The notes beneath the pieces were generated by a model. It saw only the letters and a list, made by a program, of their open reading frames with translations. It had not been told where the DNA came from and ran no database searches. The position numbers were made by a program, and so were the translations under genes. Shown here in pieces: positions 1 to 64,000 of a DNA stretch of 64,000 bases. Each line of letters opens with the position of its first letter. Positions within the stretch are counted from its first letter, which is position 1. The stretch is from Sarea resinae (taxonomy: Eukaryota), in contig JAPEUD010000004.1 of the NCBI GenBank assembly GCA_026026165.1, forward strand, positions 248,001 through 312,000, in the 5' to 3' direction.

Positions 1-1
1 C

Positions 2-352
2 ATGTCCGCGCGCGTCGGCAGCATCACCGACAACCGGCTGGGCGGCTGGTACGCGTACCGGGTCTCGAAAGCGGGCGTGAACCAGCTGACCAAGACGTTC
101 GACGTCCACCTGCGGAATGTGGCGGGTCCGCGCGCCATGGCCGTGGCGCTGCATCCGGGCACCGTCAAGACGGGGCTCAGTCGGCGGTTCTGGGGCGGGG
201 CGGAACAGAGGGGGCAGTTGAGTGGGGCCGAGGAGGCGGCCGCGAGGTTGGTGGATGTTGTCGAGGGCTTGCGGGAGGCGGGCAGGGAGGGCGGCGTGGA
301 GGGCGCGAGGGGACGGTGTTGGGATTGGAGGGGCGTGGAGGTGCCGCCTTAG
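2..352 (+). CDS. Short-chain dehydrogenase/reductase (CsgA/C-factor-like), C-terminal part; 5' end lies outside the window
   Basis: SARVGSITDNRLGGWYAYRVSKAGVNQL (YxxxK) and ALHPGTVKT motifs. Confidence 0.85.
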   Translation: MSARVGSITDNRLGGWYAYRVSKAGVNQLTKTFDVHLRNVAGPRAMAVALHPGTVKTGLSRRFWGGAEQRGQLSGAEEAAARLVDVVEGLREAGREGGVEGARGRCWDWRGVEVPP

Positions 353-675
353 CTTGTGGATGGGACGAGGGGAGACACTGTATATAGGCGTCCTGTTCGA
401 CCATTGAATCTGGGTATGGAGTGATGATGGTCCTTGATTATTGAGTACAAATTATAGTTTGGGTGTGGGTAATCAAAAGATAGACAAGCCAGACAGACAG
501 ACGCCGTCAGCTATGCATGATGCTTGATTTGAGAAGAAGGAAAAGAAGAAAAAACGAGGACGCCTGAGAAAAGTATAGTATAGGAGCCTTACTTCCAACA
601 CCCCACCAGGCCCATGCAAACGCCAGCGTATCCGCGCTTCAATTGCAATATAAAGATGAAAAGATAATCGCTCAT

Positions 676-2506
676 TCACTTCTTCTCCCTCAGCGCAGGC
701 GGCAAAGCATGCTGTCGATCAGGATAGCTGGCAAAGCCACTCCTCTCATTCAACCTCCTGGCCCGATCTAGCCGTGAAGTAGCAGACGAGAGGCTGGAAG
801 GCAAAGGATCAATGTCCCTCCAACTGCCCCTGCTATGTCTGCCGCCCTCGCCCCACATGCTGACGCGCTGGACCTTGCGCAGCTTGGTGAGGCCGTACGA
901 GCACACCACAACGGAGAAGACGAAGCACCAAGCGGTCACGCCCGCAAAGCCAAAGTCCGACTCTTCGATAAAGTTCTTAAGATTCATGCCGTAGAGACCG
1001 GCGATGAAGGTGCCGCAGCCTATGCCGAGCGTGCCGATGGAGAACTTGAGATCCAGCAACATGAGCGAGTTGCGGTTGGCGTCGAGGATCGCTTTGACAC
1101 TGTTTCGTAGAAATAGGTCAGCAAGACATATTTTCTGGGGGGGATACAATGGTTGGCATAACGGGCTTGAATGAGACGCACATTTCTTCCGTGTTCCGTA
1201 TGTTAGAGACCAAATTGCCCGAAGCTTGAACGATCTCGTCGCATACTTTATGGTAACTCTCGAGCAGCATCTCGACTTCGGTATGGTCGTCCTCCTCCCT
1301 TTCGATGCCTTTCTTCTTCTCCGTCAAATACATGGCCGAAAGGTCGTCGTCCGCATCCAAAAGATCGTCAATAGCATCCCGCACCAATCGAGCTTTCTGC
1401 TCAAAAGTCCCCAGTTTCTTAGAATAGATTAGTAGATACCGCAACTTGTCTCGATCGATATCCTCTTCGAGTTCCCGCAGCACTCGAACAACCGGATCTC
1501 TTACCCCCTCAAATTCTCCCTCTAATCCTGTCGTGGCGCTAATGAGGACTGCTTCGAGAGCCCGAAATTCATAAGGTAAGCCTCCGCTCTGGCGCGAACC
1601 TTCTCGCTGCCGCAGCTTCCCCTCCAGATCATACATGAAGACCGACTGGGTATATGAGTCCGTGGAGCCGTAGGCATCGAAAACGAGGACACGATTGTGC
1701 TTTATCAATACTCGAAGGTGGACGAGGTTGATGAGAATGGCCGAAGGACGAATGAGAATAAGCGGCAACGCCGAGGAGTCGATCTTTCGGAGATCACGAG
1801 GCAAAAGGCCGTACTAGAACTGTCAGCAAAAGCATCTTGGGTTCTTGAGCTGGATGTGGCAGACCTTCGCAATCAGCTCGCTTTTCTTGAATTCGCCGTT
1901 CACCAGAGTAACGTTTCCGTTTTCGTCAAATTCCGTACAGCGAAGTCGTACCTCATTCGAGGGTTTGCCGGCCAGGCCGCGCCCCAGATTGAACATGGAA
2001 CTCTCGGCGCTATCATCCAAGAAGCTACTCAATGGTGGAAGATCGTCTGGCTTCAGCGCCTTCTCGCCCTTTCGTTGCTTCATACGCCAAAATCTAGCAA
2101 GCCAAGTTTGGCTATCCGTGGATGCATTTCTAAAGAGATGAGCCGCAAAGGGGTTGCTGGCCGAGGAACTAGACAGCGTATGTCGAGCCAGATGAGGCGA
2201 TTGCGGCATTGAGCAGGGCGAATCGCGCTTCGAGCGTGGCCAAAGGTAGTCCAGATTCAGGAAAGAAGCTTCCAAGGGCGACGGTGAAAACCCAGCTGGA
2301 GGCAAAACCATATTTGTCATTGACGACATGGGCCTCCTCCGGTGGCTCCAGCTAGACTGGCCGTGCTGCTGTGCAGTTGCCGTCTGGAGGCAAAGGCTAG
2401 CCTTCGCATTCGAAGTGAAGAAACAGACATCTTCTGCTTGGGACTTGAGGAACCTCAACAGAGTCGACGATGGCGCGCATGCCTTGAGATGGGGACTAGC
2501 CCTCAT
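676..2506 (-). CDS. MRS2: Mitochondrial inner-membrane Mg2+ transporter, CorA/Mrs2/Lpe10 family (3 exons)
   Basis: LRCTEFD..G, PRDLRKID, LPYEFRALE, LDANRNSLM and the YGMN signature followed by a TM helix; N-terminus resembles a presequence. Introns near 1823-1864 and 1110-1181. Start codon approximate. Confidence 0.9.
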
Positions 2507-3025
2507 ATCTTCGCAACGTCGAGTAGCTGGTATGATTTGATGCTCTCGAACTGGCAAAGCTCATCCTTTCAGGTTGGCGATGTTGATCCTCTGGGGAAGT
2601 TTGGGGTCTTCTCGGCAAATTTGCTACGACGCCGGGGTACGACACTACTATCAAGTATTACTTCTTACAAATATACCATCAGGACGTATGGCACCTGGGC
2701 ATTTTGATAATATTTTCACCGCACTATCGACCAGCTCTTGACCGGACGTCTATTTCCGTCCAATTGTAATGCATTAATAGTAAGGGCTAATGTCAAGATA
2801 TTAAAAGTTTGCAGAGGGACCGCCAGAGCTTCGCTGCGCCAAAGGCGACGAGAAACACAGCTATCCATAGTAGACAGTGAGCAAGCAGAATGAGACGCTA
2901 TCAAATAAGGCTCGCAGAGGATGCTCGAGGAATCTTCAAGTATGCTTGACCATAGCAGCAAAGCTCTCGATTCAACGGACGTGGCGGCGTATATCAAGCC
3001 AAGCCTTCCTCTGTTAGAGCGTTGT

Positions 3026-5237
3026 TTACCAGTCATCGTTCTCATCTTCATCATCTGTGATATCGCAACGTCAATAGATGCACATCGTTTAAGGGTCCAC
3101 GAGTACATACCACTCTGGCTAACTTTGGCTTTCCGTTTATTTAGTGCCGCTTGAAGTGCTCCAGCTAGACCGCCCTCGGCACCAGCGCCTTGACCAGGTG
3201 ACCCGGCACTTCCGCCTGTCGGTGTATCACTTGATCCACCTGGAACAATAGCCGCGCTCCGATCCTTCTTTTCCTTATCACTAACCTTTTTCAAACGCCC
3301 ACCACCGACACCGCCAGTAGACCTGATGGAGGCTAGCACATCTTCTCTGGCTCCTGCAGGCTTGGGAAGCGGAGGTGCAGAGCCAGCGTTGTGACCCGGG
3401 GGCAGTGGCGGAGGCCCACCCCCTGGTGGAAGTGGCGGCGGCAGTGGTGCTCCGCTGGATGGCAGCGGAGGAGCAGGTGGAGCGGGTGGAGCGGGTGGAG
3501 CGCCACCAGAAGGAAGCGGCGGTGGAGGAGGTGCTCTACCTGATGGTAAAGGTGGCGGGGGAGGCGCACTGCTTGACGGAAGAGGAGGCGGAGGCGGAGC
3601 ACTGCTTGAAGGCAGTGGAGGTGGCGGAGGCGCATTGCTCGATGGAAGTGGTGGGGGGGGAGGTGCTCCGGAAGACGGAGGCGGTGGAGGTGGAGGTGGA
3701 GGTGTCGAAGCGACCGGAGGTAGAGGAATTGGCCGAGACTGGTTAGGCATAGGAGGCGGCGGCGGCGGATGAGCAGAGGGCGCTGGCTCATTTGGAGCCT
3801 TAGGTGGCAGAGGCGGTGGCATCATATGTGCCACGGCGTGAGGTGTATGATTTTCCCTCGCGGGAGGCGGGGGTGGCACTGGCCCTCTGCTAGGAGGCGG
3901 GGGAGGACGCACACCTTGGAATGGAGGTGGAACACCAAACCCTGGTCGCGACTGGCTGGAATCATCGAGAGGAGCTTTGGGGGGCCGTGGAGGCGGTGCA
4001 GGGCCGGGATTAGCAAGCTCGACATTCGATACCGCCCGCGGCCTCCGGGACAAAGGTCCATTGGTGTTGGCATATTTTCCTGCGTCTGGAAGGGGCGGCG
4101 GCGCAGCAAAGCGAGGTCCGGCCGGGGGGGTGGGTTCCCTTGGTGGGGATGGAGACCTAGGTGGTGATACAGGCGGCTGAGGTGGTGATGGTGCAGGGTG
4201 GCTATCTGGGCGGGTCCTACGAGCTGGCGGTGGGGCAGGTGGAGGACCTCTCTTAGTGGATGTGCTACTACCAGTATTTTGAGGGCTGATAGATGCCATT
4301 CTTCCTATCCCAGGAGGAGCACTGGCTGGTGGCGGAGGCGGTGGGGCCTTTCCACGACGGTCGGTGCCTTCACTAACATCTGTGCCATTCCCATTCTTCT
4401 CAGATTCCTTCTTTGCATCAATGTAAGCTTTGATGAAGTCGGCATTTTGCTCGATCTGATCTTCCGAGATTCCCATCCCAAGTAGTTCCTGGAGGATCCC
4501 TTGCCAGGACGGATCGCTTTTGTCGATCGGAGACCCACCCCTAGCGGGAGCGATAGGAGAAGTATAGGAGGAATGCTTGGGAGGTATGATCGACTGTGGT
4601 GGAGGCTGGTGCTGAGCTGACGACGATCGATGAGGATGAAGCAAACTTCCAAACCCTCCGAGGCGGCTATGGCTCTTGCTATTTGTCAATTGCCCACCGG
4701 TCGAGCCTTGTCCGGCGTTGCCGAAGGGGGTATATCTGGTGGCTTTGCTGGCATTCTTCTCGCGCTCATCCATCTTCTTCTTGAATTGCTTTGCCTCTTT
4801 CTCGTCTGCAAAGGAAAGCCCTGCGAGGCAATTCTCTAATTCGAATGTATGGAAGAAAGTCCTATCTTGATTGTACGAGAAGTTCTCATAAATTTCCTGG
4901 TCCCAGATTACTCCCCTATTAGAAGGCTGCATAACGTATTAGCAAGTGACCCGAGAAAGCTAGAAGACTCAATCGTATGTATCGATAGGATGATTCGAAG
5001 GTGCCACAAGATTGCAGGAAATCATACCGAAGTGTCTACCATCTTGAGCCAAAATGTATTACCAACCAAGTCGTTGGCCAGTACGGCTGCTCCTACCAAG
5101 CCCGTGTCCGTCCATCGGTGCCGATTAGGATAGGCAACATAGAGTCTCGCCACTGCCACCGCATGGATTTTGTTGGCCGGTTTAGGGACATGCCTCCTTA
5201 CGGTCTCTTTATCATCAACGGAGAGTATTGAAGGCAT
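3026..5237 (-). CDS. LAS17: WASP homolog, Arp2/3 activator (Las17/Wsp1), 3 exons
   Basis: WH1 domain (AVARLYVAYP, WDQEIY, TFFHTFE), long polyproline tracts, WH2 (LASIR..GG..LKKV), LAGALQAALNKRK, and an acidic last exon DDEDENDDW* after a GT..AG intron. Confidence 0.93.
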
Positions 5238-6485
5238 TGTGTCGGTTAATCGATACGGAATATCTCAGGTAGCTGGCATTCGGTGGGCAGTATGTGCAGA
5301 TCAATCCGATTCAGGAAGATCCAAGAGCCGCCAGGTCGCGTGTGTAATGATGGGAGAAGTAGGATCGCAGGCAATGGCGAAGTGGGTGGAGGCAGCAGTA
5401 GGAATTTGAATGGTGCCTGATAAGGCAGTTAAGTCACGGATGCTGAACCGTGAGGAAGAGGAGAGCTGATCAAGCGAACGAGGGCACAGTCGTGTCTGGG
5501 ACCGAGTGCGAAGCTGGCATCGAATGAAGCCAAACAGTGATGCTGTGGATATCCGTGATAGCGGGGGAATGAGTGTAATGCCGGTAAGCTTGCGGGATGT
5601 ATGGCGGCCTCTCACGGGAATATGATTGTGATGATAGAGAGGCTCCTCACGCTCACCTTGTCCCCAAAGTCACTTGACGGGACGGGACAGACTGCACAGG
5701 TTGCCCAAGATGTACGAAGTACGAAGTACCTACTTCTGATCCTGTACGCAGTACCGAGGAGCCTCTCCGAATGCATAGGTCGATTCATTAGCTCTCTCTA
5801 CTCCGGAGTATGCTTGTGAAGAGGTCATTGTTCATAACCTACTGCCTATTCGGTAATCCATGGATCAGTACTTGGTAAGGTGGATTTCTCGGAACTTCAA
5901 ATGAGGTCAGACTCTCAGATGAGAACAATCATCTCCTCGCGAGTAGCTGGCAGCTTACTGCCGCCTGGCAAGATTAAGGTCGCCGCGTGGAAGGCGGATT
6001 CCAAAGATCAAGGGACAAGACCAGGGGAAATTGGCATTCAGTAGAGCATACAATATTGTATGCCATCCGTGATGCATATGAAATATCTTCAGTGACATCC
6101 TCTTCATGAAGACCGAATGGCCACTGAAAATCCCATTGCTGACCGCGGGAAGTAAATCCTGGAAACGTGGTTCCCACGTCGCATTACAGCATGTGATCCA
6201 TGGATGTCTTAATCTTTTCTTTCCGTGCAAGTTTCGGTCGATTCATCCATGGTATTAAACCGCCGCGGTTGAACCCGAGAAGCGACGTCATCAGGCCATA
6301 CCTGAGGACGTAATACCCTACCTACCTCATACGCATTCAGGCTGGGGTCCAGCTACCTACAGTATCTTATCCCTTCCGTTCCTTCTGACGGCTTTCGTTT
6401 ACTCCTCATCCTACTTGAAGCAACTTTCTTTACCCCTCTTCACCACCAGTCACCAATAAATTCGAGAAATAGTACTACCATCAAG

Positions 6486-6844
6486 ATGCCTTCCGAAGAC
6501 AACACCAGCACCGGAGGTGGTATCACCGAACAGAGTGCGTTTTTAGGTCCTATGTACCGCTAGTTCTACAGAATTTCACTGACCAGATTTCTCTTCAAAG
6601 TTGCAAAGAACCCATCTTCCAACACTGGGTCCACAGCCAGTGGTCATGACCTACATAAAGATGACTATTCGTCCGGAAAAGCCAAGGCGCAAGATTTCAA
6701 GGCTACTCCTGGACCGGTAAACGGCTTTCTTCCATTTGCTGGATAAGGGCGGCTGACAAGGAACAGGCAATTCCACAGGGAGACCTCCCACCAAAGGCTT
6801 CAAAGGAAGAGTTGAAGGCGAGGAGCCAAGAGCTGAACCAGTAA
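6486..6844 (+). CDS. Small hydrophilic protein of unknown function (~80 aa, 3 exons); absent from the ORF track
   Basis: ATG at 6486; introns 6535-6600 (GTGCGT..CTGAC..AAG) and 6717-6766 (GTAAAC..CTGAC..CAG). The spliced frame is open: MPSEDNTSTGGGITEQIAKNPSS...KAQDFKATPGPAIPQGDLPPKASKEELKARSQELNQ*. Confidence 0.8.
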
Positions 6845-7314
6845 ACATGCGCTGCGGTACTCGAGATGATCTACCAGATCTCAGTCATGATACGCTGGCG
6901 CTTTTAGTACCTCGAAATATATGATTTTCTAGCTATATCTGACGGAAATCGAATACACTTGTCGTCGAGATTATAAAAGCTTGATGGCTTAGGGACATTT
7001 GTAGTAGTTGATGCAGAATGAGGTGAATATCTTGCCCGATATGAGATAGACTAGAGGCTTTACTGCGTACTAGAAGGTGATGGATGATCGCGTCACCCCG
7101 CAGCGTGAGGTGCCGCGTTAATCTAATCAAAGATCCATCAATAAGGTAGCTACGCACGAGTAGATCTCACCAATTGGTTACATAGATGACTTAGTAAGCA
7201 CCATACAATGATCGTCGACAGCTGGAGTAACCTGGGAGCCTCATGCTAACAGCGACAACATTTCTCAATATTTTCCATGCCGTGAGGAGAGAAAATTAGT
7301 CGGAAGGGCACCAA

Positions 7315-10300
7315 ATGCCAGCAGAAGATGAAAAGAATCTGGTGAAGCTTACTTTGCCTCTTGTAATTGACCCTGCCCCTTGACCATCTTCAATAGACAC
7401 GTCCTGACATCCTGTTGCAGGCTTACCAGCAAGACATATTCAACGAGCTGCGCTCTGAAGATGAACTCGTCATCCTAGCACGCGGATTGGGGCTTCTTCA
7501 AGTGGTCACTAACCTTCTGCACTCCTACGATGCCGCCGGTGCGAATTTGATCGTCGTTGTGGGGCTTACAGAGCGTGAGAATGGTTGGGTCGGAGAGGCC
7601 CTTGCAGAGCATGCTGCTATCAGCATGTCTCCTATGGCCAGAGGGATCAAACTGGTCAACACAGACGTAATGAGTGTTGGGACGAGGTATGCTCCAGAGG
7701 GCAGACGATTTATATTGGGCGGACGACTGAATTTAAGTAGAGAAAAATTGTACTCTCAGGGAGGCATATTCAGCATAACGTCGCGAATACTTGTCGTGGA
7801 CCTGCTCACCAGTAGGAAGATATCATGCTTACGATATTGAAATTTTCTGACTCACTCGGAATAGGCCTACTCAATCCAGAGACTATCACAGGCATGATAG
7901 TGCTGCATGCCGAGAAGTAGCCCGCCTTTTGCAATCTGGCTGGAGCATATGCTGATCTACGGCCTAGTGTTATCGCAACTTCCCTCGAAGCTTTTATCAT
8001 TCGCATATACCGGCAACGTAATAAAGTCGGCTTTCTTAAAGCATTCTCTGATAGTCCTGAGCCCTTCACAACTGGATTTGCGCCCCTGGCGACCATGATG
8101 CGGAACCTCTTCCTTCGATCGCCTTCGTTGTGGCCCCGATTCCACGTCACCGTTGCAAAATCACTCGAAGGCCGGAAGAAAGCGGAAGTGATTGAGCTTG
8201 AAGTTCCAATGACCGAAAGCATGCGGGACATCCAAAACGCTATATTGGAGTGTGTCGAGGTCAGCATAGGAGAGCTCAAAAAGGCCAATACTGGGCTGGA
8301 AATGGATGATTGGAATGTGGATAGTGCCCTACATAAGAGCTTCGATATAATAGTCCGGAGACAGCTTGACCCTGTCTGGCATCGAGTCAGCTGGAGAACA
8401 AAACAGATCGTCAATGACCTGACTGTCCTCCGTACCATGCTCCAGTAAGTAGTGTAAAGTCGGAAGTTTGTTTCGAGACCCACTGACAGGATTCAGCTCG
8501 CTCCTCACGTACGATGCTGTCTCGTTTGCTAGATTTCTCGATACAATTCTCGCTGCTCACTCACCACCCCCGGGCTCTACTCGCCAGAATCAGTCACCAT
8601 GGCTTTTCTTAGATGCTGCGCATACAATCTTTGAGAATGCCAGACGCCGTGTATACGCGGGCAAAGCTACTGAGAACGACTCTGCGACATCGGAATCTAT
8701 GATCGATTCGCTACGACCTGTGCTGGAGGAGCAACCTAAGTGGGGCATCCTCGCAGAAGTCCTTGAAGAGATTGAACGGGATGTCTACCTCAATCCAACA
8801 CTCAACGACGGTTCCAATGGTACTATCTTGATCATGTGTACCGATCAGGGCACTTGTCGTCAACTCCGGGATTATCTACAAGATATGCATGTAAAACCAG
8901 AGAAAGGCGCTGATGAGGAAGAGGAATACGATACTGATCCTAAGCCGTCCGCTGCTTTCATGATGAGGCGAAAGCTTCGAAACTACCTCAACTGGAAGAA
9001 GACATTCTCCAAAGTCAGTGCTTCTCTTTTTGCAGAGAACCAAAAGGCCTTAAATAGTGCTACGGATCAGAGGGGAGGACAGGCCGGGTACAGGGCAAAA
9101 GGGCCCCCGAACAAGAGACGTAGAGTGCGGGGAGGTGCAGCCTCTGCATCCAATTCGACACGTACAGCCAATGGCAGCGTGAACATGGTCGACGATAAGG
9201 CATCGCACATCGCCGGGCTCTTGGCTGAAATCCGGCCAACTGAGAACGAGGCAGGGCAGAAGCCGGATGTCGCTACGGACCTTCTCGACGACGAAGAGGA
9301 ATTCTTCGAGGTCTACGAGATGAACAATGTCATGATTGTGCATCCGTACGATGGTGATATGGATGAGCACGTGTTGGAAGAGGTCAAGCCACGATACGTC
9401 ATCATGTACGAGCCAGATGCAGCCTTTATCCGTCGTGTGGAAGTCTATCGCAGCTCCCACAACGATAGAAACGTCCGGGTCTATTTCATGTATTACGGTG
9501 GCTCCGTTGAAGAGCAGAGGTATCTGAGCGCCGTACGTCGAGAAAAAGACGCTTTTACGAAGCTCATTAAAGAAAAGGCCGTGCGTGTCCCCTCTCTCCT
9601 CTCTCCCCCCATATATCCTATCCCACGTTGGAGCTCCACATTGACTCTGCACATAGAACATGGCCGTCACTCTCACACTCGACGGCCGAGGCGTTGAAGA
9701 TCCTCAGGAGCAGTTCCTCCGCACAGTCAACACGCGTATCGCAGGCGGAGGCCGACTAGCCGCAACGGCGGAGCCGCCACGCGTGGTCGTCGACGTGCGG
9801 GAATTCCGCAGTTCGCTCCCGTCGCTCCTACACGGCCGCAACATGGTGATCGTGCCGTGTATGCTAACCGTGGGCGACTACGTGCTGAGTCCGAACATCT
9901 GCGTAGAGCGCAAATCGATCAAAGATCTGATCTCGAGCTTCAAGGACGGCCGACTGTATAACCAGGCTGAGACCATGCTGTTGCATTATAAAAACCCCAT
10001 GCTGCTGATCGAGTTTGATCAAAATAAGAGTTTTACCCTCGAGGTTCGTTCATTCGGAGACTTATTCCCTTCGTCTCATTTGAATTACCGCTTTCGATTA
10101 CCCTCCCTCCTTGTATGCGAATGGGAGATCCGCAAATTTAGAAGCAAAGCTAACACTGCCGTCACAGCCCTTTGCCGACCTCTCCCATCCAACCTCCGCA
10201 GCGCCCACCTCGACGCCCTCAGACCTACACACGAAACTCGTGCTCCTCACGCTCGCCTTTCCCCGCCTAAAGACAATCTGGTCCTCGTCGCCCTACCAAA

Positions 10301-10599
10301 CGGCCGAGATCTTCGAGGAGCTGAAGAAGTCACAAGACGAGCCGGATCCGATCCGCGCCGTGCAGCTGGGCCTCGACGCCGGCGAAGACCCCGCCGATCA
10401 GAGCTTCAATCAAATCCCCCAGGACATGCTCAGGGCTGTACCGGGCGTCACGGAGAAGAACCTCGCCCGGTTGATCCTGGAAGTCGGCAGTCTGGCTGAC
10501 TTGGCGGAGATGGAGGAGGAGGCGATTGCGCGGCTGGTTGGGAAGGAGGCTGGGAGGCAGATTTGGCGCTTTTTCAATAGGAATGTTCTGGACGGGTAA
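7315..10599 (+). CDS. RAD1: DNA repair endonuclease XPF/Rad1 (ERCC4 family), multi-exon
   Basis: Helicase-like N-terminus (SITSRILVVDLL, FLKAFSDSPE), ERCC4 nuclease motifs VDVREFRSSLP and GDYVLSP..CVERKS, and C-terminal HhH (MLRAVPGV). Canonical GT..AG introns join the ORF fragments. Confidence 0.95.
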
Positions 10600-10639
10600 T
10601 GACAATCTCGTAGCACGAATTGCACGTACGATTTCTTGG

Positions 10640-10676
10640 CGGTTACGGTTACGGTTACGGTTACGGTCAAGGTTAC
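10640..10676 (+). repeat. (GGTTAC)n microsatellite downstream of RAD1
   Basis: ggttacggttacggttacggttacggtcaaggttac read directly. Confidence 0.85.
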
Positions 10677-11213
10677 AATCCGAGCCACGGTCCAAAAGAC
10701 CTACCGGACTCTTCACGAAGATACGAGCTGTATGCGGCGAATCTTGACGGAGTTATATAGATAGCTAGGTAATCATCTTTTTCTATTCGTAATGCATTAT
10801 GGAGACGGAGACGCAAGGGTGGTGTTTTTAGTCATGACGTGCCCATTGCGGCAACCCCCATAAATCAAAAGCACAAGAAACGCCGTGCCTGATGAGATGG
10901 ACAGAAAGATAGGTAGAAATTGACCGCTCGTCTCCCCAACATCTTCCTTATACCCACTACCACTCGCTACCTATCTTACGTCTTAGCTGCACGCCCGCTC
11001 GCCTGGCCGTACGCCCCGCTTCATGGCTGCTTCTGAACTCAGACCACTTCGGCGTCTGTAATATCCTTGGCACGCTGCCGAGAAGCTGGTCCATTCGAGC
11101 CGCGAATGTCGTGACGCTTTATGTGACGGAAAGGTGGCATTGTCGATAGGTCCCGGGAAATCGAAAGTTGGGCAAGGAAGAAAGGAAAGGGTGTGAGATG
11201 TGGGTTGGTTTGC

Positions 11214-11937
11214 TTAGATCTCGTCGACGTCAATTTCCTTGTCACTCTCGTCGCGATCCTCGTCAAACTCGAAGTTGCAGTCATCGGCACCCTCGTGGCC
11301 GTACCTGCACAAGTGCGTCAGCCAAAAGAACATAACCGCCACAACGTTGAGATAGAGAAGAGAGTGAGAAGCATACGTATCCGTCTCGTTGATCTTGGCC
11401 GTCTCAGGCAGCTCGCCATACGCCTTCAAGCTCCTGGCCTCGTCGGCCGAGTACTTGAGGATGACGTCGCCCTTCTCGTCTTGGTAGTCGCGTAGCGATA
11501 GCAAGATGATGTCGCCTTGGTTGATCCAGACCTTCTTACGCAATTTGCCGCGAATGTGGGCGAGGCGCTTCTCGCCGTCGAAGCAAAGCGCTTCGAGACG
11601 ACCGTTGCCGAGCATTTTGACGACTTGAGCATATTCTGTAGGGTCTTGTAAGAATTTCGAAACAGGAAAACGATTTGGATTCAATCGGAGTGTATTTTGG
11701 AGGAAGGGTTTGGGGAAATGGCGGGGTTGAAGAGCATGTGACGCACCTTGGCCTTCTTCCTTGAAGGTCAACTCGCGCTTCTCGTTGTCGTTCTCGTTCT
11801 TGCCTCTACGTCGATTCTTGCCTCCCTGCACGTTTGGAGAAATGTCAGCGCTGCTCAAGACTTGCCATGTCATGTCATGCGAAAAAGAGAGAAAGAAAGA
11901 GAGGGGAAGGTCGTACTTTGCCCTTATTCTTAGGCAT
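11214..11937 (-). CDS. TIF11: Translation initiation factor eIF1A (4 exons)
   Basis: [46 protein letters not shown], acidic tail EIDVDEI*. Confidence 0.97.
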
Positions 11938-12513
11938 ATTTGCTTCTTATCCTTGGTGTGTTCGTTGATCAGGGGCGAGGACGAGTCGGGGAAGAGGTTC
12001 TGGAAGAGGTTGTTTTCTCAAGTTGAGGTTGTTGAAATTGAATGAGATGGGGGATCAGACGCTGGAAGTGATTTCAATCGTCACCCAGTCGGTTGGCTCT
12101 GGTCGAGAGGTGGTGGTGGGGCGAGATACTTGGGGATGGTATGGGAGATGGCGGGGGCCCACAGGTATCTTTCGATACAAGAATGGTCTGTGGTATCTTT
12201 GTCCGTAGTGGGGAACGAGTCGGCGAGAGACGAGACGGTCAAGCTGGATCGGGTTTAGCGTCGGCGGGAGCGAAAGACTCAGGTCTCTACTCTACGCAGT
12301 ACGCAGTGACGATACGGTAGGGCTTGCCGCTACCCTACAGTACTGTCCTCAGTCTTCCGCCATCACTTTACTCGGTCAGTCTCCGTGAACAATCTCGCAT
12401 TGATGCCTCTCCCGTCCCGACCCAGCAATCTAATAGTCATGGCGAGCAAGCAGACCCGTTGACAGCCATGCTCCTATCCTCAGCATCGCACTCCTTTGAG
12501 CGGCCTCACAACG

Positions 12514-13131
12514 ATGGCTGTCCCAAGCACTGTTAGAATCGCCAAGCCCAGTTCCTTCAGAGGAATCGAGATTCCGGGTGTCACCATCTTCCAGGCTCAG
12601 TTCTGTCCAGAGCAACGGCCGGCGCTTGCGTCGATGCCCATGCTTTCGAACCCGCTGCATCCCCTGTACCCGGTAGTGAAGCGCAGATACGACGCCCGCG
12701 ACCCCAATAGCCTCTGGTGGAACGTCTACACCAATATCGCCGTCTCCCCCAAGCGCGTGGTGCGGTCGTGGTTGAACCGCCGCACCAAGAATGCCATTGT
12801 CGAAGCCCTGAAGGTCCGGGGCTATGATGCGGATGGCAGGTCGATCTCAGGGGAAGATGTTGGGACGAGCAATCTCAGAGGGAGCATGAACATCCTGACG
12901 AAGCTGCCCATGATCGTTGCTGACTTTGAGACGGTCAAGGAGCAGGCAGGCCAGGTGATCGACCGAGTCCAGCAGTTGAATGCTCAGATGGGTGATCGAA
13001 GAAAGTCTGGCGCTACGTTCCAGACGCCTGAGAGTCAAAGCCAGCCTCTGCCATCAAGACGGTGGACGACGAGTAAGCCCAAGGGCAGTCCGAAGAGTCA
13101 ACAGTCTCAGCGGAAATCCAATCGACCGTGA
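12514..13131 (+). CDS. Hypothetical basic protein, possibly with an RnpA (RNase P protein)-like fold
   Basis: Intronless ~205-aa ORF, divergent from eIF1A, containing LWWNV...SPKRVVRSWLNRRTKNAIVEAL...LRGSMNIL. The fold is inferred, not demonstrated. Confidence 0.7.
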   Translation: MAVPSTVRIAKPSSFRGIEIPGVTIFQAQFCPEQRPALASMPMLSNPLHPLYPVVKRRYDARDPNSLWWNVYTNIAVSPKRVVRSWLNRRTKNAIVEALKVRGYDADGRSISGEDVGTSNLRGSMNILTKLPMIVADFETVKEQAGQVIDRVQQLNAQMGDRRKSGATFQTPESQSQPLPSRRWTTSKPKGSPKSQQSQRKSNRP

Positions 13132-13446
13132 TATCGAATTGCATAGATATAAAGTTCGAAAATCCAAAAAAAATCCAAAAGCCAAAAAATCCAAAAGTAA
13201 ACATGCCTGACATATGATGATGATGCGCATTGGGCGACGTTCCATTGAATATTGCTTGCGTATGCGTACCTGTACCGGGGTTCTTGCTTGTACGCTGCAT
13301 TCCACGCTCAGCACATGTAGAGTGACATGCATCCATGTCGGGAATCTCCGTGGACGCAGTACTGCCGCGATCAACACCAAAGACCATCCTCATCCTCATT
13401 CATCTCAACTCCCTTGATCCTCACGCACCCCATACAAACCGCCACG

Positions 13447-14847
13447 ATGCTGGTGTCATTGACAGTTGGCAAGGTCGACGCCGGTGTAGCCGTGTTACTG
13501 ACCGAGGACAAGAGATTGGTATGTCTTCTGCTCTCTGCCCTCTCCTTCCCCCTTTCACTCAATAGCAGTCTACCCCCACTGTCCTATGCCCTCTTTACTC
13601 GCGTTCACTTGATCTGACTGACTCGACTCAAACCCGTGTAGATCGAATTCCCCTCGATACTCCTGCCCCCAGACATCTCCTCGGGCTCCATCGTCGACAT
13701 CACTGTTTCGCACAATTTCGACTCCGAAGCCGCAACCCAAAAAGCCTTCAGCGCACTCCAATCCGAAATCTACACCACCTTCGGCACCCAAGCCCCAGCC
13801 GCCCCCGTTCTTCGCTGTCGCAATGCTACCCAGACCTCGGTCGTTCTCGAATGGGACCCCATCCAGCTCGCAGCTGCCGAGCTGCGTAGTCTGAGCCTCT
13901 ACCGCAATGGCAGCAAAGCCGGCAACATCCCCCGTCCGCACGAGCAGCAGAGCACCAAGATCAGTGGATTGGCGGTCGATCAGGAGTATGTGTTTCACCT
14001 GGTGCTCAAGACGTCGGCGGGTACGTATACGAGCGAGAAGTTGCATGTTCACACGCACAAGATGACGGATCTGTCTGGCATCACGGTCACGCCTGGCATT
14101 ATGCCTGCATCCCTACGCGAAAGTCTTGAGACTGCGGTGCAACGCATCGGCGCAAAACTGGTTGACACCGTCCGTATTGACACGACGCATTTTGTCTGCA
14201 TGGAAGGAAGGGGCCAGGCATGGGAAAAGGCCGTGGAATTGAATATCCCCGTCGTCAGACCGGAATGGGTCGAAGGCTGCGAGCGTGAAGGCCGTCTCGT
14301 GGGCGTGCGGGGATACTATCTGAACGCGGACCCGCGAATGCGGCAATTCGGCCAAGTGCAGCAGCAACAGCATGATGACAGACCGTCCAGCCAGGCCAGT
14401 TCACAGCGAACCGTTCCTATCCAGCAACAAGCCCAGCATCACCCACAACAGCCCTCGGAATCGCGACCATCTCGCTCCTCGCCGCAACGTCCCAGCGTCG
14501 AGCCAGCTCCTTCCGAAGCCTCGGACGAGCCAAAGGCTACAACCAACGGCACCCACGCTGAACCCACCTCTACTCCTAACACGCCTGCGCCCTCGCTCCC
14601 ACCCAAAGATACCCCTCCCACTGCAACGGCCACCGAGGCTCCATCCGACTCCTCGGACAGCAGCGAAGATCCCGACGAAGACGATGAAGAAGAAGACGAA
14701 ACCCATGAGAACGGAGATGCCACACCGCGAGCGACTGCTAACGCGACAGCAGCTCCGGTAGCCAAAAAAGCGCCAGTACGAGACGAGCCAACGCCTAGAG
14801 CAGAGACCACCGAGACCGGCGAAGGCTTCAGCGAGGTTTCCCTTTGA
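13447..14847 (+). CDS. CHS5: Exomer subunit / chitin biosynthesis protein Chs5 (FN3 + BRCT)
   Basis: MLVSLTVGKVDAGVAVLLTEDKRL|IEFPSILLP, RNATQTSVVLEWDP, BRCT (IDTTHFVC..PVVRPEW); intron about 13519-13641. Confidence 0.95.
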
Positions 14848-16357
14848 TCCGTCTTTTTTCTCATGATGGGGCAGATGCCCTTTTCTGCAGATCCCTTTTC
14901 CGCTTGCCCTACCACTAGCCTCGCCATTACGTCTCCTTCCCGCCACGATGACTGGAGAGATTCTACCTGCCTGCCTACCCGCTCTACCGACTTCCCTGCC
15001 CCGCCTTTTTTCCTACTCGTTGTCATCTTCCTACTGCCTGATTGCTCAACTTATATCTCCCTTGCGTCATTCTTGCGTTATCAGAGCGCCTACACTCCTC
15101 CCTCTCCCTCCTCTCGTCCATGCTTTTCCGGGCTGATTCGTCTTCGAGAACATTCGGGTGGACTGTTTTGTCGTGCGCTCGTGCATGCGAAAAGGTCCAA
15201 GGGTTTTAATATTGCTCTTTCAGCTACTGAAGAACTTTTCCTTTCTGTGTGGCGGATACACACGGAAGCGAAGGCGATGGGGAGACTATGAGAGGAGCAG
15301 AGAGGAGAGGAATGGGCGAGGGGGGAAAGAGCACGCATGGCTATGGCTTATGGCTTATGGAATCCTAGCTTACCTTACCTTACCTTAGTATGGCTTCTTA
15401 GGTACACAGACTAGATCACATCCCTCCCTCGCTACTCGCTACTGTGGTGGTGGTTCATGAACTTTGCCGGGGAAATGACTTGATTGCTTCCTTTCCGCCC
15501 TCTTTTCATTATGGCATTTCGTGTGCGAGAAATAAAAAAGCGAGACAAGAAATGGGTAGGCAACATAACGCAAGAATGACAAGGAGAGAGACATGACACG
15601 GCCGTTCAGGAAGGCATACACCAAATAAGTAAGACATGGATGCTATTGTAGCTTCTCGAGGGGAGGGGATTGAGTGTACCGCCAGCTTCAAATGGCACAG
15701 AACATAAGACCAGACCGGACCACCTCCATGCTCTTTCTCTAGACACTGAGGGATGGGAACCTTATCGCTGGCTTGCGGGTTCCTTCTGCGTCTGCGATAA
15801 TCAGAGGCTGGTCGAGCTTGGGGACGTTTGCGGTCCGTAGCGGCATTTTATAAGATGCGGGGGACGTGGTGCTGCCTGGCCAATTCTTCGCCAGCCAGCG
15901 CCAAGGGGATTCGATTTCCGATCGGAGGCCGATCCCGTAGCCAGAGAATGAGGTATTCGTGGATGCAACAAAGTGACGAAAAGGGAAGGGGGAGACATGA
16001 TGCTGTTATTGTCGGTGAGATCCTTCGTGATGGTGAAGTAGCGATTCGACCATATAACGTGGACGGCGCTTTACTCGGAAAGACTTGCGAAACGGATGCT
16101 TGGTCGATGAGGGGCAAGGCTGCGGGCCTCAGACTATGAGGGACTGTGCTGATTCAAGGCCATCAGGATCGGTAAGAAAGTAACGAAACGTGAAGCACGA
16201 CAATAGGGTCAATCGAATCTCCAGTAAAGAAGCGAGGCGAGATGGTGAAAGTCCGAGGAATATATTCGCCTGTCGGAGCTGGCCTCCTGCGTACTGATTG
16301 CGAAATCATTATGGACTCCGGTGTTCCACGATGACATTCCTTATTCGAAGTGAACAT

Positions 16358-18616
16358 CTAACGCGTAGACTCCACGGCTATCCCGTCGGCTTTCTTCAGC
16401 GCCTTTTTGATATGCTCCAAGAGCACCTTGGACACACATGGCGGGACCGCGTTTCCGATCTGCTTCTTCACGCATACGGATCCGAATTTATGCTCTAGTG
16501 GGAACCCTTGCAGACAAGCAAATTCTCTATGCGTGAGATCCCTGGTGCCAGAAGGATGGATGTTTCCGCCACCGCTAGTCGTGATGCAATGTCGCAAAGG
16601 CTGGTCACCGTCGTAGCTGCGGGCATTACGCTGAGTAGCTCTCTCGGGTGCGTGGTTCGGAAAACCAGCAGGGATGTTCGAGATAGCGTCGTTGACAGTC
16701 TTCAGGCGGACGAGATCACCGGATTGGAGCTCAGGATCAATGGTATGTGTGGCTGGAGGGAAAGTAGGAAGTGCTTCTCCCGGGCTGATGACAGTCATAT
16801 TGTTAGCGACGAGAAACACGGTGTATGCTGCTTAAGTGTACACCTTACCATGATGCTATCACAATCAACCTCTTCCTAGCCTGAGCGAGGCCGTATTCAG
16901 CACAATTGACAATCTTCCAGCGCACGCTGAAGTTGAGTGAGGTGAAGCAGTCGATGAGCGCACGAAACCACAGTTCATGTCTCTGCTCGAGGCCAGAAGT
17001 GTTTTCAAACGTCGTAATTCTGGGCTTTGCCTTCTTTATCAGCTCTGGCACTGCGAAGAAACTTGCCCCATTCCGTTCGTCATCCTTGCCGTCGACGGTG
17101 TGCGCAGGGGAGAAGATCTGACAAGGAGGGCTCAGGTGCAAAACATCAACTTTGATGTCATCATCCAGAGCAACAAAGTGGTGTGCGTCTACTGAGTTAC
17201 ACTCCGTGCCGAAAAAATTGAGGCTATAAGAGTGTATGGCCGCTTGATCATGGTCAAATCCCCATTTGATCTTGTATCCAGCTTGCTTTGCCCCACGAGA
17301 CATTCCTCCAGCACCACAAAACGAATCTCCGAAGGTGTATCTTGAGAACGCCAGTCGACTTGTTTCTTCAAATGAAATGTCTGAGCCGGAAGCTTCTGAT
17401 GATAGTAATGTCTCGGCAATCTCTTTTGAAGTCGGAAGGAGGCATGGAATCGGGGTATCAGTCTGGAGATTTCTGATGACCTCTTTACCCTTGCGCGAGG
17501 CGTTTCCTGTGAGATCAACCACAATAGGTGAACCTCTGCTTTCGCCTGGTATCTTTGCATATCTTCGCTTTTTCGGGGTTGACGATGGAGTGACTTGGCA
17601 TAAATTCCTAACATCATTCTTTTCACGCCGATTGAAACTGCTTTCCTCAGTAGTCATGCCTTTACATTCGCCGCCCTTGACCGTTGCGCCTCTCCAGGCC
17701 TCTTGAAGTGTCTCATCGTCAACGTCAAAGTTCTTGTCGGCCTCTGGGCTTGTAAGAAAACGAATTGATCTGTCGTACGGCCGGTTCTTCTCCCGATCTT
17801 TAGCAGTCTTGAAAGCCCGCACATACTTCCACCGACAGAAGAGTCGCGGAGGTGGCGAGCCTGGGCTGTAGGCCTCTCCATTTTCCTCGGAGCTGCACGA
17901 GGGATAGGGTCGATTAGTTAGAAAGAGAAGCCGGATTCGTCTGACTCTTGAAAGTGGTAATTCTTCAACCGACTGCTCTTCTTCTGGGCGATTATCGTCG
18001 AGATCTAACTCAACAATTTTCACCAATTCATTCTCTTTCAAATCCAAGAAGTCTTTTGCAGGATCTGAGCTAATCTCACCGCGAAAGCGATGCCCTCTCA
18101 GAAAGACCTCAGTGGTAGAGCGGTCTTGTATCACCTTTGTAATGCGCAAGAAATCCCCGTCGTCAAGCTCAACAGTTTTGCCCTTCTGGAATCGGCTCCC
18201 ATTTGAGTTGAATTTTTCGAGCGTTCTGAAAGCCTCTGAAAGTGGCCCATTGCGGAGCGGTAGGCTCGAGGGGCTCTCGGCTCGGTGTCTCTTGTTTCTC
18301 ACAACAGCCTGGAAAGTCCTCTCAAATTCTCCATCTGACATGAAGTCGTCCTCATCCCACCCGATGTCCTCCTCGGAGTCAACATCTATTGGTGAGTCTT
18401 TTTCGCTTCCTATTCGAGACATTGTACGGGTCGATGATGAGATGGAATTGCGCTTTTCTCCGAGGCTGGGTCTGGCATTTGAGGCTGCCAAAACAAGAAT
18501 CATTGCGAGATCAGCCAGAGACCACTTTTATAACGAGTGAGGTAATACATACGCGAGCTGTTTTCTTCATCGAGTATCACGACATTTCGACTGCGGTCCT
18601 CTGGAAGTGATGGCAT
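16358..18616 (-). CDS. rid: RID/Masc1/DmtA-family C5 cytosine methyltransferase (3 exons)
   Basis: Motifs FGDSFCGAGG, LSPPCQ.FSPAHT, FENTSGL, QARKRL, IASC|PGE, HPSGTR.LT.RE.ACLQGFP and KQIGNAVPP; BAH-like N-terminal region (VELDDGDFLRI...LFCRWKY). First exon ATG at 18616, introns about 18485-18552 and 16784-16847. Confidence 0.92.
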
Positions 18617-20659
18617 GGTGACTACTTGAAGCCTTGAGCGACGAGGTAGCTGAAGGCGGTTGTCCGAAAGATGGCAGATGTGCGAACGAAATAGAGAGCA
18701 GAGACCACACAGCTTCTGAGTCTGCTAGATTTAGACACAGGGACCGAATGTCCTTATTCTCTTCGAACAAGATGTTGTCAAATCTGATGTGTTGCTAGTG
18801 ATTCGTTCGCAAGGACATTTCGACAGGTCGCGTTGGTAAGAAATGGAAGTGACCGTGATTTCTTAGCACCTGGTGGGTGGACAAAGAGTTATTGGGTGGA
18901 AGAGAGGAAGATGATGAGATTGCAGATGCCGAACGGATTAAACAAGACTCTGCAATCAGACAAGTAGACGAGATAGCTAGTCTTATGAAAGGGTATTTGA
19001 ACGTAATGACTAGATCGACGGCAGTAGGGAGCGTCAGGTAGACGTAATAATGAGAAACGTGAGGCAAAAGTGTTAATGTGAGGAGGGTGGTAGAAGTGGT
19101 AATAAGAGTTGTTTGGCAGAATGACATGGGACCACCAATGGATGAGAGATCGAGATGCGGACTTTCAGCCCTATTTAGGCACCTATCTGAGTTGAGAGAG
19201 AGGACAAACACAAAGAAGACAGTAGAATGAATTTGTCAAGCTGCTCGGTGTTCAAACAGCTAAGAGCCCTATCTCATATGGGTCAATGCATCAGTCTGAG
19301 CTGAACAAAGCAGTGAACCGGGTGGTAAGAGAAGTCACCAAGGGTGCAGTGATCAATGATTACAGAAAGTCTGAACCAAATGCAGAATTGCATGCTGCAG
19401 CTGATAGTGAAAAGATCCTTATGTGAGCGAGAAAAGACATTGCTGTCTAAGGATGTATAACTGTTTCAGGAGCTGTAGGATATGAGTTTGACATAGAGAA
19501 CATGACGGTCGTTCATATCATTACGATAGAGATTTCTACTCACTCTCTATGTTTGCTCCATCTGATCTCTTTGTCACCGCCACTCGCCAAGGGGAATCCT
19601 ATGACCCTCTCGTAGCCTTCATCATCTCGATGATTGACGGGCTTGACGATAGATTAGCAAACAGGATATATGCAAGTGACTGGAGTACGTTAAAGCTTCT
19701 GAGAGAATCACTTCAATGCCAAGGGGATGAGGATGGTGTCTGCAGGAGTGAAGCAAAGATGCCGGTTCCTTTGACGCAAAAGTCCGACCACGACTTTAGG
19801 ACCCAGTCAGACACGGGTGTCGAGACAGATGATCAAGAACGATACTATCATAGAGCAGGTATTCCATATGCAAAATACGAGAAGACAATGGGTAAAATTA
19901 TCCTCATACCAATCGCTACAGAGATCGAATGATGAGGCTTCTAGACCCCGGAAAAGAAGTGACAGATGATGCCTTCTCTTATATGACAGGACCTCGTAAA
20001 AGGTATCAGAAGGTGAAATAGTACAAGGCAGATTGCACGAGAGACGTCTGCGTGCATCAGAACGACTTGGTTGTATATTCTGCTCCATCATGTCTTATCC
20101 CAAGTAAATACTGAAACCAGTTGGACATAATTGTAGGACATCGGTATCACTCTGGAAAACAAAAAGCCATAGTAGCCAAGAAGCGGCTACTGTATAAATT
20201 TTCTGCTTGGCTGGAATGGAGCATTTCGACGGTATGCTTGGTGAGGTTCAATAATCATTGAAGCTGATGTCGTTTTGATGTTGTGTGAAGCACGACACAT
20301 TGGAGGAAACATTGCGGTTAACGCGATAGTCTTCACGCAATTTGGATGTCGTTTCTGGGGCGTATGGAGAACCGTAGACGTCAGGGCAAAAACCGCACTT
20401 TACCTCAGCATGCTCAGACCTCCTTTCGTGGCGCCGGGCGTTACCCGGCGCTATTATGGCATGACTAAGCATGCCCAAATAGGCAACCCACGAAAAGAAG
20501 GTCTGAGGCAACTCTTCCTGATTTTGGTGGGACAAGCAGATTTATTCTCTGCATAGCAAACGTGTTTATCAGCATATATCTGCAACTATATCTGCAGCTA
20601 GGCTTATAATCTAATTATCTCTAGAGAATATGCAAGGCTATCTATTACTGTTATTTACA

Positions 20660-23291
20660 ATGTCTAAGGTGCAGTTGTTCTTAAGATCTTATGCCTTAAA
20701 GTGAAAAAAGCGTTGTTACTAACAAGTAAGAGTAGAAATATTAGAACAACACCTGCACTATATCTGCTATAACAGCTTAAGTGTGTAGAGGTAGGGTATA
20801 AGACGCGATATAGCGCGGTTGTATAGAGTCTTATACCCTATAATCGCCTTGTTTAATGCTTAGAAAGAGACCTAGCAACCGCGGCAAATATATCTGCTAG
20901 GACCTAAAAACATCTGCAGAGCAAGCCTTGTTACAAGCAGAGGCAATAGCATATAGTAACCTTAAGACAGATAACAAGCGGCAGATATAGGACCTACAGA
21001 ACAGACTCTAAGCGCTATATAATGCAGATAAAGAAGAACAGCTTATAGCAATCAACACGCTTATCTGCGCAATATATCTATATAGTAAGAGACTAGGGCA
21101 GCTAGATGCACTCTATTAGCTAATATATAAGAAGAAGGATCTCTTCCTAATTGCAAAAACCTTGTTTAGCAAGAGTATAATTATGCAGTCAATTCTATAC
21201 CTTGTCTGCAAGGCTATTATTCTTATTATTCTTCTGCTAAACAAGATTAGCGATAAGCAGACTGCGTAGATAAAGGAACTCACAGGTATAAAGCCTGTTT
21301 ATATAACAGGTAATAACAATAACTGCTAGTTGCTTAAGGATATCTGCAATAGCAATTATACACACATCCTAATATCGCTAGAACTTGTAGTTAGCCTAAA
21401 ACTAGAGCAGATATAGAAAGACATACAATTGCAAGAGCAGATAGCCCTTGTAGTATTAGATAAAGTTTATCTAGTCTTAGACTAGTCCTCTTTCTGCAAG
21501 TGTTATGCTAGTCTAAACATATTGCGCAGATTACTAGGAAACAAGCCCTAGTTTGCTTGCACTATAACGCTAGATAATGACACCTTTACAGAGGTATATT
21601 AGCTTGCTAGCTTTAACTAAGACGTTAGAATAATCTGCACATCAATTGATCGACCTAAGTTAGCTATTATCTGCAAACCTATGTCTTGCAGTAAGAAGAC
21701 GTCATTTAACTATCTATATTTCGTTATTAATAGCTTAACCTATAACAGTGCAGATATAGCTCTATTAGCAGCGGTTAGGTCAGAGGCTCTGTCTGCAGCA
21801 GGTGTGTTAGAGGCTATAGCGTTAGCTGCACTAGGCCTAGAATCTAAGAGGCCTACTCTGTAGCAGATTAAGAAGACAGCGATCTTTATAAGCAGTAAGC
21901 AGCAGCTAAAAGAGGCTCGCGATAAAGTCTGTAGATAGCTGCAGAACTGCAGATATTTAGCGCAGTTAGCAATGCATATAGTTGATGTGTATCACTCTAC
22001 CCTTGCAGAGAAAGACAAAGAGCAGATGTAGGACGAATATTTAAAACTGCACTTAAGGATAAGGATCCTCTTCTACTCTAATGCGGTTGCCTAAGGCGCA
22101 GACATAGCAGATATTAAACAGGTAGTTTATTATAGCATCTTCTGTGATTGCCTCCTAAGCTTAGTGTAGCAGCGTTTTAGCTAAGCAGCGCGAGGCGTTA
22201 ATTAGAAAGGAGAAGCAATCTTTCTTGTTAATAAGTAGTGCAGAGGGCCTAGGGTGCAGATAAGAACAAGAAAAGGTGCAGAGGTTAGTAGTTAGCAGTC
22301 ACAAGTGTAGAGATCTACTGCGCAGACATCACTAGCATTATCTTAGCTAAGCCTACTAAGTTAAGATCAGACCTGCTTAGATAGCAATAACTCTAATAGA
22401 ATAAGTACTGATTCTATTGCATCTTCTGCTGTATTAGCAGATGCTAACGCGGTTAATACAGACATCGAACAGCAGACAATGTAAGAGCTAAGTCCTAAGG
22501 GCTTGCATTTCATTATGCCTGCTAAAGTGCAAGGTTCTTCTGCAAAAATAAAGCGCTAAAGTGCGTATAAGCGGCGAGCAGATCTTCTTTGTCTGCTATA
22601 TGATTTTGCAAACAAAGATAAAGACTGCCTACGCTAGATCTTTATGCAGGCATTTAATAAGGATTTAGCAGATAATAACACTAAGGAACTAGTCCTACAC
22701 AGACGTTGCTGTTCGAACTGCGACCTAGTATTAAGGGTGCTAGATAAGCTAAATCTCGCGATATTTAGGTCCTATAATAAAAGGCCTTCTACAAATAAGT
22801 ATCTTGCCGCTTAGATTAACCGCTAGATGTTAGAGTAGATGCAGACAAAGTACAAGGATATAACTTAGGTCCTAGTGCTAGGATGTGTGATATTAGAGGA
22901 CGTTATAGAGCAGATATATATGTAGAAGACTGGTATTTATAATGCAGAATCGTTGATTAGATGTGCAGAATAGGATAGTAGGCCTCTAGACAAGTCTGAA
23001 CTAGGCGCGTTAGCAGCCTGTATCTGTGCAGATAATTTGACAACTGAAACTTATACCTTAATATCAGCTATAGCTGACTTATCTCTTCTAGCAACATCTA
23101 ATATATTAAGTTAGCTGTCTGATTCGCCAGCAATTAGTCGTTCGCGTTATAACTCATAAGGTAACACGTTGTCTGCTACAGTAGACAGGTTATATAAGAG
23201 ACATCAGCCCTTAGCAGATGCAGATATAAACATTCACCTGCAGCTAATTTGTGCAACAAAGAAACCACATTTCCGCGCTATTAATAGGTGA
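20660..23291 (+). pseudogene. RecQ-like SF2 helicase relic (RIP-mutated); boundaries approximate
   Basis: Translation through stops gives LIAKTLFSKS (motif I), VVLDKVYLVLD* (DExH..W), FACTITL (motif III), CTSIDRP, YHSTL, GADIADIKQVV, QRFS*AARG (motif VI) and CCSNCD (RQC zinc). Confidence 0.85.
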
Positions 23292-24026
23292 ATGCGATTC
23301 GAACAAAGAGCACCTTGTCTAATTAGTCTGCTTATATTTAGCAACTAACCTTAGCACCTACCTTTAACTTCTAACTCAACTTCTTATAATTATATTATTG
23401 TCTTTACCTAGTTATACTAATTAATATTAACTATCTCTATTGTAACTTTATTGCTCTTATCACTTCTAATACTAGTTATAGCTAGTGGATCAGATAATAG
23501 CAGAGATAAGCTAGCTAAGTATGTTAAAGCTGTCGCTAGTAGTTAAGAAGGCACCTTAAGGCCTATGTAAGTAATAACTTCTAACTAACCTTAAGTCCTT
23601 TAACTTAAGATTAGTCTTACAGCAGCATATGTTAGCTGTAGTTGCTAACCTCTATATAGAGAGGAACTAGTTTAATCTGCATCTGCTGCTATTAACGCTA
23701 GGTAAGTGATCTTACTATTAGCTAACTGTTATCTTTCGCGTTAAACGCATAACTATATTAGCTGCTGTTACTAACCTCTATAAAGTGAGGGTATAAGCTA
23801 GTCTGCGTCTGCTATGTAAGTGATTTGACTGTTAGCTAAATGCTGTCTCTTGCTGTTATATGCATATGTATATCAGCTGCAATAACTGACATATTACAGC
23901 AAGGATCTATTTGTATTTCTGTCAGGTGACAACAGTTATTGTTCGCGTGTTAGAGTGATAACACAAGACCTGCGTTGTAGAGACACACCTAAACTGCTCT
24001 AACCTCTGCAATTCTAGCAATTCCTT

Positions 24027-25263
24027 ATGCAGAGAGTAGGAACAAATCCTCTAGCAGATAAGACATTAGCTGAACAGACACTAGCAGATAAGACATTAGC
24101 AGAGATACTAGCAGATAAGACACTAGCAGAGGAGACACTAGCAGAGGAGACACTAGCTAAAGAGACACTAGCTAAAGAGACACTAGCTAAAGAGACTACT
24201 ACAAATACGCAGAGAGGTAAGAAATTACAGAAGCTGCTATCTAGGCTAGAAGGCTCCTAAAATAGATTAGACTAGATGTTAGACGCATCACCTAAACAAG
24301 CAGGTTTGTCTGCAGATCTATCTGCGCCTTGTAATTGTGTACAGTCTTGATTCTTTAACAAGCAATAGTATATCTATAAGCCTACGACTCTAGATTAGCT
24401 AGCGTGTGACTAGTCAGTATAGGACAGCCTTAGAGGAACTTGTTAGAAGGCCTACGCCTATGCAGATCTAATTATAAACGATCTATACTAGGGAGTTAAA
24501 CTGCAGACAAAGTGTGAACGCTGCCTTAAGAGAGGATTAAGTTATAAGGTTTACAAAAATGAGCCTAAGAAGGCTATAGTAAAACCTAGAGACAGCTGCG
24601 CTAGTTGCTAACAAGCTAGCAAGCTGTGCAAATTCAATATTAATCTGTCTGCAGGTGATTAGGTTTGTATATCTGCTAGGCAGATAATCTAGATAGCTGA
24701 CGCAGTTGTAGGGGCCTTAGACACTACAGAATACAGTCTGTGCCTCTAGTAGAATTAAAGACAGTTCTAACAAGAAATCGCAGAAGCGTAGGGCTGACAC
24801 ACCTGCTAAAGAGAGTTATCTGCGCCCTAGCAAGGTATGTTTAACACAGATATGCATATCTAGTAGGAGCTAACACGTTATACAGTCACAGAAGACAAGG
24901 GATCTAACTAGGCTTAAGGACATTAAAGCAGAAGAGGCTATTATTAGCTCTACACCTGCTGCTACATTATCGCCTACTGCCTTTGTTTGTGAAAGACTCT
25001 ATACCTAGCGCGCTACGTCGTCTGCTAGCCCTCTCTATAAGTCAGCTGCCACTGTTAACAAACGCGTCTGCAGCCTTCTCTAGCCGTGTAATGCCCTGCG
25101 TAATGCCCTGCTATCTGCCTCTACTAAAGCAGGAAACGCGAATAACGCTAGTATAGCAGAAGATATAGCAGAGTTGCAATCAGAGGTGACCTTGTTAAGA
25201 GCAGACGTTATAAGGCTATCTGCAGATGTCTTAGAAATTCTGAATTACATCTGCTAAAGGTAG
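24027..25263 (+). pseudogene. Transposon accessory gene relic: pentapeptide repeats, Zn2Cys6-like cluster, C-terminal coiled coil
   Basis: TLA(D/E/K)(K/E) repeats; CERCLKRGLS[Y]...CASC*QASKLC near 24513-24629; intron-like segments about 24655-24710 and 24835-24885; IAELQSEVTLLRADVIRLSADV near the end. Confidence 0.6.
24051..24198 (+). repeat. 15-bp coding minisatellite (~10 units, ACACTAGC..AG.AG)
   Basis: Seen directly; encodes LADKT/LAEET/LAKET repeats. Confidence 0.9.
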
Positions 25264-25409
25264 TTTAGCTAGATAGAGTAACAGCAGCAGTTATATAGTT
25301 AAGGGTAATTGTGATAAGGGTGTTTATAGATACAATAGATATTGTTAGTTGCGTTCGCAGTTGTTTGTTTAGTTGAATGAAATTTCAATGTTAATACTCT
25401 AATGATCTA

Positions 25410-28125
25410 ACACAATATCTGCCTATAGGAGCGATATAATAGGCATTGTATTAGGATGTCTGCTAAACAGGTTAAGCATTAAATGCCTAGGGTCTTCTGC
25501 ATTAGAGTTATAACTGTAAAGCTACAGATATACACTTATATTAAGACCTACTAACGCCTCTATAACTTGTTAGTCTATATCGTTATTATCTGCCTTATCT
25601 AGATCTATATATCTGCTACTTAACGTAGGCAGTCCCTTTTCAGCTAGCTGTATAACACCTAATTGCAATAATCCTAGTGCTGTGTAAGCAGATCTCTTGT
25701 CCTTGCAACAGATAATAGAGTCTTAAGCAATTATATCTGCAAGACTCCTAATATCTGCTGTAGCAGATCTGTTAGTATAAGATGTATTAATACGTTCTCT
25801 GAATGTAAATTCAAATTGAGACTGCAGCAGAGCAAGATAACTAGTCATTAACACTAACTACTTAAACAAAGCTGTCACATTAAGAGTTGAATTACTCTTA
25901 GTCTGTAGAATAGTCTTTAGCTATAGATTAAGAAGTTTATTTATCTGATCAACTTTAAAGAAGGTCTCTAGTTTATTATAGTTGCTGACTAGACTGTTTG
26001 CAAGTATCGCCTGCTGCAGACAACGATCACATGTTAGTGTAGATATTAGCTGCTATAAACAAATTATCTCCTGCAAATAGTTGTACAACCTGCTTCTGCT
26101 AAAGTAAAGACAACTGCAGGCAATTGCATAGCAGAGCAATCTAATGTCTGCAGATTTAATAGCATGCCTTAATGTTAGGTATATCTTAACGTAGTGCATA
26201 AAGCAGATATAGTTGAAATACTCTGTATTATAAGGCAGATGCTGCTGTTTATGCGTTTGTTTATGCTTTGAATCCCTTGTAGCGTTATCTGCGCAACAAA
26301 TATCCGCCTTATATTGCGCTAGCTCTTAATAACTAGTAGTAGAGAAGGCGGTTTTACAGATATCCTCTATATAAGCAAGGAATTCTGCAGGAGTTAATGT
26401 GCAGAGAAATATGTCTAGTCAACCTAAATGCTGTCTTTTCTATGCACCTAGGAGTTTCGACAAGAATAACACAACAATCCTTGCCTAAAAGCTATGTTAA
26501 ACAAGCTCTTACTAATAGTAGAAGGGCGCTTTATCTGCAGGTATACTCTAACAGCTAAGAAAATTGATGTGCAAATATAGCGTTGAATATTGCTAGAGAC
26601 TACTCTATCCTCTATAGTGTGATCTAACAATTAATGCTAGAAGGTTTATCTGCATGTAGAAGAGGCTAGGTACAGATAATATCTAGTCTAGGCAGTTGTA
26701 TCTATCTGCTGCCTCTAATTGCTTAAGCTAATATAAGCGGATTAGGCTTGCTGTTTTCTAATCACTAAATACTAATATTAGCTGCTTTTTAAAGTTAACT
26801 GTGTCCTTCCCTAGCTGACTAGCGAATATGTTGTCTAACACGTTATACGTGCCTATAGTAGAACCCTCTGACTTAGTGATTAGTCTAAGGGTAATCTGCT
26901 TAGTCTGCTTGTGCAGAATAACGTTAAGGGTTAGCATTTGCAGAAACATAAGGGTATCTGCAGCGAAGATATTATTAATAACATCTAGATATGCCGCGCA
27001 GATAGCACTAGCTATAAAATATGTCGATATCTGCGCCTATATGTTATCTATCTAATTTCTGTCTGCAGCTAGAAGATCTATTATGTCTACCTAAACGCTA
27101 GGATAAAACATATCTTGTGTAAGTCTGCTGTCTAGTAGGCATTGTCTGTGTAATAGTTTTCTAGTCGTGTATAAATATAGAGTTCCTATATAACTAACTA
27201 ATTAATGCTGTGTTTTTGCGTGCCACTCGAAATTATTATATACAACTGTGTAGTCCTACGTCTGTGCAGCAGAGCAGATAGCTATCTTTAGTTAGTTAGC
27301 CTTCGAAAATAACAGCGTTTAAGGACTACGTTCTCTGCTTTGTTCTAATATCTGCTGTTTCTACGCATCTAATGTGCGATATCTATCTACTAAGCCTAAG
27401 CTATAAAGCATGCTTAATCCTCTCTAGGTTAGTCTAGAGTCTTTTAAATATAGTCCTAGTATGCAGGCAAAGCAATTCATTGTCTTTTGCGCATATCTAA
27501 GACTAAGTATAGATACAGTCATAACTATTTGTCTATTGTCTGCTAAGTACATTGTCTGCTAATGTTTTGCAACATACTGCGATTTAGTAGCTCTGCTAAT
27601 AAGATATAACAACCTAGGCGCGATGTTCTTAATTTAGTCTGCAGAGCTAGCTAAGTTAAGTGTCTTAAAGTCTGTCTCTTTATTATATTAGCTAAGCAGC
27701 AGACAGTGGCTTTGTAGCTAGTCTAGATCGCTGCAGATAAGAGCGACACTACTGTTAATAACTGCAACTAGACCTCTATCTGCAGTTTGCAAGAGATAGA
27801 CAATGTCGTTAAACTAAAGGACTAAGTTAAGAAGGGCTTTTTAATGCATTGACTGTATATAACCTTAATCTTCTTCTAGATAAGCAAGCTAGATCTCTAT
27901 AAACTTAATAGGCGATAACCGCTACTCTTATAGCTTTGTTAGGATAATATTAACCTTTTCCTTTGTAGATAGTCTATTAGATACTAATATTAGTTGCTTA
28001 GATTAACTATTAGTTAAGGTAGGCGTTGTAGTTGCAAATGTCTGCAGTGTGATTAGTGCAGTTAGTGCAGATATAGTTGTTGTCCTACAACGCTTCCTCT
28101 AACTAGACAGTTTCTTTACAGACAT
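25410..28125 (-). pseudogene. DUF6589/Academ-type transposase relic (RIP-mutated); boundaries approximate
   Basis: Translation through stops gives ILGLYLKDS, VYNNFE, EGSTIGTYNVLDNIF, LVFSD*KT (GDQKT), LD*ILSVPSLFYMQINL, HSF*ARI, YLTLRHAIKSADI, LQQAILANSLV and FFKVDQINKLLN. Confidence 0.75.
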
Positions 28126-31100
28126 AGATATTATAATTAATTATGCAGTAGAAGTGTAGCTTTTAATTGATGCAACTTTTAGTGTTGTTAGCGTTATAGT
28201 TGCAGATATCTTATGCCTTGAAGTCAATAATCGTTGACTCTATACAAACAGCCTGCTTCAGCTATAGTACGTCAGAGAAGTTGCCTCAGACCTCATGCTG
28301 GTGGATTGCCTATTTAGGCAATAGTGGTCCGTGCGCAGCGGACCACCCGCCAAGCGAGGTCTGAGTATACTGAGGCAAAACCGCACTGGAGAAAAAAGTC
28401 GATCCATGACCACCACCTCTACTCGTACTGGAGTCCAATTTCTGGTTAGAACGGCAAATGGGAAACACTGCGAGGAATGACCATCGCCACCATCGTTGAG
28501 AGTTGAATTTCTCGCGACTAACCCACTGTTGTAATGGCTATGCTCGTTGACTTCCTTGCTTCTGCTTCTGCTCCTCCGGAACAGAGAGTCATCCCGCGGC
28601 GCCATACCAGCTTCATCTACTTAATGCCATGTCCGACACACCTTTACCTTCTACTCATCTCTTAGCAATGCTGTCCTCGGGTATCCCACAAACAAGGTCG
28701 ATGTGTAAGTCTTACAGTGTCCTAATTTGCCTCGATCCCTTTCCTTTATCGTGATGAGCATGTAAATTTTTAAGATGTTAGACTTCCGAGATACCATTCT
28801 GCGGAGAAAAGTACATTTCTGATCTAGCAACTGGAGTTCGAATAATGAAGATGACACTCCTTCATTGACTGAGGCTAATCAGACGGTGTTCCTTACAGGT
28901 GATGCTCTGCATAACGGCGTGCGAGTTGACTCCACCGTCAACAAGCGCGGCATCTGATTTCTGATCGCGGAGAATATCACCCTTCCCTTACGCGATGGCG
29001 AAGCTTCAGAGCATGATGCGAAGGTTCTGAACATCTCTGATGCGCCACGCCTATGTCTGTTCCGCAATACAATTGTTGTACAAGCTTTTTGAACTTCCAA
29101 CATTTGAAAGCTGGAGACCATGTCCATTCTCAGCTTTTCGCCATAACCGGATCTAGCCGTCGAAGAGAACTCTCCTCTATGGGTTTTGGCTCTCGGATTG
29201 CCCCACTGACGCTATATCAGGTGTGGCTACTTTATGATCGGCATGACATGGTTGAGGTAATCATGGGGTCTGCCTGAAGCCAAACAACGGCTTTATTCAC
29301 AGCCCTTTTCCTTTTGTCGCATGACGTCTATAGAATCAGAAGAGCGATGTAGTATGCCTTCATTAGGCTACAGAGCCTTGTGCTACAATCTTGTCTCCAT
29401 CTTTATTGTTACCCTCACTTTGACCGACGGTGGTTCTACCGTCCGTGATCATACTTGACGAGGGCATATTAGCCCACCTCTCAATAACCAAGCCGCATGA
29501 AGCGCCGCGCCCTCTCATCTGGTGAGAAAGAGCTTGACGCATGGATGCCAACTTATTGTCGTTTGTACGCACAGATTTAGGCATGATTGAGGGGACGATG
29601 TCTGATGTCTCATGAAGGAGGGGGAGGAGCTTTCGGAAACGAAGAAGGATAGAATGTGTCGCGTGCTGTGTTGCTGCCTATGACATGATCATGGCAGTGG
29701 AAGATCAACTTGAGAGTTTTAGTGGTACTACGTATGAGAATCAACAATCCCATAGGCTTGACTTGAGAGTAGCTAGTGCGGAGACTAGTCATCATACACA
29801 CTTTCTGCTTCGATGAGGACTGACCTTTTGAGAGCGTACGGTATGAACAAAAAGACCTAGAGCAAAGCTACATCAAGCTATAAATGATTTTTCTTACGAC
29901 ACCTATTTTCCTGAATCGCCACCCAAACTTGGCTTTGTATTGCTCATCTGTAATTTTCTTGATTATGACACCAGAAATTGTGCGTATATTGCAAAAAATA
30001 GAGAATTAATGCTTCGGCTCTACCAAGAACAATTACCGAGCTCCCCTCACGGCGCTGTCCTGGCAGCCCTGAGGGTACCTATCTTCTCATTACCTAACAC
30101 CCTCTACAGAAAGCACAGAACCTCGGGACAGAGAGCAAGACCACCTATAGTAGGCGTCATAAGCCGGTGATGATGCACATCTGCTGTCGAATCTGATGTG
30201 CATGATCGCGGTGGCGGTGAAGGCGTTTGTGGGGAAAAGGCGGGGAACCGATCCCTGCTTGTTTACTGTGCGTGCTCAACGGCCCTTGGCTGCCCGCGTG
30301 ATGGGTTCGTCTGAGGTAGGTCTTGGATGATGACCATACCCTCGTAGGGCAGATGGACCGGATAGGTGGCTGAGGGAGGAAGGAATATTTACACGAGTCT
30401 GCGGAGAATCGAAGAGAATCTAGGATTGAGCTGGACGATTCAAGCCCTCGGCCAGTGCAACGCAAAGCGATCAAGCATTAACAAGGGCGATGCAAATACG
30501 GCGAAGAGAGGAATATCACGGCCGTCCGATCTCTGTTGATTGAATCCTCAGCCTCGGCACACGGCAGACGCCCTGGACTGTGTGCTTCGGAAGGGGAAAG
30601 GATCTATGGATCTATGGGATGATCTCCCCATGTTCGGAGAAGGCACCCAAGACCGTGCTTGAGGGCTGCATGCAGCGCATGCACGCATCATCATCATCCG
30701 CCGCCGTTACATGAGGCCCGTCCATGTACAGCACAGTCTCCGGAGAAAAGGATGCTACTGCGCAGTAGGCTTTAGTTTGCTGCTTCTTGCTATGACCTCG
30801 AAGGCCAGCAACGACTATATTTCCAGCCATTGATGCTGCTACCCATACTTACCTACCCAACCGCTATTCTTCCGACCAATTTCCTGGTTTGCCGGTATTG
30901 GATTGGTGATACATGACCTCTGCACGTATGGCATTCTCGGACTTCGTACCTGAGAAGCGGAGCAGGCTCAGGTGAGTGGCGAGCACGGCTCCAACCGACT
31001 ACCCGTGGACCCTTGACCCTTACTCACAGTGGTCCACGAACCATCTGGACATGAGATGAGCCAGCTCTCGACTCGCCTGGTCTGGCCCTACGGCGCAGTC

Positions 31101-31428
31101 GAGGCCTGGCAGGCGGAGGAGTAAATTTCAGATGCGCATGGCAGCTGATGTAGATTCATCAGATTACTGGCGCACGTGTGGAATGCAAGGTAATTTGGGC
31201 AAACTTGCACTGTTTACCTTCCTGTATGGTTTCGCATGTTGCACGCGTCGACGCTCTCCACCTATGAGATGCTGCACCTTGCAGTCTATGGTTGAAATGA
31301 ATGCATATAAAGTGTTTGACCTTTAATCTCGATGGTGCCGAGAGAATGGAACGGAGATGAGTTGAAATGAGGATCAGAAATAGTACACGACCATAACACA
31401 TACATAGCAGCAAGCTGTCAACACCAGA

Positions 31429-31455
31429 CGAGAGAGAGAGAGAGAGAGAGAGAGA
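31429..31455 (+). repeat. (GA)n microsatellite
   Basis: Seen directly. Confidence 0.95.
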
Positions 31456-31777
31456 CTTTGCTTGTTCTGTTTCCTTCCTTTCGAACAGAAAAGCCGTCCG
31501 CCCATTTCACGCCGTTCACTCGACGTGCTGTTTGTTGTCTCTCCTTCAACCCTCGATATTTGGTCTTTGCCTCATCCGTTAGCAGATTGACGAGTATTCG
31601 AAGAAGTGAAGAGGCCGAGACACATTCACTACTTGGAGTGACTGAGAGCCGTCCACCAATTATTGTCTCATCGCACTTGATTGAGAGCTTGGCTCAGACT
31701 TCACTGGCTGTCAGTTGAATACTGCTGTTGCTGTCGAGGACTCTCTCTCACGCAAGCACGTACACAGGCAAAGCATC

Positions 31778-33252
<1,475 letters not shown>

Positions 33253-34194
33253 ATCTAGCTCCATCTAATAACAGTCCTCGAGATCCATCCAATTCGACAA
33301 GGATCGCAGAGGTGCAAAAGAAAAACGAAAATGAAAAGGAAAGCATGGTATATAAGTAGTCTGAACCGGATTGCATAATCACCCTGGCATCGGCAATGCA
33401 CGAAGGAGTCATTGAAAATTTCAACTTGATTGTTCATTAATAATTTCGCCTGAGCAGAACGCAGACTTTCGACTAACGAACGCATGACTGTGGCTGCTCT
33501 CTCGTGTACAGAGACGGGAAGGGGAGGGGGGACTGACGGATTGATGTCGCATTCTCTAATGGTTTGAGGATAAGGTAGCCGGACTGGATGACATGGGGTT
33601 AGCAATTGGCATATTCCGTTCCTTACTCACTCACGATTTGGCTGGAGATTACATTGCATGGCAACAATCTACTGATGTGTTGCTTCCCATTGCCCATCTA
33701 GTACCTGTCGAGCAAAAGAATGGATGCTGGGCGCTGGATGCTGTTGGCTTAACATTCGCCGCATTGGTCTAATAATAACATGTGTCTACATACCTTACCT
33801 AAGGTAGGCAGCCAAGTGCGCCGCCCGGTTGCCGTTTCGCATGCCTACCTTACTATTGTAGTGAGGCATCTATCTGGCTGCAACGACGGTCTTGCTCCTA
33901 CTCTCATGTCTATAGCTCGCCCTTTAATCCAGCTTTGTAAGGTAGCTAGAATCCACTCGTTGGGCTGGACGGCCGGTTTTCTGCTTGCTCGTCTGCCATG
34001 TTGACTACATACCTAGTAGGTTCTGCCTGTCTTTCCCCGCCCCGGATCATGATGATGACGGCCCAATGATATGGCTGGCCTGGCCTTGAAATAATGGGGT
34101 ACAGCCCGAGCCCAGCCCAGCCCAGGTGACCTCTGAGGTGATCTAGGTAGTAGGGGCTCGATAGAGTAGATAGGTAGAGTAGAAAGAGTTAACA

Positions 34195-34855
34195 TGAGTG
34201 AGTGAGTAAGTGAGTGAGTGAGTGAGTGAGCTATTCGTCACACATCAGCAGAGAGGGACGGGCCCTGAGCTGAGTGCACCGAGAGAACCTCACCTCATCT
34301 AGACGAGACTACCTTGCCCTTACATACGACAACGACAACGACGACAACGACAACGACAACCAAAACAATTAAAGATGCTCCGATCACCTCAGTCAGCATG
34401 TATGTATGTACAGAGAATCAGCCAGGGTCAGGGGATCTTCATGTGTGAGAGCTGAAACGCAATGCAGGAAAAAAAGGCAATGATAATCATTTTGTCTGCA
34501 TGGGCCGGGTCGTCTGGTCTGGTCTCGTCTCGTCGTGTCTCGTCTGGTCTGGTCTGGTCTCATCGTGTCCGGTCTCATAACGTGGGGGCTGGTCGGGGGC
34601 TACGCATCTCCGAGCCTAAGAAACTCGTCCATTTGGTTTTTGTGAATGTTGCTCGCGAGCGAGGCTATGGGGATATGTTTTTGTTTGGCAGCTCTCGGAC
34701 AGGATGGCTATATAGATAGGTGGATGGATGGATGGATGGATGGATGGATGGACACAAGAAGAGAGAGAGAGAAGGTAGATTGGAGGAAGGAAAAACAGGG
34801 GCGGAAAGGGGGTAGAGAGATGACGGAAGCGATGATCTCGCACACACACACACTC
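34195..34855. repeat. Cluster of microsatellites between convergent EXG1 and the cupin gene: (GAGT)n, (ACGACA)n, (GTCTG)n, (GGAT)n, (CA)n
   Basis: Tracts at about 34195-34230, 34326-34360, 34510-34560, 34719-34752 and 34841-34853. Confidence 0.85.
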
Positions 34856-35088
34856 TCCAGTCGAGCTTGAGAGCTTTGTGGAGAGTATCTCGGACTCCCC
34901 CTCCTTCTCCTTCTTCTCTCCTCTGAGTCTCCCTTCGCCTCTTCGGGACACAATTTGGAATCCGCGGGAAATCCAGCAAGAGATATACCCCGGTTCCCCC
35001 ATGGCAGCTCCCCCACCCTCCCTCCACCCCAATCGACCGAATGGCAATTATCCAAACCCGCTTGACCGTCGGCTCACGCAAGTGGAAA

Positions 35089-35859
35089 TCACGCGGCGCC
35101 CTCTTTTCTCTGGCCGGTCTGTACTCGGGTAAAAAAAGACCAGTCAGCGCGATTCCAGCTCGAACGAGACATCTGTTTCAAGTCCCTCACAGGACGCGGA
35201 AAAGTCCGAAACAGCCCCCCAAAAGAGGGGCAGAAAAACACTCACGTAAAAGCCCAGGCCGTAGGTCGGCGTGGTAAAGGTGATCTTGCTGCCCTTGGGG
35301 AAATAGAAGACGTCGCCGGCGACGGCGTGGACCTTCTGGCCCGTCTCGTCCTCGATGTCGAACTCGCCCTCGACGATGATCTTCATCTCGTGGTAGGTGT
35401 ATTCGTACACGAGGGGCGTGCCCTTTTCTAGCCGGTAGAAGCCGGCGCTGATGGGCTTTTCCGCGTCGTAGGTCTCGCTGTTTGTGTGGAGAAGAATGGA
35501 TGTTAGTGGGTGGTTGGGAGATGAGGGTCAAAGGGGGTGGAAGATGCTTGATAGATGGTGTGTGCGTGCGCTGTGAGGTTTGGTTTGGTGTGTTTGGTTT
35601 GGTTTGGTGTTGGGGAAAGGAATGCAATGCGGAGAAGGCAAAGGGAGACGAACCTTGTAACTACGTCTCCTAGGAAGGCATTCTCGTTGGCAATCAATGG
35701 CGGCTTAAAGGTCGACTGGGCCTTGGAGAAGTGCTTGAATGCTAAGGGGGTGGAGGAGCCCATCTTTTCGGAGGCTTTGGGCGGAGAAGTAGTAGCGGTG
35801 GATGGAGCGGCTTTGGAGGCTTTTTTCGACGAGGTGTGTCGTGAGAGGTATGATCCCAT
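35089..35859 (-). CDS. EutQ-like cupin (ethanolamine utilization protein family), 3 exons
   Basis: PPLIANENAFLGDV|..KPISAGFYRLEKGTPLVYEYTYHEMKIIVEG...AGDVFYFPKGSKITF..GLGFY|TGQRKEGAA*. An alternative ATG lies at about 35763. Confidence 0.88.
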
Positions 35860-37751
35860 CGGACGCCTTCTCCGGAATTCAGTTCAATCTGTGGTGATCT
35901 CGTGGCAATTGAGGGGGTGGAGAACGATTCGTGAGGAACTCTGGCTGGTTTCAATGGCAATCGCACCGATGAAGTCAAGTGTATCAAAGAGCTCAAGTCC
36001 AAGTCTGATATTCTCGTCGGAGCGCGCTCGGCGCAGCTCTTTATACGCCCTCTCTCGCCCGGCAGCCATGGGCCGGACGACACCTCAAAAGCTCCACAAG
36101 ATCTAGTCCCCTCCCCGCTGACAGACTGATTGATCATTCTGTCGCTGGTCCATCGAATCACGACTCCGACTCGCTCGGCGAGCTATGAGAGAGACCCTGC
36201 CCCAGGGTCCTGGAGCTCTCTGATTCTTTTCCTAGAGAGGATCAGATAACCATAGCTGTGGGCTCGGGGGGTCGATGATGTGGTAAGCGGTGGATCACTT
36301 TGCTGCTCCTGGTCCTAGTGCCCGGTAGGGAGCGTGTGGAGCGTATAGCGACGACAATAATGAGGTGCGAGGGACGTTATCTACGAAGTATTACAAACAA
36401 CGTCCGGAGTCGATCCCCGACACTGCGTAGGCGTAAATCATCATCATCGTCATTGCTCTAGTCTTGCGGCATTAGGATCGACCTGGTAGTAGCAGATTCG
36501 CCATTCATATCGCCATTACTGTCATGAACAACAGCTGGTCGAGATTCAGCTAGAACACGGATCGAATGGGCGCTTTGTTCAGACAGACGTTGACCATTGG
36601 CTCTACGTCAGGAGGGAAAACAATGCCGTTTACGGAAAGGTTTCCCTTCCCCCCTTCCCCCTCCTAGACACCACCACCATGGCACTAAGATAACCAGCGC
36701 CACCAGATGGGGGATTTGCACCGGGTAACCGAATGCGGGGCTATCACTGTTGCGCGCTCCATTCATCGGCGAGGCGCCCCAAAGGTTCGGCCCGGCGACA
36801 ATGGCCAAGATAAGGTGAGGGAGCTGGAGGTCAGGAACAATAATAGTGAGGCATGAATCCAAAATCGACAGAAGTGAGCATGCACACCGTGCAATAATAC
36901 CAAACCGAGGAATAAGCTGCTACGTGCTACAGAGTGCCATGTGCTATGAAGTGATGACCAGACGGGAAAGGGCCGAGCTTGTACGCTTTCGGCTTGAATG
37001 CACGAGATATATTATATCTCCCTTACTCGGATCTACAGACGAGAACTCTATCCACGGCCCATGGATCCAGGCGAGCGACTTTCAGCTCACTACCCTTTCC
37101 AGCAGTCAGGTCCCCCCCAAGCGGCGCCTTAATCCTTACGCACATATTTCTACCTGGTCCGAGAGGGATTGCGGTACCTACACGCAGCTCACCCGCTCGC
37201 GTTCATTGGATATTGTTTCTTTCGAGTGCGCACGTAGAACTTCGCGCAGTAAACAATAATAACGAAGCGACTCCGATAACAATCAGCTCAGTATATGGCG
37301 TGACATGATCGCCATTCTGGAGATAATCAGCTCAGCTCACTTCAGCCCTAAACAAGACACGACATCTGTGCCCTGAGCGCAAGGTTCGAAGGTATAAATG
37401 AATAGTCGAGCGCAAAGCTCTGTGCCTTTCTCTCCCTCGACGCTTGCTAGTCCATTGCCATGCTCGAATCTCTCGCCGTCCTGTGGTCCCAAAAGAAGAA
37501 AATAAAAACGCCTCGGGCATCTCATCCCAATCGCCAAGCCAATCAGTACCCATTGCATTGCCTCGACCAGCACTGACTCCTCGCTCCGACTCCAACGCTC
37601 AATCAAAGAAATACACGAAAGCCCAAGTAGAGCATGGAAATCTCTAGACATATCTAAAAACGAAATCAACGAGCCGTTCTCACCCAGAACCACATATCGC
37701 TCTTCTATCAGATGACTCGACCGGAGAAATGAATTGACGCTTGCAGTGTTG

Positions 37752-40401
37752 TTATCCGAGAAGAACTGGATCAATTCAATTAGCATAAATGCATTTTCGC
37801 ACAATCAGAGACCGGAAACTTGCCTTCCCACTTCCAGTCTTCCATGACACCGACCCAATGCATCCTTCCTCGAACGGTCATGCCAGGATCCATAGCCTCA
37901 GCAGAAATATCGGTTGACCGCCTTCTGCCCTGATTTGTATGGGGTTTGGCAGGCATTCCCAGGCCCTCATTCGTCGCCCGTCGCTTCGATCTCCCGAAAG
38001 AGGTCGTCCAGTTGATCAGATCATGCTCTTCATCTTCCGCCGTCAGTGTTCGCTTCACACCTTTCATCAATGGAGCACTGTCGAACATCATCGGCGGTAA
38101 TGGAGCATGACGCCTTCGCTGCCTTCTTTGACTGGTTTTGTGGGCATCTCGACGATCCCAGACTTCCCTGACGACATCCAGGCATCGATCGATGACCCCG
38201 ATGAGCATTCTTTGGCCCATCATTTTCCATCGGTACTCGACCCATTGACGGTCCTCCTGGGTAGATGCCTCGCAACCAGCAGCAAGGAGCGGATATATCT
38301 GCACAATAACCGCCCGTGAGGCCAGGGGTACAGTCGCCAGATACACCAGGACCCTTTTAGCAAGCTCTGAGGAAGACTCGGACGGGATCTCGGGCACCGC
38401 TTGATGCAGATATAGCAATGTCGCCCAACGGTAGGCTTCAGCAGTCTGCAGACTATGTTGGACTTCGGAAGTAGGATCTTCTGGCTGATTGAAAAACGAC
38501 GGAGGTCTCCACGTCTCAATGGATGACTTTAGTTCTATGGCTTGAGAGACGACGGCAGCGGAATTGCTCTCGCTTTTCCGTACGCGACGGACGAGGTTTG
38601 CAACGCGCCCGATAAGGGGAAACAACGTGCTCGCACATCCCATCAAGGGATCAACTTCTGAATTTTCCGAGAAGCTCACACCCGGCGAGGAAAAGACGTT
38701 GTCGAAATCATTAGACTCGTCAACATTGATCGAGGTTAGTCGCGCAATGACATCCATGTACACCCAAGTATTGCAGAGAAATTGGAGGCGCTTTAGATCA
38801 TCTCCACCTAGGTGAGCCTGTTGATGCTTTGCCAATGCCTGATTGACCAGAATTCTGGCCCCTCGAAGGTGCTCGATGCCAGTAGAGATATGTTGGTCCC
38901 AGGACTCGGAAAATGCCAGCACGAGCGTTGTAGCGAGAGCAGTATCTGTTCTCATGTCGCCAATGCCACTAGCTAAGTTGCTGATGCTTCGCCGCATATG
39001 CTCAATGCCTTCAACCCGCAAGGAGTGTCTATACTTAGATGTATGAAATGCCGTCATTGAAGATATTGCATGATAGAGAGCAGGCGAATCTCTCGCAAGT
39101 GGCCAGATGAGGGTCCGCCAGGGGTTCTCGGTGGGGCCATCTTTGACTGAAAGAATTCCACAAGTTTGCCTGTCAAAGCGCAGCATGAGCATCTCCGGAC
39201 TATGTGCTTGAAAATCCGGCTGCCTGTACAATGCGTTGAAGGGATCGGATCGAACTGATCCTTCAGAAGAAACTGATGATTCTGAGGATGTCGGTGATGG
39301 CAATCGCACAATCCAAGAATCAGGGGTAGGTCCAAGGTTCCGAATAACTTCCTCGACCTCCTCACCCGGCATTTCATGCTGATGTTGAGATTGAGGCTCT
39401 TCTTGCATGTCGATCGGAGGCTGCTCCAAAGGGGCTTTGAACAGGTTAAGCGAGGCCAAATCGAAGTCCGGGGGGAGGAGATCAGGGATCCGGGATGGCT
39501 CCGATGGAAAACTTGACGTCGCAGTCGTTGATGACAGGACGCTCATGTTATCGAAAAGAGAATCGATTGTACTTGTAGCCGAGCTTGGCTGGAAATCCTC
39601 TGGACCAGAAGCCATACTTTGGAATGATTGACCGGGACGCAAATACTCCGATTCTTCTAGTGAGAATATCCCTCCCATTTCAGGGAACGGCTGGTTGTGT
39701 ATTGCATGGTGGGAGGTCGACTGCGGGAAGGGTATTTGCAAGCCGACTTGACTTTCTCGAAGTAGGCTCAGATCCGTGCCACTCGGACATGCAGCCTCAT
39801 CAGAGAACGAAGGACTCCTAGGCCTTTTATTCTGTGCTCGTACTGGTCTGGTCGATCCGTTCGAATCGAATGCTATCTTCGTCAACAGAAGTTCCAGCGT
39901 GGTTTTCTATTGAACAAGCTCACCCTTCTTTGTCTTCGTCGGTGCTGCCTTGCCAGTGAAGCTCGCTTCCTCAAAAGGCCGCCATTTGAAGTCTTTCTTA
40001 TACCCTCCGCACGTCACGCTGCGCTTGTGGCACTGCTGGCATGAAGGCTTGGTCTCATCACATTTGAGTCTTTTCGCCTTGCATGTGATGCACCCTATAT
40101 TTTCAGATGACTCAATCAGCTCCTGCGCGACGAAGATATTGAAGCCAAGATGATGCGATCAACAATAGGCTTATCTTGCCCCAGATAAGACGGTCAAAGA
40201 CGGAATGAACAAACCATTGCGACTCTTCGATTGCTTCGGCTTGGCTGCACTGTTGTCCTTCTTGGTCTCGTTCGGAGACGTCTTGGTATTCGTCGGCGAG
40301 CGTTTGGGTGCGGCTTCAGACCTCGGTCTCGGAATCCGCGCCTCCACCACCACCGGAGATCTCAAGAAAGCTGACGGCGAGGGGATCGTAATGGCCTCCA
40401 T
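37752..40401 (-). CDS. acr-2: Zn2Cys6 transcription factor, Acr-2-like, with fungal-specific TF domain
   Basis: KSRNG|CITCKAKRLKCDETKPSCQQCHKRSVTCGGY, SVKDGPTENPWR, VDPLMGCA, and C-terminus HWVGVMEDWKWE|VLLG* via a GC-AG intron. Confidence 0.88.
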
Positions 40402-43400
40402 GTAATGGGCGCACGGTAAGAAGTCCACCACACTGATCACAGTTCAGAGCATTTGTATTCTCTATCTCAATGCGGAATCGTAGAAGAGAGACAGAGACGG
40501 GCGGTGTTGCTGCTGACGATAATGGTGTTTGAGCGTGGTTGAGCAGTAAGAAGTCAGGCCGGGCAAGGCAAGTATGTACAGTAGTTTAGGTAGAGTACCT
40601 TGGTCGAGTAGCATGGACCGTGTTATTGAGTACCGTGTCCGGTGCGTGTTTGGTATCAGCTACAAGCAATCAGTGTGGAGAAGATGCTCTAACACGAGTC
40701 GAAATGGATCCAAGTTGATAACATCAATTTAGTGTAAGGCTACACCGTAGACACCGCAGACACCGTAGGCGAACGAGCGCCGGCCGAGTTAGACGGGGCG
40801 CTGGGGGCGCTGGAGGCGCAGAAGCGAGGTGTCGGATATCAAAAGCGAGCGATGTTATTGGGAGCGTGGGAGCGATGAGCAGGGTGGTACGAAGAGCAAC
40901 CCGAATCTCCACGATGCGAGCCAGGGCCGTTGCTGCGGCCGGTGTGCAGTCGTCAGTCGTTTGGGGAACTTGGATTTGGGGCTGGCCAGTGACCGGCTGG
41001 ACCCTGTCCGCCTCCAAGGTATCCCTTCAAGGTTCCGCTCCCTCTTCCGAAGATGCCGACTCCGGCTCGGTGTTTCTCGTGGACGGGAGAGTACAGATAC
41101 AGCGCAATGGAAGTGTGTTAGGTATGAGATGTGTATCTGATCGTGCACGACCTCGCGCTTGGAGAGATCTCGACCCTACTCTTACAGAAGGAAAAGCAAG
41201 GTGGATGATATCAGCCAGAGACCCGACCGAGGACAGCGAACCTCCCCCCCCTCCCTACGCCACAACCGATGGATGCATCTGACGGAGCAGCGACTTCATG
41301 AAGAGAGATGACCAAAAGAGCAAATGCAAGCTGAGGTCGCGAATCCGCAGAGACTGTAGATTGCATGGCAGAGACATTCTGACACACATATCCGTACACG
41401 CACCGCACACGGCTACCGACATATTACGATGCGGCCACTCCTCTTCTTCCTCCCTGGTCTTTGACCTCGTCACGACCAGGATAGATCAGCCAAAGGAACA
41501 GTGGGAGCGAATTGCAATCATGGGAATCTTCCAAGCAATCGGATGGAGCAGAGTGCGACACGGCAAGCCACAGCGGAACCGAACGTCTCTTCTTCCGTGG
41601 ACCGTGATAAGGTGTGGAGGGCGAGAGAGAGAGAGAGAGGCAGAGAGAGAGCAGAGGAGCACTATGTGTTTGCATGAAGCAGCTGGAGACGAGGAACAAT
41701 CGATCAATCGATCAATCAATCATCCGTCACCCTTCAGCCATGACGAAGTAGAAGATACATTGATCCCATCCTACCTGTACTGATCGACGTCGCCCACGTT
41801 CCAATTCAGCCGAAGAGATGGAAGCGTCTGCACCAGAGAGCCCTGGAGATTATGACTCTCGCTGAAGATTAATGCAATCAACAACGTACCAAGTACGAAG
41901 TACCCTCCTCTATCTATTCCGCACTATGGTAACTTCGTCCCTACCTACCTAAGGTACCCCTCCCCTCCCCTCGCTGCCCCGATCATTCGCCTAACACCCT
42001 GAATGCCCCTAACACCCCTACCCTGCCTCTTCGTCCCGCCCCTACGCGAGTCACGCCCCATGACGAGAGACGGCTTCATCTCCACCGCAGCGAAGGTCCC
42101 TCTGCTATCTCGCAGTCCAGGCCGTACCAGCTGCGGTCTCGGGAGCGCTAAGCACGAGTGATCGTACACAGTACACCTCACAGTACGGAGTACACAGTAC
42201 ACAGTCCATCCTGAGGTTCGGATGCAAGCTGATGACGAGTGCCCGGTTGAAGGTGCCCGGGCAGTATCAGTGGAGGGAGCGATTGATCCATTCAATTCTC
42301 TAGGGTACGAGAGTTATCGTCAACGGATGGACTGGAGCTTTCCAATGGCTCCTTCGCCTCCCCACTTGATCCGCTGAGTATCCATGCTTACATCAAGTCC
42401 ACCCAGCCATCCATCCATCAACCATCTATCTGTCGGACCGACGCCCGTGTCTGCAGGAATGCCTGATCACGGAGCTGTGTGTGTAGCTTCCCTACCTACC
42501 TATACCTACTACCTATCTTGCCTACCTCACCTTTACCTGACCCAGGCGCGTGTGTGCTCACTTCCGCAATCACGGCCGATGGGCCGGAGGGGAAAGCGGG
42601 CAGGTCTTCGTTCGTACTAGCTATGTGAGAGGCCTTAGGTAAACAAGGCGGCCATCGCACATGGATGATATCGATAGATGCCCGCGCGCCTTCCGGCAGG
42701 GACTCTTCGTTCGCGTACGGCGGACGTCCAATAGATATCGAGTTACCTGGACCGTCCGATATTCATTCACATCAATACTTGCAACATCCATCTTTCCAAA
42801 TATGTACCCTAGCATGAGGAGGCGTCGTCCCTACGTGACTTCTACAGCCGGCCGACCTACATTGCAGATTCGTGTGAGAGGACTGAAGGGCATCGCGAGA
42901 AACATTGGTTAGGGGATGCATCACTACCAGCATCTGCCTGCTAGAGAGTTCGCTCTGCAACAGAATGATCGCATCAAGCCGAGCAAGCTTGATACGGGTT
43001 GCAGACGCAGGAAATGATGCTGTGAATCGATTCCCGTTCTTTTGTTTTCTGCATGTCGCCGCAGGTCTTACAATCAATTGGCGCGGCCGAGCCTCGCCAG
43101 ACCCAGATTAGGAACTGTCATCCATGAGGCTGAACCGGCCGATGGGGGAGACACCGCTTCACTTGCAGGCGTCTTCGCTACGACCAACATTGATGCTATT
43201 TCATACAAGTAGGAAAGGCATCGTATTCTGCCTAGATAGAAGCACATGGTTACTTGAAACTAGGTAGGTAGTATGCGAAGAGGTATCACATGAGAATTCT
43301 AAGAGATCGCTTGTGTTGATCGCAACGGCTCGGCAGCAAGGCACCCAGCCCCAGGCCGCAAGTCTTAAGTCTTGTTTGACTTGTCTGCCTAACGGGCTCG

Positions 43401-43407
43401 TGCGTGC

Positions 43408-45118
43408 CTACACCGTCTCGATGTATCTTCTTACCTCCCTGTAGCAAAGTCATTATTGTCAGCCTCTTGAAGCAACAAAGAAAGGGCTGAGTACTGACCA
43501 GTCAGTGACAGCTTCATCCCATAGGCGGATTTCATGCTCTCTGGTCCCACCAAAATGGTCGACGAAGTCGTCGCCAAACACTTCCCTCGCTATGCTTCCT
43601 TCTCTTGTGAACCGTTGGGTTGCCTCCTTCAATGACTTTGCAAGTCTGACTCCTTGATCGGAAGCGCTGCCAACATCCTCCCCTTTACCTAGAGGTGGTA
43701 TACTGATCTCGAGCTTCTTCTCGATTCCCCGGTAGCCCAAAGCAAGGACTGCTGCCAGAACCAGGAATGGATTAGTATCTGCGCCGGGAACTCTGATTTC
43801 TAGTCTTGTAGCCTTGGGACTCGCGGTAGGTGGCGCGATTAGCCGGATCGAGGCTGCGCGGTGTTCAAGACCCCACGAAACCGTCACTGGCGCCCAGAAG
43901 TTCTCGACGAGACGCTTATATGAGTTTACAGTCGGTGCCAAAATTGGCATGATATCTGGTAGTCCTTCCAAGACTCCTGCCAGGAAGTGGCAGCAGGTGT
44001 CAGAGACATAGGCAAGATCTGGATACTTTGCTTGCTCATTCTTTTCACTGCGGGAGAAGATGTTTTTGCCTCCTCCGTCGACCAGAGAGACATGCATGTG
44101 TCCGGAATTGCCAGGCAGACCTTCTCTTGGTTTGGCCATGAAGCAAGGAGTTATTCCAAATTTGCTACCCACTGACTTGACGACATATCTTGGTAGGAGG
44201 AATCAGTATAAGAGCTCTTTTGATTTTTCGGTGCGGGCCAACTGACTTGAAAAGCGTTGCCTTGTCTGCCATTTGCTTAATCTCGCCATATTCCAAAGCC
44301 TGGACCAAATATTTGCGTTAGCCAAATGTGGTAGGTACAGCTCAAGTCCTCTGAATCGACTTACAGCTTCGAAGACGCCCGGACCACTTTCTGTATGCCA
44401 TCCTTCGATACCGCAATTGAATTTCTCACAAGCATCGTAAACCCCATAATAATATTCCTGGTTGTGCACTGGTCGGGTCAAGCTGTAGCCAAACATGCCT
44501 TCTGTCAGAGACGGCAATGAGTCCACAGGGTTCTCTCGCAGGAATTTCGCTGTCGATGATGAGTTTCGCTCGGAAGTAGGCCCGTCGGTTTTGGATGGCG
44601 CTCGAAATTGAAAGAATTCGTATTCAGCTGGGACAATGGCACTGTCAGTCTCTAGGCGGGCTAAAAGCACTGCGCTGGAAGTGGAGGAGCAACTCACCTC
44701 CAGCCATCGCACCTAGTCCCATTTTACTGAATTTGTCCGAGGCGGTTTTGAGCAAGCCTCTAGGACAGGCGCTGAGAGGAGCTTTGGTGTCGGGGTCGAA
44801 GAAGCTGAGAAGGAAGAAAGGGACATTGTCTTCCCAGGGTATTCTCCTGTAGCTGCTGAGGTCGGGCACGGCGATGATGTCGTGGTACCCATTCTCCTTG
44901 TTGCTGATCTTGAGCTCTTTGAAGTATGTCTGGTCGTGCATGTCCCAGCCGAATATGACAGAGCAGAAGCCAAAGCCATCCTTAGCAACAGAGAGGAATT
45001 TCTTCTTCGACATCAGCTTCCCTCGAAGGACGCCATCGATGTCAACGCCGCCGACTTTGACCTTGGTGTCGTTGAGCAGGAGCTCCGGTAGAGCGTCTGC
45101 AGTGATTGAATCAGGCAT
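43408..45118 (-). CDS. Glutamine-synthetase-I-like ligase (GlnA4/PauA-type gamma-glutamyl-amine synthetase candidate), multi-exon
   Basis: DIDGVLRGK, HTESGPGVFEA, FMAKP..GLPGNSGHMHVSL, PTVNSYKRL..FWAP, EHRAASIR, RLEIRVPGADTNP, and AVTDW|EVRRYIETV*. This is not the eukaryotic GSII sequence type. Confidence 0.9.
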
Positions 45119-46738
45119 CGCGAGAATGAGCGAGCTGGGGAAGACAGCGATTGGCCACTAAGGTAAGGGTTTCGAGATGAATCTTAGACAGAGGAACCCT
45201 GATCTTGCAGGCAGAGCGCTTTGCACGTGTCCAGATAGATGGTGGGGAAAGTTAAAGTCGGGCCTGGAATGGTTGATCTTCGACCGTTTGAGTACGGTAC
45301 GGCTTTGCTACGACGCGCACGACACGGTTCACGATGCTTCCCCTTGGAGCAGAGAGGGGAGAGAGCTACGAGCTTGTTATCAGCTGCGTCGTTTGACGGT
45401 AAAGGCGCCACCAGTGGGAACGCCGCCGATACCAAGTGGTGGCAGCATCATCCGAAACAAGAAAAAGCAACGAAACTCACATCGCCATGAGGTTAGATCG
45501 GGCGTTTCCTTGCATCGCTTATCGGCGTCACGAACCGTATTTGAATTGTCCCTCACGTCGCTTCGCAGGTTCTCACTTCAACTTCAACTTCAACTTCAAC
45601 CTCAACTTTCTCACCTCAGCAGTTCGGCCATAGGGTTACCGGAGGGATCAAGGGAGCTTTGGGCATGGATCTTCGATACGGCATCTCTGAGCCTCAATTA
45701 TACCTCACCTAGGATAGCTCCAGCTCAGCGGCTGCAGCCTCAGCCTCAGCCTCAGCTTCGAGCTTGTACCGCCAAGCCTGGGCATTCTTGTATTTAGCCA
45801 AATGACAATATACTACTCCCATCGTCTCGTCTCGTCCCTCTTCCTATCACTTACTCCTGCTGTTCAATTGCCTCTCGCTCCACCCTTGGCTTACGAGGTG
45901 TCGAGGACACCACCGAGAGAGACGCTCATCCATGACCTGCTCGCTCTACTGTCCGGTAACGGAGGGGCGATAATCTCGGATTGGCGTCCTTATCTCCCAC
46001 TTCCAGATCTCCAGGATGGAGCTGCCCCACGGAGGGCGGGCGATCAATGGATCAATGGGTCGATGGGTCGATAGGCCCAGGGGCCAATGACTCAACATGC
46101 AGATTGGGCGGTGAACTGTTGATAGCTGCCCCTCCTTCAACATAGCTGAGAGTACGTTCCTAGGGTCCATCCGTCCTTCGGGGCGGATTGACTCGTAATA
46201 ATCTCACGACTACCCACCAAATGGACGGCGCCCCGGAGCCTTCAGTGGATCTAGGGTACGGTGATTGCGGTACTACTCATAGTACGCTCCTCATCTATGC
46301 CAGCTATCGTTAGTGTTACCCACTCTATGCTCCTTCAGTCGGTACCTTCAGATGCTGGCGCCGAACTCTCAGAGCCCTTTGTAACGGTCGGTATCGGACC
46401 GCCTGCTTGATTGAATCTTCTTATCGGCACGCGATCGCAACTTCACGATTTCCCATTTCACACCTTGACAGCAACAACCTGAAAGGAAGGCGTCTGATTC
46501 TGCACGCAATCAAGTAAGTGGCCATTGCTATCCCAGAGATCGATGATGGATGACGCATGTGATGTGTGCAACGTCCAAGAGGTGACGAGTCGACGATCAA
46601 GCGAGCCCTAACATCTCAGAGCTACGCTGGAATTGCTTGCGCAGTGATGATAACATCATGTCGCCACAGATCTTTCCCCGCACGGACACAAAAGACGAGA
46701 GTTATCGTCAGCTACATCAACACTGTTTTTAAATCAAC
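45119..46738. promoter_or_regulatory. Divergent promoter with multiple HGATAR (AreA/NIT2-type) sites
   Basis: About 11 HGATAR matches found by eye on both strands (45233, 45377, 45519, 45968, 45990, 46069, 46120, 46304, 46421, 46648, 46702). Confidence 0.5.
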
Positions 46739-48183
46739 ATGGGACGTCTAGAAGGGAAGAATGCTGTGATCACGGGAGCGGCAGGGTAAGTAAAAGCACA
46801 AATTCATCTAGTCATAATGCTTTCGTTCCTTTTGGCTTGTCGTGTCTTTCTGTTTGGTTTCTTTTTGCTACAAGGCGGTTTGTTTGTTTGCTTATGAAGT
46901 GCTGTCTCTCCTTTACCAGCGACCGCAGGTCTCCTGTTTTCCAATGTGCTTACCTGAGAGCTCTAAGATAAATAACATATCACCAGCTTTCTTTCATATT
47001 CTTACCTTCAGTTCTTACTCTAGCATGTTTTTCATGCCAATGGTGTTCGATGTTTATCTAGATGGTATTTGGCATTTGTCCGCTGCTGTTCTTGTCGGAT
47101 TATCCGCGACTTCCAAAGACCTTTGGGCTGATCATATCTTCTTCCTTTTTCACAGAGGCATTGGCCTTGAAACGAGCATTTTGTTTGCCCGTGAAGGCGC
47201 TTCTATCCTTATGACCGACATCTCCGCGCCGGCGCTCGAGAAAGCCTTGGCGAAGGTGAAGGAGCTTGTTCCCAATGCCCCCAAAGTCGAGACCGTCATT
47301 TGCGATGTTTCCAAAGAAGCGGATGTTGCCAAGGCCGTTGAGAAGCTAGATTCCTGGGGCGGGCTCGATATTATCTTCAACAACGCTGGCATCATGCACG
47401 CTGATGACGCTGACGCCATTGACACCCCGGAGAAAATCTGGGACCTGACTCACAATATCAACGTCAAGGGCGTCTGGTACGGTAGCAAGCACGCAGTGCT
47501 GGCTCTCCGCAAGCACAAGAAGGCCAAGGGGAGTATCATCAACACTGCTAGCGTGGTGGCTCTTGTCGGCAGCGCAACGCCTCAACTGGCATATACGGCA
47601 AGCAAGGGGGCCGTACTAGCCATGACTAGGGAATTAGCCATCGTGCATGCCCGAGAAGGTCCGTCTTGAATCCCCCATTTCACAGCATAGAAAAGGGCTG
47701 ATGAGAAAATAGGATATCGTTTCAATGCTCTCTGCCCTGCCCCACTCAAGTAAGCCACTGTCTCTTTCCACCGCCAACCTCCAAGCGACCTCCCTTTCTC
47801 CATCATCCCCACTAATCATGCGTTCGACTTCAGCACCCCACTCCTCCAAGACTGGCTTGGCGACGACAAAGCCAAGCGCCACAGACGTGAGGTGCACTTC
47901 CCGAGCGGGCGCTTCGGTGAAGCCATCGAGCAGGCGCAAGCCGTCCTCTTCCTCGCCAGCGACGAGAGCAGCTTCATCAACGGCACGGATTTCGTTGTTG
48001 ATGGCGGCATGACCAAGGTGAGCGCTCTCCGAGGGCATAGTGTCTTTCCTTTCACATGCAGCAGTGGAGAAGACTTTACGAATTCGTAGAGAGAGAAAGA
48101 GATCTAATGCCTCTGGTGATCACTAGGCATACGTCACCCCCGAGGGTCCACCCACCGCGGCGCCGTCCAATCTGGCTCGGTAA
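46739..48183 (+). CDS. Short-chain dehydrogenase resembling actinobacterial glnA4-linked SDRs (5 exons)
   Basis: MGRLEGKNAVITGAAG|GIG, FNNAGI, NTASVVALVGSATPQLAYTASKGAV, RREVHFPSGRFG, FVVDGGMTK|AYVTPEG. Confidence 0.92.
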
Positions 48184-49253
48184 GCACGGCCAGCTTTCGA
48201 TGTAGTTAGCAGTGAGTGCATGGCCGTGAGGACTCGAATAGATCGGCCCATGGGCAGCAGAGCATGGAAGAGGAGGTATCGGAAATGTCTAGGCATATCA
48301 ATCTTATCGATCATGTCATATCAGCTCAGCGCTTCTGCTTGCTTGTTACTCATCTTCCATTCTCGTCCGCTGCCAATAATAGAAAGCATGCCGCTCGCTT
48401 TGCTCTCCTTTCCTCTTCCACTTGGCCTGCCTACGTTTGTTGTCCTCCATGTGTGGCTTCTGCAGGTAGCAGGTAGCAAGTAGTTCGGCATCCATATGTC
48501 AGAGTTCTCTAGCCAAAGGCTTGATTCCTAAGACACCCTTATTGCGGTCGGCACTGATGCGGACGACCAATGCATGTTCGAGAATCGCGGGCAAGCGCGG
48601 TTCTGTGCTGCTCATTGACTGTATACGCACGTGCATGCTTGAAGAGAGAACTTTTCGAATGCCGCCGATGTCATGTCTGATTGAATGAGGCTTTGATCTC
48701 TCGTATTTGAAGAGCCACTTGGATGCGAATGGTGGGATTGTGTGGCTTTGGCCCTGTTCTCTACTTGTTGGTGATATACCACACTCGGCATCACAAGCTT
48801 CGAGTTTACGAAGGAGTATCTGACATGGTCGATATCTTACAGAGGTCCTGACGGCAATAACAAGGTCGCGCTTATGAGTGTTTGAAAGTATTTCTGACTA
48901 ATCTGACAATTCATACATTACAACTTCACAACGCAATCTTGAAATGAGAGGGCAGTGGAAATGATGAACAACTTCATTTTTTTTCTAGTTTTCCTTTTTA
49001 CTTTGTGATGGACTGGGGCGGTCGTGGGAGATGATACTTGCTTACCTTTTTTTGCCTAATGAGTGGACTGGGTGAGTGCGAAAGGGGAAAAGCAGTCGCG
49101 GACAAAACATTGGGCTCGCAAAGGAGACGCAGAAAAGCAAACATGGAAAAAGCAAGACAGAACAAGACAACAAGGGAAAAAAGACTCAAAGCCAACAACA
49201 AACGGAAGGGTAGATCAACTCACCTTGCCTGTTCATGCTACTGCTTTTGAAGT

Positions 49254-51077
49254 TCACAAACGTCCCATCTCGTGCTCCATCGCGCGCGCGGCCGCTTCTT
49301 GACGCCTCCGCTTCCGGGCCTCGTTCTTTTCAATCATCTCGACGGATGAAAAGGTACACTGCTTCGTGCCACAGGCGCAGAGCTTGTCCTTCGTGAAATA
49401 GGAGTCACCATAATCGATGGTCATCTCGTCGAAGATTTCGATATCTTTCATCGCGATGACGACCATGCGCCATTTGCTGCCCACGACCACGCAGTCGAAG
49501 AAGCAGGCTGCGTCGCACGAGTGGTTCATGTACCGGGTCCAATTGCCGCTGACACGGGCGTCGACTGCGCCGATTTCCATGTTTCCCAGCTTGTCCCCAG
49601 GTCCGAGGGGCTCGTGGTGAGAGGGCCGATCGAATGCCAGTATGTAGCTGGTGTCGAGACCCTTTGGATGTTCAGTGTTGAGCATCGTGCCGGTGTACTC
49701 GGCCATGATGGCTTTTTTGGGAATCCGTTGAAGCGCGCGGACTCCGTTGCCTTTCTGGCCGTAGAACGTCATTTCCACCAGAGGATTGAACATGGAATGC
49801 GGCCCACAATTGCAGTTGTGCTGCTTGCAGACCTTACATGGGGGGTCGGCGGCATGGGTATCCTGTGGGTTCAAAGTGGGCCAGGGCCAGGAGTTCGGCC
49901 AGTCTTTGGGCTCGACGTTGCAATGCTCCGCTGTGATATCCAACTCATCAATATTGAGACATTGGACGCCACCAGAGGTCAAACGTTGTGGCTTACCAGA
50001 ACCATTCAAAGCCCAAAGATGAGGGTGGTCTGGCTTCAGTTCGAACGTGGACCGGACAGCCTCGATAGTGATTGAGGGAGCTATACACACCAGAGGAGAT
50101 TCCCAGTCAAGCCCGCGGACCTTTGCGAACATCTCAAGACTCGCCTTGTTGCGGCGGATGGACTTGCACAAGGCCATCCAGCGTTCGTCGTCAAAGGCAC
50201 GAGCCGCTTCCCTAAAGGCTGGTGAATAGGCAAGGATACTGAGCATGAGCCAGCCGAGTGGGCTTGCAACAGTGCTATAACGCTTCCACATACGAGCCTT
50301 GTCGCTGGTAAAAGCCTGGAGTTCAAGGCCGTCATGGGTTGCAATGCCGGTGTTGCCCATAAACTCCTTGAGCTGGTTTGTCACCTTTTCAAGCTCGCCG
50401 TGCATAGCCTCGTTCCCGTCCTCTTTAGCATCCAAATACAACAACGCAGCTTTCAGAACGTGTTCAACAACTGAGCGTTCTGCGTAGAAGGTTTCAAGGA
50501 GAGAATACTTACCGGACCGGTCCTCAGCATTCCCAGCCCCACCCTCGTGCTGATTGATGAGATCTCTAGTTTGCTGATTGAGATAGAGACAGTTGATCGA
50601 GGTCTGATGGAGATCCAAGTAGATCTGCCCCATAGTCGTATTGATTATCTCCTTCATCGGATCGGCCAACACGAACGGAGTATCCCTAGCAAGGATCAGT
50701 CGAGGAGCTGACTCGTCGTTGAGCTCAGAAATATACCACGTTTCACCGTCGATCTCCACTTCACCAAGTTCGGTAAGATATGTGAGGTCCTGTACGCCCC
50801 CTTCTAGATGGTCTGCGTTAGCCGCTGCTCGGATCAAATCTTTCACGGCTTGCGTGTACGTAAGTTGACATGAGGATTTCTCTCCAATAGTGGTCTCGGC
50901 CTCATCGATAGATTCTGCATCTTGCATGGACTCATCATCTTCTGGGGAGTCGTCATCGGTGTCACTGTCTGGAGCAGGCTCCTGGTGGAGCCCATATGCT
51001 TCAGGAAGCAAGTTGCGGCCCGACTTTCTAGCCAGAAAGCGTCCAGGACGCAACTCAGTGCTAAATTTCATAGCCAT
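49254..51077 (-). CDS. SET-domain protein (putative lysine methyltransferase) with a long unassigned N-terminus; apparently intronless
   Basis: Cys-rich CKVCKQHNCNC, KGNGVRA, AEYTG, GNWTRYMNHSC, EMTIDYG..YF, post-SET CACGTKQC. Likely start MAMKF; the ORF is open further upstream to 51416. Confidence 0.88.
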   Translation of the reverse strand: MAMKFSTELRPGRFLARKSGRNLLPEAYGLHQEPAPDSDTDDDSPEDDESMQDAESIDEAETTIGEKSSCQLTYTQAVKDLIRAAANADHLEGGVQDLTYLTELGEVEIDGETWYISELNDESAPRLILARDTPFVLADPMKEIINTTMGQIYLDLHQTSINCLYLNQQTRDLINQHEGGAGNAEDRSGKYSLLETFYAERSVVEHVLKAALLYLDAKEDGNEAMHGELEKVTNQLKEFMGNTGIATHDGLELQAFTSDKARMWKRYSTVASPLGWLMLSILAYSPAFREAARAFDDERWMALCKSIRRNKASLEMFAKVRGLDWESPLVCIAPSITIEAVRSTFELKPDHPHLWALNGSGKPQRLTSGGVQCLNIDELDITAEHCNVEPKDWPNSWPWPTLNPQDTHAADPPCKVCKQHNCNCGPHSMFNPLVEMTFYGQKGNGVRALQRIPKKAIMAEYTGTMLNTEHPKGLDTSYILAFDRPSHHEPLGPGDKLGNMEIGAVDARVSGNWTRYMNHSCDAACFFDCVVVGSKWRMVVIAMKDIEIFDEMTIDYGDSYFTKDKLCACGTKQCTFSSVEMIEKNEARKRRRQEAAARAMEHEMGRL

Positions 51078-52407
51078 GAATAATGCAGGAGGCGAGTGAT
51101 TGGCTAAATTTACAGCCTTGGACGGATACACCTGTAGTAACGACGATGAAGGGTCTTGCAGTAAACGAATAGTCCAGGGGAAGCCAAGACTAGAAAAGAA
51201 TCTTTCGATGAGATACGAATGTAGTAAAGAAGCTGTTGATGAGCAAGAAGAAATTGGGATTTTCTCGGGCTTCTTATAAGAAAGTTGTCGTTGCTGAACT
51301 ACTCGAAAACAACGAACGAAACAATTCTCAGAACAATAGTCAGTGACACAGGTCAACAAGGACAAAGAAATTTTGACAACCAGCGAACCGACACAGAACA
51401 AGGCCTTTGTTTGCATCTTGGTCCGCTACAAAGATAACCTCTTTTGCAGCAGACAATGGCCCAGTAAAAAGATAATGACGGCAATCGCATATAGTCATCC
51501 TGCCATTTCAAGTTGAAAGCTTCATTCGGTAGTCAGATCGAGGAAATAGATGCTCTCATCTTCATCTCATCCAGTCAACTTCTAGAAAACGAGTCGGATT
51601 CTGCATCGGGGGATGGCAGATACCGAGTGAGACGTAAGATGGGATCCCAATGAAGGAAAATTAACGTACGATGGAATCGTTGGTGGGAGAGGTTGTTGCT
51701 GGTTGGGGAGTCGGGAGTCCCAAGGCTGAATAAGTACACGGTAGCGCCGAAATTTTGGTGAACAACGACCTCGTGAAACACATTCGACTCAGAGAGGGCT
51801 ACATAGACGTTGCTGGTTTAGGGTGAACAAATGCAGAACTTGAAGACAGGAAATAAATAAGAGTTGATCTGAGAATTCTTTCAATGGAGAACAAGGTGTT
51901 TCAACTCACAGGTCTACCTCTATGAGAATATGCAAAGATAAAGCCCCGGTGTTAGATTCGGTCTTCCACATTCGTTTCACAAAAGACGTCTTGTTTAGGA
52001 TGTGTACTGGTTTCACAAAGAGTCATGCTCAAAGGCAAGCACAGAGTGGGATCATTGTAGTGATTCCTGGATTCCGAGTTGTCATTCAGCGCACAAGGAC
52101 AAAGGGTTCATCGAAATAGCAAGGATCAAAATAAGACTGATTCGCAGATTTCGTTTCATTCTTCAGTGTATCTGGTATTTGCCTTTCTTGTAGATGGTTT
52201 GACTATGCCGTAATATCATCATCCTGCGCCAGGCAGATCGCAGCCGCATTGGCGAAGAATTCTGCTTTCCTTCTGGCGTCAAATACGGGTTGCTGTGACA
52301 TCTAACCCTTCTCCGATTGATATTGCATCGAATCCTCGCAATGCTCACAGCTATGCTGAAAAACCAAGTCCGTGTCTTATATACCAAGCAGCTTCGCCAG
52401 CTTGAAC

Positions 52408-54235
52408 CTACTCGGTCACATACAAGTCAACATACTTATCAACGTCCATCTCCTCCAGCCTCTTGGCGTCATCACCCAGCTCCACTAATTCCTGAACCCG
52501 GCTCTCAGGGAAATGAGGCCCAAGATGTCTCTTGTACTTGGCCAAGATCTCCGGCTTAGCCTCTTCTCTTCTGGTCTTATGACCCAGAGGCGCTTCCACC
52601 ACGACCTCCTCATATGTCGATCCGTCCTTGAGATGGACAGTGAGAGCGTTAGGGATGCTTCGCTGGCTCGGGTCATGGTAATCCTTGGTGAATTGAGGGT
52701 CCTCGACGCAGCTGATGCGCTGGCGAAGGGATTCGACTAGAGGTGAGGTTGCGGCTTCGCCACCATCAGTGTAGTCGGTAGCTTCAAGTCTGTTGAACAC
52801 CAACATGACCGAGACCATATACTGATAGAAAAAGGTCAGTTGAGTGAGATCCAGTCAATTTGTGGCTAACGCACCTGAATGCAATGGTCGCGGTCTGCAA
52901 AGTTGTCCATCGGCTTGAATTGCTTGTCGATGATCCGGACGCAGGCCTCATGTGTCCGAATAGTGACATCTTGAATGTCTTCAGCAGATTTTCCCTGTGC
53001 CTTGAGCTGAGCGTGGATTTTCTTCGCTGCCTCAATGGCAGTTTGGGAATGAAATTCGGCTGCAACAAAGGTGTCAGACAGGTCTCGAAAATTGATAGGC
53101 CGAGCAGACTTACCTGGATAAGAGACTTTAAAGAGGACGTTCTCCATGACATAGCTGCCATAAGGTCTTTGGAAATCGAACTTCTTGCCACTGAAAAGAA
53201 CGTCGTAGAAGCCCCACGTAGGTGCCGAGAGGATAGTTGGCATGCCTCCTTCGCCTTTCAAAACCTTCAAGACGAGGTTGACGGCCCTTTCGCACGCGTC
53301 ACCAGCAGCCCAAGATTTCCTTGACATTGTGTTTGGCGAGTGTCGATACGTCCGCAAGCTCTGGCCATCAACAAAGGCTTGAGTGATTGCGTCTGCGGTT
53401 TGCAATTCCGAAAGACCCATCATCTTCGCTGTAACTGCTGCAGTCGCTACCTTCACGAGCAGAACATGATCCAAACCGACCTTGTTGAAGGAGTTCTCCA
53501 GAGCCAGACATCCTTGAATTTCGTGTGCCTTGATCATAGCCTCGAGGATATCTTTGATCTTGAGCACCTTCCCTTGCCCGATATTTCCTCCGGCTCGATT
53601 GGTGCGAGAGATCCAATCTGCGACTGCCAGGATACCCCCGAGATTGTCAGAAGGGTGTCCCCATTCGGCTGCCAACCAACAATCGTTGTAATCAAGCCAG
53701 CGGATCATTGCTCCAATATTGAAGGCACCCCGAACAGGATCCAATTGATATGGGGTACCGGGTACGCGAGTACCATGCGGGACGACGGTGCCTGGTACAA
53801 CAGGCCCTAGGAGCTTTGTGCATTCCTTGAATCGGAGAGCTTCCAGACCGCATCCTAGCGTATCCAGAAACACAAAACGAGCCGTATCAAACTATATTAA
53901 ATATTAGGCATTTCATCATGAATAAGCTGCATCAAGGTACACTCAAGACGTACAGCGAGATCAGAATCGACTTTATAATTGTGAACGTAGCCCGCGATGT
54001 CCTTGATCTCCGGATCGTACTCCTTTGGCCCCGAAGGTGCTGGTGCAGACGAGTGCAGAGCAGACATGGTGGAAAATGGGGCAGACGCTGGCGTGGAACG
54101 AGCTATGATCCTTGGCCGGGCGTTGACGTTGACAGCTAAAGGCGAACGTAGGAGATGTCGAGAAGGGCAGCCAAGAGGCTTCTGCCGTAGCTGTCTCGAG
54201 GCTTTGCGGCAAAGACTGCTGCTGAGTGATGACAT
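52408..54235 (-). CDS. PDH1: Mitochondrial 2-methylcitrate dehydratase (PrpD/Pdh1), 4 exons
   Basis: Presequence, [65 protein letters not shown]. Confidence 0.96.
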
Positions 54236-55335
54236 GCTTGCAGTCGATTGATTAGCCAAAATGCCCGACAAAATGCGTCCCACGTTCGAGGTCTTATTCC
54301 AGGTTCGATTAACACCGGACAGCAGAACGAAGAGGATGACCAATTGAGGATGAAAGGATATATCGTACTCAAGATGATGCTGAGGATCAAACCAGCAAGT
54401 CAACAAAATTCAAAAGTTGGAACCGCAAGCACGGTTTATGAAGACACAGAAGGCGGTTGTGGGGAACTATGGGGAACTTTGGGTGGGGGGATACATGGAA
54501 CATACACGAGGGCCGAGGCCCCCTCTCGCTCTCGCGGCCGCTCGGCCCGTGTCCAGCCACTGAAGGTCCCAAAACACTCAATACGGTAATGATATCTTAC
54601 CCTGCCTACAACTAGCCAGACTCGGGTTCCGGAGAAAACCCCGAGCGAAAGAAGCATTTCATGAATGATATCACATACCCGTAGCAAAAGATAGGAGGTT
54701 TCTTTCTTTTCTTTTCTCGTGACTATCATACAAGGAGTTTGCCGTGGTCCTACAGAACCGATTCCACTTTTTCTTTTGAGTCCCCCATTCATGAAAAATC
54801 ATGCCATCCATTGCGACCTCATCCTTGCTAAGAACCCTCCTCCTCACAAGTAGCCACAAACGCAATAGCAATAGCTAGATATGAGACTGGGATAGACCTC
54901 GAGCAGGTCAATCTTGCAAATTTCGCCGTGTCATCTCGACATTATGACCGACAGGAGCCATCGAACAGCTTTCCACCGACCCTCGAGAATCTTCGCGACA
55001 GACGAAGCGCACAAAAAGCGGCAAGGGCTCGAGAAATTGATTTCGCGCGGGTATGGACTGACCCGCTTTTCTTTTTTGAACAGGGAGGAGAGATGAGAAA
55101 ATAGAAAGAGTGCGTACAGATAAAGAAGCAGAAACCTAGCAGCACACCAAACACCAACCAAGCGCGCACAGTGATAAACTGAGGAGGACAAAGAGAAGCG
55201 ACATCAGGATGGGTGAGTTTGGCGATTGAGGGGTTCTGAATTATTATGGGATCTGGGTATCAAGTAAAGATGCGATCAATCGGTGATCTCGTGCGCCACC
55301 CTTGCTTCAATAACCCAAGAGAAACATCAACCACT

Positions 55336-56175
55336 TTATGCTTGAGGCGGATGTTGTTGTGGCATTCTAGCCTGCGGCGGCATGGGATACTGCGCACCGG
55401 CTGCTTGCGACTGGGACGCGACATACTGCTGATATGCCAATTGCTGCTGTTGTTCGGGAGTCATGTACGCCGGATGCAGCCCAGCGCTTCGCGGCATACC
55501 ACCCTGTGCTGGGACTTGCTGTTGATGGGTGGCTTCTTCTGGTGAGTCAACCGCGGATTCTCCGTCCACACCATTCTCATTACCAGTCGCAGGCTCTGGA
55601 GCGTTAAGACAAGCCTAGAAGACATCAATCACCACAGCCATCAACATGATGATACCGCACGCTTACCTGGATCAAATTTTTGCCCTCGGCCTTCGTCACT
55701 AGCGGTTGTAGCTTTGGCGTTGTGAAAGTGTAGACTAGACCAGTCTCTGACACGACGAGAAGGAGGACTTGAGTGCCGGTGAGCACGGAGAGCTCATAAG
55801 CCTAATGATGAGATGAAATTAGCGCGTCAATTGACCAAAAATGGAGAGGTGACACGTCGAGTTCGCGATGTCTTTGTAGAGTTTCCTTACCTTCTTCATG
55901 ATGCCAGCCTTTCGCTTCGAAAAGGTGATGTGACGACGCGACTTGTCCTGAATGAATTTGATCTCGATTTTCCGTCGTTCGCGGCCCGGTTTATCATCAT
56001 CGTCATCATCATCATCGGCAGTGCTGGGTCGAGGGCGCTTCACACCGCGCGTCGCCTCGCCTCCAGGCAGAGCGCCATTGCCATTGCCGTTGCCATTGCC
56101 AGCGCCGACGGAAGCGATCGCGTCATCATTGACGGGCGGCGAAGGCTTTGTTTCGTGTTCAGCGACTTCAGACAT
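55336..56175 (-). CDS. MCM1: SRF-type MADS-box transcription factor Mcm1 (3 exons)
   Basis: RERRKIEIKFIQDKSRRHITFSKRKAGIMKK|AYELSVLTGTQVLLLVVSETGLVYTFTTPKLQP; Q-rich tail. Confidence 0.96.
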
Positions 56176-57155
56176 TGCAACTATTTATTTGAAGATACGA
56201 TGGTCGAATAGGTATTCTGTTTGAGAATGTACCTCTCTAACTGCTTGCGGTGTCGCGACGTTGTGGGGGAGGCTTCCTGTTTCTGGCGGAGAGTGTAGGG
56301 AATCCCTTTGAGGATAGGTGTCGCGGCCAGGACGAAGTGTGAGTGGCCGGCGGTTAATTAAAGCTCTCACGAGCACGAAGAGGAATAGGCGGAGCAGTCG
56401 CAGCAACAGCGATGCAGCTCAATCCTAAAAGGGTGCGGGAGATGTGAGATTAATGATTGATCAGGCAAGGTGAGCGATGACGGGCCTGGGAGGAGTGTGT
56501 GGTAGGTAAATGCAAGGAATGCAAAGGGTTAGAGGATCGGAAGTAGACTTCAGAAGTAAGTATGGCAGCGACTCGAGGAGGGAAGGGTGAAACGGGGGGG
56601 GAGCGGTATGTGGGTAAGTTAATCGGAGGGGGGGGATCCGATATGGGCAAGAGGGAAAGTTGGGGGGTCTCTCTCTCTCCCCTCTCATCTCATCCATCCT
56701 CGGTAAGGTGACCCAAGGAACAAATAACGGTCGAGGCTGAAATCGCGCATAAGGTAGGTATGATGGGTGCGCATCGACCAACCAGCAGCGAGCAAGTAGC
56801 CGAGAGCTCCGGCATCACGTGAACCGCAGACGCGCCTGCGCTTTTGCGTGCGCCGGTGGATACAGAGAGGGAGAGATGATGAGGAGAGGATGAAAGGCGG
56901 CTGTGAGGTGGGTGGGTAGGAAGGTGAGGGTACGTGTAACGAACGCTGTGCGCAGGAGCTGGTTGCTTCAATCCAGCGATCATGATGAACACGGTCGCAA
57001 CTACACCCATCTCAGGTCATGCGACCGAAGAGACGAATGCAGGCAAAGAAGGCAAGGTGCAGAAAAGACAAAGCCAGAAATGTAAGGTCGCACAGAGATT
57101 GAAAGCTCGTTGAATTGAGAGAGTACGTACTTTGTTTTCAAATGCCTTCTTCCGG

Positions 57156-57206
57156 TAGCAGCAATAGCAACAGCGGCAGCGGCAGCGGCAGCAGCAGCAG
57201 CAGCAG
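57156..57206 (+). repeat. (GCA/GCGGCA)n trinucleotide-type repeat upstream of MCM1
   Basis: agcagcaatagcaacagcggcagcggcagcggcagcagcagcagcagcag read directly. Confidence 0.8.
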
Positions 57207-58703
57207 GAACACGGACGTGGCGGGTACTCTTTCGCGCGTCAGAATGAAGCAAGTCAACGCGACTGTCAAAACGATGGAGGTCTCCTACCAGCAAGCGGAG
57301 TGGTCGTAGTAGCAATTGGCTGAACTCGATGCGGATAGACAGATTGCTCGGTGGGTAGAGGATGATGAAAGGAAGAGACACGGCCTCGCCCTTTCAGGAG
57401 AGATGTGCGACGAGAACAGGAAGACAACTCTCGATTGGTTACAAGCGGCCTTTGCTCGCTCGGGTCCGGGGCGTCTGGTTGGGTTGGGGCTCGGCTTGGC
57501 TTGTTTGAAAGAAGATTAATGCCAGGGAAAATCAATTTATGACTCCGCCGTGCTACTCTGGAGTAGTTGTGGGCGTACCGAGTACGGAGGACGAAGTCCG
57601 AAGTACTTTGCCGCCCGGACCTGCAGCTGGACGGGACGGGTACTGGCACCTGAGGAAGAAGTACCTACTCGACAATCAGATCTGATGATGATGGATCGTT
57701 TGAGAAGGATTGGATGAATCAATTGGCAAGATGACTGGCAGTAGTGAGGTGAGGCAAGCCCAGGCACTCTGCACGACACGAATGAGGAAAAGTGGCAGAG
57801 GGCAGAACAACTGAAGGTGAAGGGGAACGTGGGAGCTGGAGCTGGAGGTGCGACCTGGACGGATACAGTATGGCTTCTCGACCTTTCCGTGGATAGAGGG
57901 ACAGAGATTATGTAAGCTCTGTTACCACATTGCATTGATGCATTGATGCATTGATTTCACTGACCTGCTACGTATTGACACTACCCTGCCCACGAGGATA
58001 GCTGCAGCCTCGAAAATGATTGTTGCCTGCCTGATTCACTCCGCCAGGTGGCTGCTTACTTCTGGCTATCCATTGATACCGGACTTTAGCTTTTTCTCCT
58101 TGCTAGTTGAACTTCCAATATTGTGTTGATACGACGGATGGCCGTCCTCGACCCGTCAACGAATTGTACAACTATGAGTTGCGTCCAGGCCTTAGAGCTG
58201 TCTTTCTTCGTCTTGATTACTCTCTACCTTCACATACCTAGCCAGAAGAGTTCATGCGCTATCATTCCATTCAAGCGGCCCAAGATCGATCGCTGCCTGC
58301 CGAACCAATGACAAGCGCAGAGCAGATCCCTTGCGGCGCTTGCGAAACATGAGGGCGGTCCATCAATTCGGTTCCAGCACCTGCGCATTGCAGTAAGCGC
58401 TGCTATCTTTACTCAGCCGCCTAATTGGTCTCACTTATTCCCTCTCTATGCTTTGACTTCCTGTATATGATCTTGTGCTTGTCTTCTCCCTTCGTTCTGA
58501 GCGTGTCTCTGAGCTCGAGGTCTTGGCAATATTTCAAACCCTTCCATCTTGCTGGCTCTAGCTGCGTGCTTGGGTCCTACACGCTTCCTTGTTTTCGATA
58601 TTGCTCCCGCAGACGCAGGTCGTCGTACAAGATTTCCGTTCAAGTTATCATTACTCATCCTCCATTCAGGGGTTTGGAGGCAATCCATTCATTCAAGGGC
58701 GCG

Positions 58704-59573
58704 ATGAACAAAATCCTAATTACACTCCTGGTCGTTGACTTCCTCTTTGTGGGCACAGGTGGCCTGCTCCTAGCTTTTGGTTTAATAGCAGAAGAGGGTT
58801 TGTTTCCCAACGCCACGGTAAGCAACGTGGCGAACCAATTTATCTACATGCAATGTCCTCGAGACGGTACGTCTTATTGCCACAATGCTATGGCAAACCT
58901 TCTCTATTGCTTTACGATACCATGTGCCATTGCCCTTGGGAAGACATGACTTACTCCTTTCTTCAGGTTTGATTACGAACGGCGCACTTGTCATGGGCAC
59001 GTTCGTCCTTTCCCTCCCGGCTATTTTCCTCACGTCAAGCAGACGCTCCCTCAAAATTCTTGCCTGGGCGATCGTAGCGTGCGCTATTTTCACCCTGATC
59101 CTGGGACTTGATATCTGGTTTCGCACTTTAAGGACGAGGACCGACCTTGGCGTAGTATGGGGCCAACAAAGGGCTGAGACACAGAGCATGCTAGAGATGA
59201 AGGTAGAGAGATCTTTCTCTATATCGATAGATGCAAAGTCTGATGTTCCCAGTTCGATTGCTGTGGCTACCTCAATAGCTCGTCACCAGCATTCCAGCTT
59301 AGCTCTTCTTGCCCTACTCCTCAGATTGCGGCATCAAAGCCTGGCTGCGTGAGCGACTTTAGCAATTATGTGAATCGATACCTGGACCTCATCTTCACCT
59401 CTTTGTTCGGTATTGCAGGTAGGCCTTCTATTCCATCTTTCTATCTTCGATGCATGACTCATCAGCTCGATCTAGGGCTGGATATGATCCTGCTCATATG
59501 TGTGGTCACCACCCTCAAAGATCGCTCAGACCAGAAGAGATATCGTCTCATTGACGAGAAGTTTGGACTCTGA
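58704..59573 (+). CDS. PLS1: Fungal tetraspanin Pls1 (4 exons)
   Basis: Four TM helices, FDCCGY in the large loop with further Cys (SSCP..PGCV), C-terminus KDRS..RYRLIDEK. Confidence 0.88.
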
Positions 59574-60530
59574 AATAATTGGCTGCGAAGGTCGCTTGGG
59601 ACAGTCACTCGCAGATTGCGTTTGCCGATGTCGAATCATAAGACTCACTGCTCCCAGAAGCTTGTATCGCTTTCCTCGAAGCAAGGTCTCTACCTGATCC
59701 GTTGGCATTTGAATTAACATGCTACGATTTCATGGAAATACTTTTTGTAAGAAACTTATCACTTGGTGGTCGATGCAGGGACTGCCATCGTTGTATGCGC
59801 TCCAGAGCAGTCTAGACTTGTATATCTTCAAGCTTGTCATGCTTGGTGGCCCCTCGGCCGATGCTGATGCATTCTTCATTTGGCATTTGGCTCAGAGATA
59901 AGATAACCATGGGGCAAAGCTTCTAGAACAGGAGCATCGATATGTCTTGGTGGACTGGGATTGAGATGGCCGCCCACCTCATTCTTCCAGCCACTCTTCT
60001 GTCATTCGTTGTACGTGGGCCGACATCGCCCATGACCGGAAAAGGTCGGGAAGTTGACGCTTCTCCGGGGTACGTCACGCACGACAGAGAGATGGATGCC
60101 CGGATGAGGTGTGGGGTGGCAGCAACGACAGTTCAACCGAGGTCCGGGTGTCGGTCCTGGGGAAGAATGGCAGACGACTTCCAAGGTCGACTTCGTTGTG
60201 ACAGGTACTTTGCTCCTCACGCCAAGTCCAGTACGAATTACGAGTAGCCTCTACTATGGGGTACACGGCCTTCGAGACACAAGGCCCGCTCAAGCATGCA
60301 CGCATGCACGCATTGATGCATCGAGGCCGCGCAGGTAGCTCGCTTGTTGCCGGCATTTGCATAGACCCATGTATGAGGGAAGTCGGTTCAGAAACAGTTC
60401 GCGCATCAATTCCATTCTTGTGTCGTGACGTATCATCCATGTGAAAGAGCGATATGTACAAAGTACGGGCAATTGATTCAAGTGCTTCTCGACCCCTCAG
60501 ATCGAGGGCAAAGGGGGCTACCAGATAACC

Positions 60531-60613
60531 CTTCTGCTCTCCTTCTGCTCTCCTTCTGCTCTCCTTCTGCTCTCCTTCTGCTCTCCTTCTGCTCTCCTTC
60601 TGCTCCCCTTCTG
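60531..60613 (+). repeat. 11-bp tandem repeat (CTTCTGCTCTC) x ~7.5
   Basis: Seen directly, about 750 bp upstream of the malate synthase ATG. Confidence 0.95.
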
Positions 60614-61354
60614 ATTGATATGGTCGAGGCTTCGTATGATTCTACGGCATCAATTCTCTCGATCACTTCGTCCGTGACCAGGCAAGGTAGAAGTAGAATA
60701 CTACGTCAGGTAAGGTAGGGCATCGATCCATATACCGTCTTTCTTTCCCCCCATGGATCTCCCCGGCTAAGACAGCCGAGCAACCCCAAGGCCGATTCCC
60801 AAGTGGGTTCGACTTCCCCACATTGATTCACCAGCATGGGCGCAGTGTTGACTGCCGACCACTGTCATCGAGAGCACCCTTCCAGCCACAGGACCGCAGA
60901 GGGCTAGGTAATAATCATGAGCTTCCATTGTGTCCCCTCGTCCGAGAGAGATCCGACCGTTCCAGGATGGGAGGCAGGGCGCGAGGGGCCAAGTGCGAAA
61001 GTACTCCAGCCGTTGTCGACGCTACCATATACATGACTTCAAGCTTACTCACAATCACACCAAACGCCGCTTGATCTCCCCTCGTCTCTCCGCATCCCCC
61101 AGTTGCCAGCCAGTTGCCGCGGCTTTGGCTCATTGGTGGTTCGTGATTGGTGACATAAAGTGTATCCTACGATTCCACAGCTACTCCGACTAGCGAACCC
61201 TACCTGGCCCGGCACCTTCTCTGACGTATATAGTCCACCGAGCTCCCTCCCCGCGTGAAGCTTGAGAATATAATCATCTGTGACTCGTCCTGCCTACTAT
61301 CATCTGTTTCTACCTTTGTTTTACAGTATCATCGAAGAGTATCACAGAATCACA

Positions 61355-63268
61355 ATGGCAAGCATCGACGATATCCTCAAGGACGTGCACGTCCTCGGGT
61401 CCCTCAATGACCAGACCCGCAAAATCCTCAGCAAAGAAGCAACCGCTTTCCTAGCCCTCCTCCAACGATCTTTCAATCCCACGCGGAAAGCCCTCTTGAA
61501 GAGACGTGAGATCCGCCAAGCCGAGCTCGACAAGGGAAATATTCCGGATTTCCTTCCCGAGACGAAGTCAATCCGCGAGAACGATGCGTGGAAGGGTGCC
61601 CCTCCGGCACCGGGTCTGATCGACCGAAGGGTTGAGATCACTGGGCCCACAGACAGGAAGATGGTGGTGAACGCTTTGAACTCGAATGTGTGGACGTACA
61701 TGGCCGATTTTGAAGGTGATTACAGCCGTCATGGACGATCGGCAAATGGTAGCTGACGATCTCGCAGACTCGAGTGCGCCTACATGGGACAACATGATCA
61801 ACGGACAGGTCAATCTCTATGATGCCATCCGGAACCAAGTGGACTTCAAGCAGGGCGAAAAGGATTACAAGCTTCGGACGGATCGTACACTACCCACCCT
61901 GATCGTCCGACCCCGTGGCTGGCACTTGGAGGAGAAGCATGTCACCGTGGACGGTGAGCCGATGTCTGGCAGTCTTTTCGACTTTGGTCTCTATTTCTTC
62001 CACAATGCCGAGGAGTTGGTCAAGCGGGGAACTGGTCCATACTTCTATCTTCCCAAGATGGAGTCACATCTGGAAGCTCGTCTGTGGAACGACGTCTTCA
62101 ACCTTGGCCAGGATTATATCGGAATGAGGCGGGGTACCATCCGAGGAACTGTCTTGATTGAGACCATCTTGGCCGCATTTGAGATGGACGAGGTATGTTG
62201 TTTTGTAATGATAGTCATAATGGCCTGGCTAATTTGATCATCTAGATCATCTATGAACTCCGTGACCACAGCTCTGGACTCAACTGCGGTCGGTGGGATT
62301 ACATCTTCAGCGTTATCAAGAAGTTCCGCAACAACTCGAACTTCGTCCTTCCCGATCGGTCCGCAGTCACCATGACTGTGCCGTTCATGGACGCCTACGT
62401 CAAGCTACTAATCAAGACCTGCCACAGAAGAGGAGTGCACGCAATGGTATGCTTAGTCGAATCTGGTCTCAAATAACAGCGCTAATTTGGTTTTCAGGGT
62501 GGCATGGCAGCACAAATCCCCATCAAGACCGACCCGAAGGCGAACGAGATCGCCATGGCTGGCGTCCGGGCCGATAAGCTCAGAGAAGTTCGGGCAGGTC
62601 ATGACGGAACCTGGGTTGCTCACCCCGCTCTCGCTGCCATCGCCTCTGACGTCTTTAACACGCACATGCCCACTCCTAACCAAATCTTCATTCGCCGAGA
62701 GGACGTTCACATCACTGGCAACGATCTGCTCAATATGAACGTTCCGGGTAAGGTCACCGAAGAAGGTATCAGAAAGAATTTGAACATCGGTCTGGGCTAT
62801 ATGGAAGGATGGCTACGAGGTATTGGCTGCGTGCCAATCAACTTCTTGATGGTTAGATCCCCTATATCCCTCTCGAAAAATCATCTTCCAGAAAGCTGAT
62901 ACCCGGAACAGGAGGACGCTGCGACTGCAGAAGTAAGCCGAAGCCAACTTTGGCAATGGAGCAAGCACGGCATCGCCACTGCCGAAGGCAAGCGCGTCGA
63001 CAAGGCGTACGCCCTCAAGCTCTTGCACGAGCAAGCCCAGGAGCTGGCCTCCAAGTCGCCTGCCGGAAACAAATATCACCTCGCTGAGAAGTACTTTGCG
63101 GGCCAAGTGACGGGCGAGGACTACGCCGACTTTTTGACCTCGTAAGTCACCATTTATGCTTCCCTTTGAGTGCATTCGTCGCTCCTATACCGGATGAGAA
63201 CTAATGCCATTTTCAACAGGCTATTGTACAATGAAATCACATCGGTAGGCGCCGCTGCGAAGTTGTAA
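61355..63268 (+). CDS. acuE: Peroxisomal malate synthase (6 exons)
   Basis: [75 protein letters not shown]; ends AKL* (PTS1). Confidence 0.97.
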
Positions 63269-64000
63269 TCAATTTGAAAAAAAAACAATCATGTAAACAA
63301 GTCAGTCGATGAGCATTCCCCAGATATATTATTGCTATAAATGATCAGTTTTCTCCTCACTTCTGGGTTTCTTTCTCATCTTGTTCCTACCTCTCCTTTT
63401 CTCGGCTTGGGGTGGACCAGACGTGCTGATTCATTTCCTCTGCTTCCCATGTACAGATCAAAGAACCACAAGTCCTGACGTCTGCTTCGGGTGCGAACTG
63501 AACCTGCGAACGGGTTCGAGGAAAACGAATAGCATTTTGAATGAATGACACTTGGCGGCGAATGTATAGCCTGATCGGTGCGCAGAGAAGGGGGGAAACA
63601 AGTCTCGTCCTCTTTGACTAGGCCCGTATGTGTGGATTGAACTGGGATTGGAATCGTTAATGACGTCGAATGAAATCTTATTTTACATTCCAACGTGACT
63701 GGTCCATGCTTTTTACTCTGGGTTTCGCTGTCGAGATTTTAGATTTTGATTTTGATGACTGATGTGTGATGTGTGATGAATGGTATTTTGGACATGGTAT
63801 TTTGGACATGATATGATATCAAATACGTCACAGCCAGTCGTCATAAAATTGATCCGTCTTGAGCTGAGCGCAAGAAACGCAGATTTTCACATTCCAGCTT
63901 CGACCTACTCCTTGCCCAAAGTCATTAACGACCGTCTCAAACCCTCACCTTCCGGCAAATCGATGAAAAAGCCCTCGATAATTTTATTTCCCCCCATAGT

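Follow-up and report, generated by a model that had tools for sequence, protein, structure and literature searches.

What does a glutamine synthetase-like ligase do beside a short-chain dehydrogenase (SDR) in Sarea resinae, and do the neighbouring genes for a Zn2Cys6 transcription factor and an EutQ-like cupin belong to the same system? Gamma-glutamylation of amines is a known bacterial strategy and, to our knowledge, the ethanolamine catabolism of filamentous fungi is poorly defined. A preliminary description of the 64,000-nucleotide stretch of DNA analysed here (the window) had proposed that the four genes form a gamma-glutamylation cluster for ethanolamine or a similar amine. We conclude, with a probability of roughly 0.6, that the ligase and SDR, which share a single GATA-rich promoter, catalyse the first two steps of a fungal pathway that gamma-glutamylates an amino alcohol, with ethanolamine as the likeliest candidate; in this reading we infer the substrate, reactions and regulation.

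All four genes are present where that description had placed them, and in the models that we built (Table 1) every intron is GT-AG and every reading frame is closed; the exact limits of the region are the cupin stop codon at 35089 and the SDR stop codon at 48183. The 3' end of the Zn2Cys6 factor is uncertain, with a GC-AG intron possible near 37.85 kb. The ligase (M1819_004114) and SDR (M1819_004115), which carry consecutive locus tags, are divergent as had been reported, with start codons 1,620 bp apart, and both genes are transcribed: spliced RNA contigs from one library (run X2) bridge the last intron of the ligase and all four introns of the SDR at the predicted junctions. The 3 kb between factor and ligase contain no ORF with a Pfam match and none with a counterpart in 79 related loci. 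Likewise, the window lacks an aldehyde dehydrogenase (ALDH), in agreement with the earlier account, and no dienelactone hydrolase (DLH) was found in it.

Table 1. Positions of the four genes and the shared promoter region within the window.
Feature	Position	Strand	Exons or sites
EutQ-like cupin, 123 aa	35089..35763	-	exons 35763-35654, 35477-35246, 35118-35089
Zn2Cys6 transcription factor, 816 aa	37780..40401	-	exons 40401-40215, 40094-39924, 39872-37780
GS-like gamma-glutamyl-amine ligase (predicted), 485 aa	43408..45118	-	exons 45118-44698, 44627-44365, 44299-44247, 44188-43499, 43438-43408
Shared divergent promoter region, ligase/SDR	45119..46738	.	GATAAG at 45518-45523, 45989-45994, 46420-46425 (- strand)
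Classical SDR, 275 aa	46739..48183	+	exons 46739-46785, 47156-47658, 47713-47749, 47834-48017, 48127-48183

The ligase matches Pfam Gln-synt_C (PF00120) over the full protein (2.4e-81), and its C-terminus (...DWEVRRYIETV) agrees with those of its homologues. Its best full-length PDB match is 5dm3 (153 bits, low identity), which we take to be the Chromohalobacter enzyme. Aligned with Salmonella glutamine synthetase (GS), it retains the equivalents of H269, H271, R321, R344, E357 and R359, and its E-x-E and H-x-E...E motifs are invariant in A2. The position of the flap residue Glu327 is occupied by Trp (NSYKRLVENFWAP versus NSYKRLVPGYEAP in 1f1h), as it is in 119 of 120 fungal homologues and in all 84 matched bacterial relatives; for GlnA4 and PauA7, a Phe or Trp has been reported there (Krysenko 2019, PMC6529630). 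Retention of the GS catalytic residues together with loss of flap Glu327 marks the protein as a probable member of the gamma-glutamyl-amine ligase class. Against the NCBIfam GlnA model (TIGR00653) it scores 221.4 bits, about half of the curated cut-off of 429.15, and it also falls under the NCBIfam cut-offs for type III and PuuA. We rejected a true type I glutamine synthetase on this score and on the Trp that replaces flap Glu327, and what had been described as a GSI-like ligase is a GS relative of the amine-ligase type. In public annotation the protein is named glutamine synthetase.

The 80 nearest bacterial relatives are 40-47% identical to the ligase, a level so modest that substrate specificity is not safely transferable. 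We surveyed the operons of 86 loci, comprising these 80 and 6 from metagenomes, and found an Fe-type alcohol dehydrogenase (Fe-ADH) immediately downstream of the ligase relative in 62, an ALDH in 47, a Peptidase_C26/GATase (PuuD-like) hydrolase in 40 and, on the upstream side, an amino-acid permease in 26. Because these operons encode an alcohol dehydrogenase, the substrate is probably an amino alcohol. The closest match to the Sarea SDR within the 86 loci reached only 33% identity. In a quick IQ-TREE tree, the fungal ligases formed a clade apart from every characterised ligase and sister to a Bacteroidota/Burkholderiales clade, with long branches dividing them from 20 actinobacterial SDR-linked ligases (26-33% identity). 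In this tree the fungal clade also lies outside the GlnA4 clade, and we rejected the actinobacterial GlnA4 orthologous group for the ligase on the separate clade and the 26-33% identity.

The SDR matches Pfam adh_short (7.2e-32) and also adh_short_C2, and its best PDB match, 4wec (1.9e-61), bears the same C-terminal motif that the preliminary description had quoted when noting a resemblance to the SDRs of glnA4 clusters. Among 401 genomes from the phylum to which an Acidimicrobiales MAG belongs, 108 gave matches at E<=1e-50 and 45-56% identity (105 of 398 with three unpublished genomes removed), and the best match in 5 genomes of other phyla was 31-38% identical. Actinobacterial SDRs encoded beside GS-like and ALDH genes share 46-56% identity with the Sarea SDR, a comparison made with the SDRs of glnA4-type clusters other than SCO1611 and Rv2857c themselves. 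All 20 fetched actinobacterial regions contained a GS-like gene within about 7 kb of the SDR and 18 contained an ALDH, and the commonest gene order, GS-ALDH-SDR, agrees with the published SCO1613-1612-1611 layout. Given this close identity and the GS-like/ALDH neighbourhood, the resemblance noted earlier is real.

We found the SDR adjoining the ligase in 28 of 31 fungal loci on metagenome contigs with more than 3 kb upstream (26 divergent and 2 on the same strand), or, once duplicates had been collapsed, in 25 of 28 lineage clusters; it was missing from three loci despite their ample flank (L005, L023 and L042). The paired loci span Sordario-, Dothideo-, Leotio-, Lecanoro- and Eurotiomycete-like sequences (at least five classes), and the locus tags of ligase and SDR are adjacent in Sarea, Pycnora and Cirrosporium. 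This linkage, kept across distant lineages, marks the ligase-SDR pair as a probable metabolic gene cluster. The flank opposite the SDR is variable across lineage clusters, with DLH in 10, ALDH in 5, and factor plus cupin in 2. In 5 other fungal loci the pair has an ALDH as its direct neighbour; DLH lies downstream in 14, mostly Teloschistales-like sequences, so the DLH linkage may be lineage synteny only. Identity across classes is 74-91% for ligase, SDR and cupin.

Across 34 ligase/SDR promoter regions, with two controls of which one contained coding DNA, HGATAR occurred 174 times versus 85.7+-8.9 in shuffles and GATAAG 60 times versus 14.3+-3.9. Nitrogen catabolic genes (AreA/NIT2) characteristically have GATA-rich promoters, and the enrichment fits nitrogen control of ligase and SDR. 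GATA sites serve other GATA factors too.

If the substrate is ethanolamine, the ligase would use ATP to couple glutamate to the amine, producing gamma-glutamylethanolamide, and the SDR would convert the free hydroxyl to an aldehyde. An ALDH encoded elsewhere in the genome, the gene for which adjoins the pair in some other fungi, would then yield gamma-glutamylglycine, from which a hydrolase would release glutamate and glycine; judging from the promoter, nitrogen control would be exerted by an AreA/NIT2-type GATA factor. Speaking against this route, deletion of MoGln3, a putative orthologue of the ligase in Magnaporthe, left growth and virulence normal on standard media lacking ethanolamine (PMC8229676). 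A gamma-glutamylation pathway for ethanolamine has been published for bacteria (PMC6529630; PMC10132767), and our literature search found no paper describing one in fungi.

The same pair might gamma-glutamylate another hydroxylated amine (aminopropanols or serinol-like compounds), serve detoxification or homeostasis, or make a gamma-glutamyl metabolite, alternatives that we consider unlikely but serious. Both sets of bacterial homologues lie in a catabolic layout of permease, dehydrogenases and hydrolase, and the GATA-rich promoters, being of the kind usual for nitrogen catabolism, also speak for a catabolic route. Ethanolamine, moreover, is the substrate of the sole characterised systems with such a layout, as those are described (PMC6529630; PMC10132767). 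However, specificity cannot be read from sequence, the fungal clade stands apart from all characterised ligases with low identity to its best PDB match, and so high a conservation across classes, seen for ligase, SDR and cupin alike, is uncommon in a catabolic route that is merely optional; FluG is, in addition, an example of a fungal GS-like ligase used for a gamma-glutamyl metabolite of unknown identity (PMC6478659). Far less probable is an ordinary ammonium-assimilating glutamine synthetase isozyme with the SDR as an unrelated neighbour. Such an isozyme would agree with the public annotation and with GlnA being the best NCBIfam model, but the score at half of the GlnA cut-off, the Glu327-to-Trp replacement, the conserved pairing with the SDR and the invariable presence of GS-like ligases beside the bacterial SDR homologues (20 of 20 regions) make it very hard to sustain.

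Whether the functional unit extends beyond the ligase and SDR is nearly an even question. The cupin matches Pfam EutQ (PF06249) over the gathering score (2.5e-12, 47.3 bits versus a cut-off of 21) and Cupin_3 (3.2e-9), with weak PDB matches to 3lwc, 4axo and 2pyt (2e-6 to 3e-5 for the latter two) and homologues sharing 77-91% identity over exon 2 across classes. EutQ has an acetate-kinase role. The factor contains Zn_clus (6e-9) and Fungal_trans_2 (5.4e-56) and fell in just generic Fungal_trans_2 clusters in the Atlas. The name Acr-2 (Neurospora NCU05733; PMC6958467), which the preliminary description gave to the factor, is tentative, since sharing Zn2Cys6 and Fungal_trans_2 domains falls short of orthology. 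Of the four genes, the ligase and SDR keep their linkage across Pezizomycotina, and factor and cupin join them in a minority of lineages: where the downstream flank exceeded 5 kb, both were linked to the ligase in 3 of 27 loci, or 2 of 22 lineage clusters. Cupin and factor could accordingly be unrelated neighbours and the four-gene cluster partly an accident of gene order, given that the cupin lies on separate contigs in at least five named genomes (Chaenotheca, Helicocarpus, Parahypoxylon, Daldinia bambusicola and Durotheca), that neither the 86 bacterial ligase-relative loci nor the 20 actinobacterial regions yielded a cupin, and that the shared promoter shows no enrichment of CGG-spacer-CCG sites. 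In contrast, the linkage recurs in the distant loci L039/L062 and L041, where factor homologues (42-45% identity) adjoin cupin and ligase in a tandem that is retained but inverted relative to the ligase, and where the ligases share no more than 66% identity with any named one. Locus tags show linkage in a few named lichen-related genomes as well: the cupin is adjacent to the ligase in Sclerophora and two genes from it in Vezdaea, and in Acarospora it lies six genes away from the SDR. In Ophiostoma piceae a like-named cupin of putative orthology is reported to be co-induced beside a C6 factor (PMC3680317). These data weakly suggest that cupin and factor may be a tandem sometimes linked to the pair, with the cupin in an accessory role and the factor regulating the pathway.

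Extending the amino-alcohol reading, we propose at somewhat less than even odds that most filamentous ascomycetes possess a mosaic eukaryotic ethanolamine pathway, combining a Bacteroidota/Burkholderiales-type ligase with an actinobacterial glnA4-type SDR under an AreA-controlled bidirectional promoter, ancestrally together with a Zn2Cys6 regulator and an EutQ-like cupin, and forming the main route from the phosphatidylethanolamine head group to glycine and glutamate. If true, this would give a function to a Pezizomycotina-conserved pair now annotated as 'glutamine synthetase' and 'short-chain dehydrogenase', and many genome annotations would need correction because the ligases do not belong to the glutamine synthetases proper. 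A further gain would be a clear, testable example of eukaryotes reassembling a bacterial-type pathway from components of differing bacterial affinity, and a first functional context for the widespread fungal 'EutQ' protein.

Among known systems, Salmonella and Clostridium EutQ (PDB 2pyt and 4axo) resemble the cupin in that it exceeds the Pfam EutQ cut-off, although the similarity is remote, a search at E<=1e-8 through 401 genomes from the phylum to which a Rhodoferax genome belongs did not find the cupin, and the Sarea locus has no microcompartment context. Aspergillus nidulans FluG is, like the Sarea protein, a fungal GS-like gamma-glutamyl ligase, with its substrate given as unknown, but its description as an amidohydrolase-GS-like fusion with a developmental role sets it apart from a stand-alone, SDR-paired enzyme of 485 aa (PMC6478659). 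The proteobacterial ethanolamine pathway of Phaeobacter (MED193_10026-10056; PMC10132767) and Chromohalobacter (Csal_0678/0679) follows the same logic of ligase, gamma-glutamylethanolamide dehydrogenase, aldehyde dehydrogenase and amidohydrolase, and differs in TRAP transporter uptake, bacterial operon organisation and low sequence identity.

The Streptomyces coelicolor ethanolamine cluster SCO1610-SCO1615 (GlnA4 = SCO1613) likewise sets a GS-like ligase that lacks the flap Glu beside a dehydrogenase, and the predicted chemistry is the same (PMC6529630); however, the fungal genes are divergent and not in an operon, ALDH and hydrolase are unlinked in the window, and the fungal ligase belongs to another clade, 26-33% identical to the actinobacterial ligases. 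The operons of the Bacteroidota, Burkholderiales and Myxococcota (permease, GS-like ligase, Fe-ADH, PuuD-like hydrolase and ALDH), an uncharacterised branch, differ in having Fe-ADH in place of the SDR, a Peptidase_C26 hydrolase and no cupin, but they hold the nearest relatives of the fungal ligase, which form its sister clade and share its flap Trp.

Models of all four genes, built by coordinates, have GT-AG introns throughout and closed reading frames, and with their Pfam matches (see table) they confirm the EutQ-like cupin, Zn2Cys6 factor, GS-like ligase and SDR named in the preliminary description, whose interval ends at the stop codons of the cupin (35089) and SDR (48183). The other genes of the window (MRS2, a WH1 protein, ERCC4, eIF1A, CHS5, a C5 DNA methylase, GH5, a SET protein, PrpD and malate synthase) are of housekeeping type, and neither an aldehyde dehydrogenase nor an amidohydrolase was found within the 64 kb, as had been claimed.

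Features of the window: positions, strands, lengths and domain matches
Feature	Position	Strand	Length	Pfam match or remark
Cupin gene	35763-35089	-	123 aa	EutQ, 2.5e-12
Zn2Cys6 factor gene	40401-37780	-	816 aa	Zn_clus, Fungal_trans_2
GS-like ligase gene	45118-43408	-	485 aa	Gln-synt_C, 2.4e-81
SDR gene	46739-48183	+	275 aa	adh_short
Last intron and terminal exon of ligase gene	43408-43498
Possible GC-AG intron, factor 3' end	about 37780-37860
RNA-library contig, ligase-SDR intergenic region	45541-45816		270 nt
CHS5 gene	13642-14847
C5 cytosine DNA methylase ORF	16845-18527
AT-rich block	20000-28000			36-40% GC, versus about 52% elsewhere
PrpD (2-methylcitrate dehydratase) gene	52408-53891

The largest ligase exon is 100% identical to a public Sarea resinae MAG protein (P0001, NCBI), and the SDR matches the locus tag that follows it. 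The public ligase model (488 aa) leaves the last intron unspliced and has unrelated residues at its C-terminus; the spliced C-terminus, ...DWEVRRYIETV, is that of the homologues, and an RNA-library contig is spliced exactly at this intron. All four SDR introns are likewise joined exactly in RNA-library contigs. Most of the ligase gene lacks RNA-contig cover, which has no bearing on expression. The 3' end of the factor gene holds a possible GC-AG intron (GCAAGT, a branch-like GCTAAT, CAG), whose splicing would alter the final residues.

The ligase fell below the cut-offs of the NCBIfam models for GlnA (221 bits versus 429), type III/GmaS (186 versus 470) and PuuA (161 versus 650). In an alignment with Salmonella GS (1f1h), its equivalents of H269, H271, R321, R344, E357 and R359 are retained, and Trp occupies the position of flap Glu327, as it does in 119 of the 120 fungal homologues listed and in 84/84 sequences matched from the closest bacterial clade. 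Loss of the flap Glu separates amine ligases from GS in the account of Krysenko et al. 2019 (PMC6529630, in part), with Phe331 in GlnA4 and Trp296 in PauA7. The score below the GlnA cut-off, the flap Trp and the conserved pairing with the SDR led us to reject a true GS. Representative homologues of the ligase (P0241-P0259) show 45-57% identity. Magnaporthe MoGln3, a single-domain GS relative, may be an orthologue of the fungal ligase; a deletion mutant was unimpaired in growth and virulence, and its glutamine was elevated, according to sections of PMC8229676.

We found that the pairing of ligase and SDR, mostly head to head, is conserved across Pezizomycotina. An alignment of 24 fungal ligases, used to scan metagenomes, recovered 79 loci (73 fungal), which group by best named protein as Sordario-, Dothideo-, Leotio-, Lecanoro- and Eurotiomycete-like, along with deep unnamed lineages. 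The SDR was carried by 28 of the 31 fungal loci in which the contig extends over 3 kb beyond the ligase on its upstream side (26 divergent, two on the same strand; missing in L005, L023 and L042), and a partial SDR lay at the contig edge in 12 of 42 short-flank loci. Merging loci at >=90% identity left the SDR in 25 of 28 lineage clusters. Sarea, Pycnora and Cirrosporium have neighbouring locus tags for ligase and SDR; in Aulographum the two genes are on contigs that differ in length. Gene content on the opposite side of the ligase varies, which provides an internal control: a dienelactone hydrolase occurs there in 14 loci (10 clusters, most of them Teloschistales-like), an aldehyde dehydrogenase follows the ligase directly in four, and the factor occurs with the cupin in three. 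In one further locus, L018, the aldehyde dehydrogenase lies past the SDR, giving the order aldehyde dehydrogenase, SDR, ligase, hydrolase. Of the four-gene linkage initially proposed, the ligase-SDR pairing recurred in 25/28 clusters and the linkage with cupin and factor in three loci.

The wider setting of the window offers several further observations. The AT-rich block, beside which the methylase ORF lies, resembles a degraded repeat region of RIP type adjoining a RID/Dim-2-like gene. CHS5 is about 28 kb from the ligase, and public Teloschistes gene models (P0038, P0023) mis-fuse CHS5, ligase and dienelactone hydrolase; in the window, the AT-rich block, GH5, cupin and factor seem to have broken up an older neighbourhood of CHS5, ligase and hydrolase. 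PrpD sits on the SDR side, no more than about 10 kb away, both here and in six loci (L026, L039, L049, L062, L064, L068), with a SET-domain gene between PrpD and SDR in several of them; this linkage is general local synteny, not pathway evidence.

The promoter shared by the pair is rich in GATA sites, through which AreA/NIT2-type factors exert control. Across 34 non-duplicate ligase-SDR intergenic regions we counted 174 HGATAR (85.7+-8.9 in shuffles) and 60 GATAAG (14.3+-3.9 in shuffles), with an HGATAR density of 5.6 per kb; length-matched sequence taken downstream of the ligase, an imperfect control that holds coding DNA, had 1.65 per kb. The 1.6-kb region of the window has three GATAAG. Zn2Cys6-type sites (CGG-N0-12-CCG) showed no enrichment in these 34 regions. 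The GATA enrichment fits putative AreA/NIT2-type control of the pair, as judged from motif counts. One RNA-library contig falls on part of the window's intergenic region; it shows a deletion of 6 letters, and its ends are loose in low-complexity repeats. It may represent a long 5' leader, a different transcript or a repeat from another organism.

The best solved relative of the SDR is 4wec (1.9e-61, 211 bits; next structure 141 bits), which we take to be a mycobacterial protein, and the alignment shows the motif quoted in the preliminary description, RR.VH.P.GRF ... VDGG ... AYVTP. Searching 401 genomes from the phylum of an Acidimicrobiales MAG at E<=1e-50, we found matches of 45-56% identity in 108, nearly always single per genome (105/398 without three unpublished genomes); the best matches in five genomes of other phyla were at 31-38%. 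In 20 match regions examined 9 kb to each side, a GS-like gene lay within about 7 kb of the SDR relative in all 20, at 26-33% identity to the fungal ligase and with Phe or Trp in the flap, and an aldehyde dehydrogenase lay beside it in 18. The resemblance to the SDRs of glnA4-type clusters, pointed out in the preliminary description, is therefore real, given the motif in 4wec and these GS-like and aldehyde dehydrogenase neighbours.

The ligase has its nearest prokaryotic relatives elsewhere. A scan with one genome per species gave 80 nearest loci at 40-47% identity, from Burkholderiales, Bacteroidota, Myxococcota, Bdellovibrionota and one Acidimicrobiales MAG. Adding six intronless metagenome relatives made 86 loci, whose ORFs were clustered and representatives run against Pfam: an Fe-alcohol dehydrogenase lay directly downstream of the ligase relative in 62, with an aldehyde dehydrogenase nearby in 47, a Peptidase_C26/GATase (PuuD-like) hydrolase nearby in 40 and an amino-acid permease upstream in 26. 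The sole SDR match among them was at 33% identity. The ligase phylogeny put forward as a check did not join the fungal enzyme to the actinobacterial type: in a tree from a quick search only, this bacterial clade is the sister of the fungal one, and the actinobacterial SDR-linked ligases branch far away. In some Bacteroidota loci the ligase is immediately preceded by another GS-like ORF, short at 334-336 aa (L077:111-1115, L107:6845-7852), with a beta-grasp and partial catalytic domain, and L077 has a gamma-glutamyl cyclotransferase-like gene too.

The cupin family is highly conserved (77-91% identity over exon 2), is automatically named 'ethanolamine utilization protein EutQ' or 'ureidoglycine aminohydrolase', and is remotely similar to solved EutQ chains. 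The factor-cupin tandem adjoins the ligase in L039/L062 and L041, inverted relative to the window, and the ligases there share no more than 66% identity with named ones. By locus tags, the cupin adjoins the ligase in Sclerophora, is two genes from it in Vezdaea and, in Acarospora, lies six genes from the SDR; at least five named genomes show no such linkage. No cupin was found in the 86 ligase-relative or 20 actinobacterial regions, nor, as a weak negative, any relative at E<=1e-8 in 401 genomes from the phylum of a Rhodoferax genome. An Atlas search with the factor returned generic Fungal_trans_2 clusters only; acr-2, with which it had been equated, is NCU05733, known via a gain-of-function allele (PMC6958467, in part). 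In Ophiostoma piceae, an 'ethanolamine utilization protein' gene adjoining a C6 factor gene is induced with it on sapwood (PMC3680317, in part), a likeness to the window cupin by name and C6-factor neighbour. A further amine-related setting, linked to the cupin by name, is in Scopulariopsis brevicaulis, where part of PMC4624724 draws an EutQ-like gene next to that of a peroxisomal copper amine oxidase, close to an NRPS cluster.

Among the papers listed for ethanolamine and fungi, glutamylethanolamide occurred in bacterial work only, and literature on GS-like, gamma-glutamyl or SDR in Aspergillus, or on EutQ in fungal genera, gave no description of the ligase-SDR pair; the available portions of PMC4406744 and the FluG paper (PMC6478659) hold nothing on the fungal ligase. 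Our data support a gamma-glutamylation role for the ligase-SDR pair and weakly suggest the cupin and factor as members of the amine pathway. The alcohol dehydrogenase in the operons of the ligase relatives points to an amino alcohol as substrate. These 86-locus operons have the same layout as published ethanolamine gamma-glutamylation, which comprises a ligase, gamma-glutamylethanolamide dehydrogenase, aldehyde dehydrogenase and amidohydrolase (PMC6529630; PMC10132767, each in part), and the actinobacterial SDR regions usually run GS, aldehyde dehydrogenase, SDR on a single strand, the order published for Streptomyces SCO1613-1612-1611. We infer the substrate and every reaction, and our preferred reading of the pair is a mosaic fungal variant of the gamma-glutamyl ethanolamine pathway already known.
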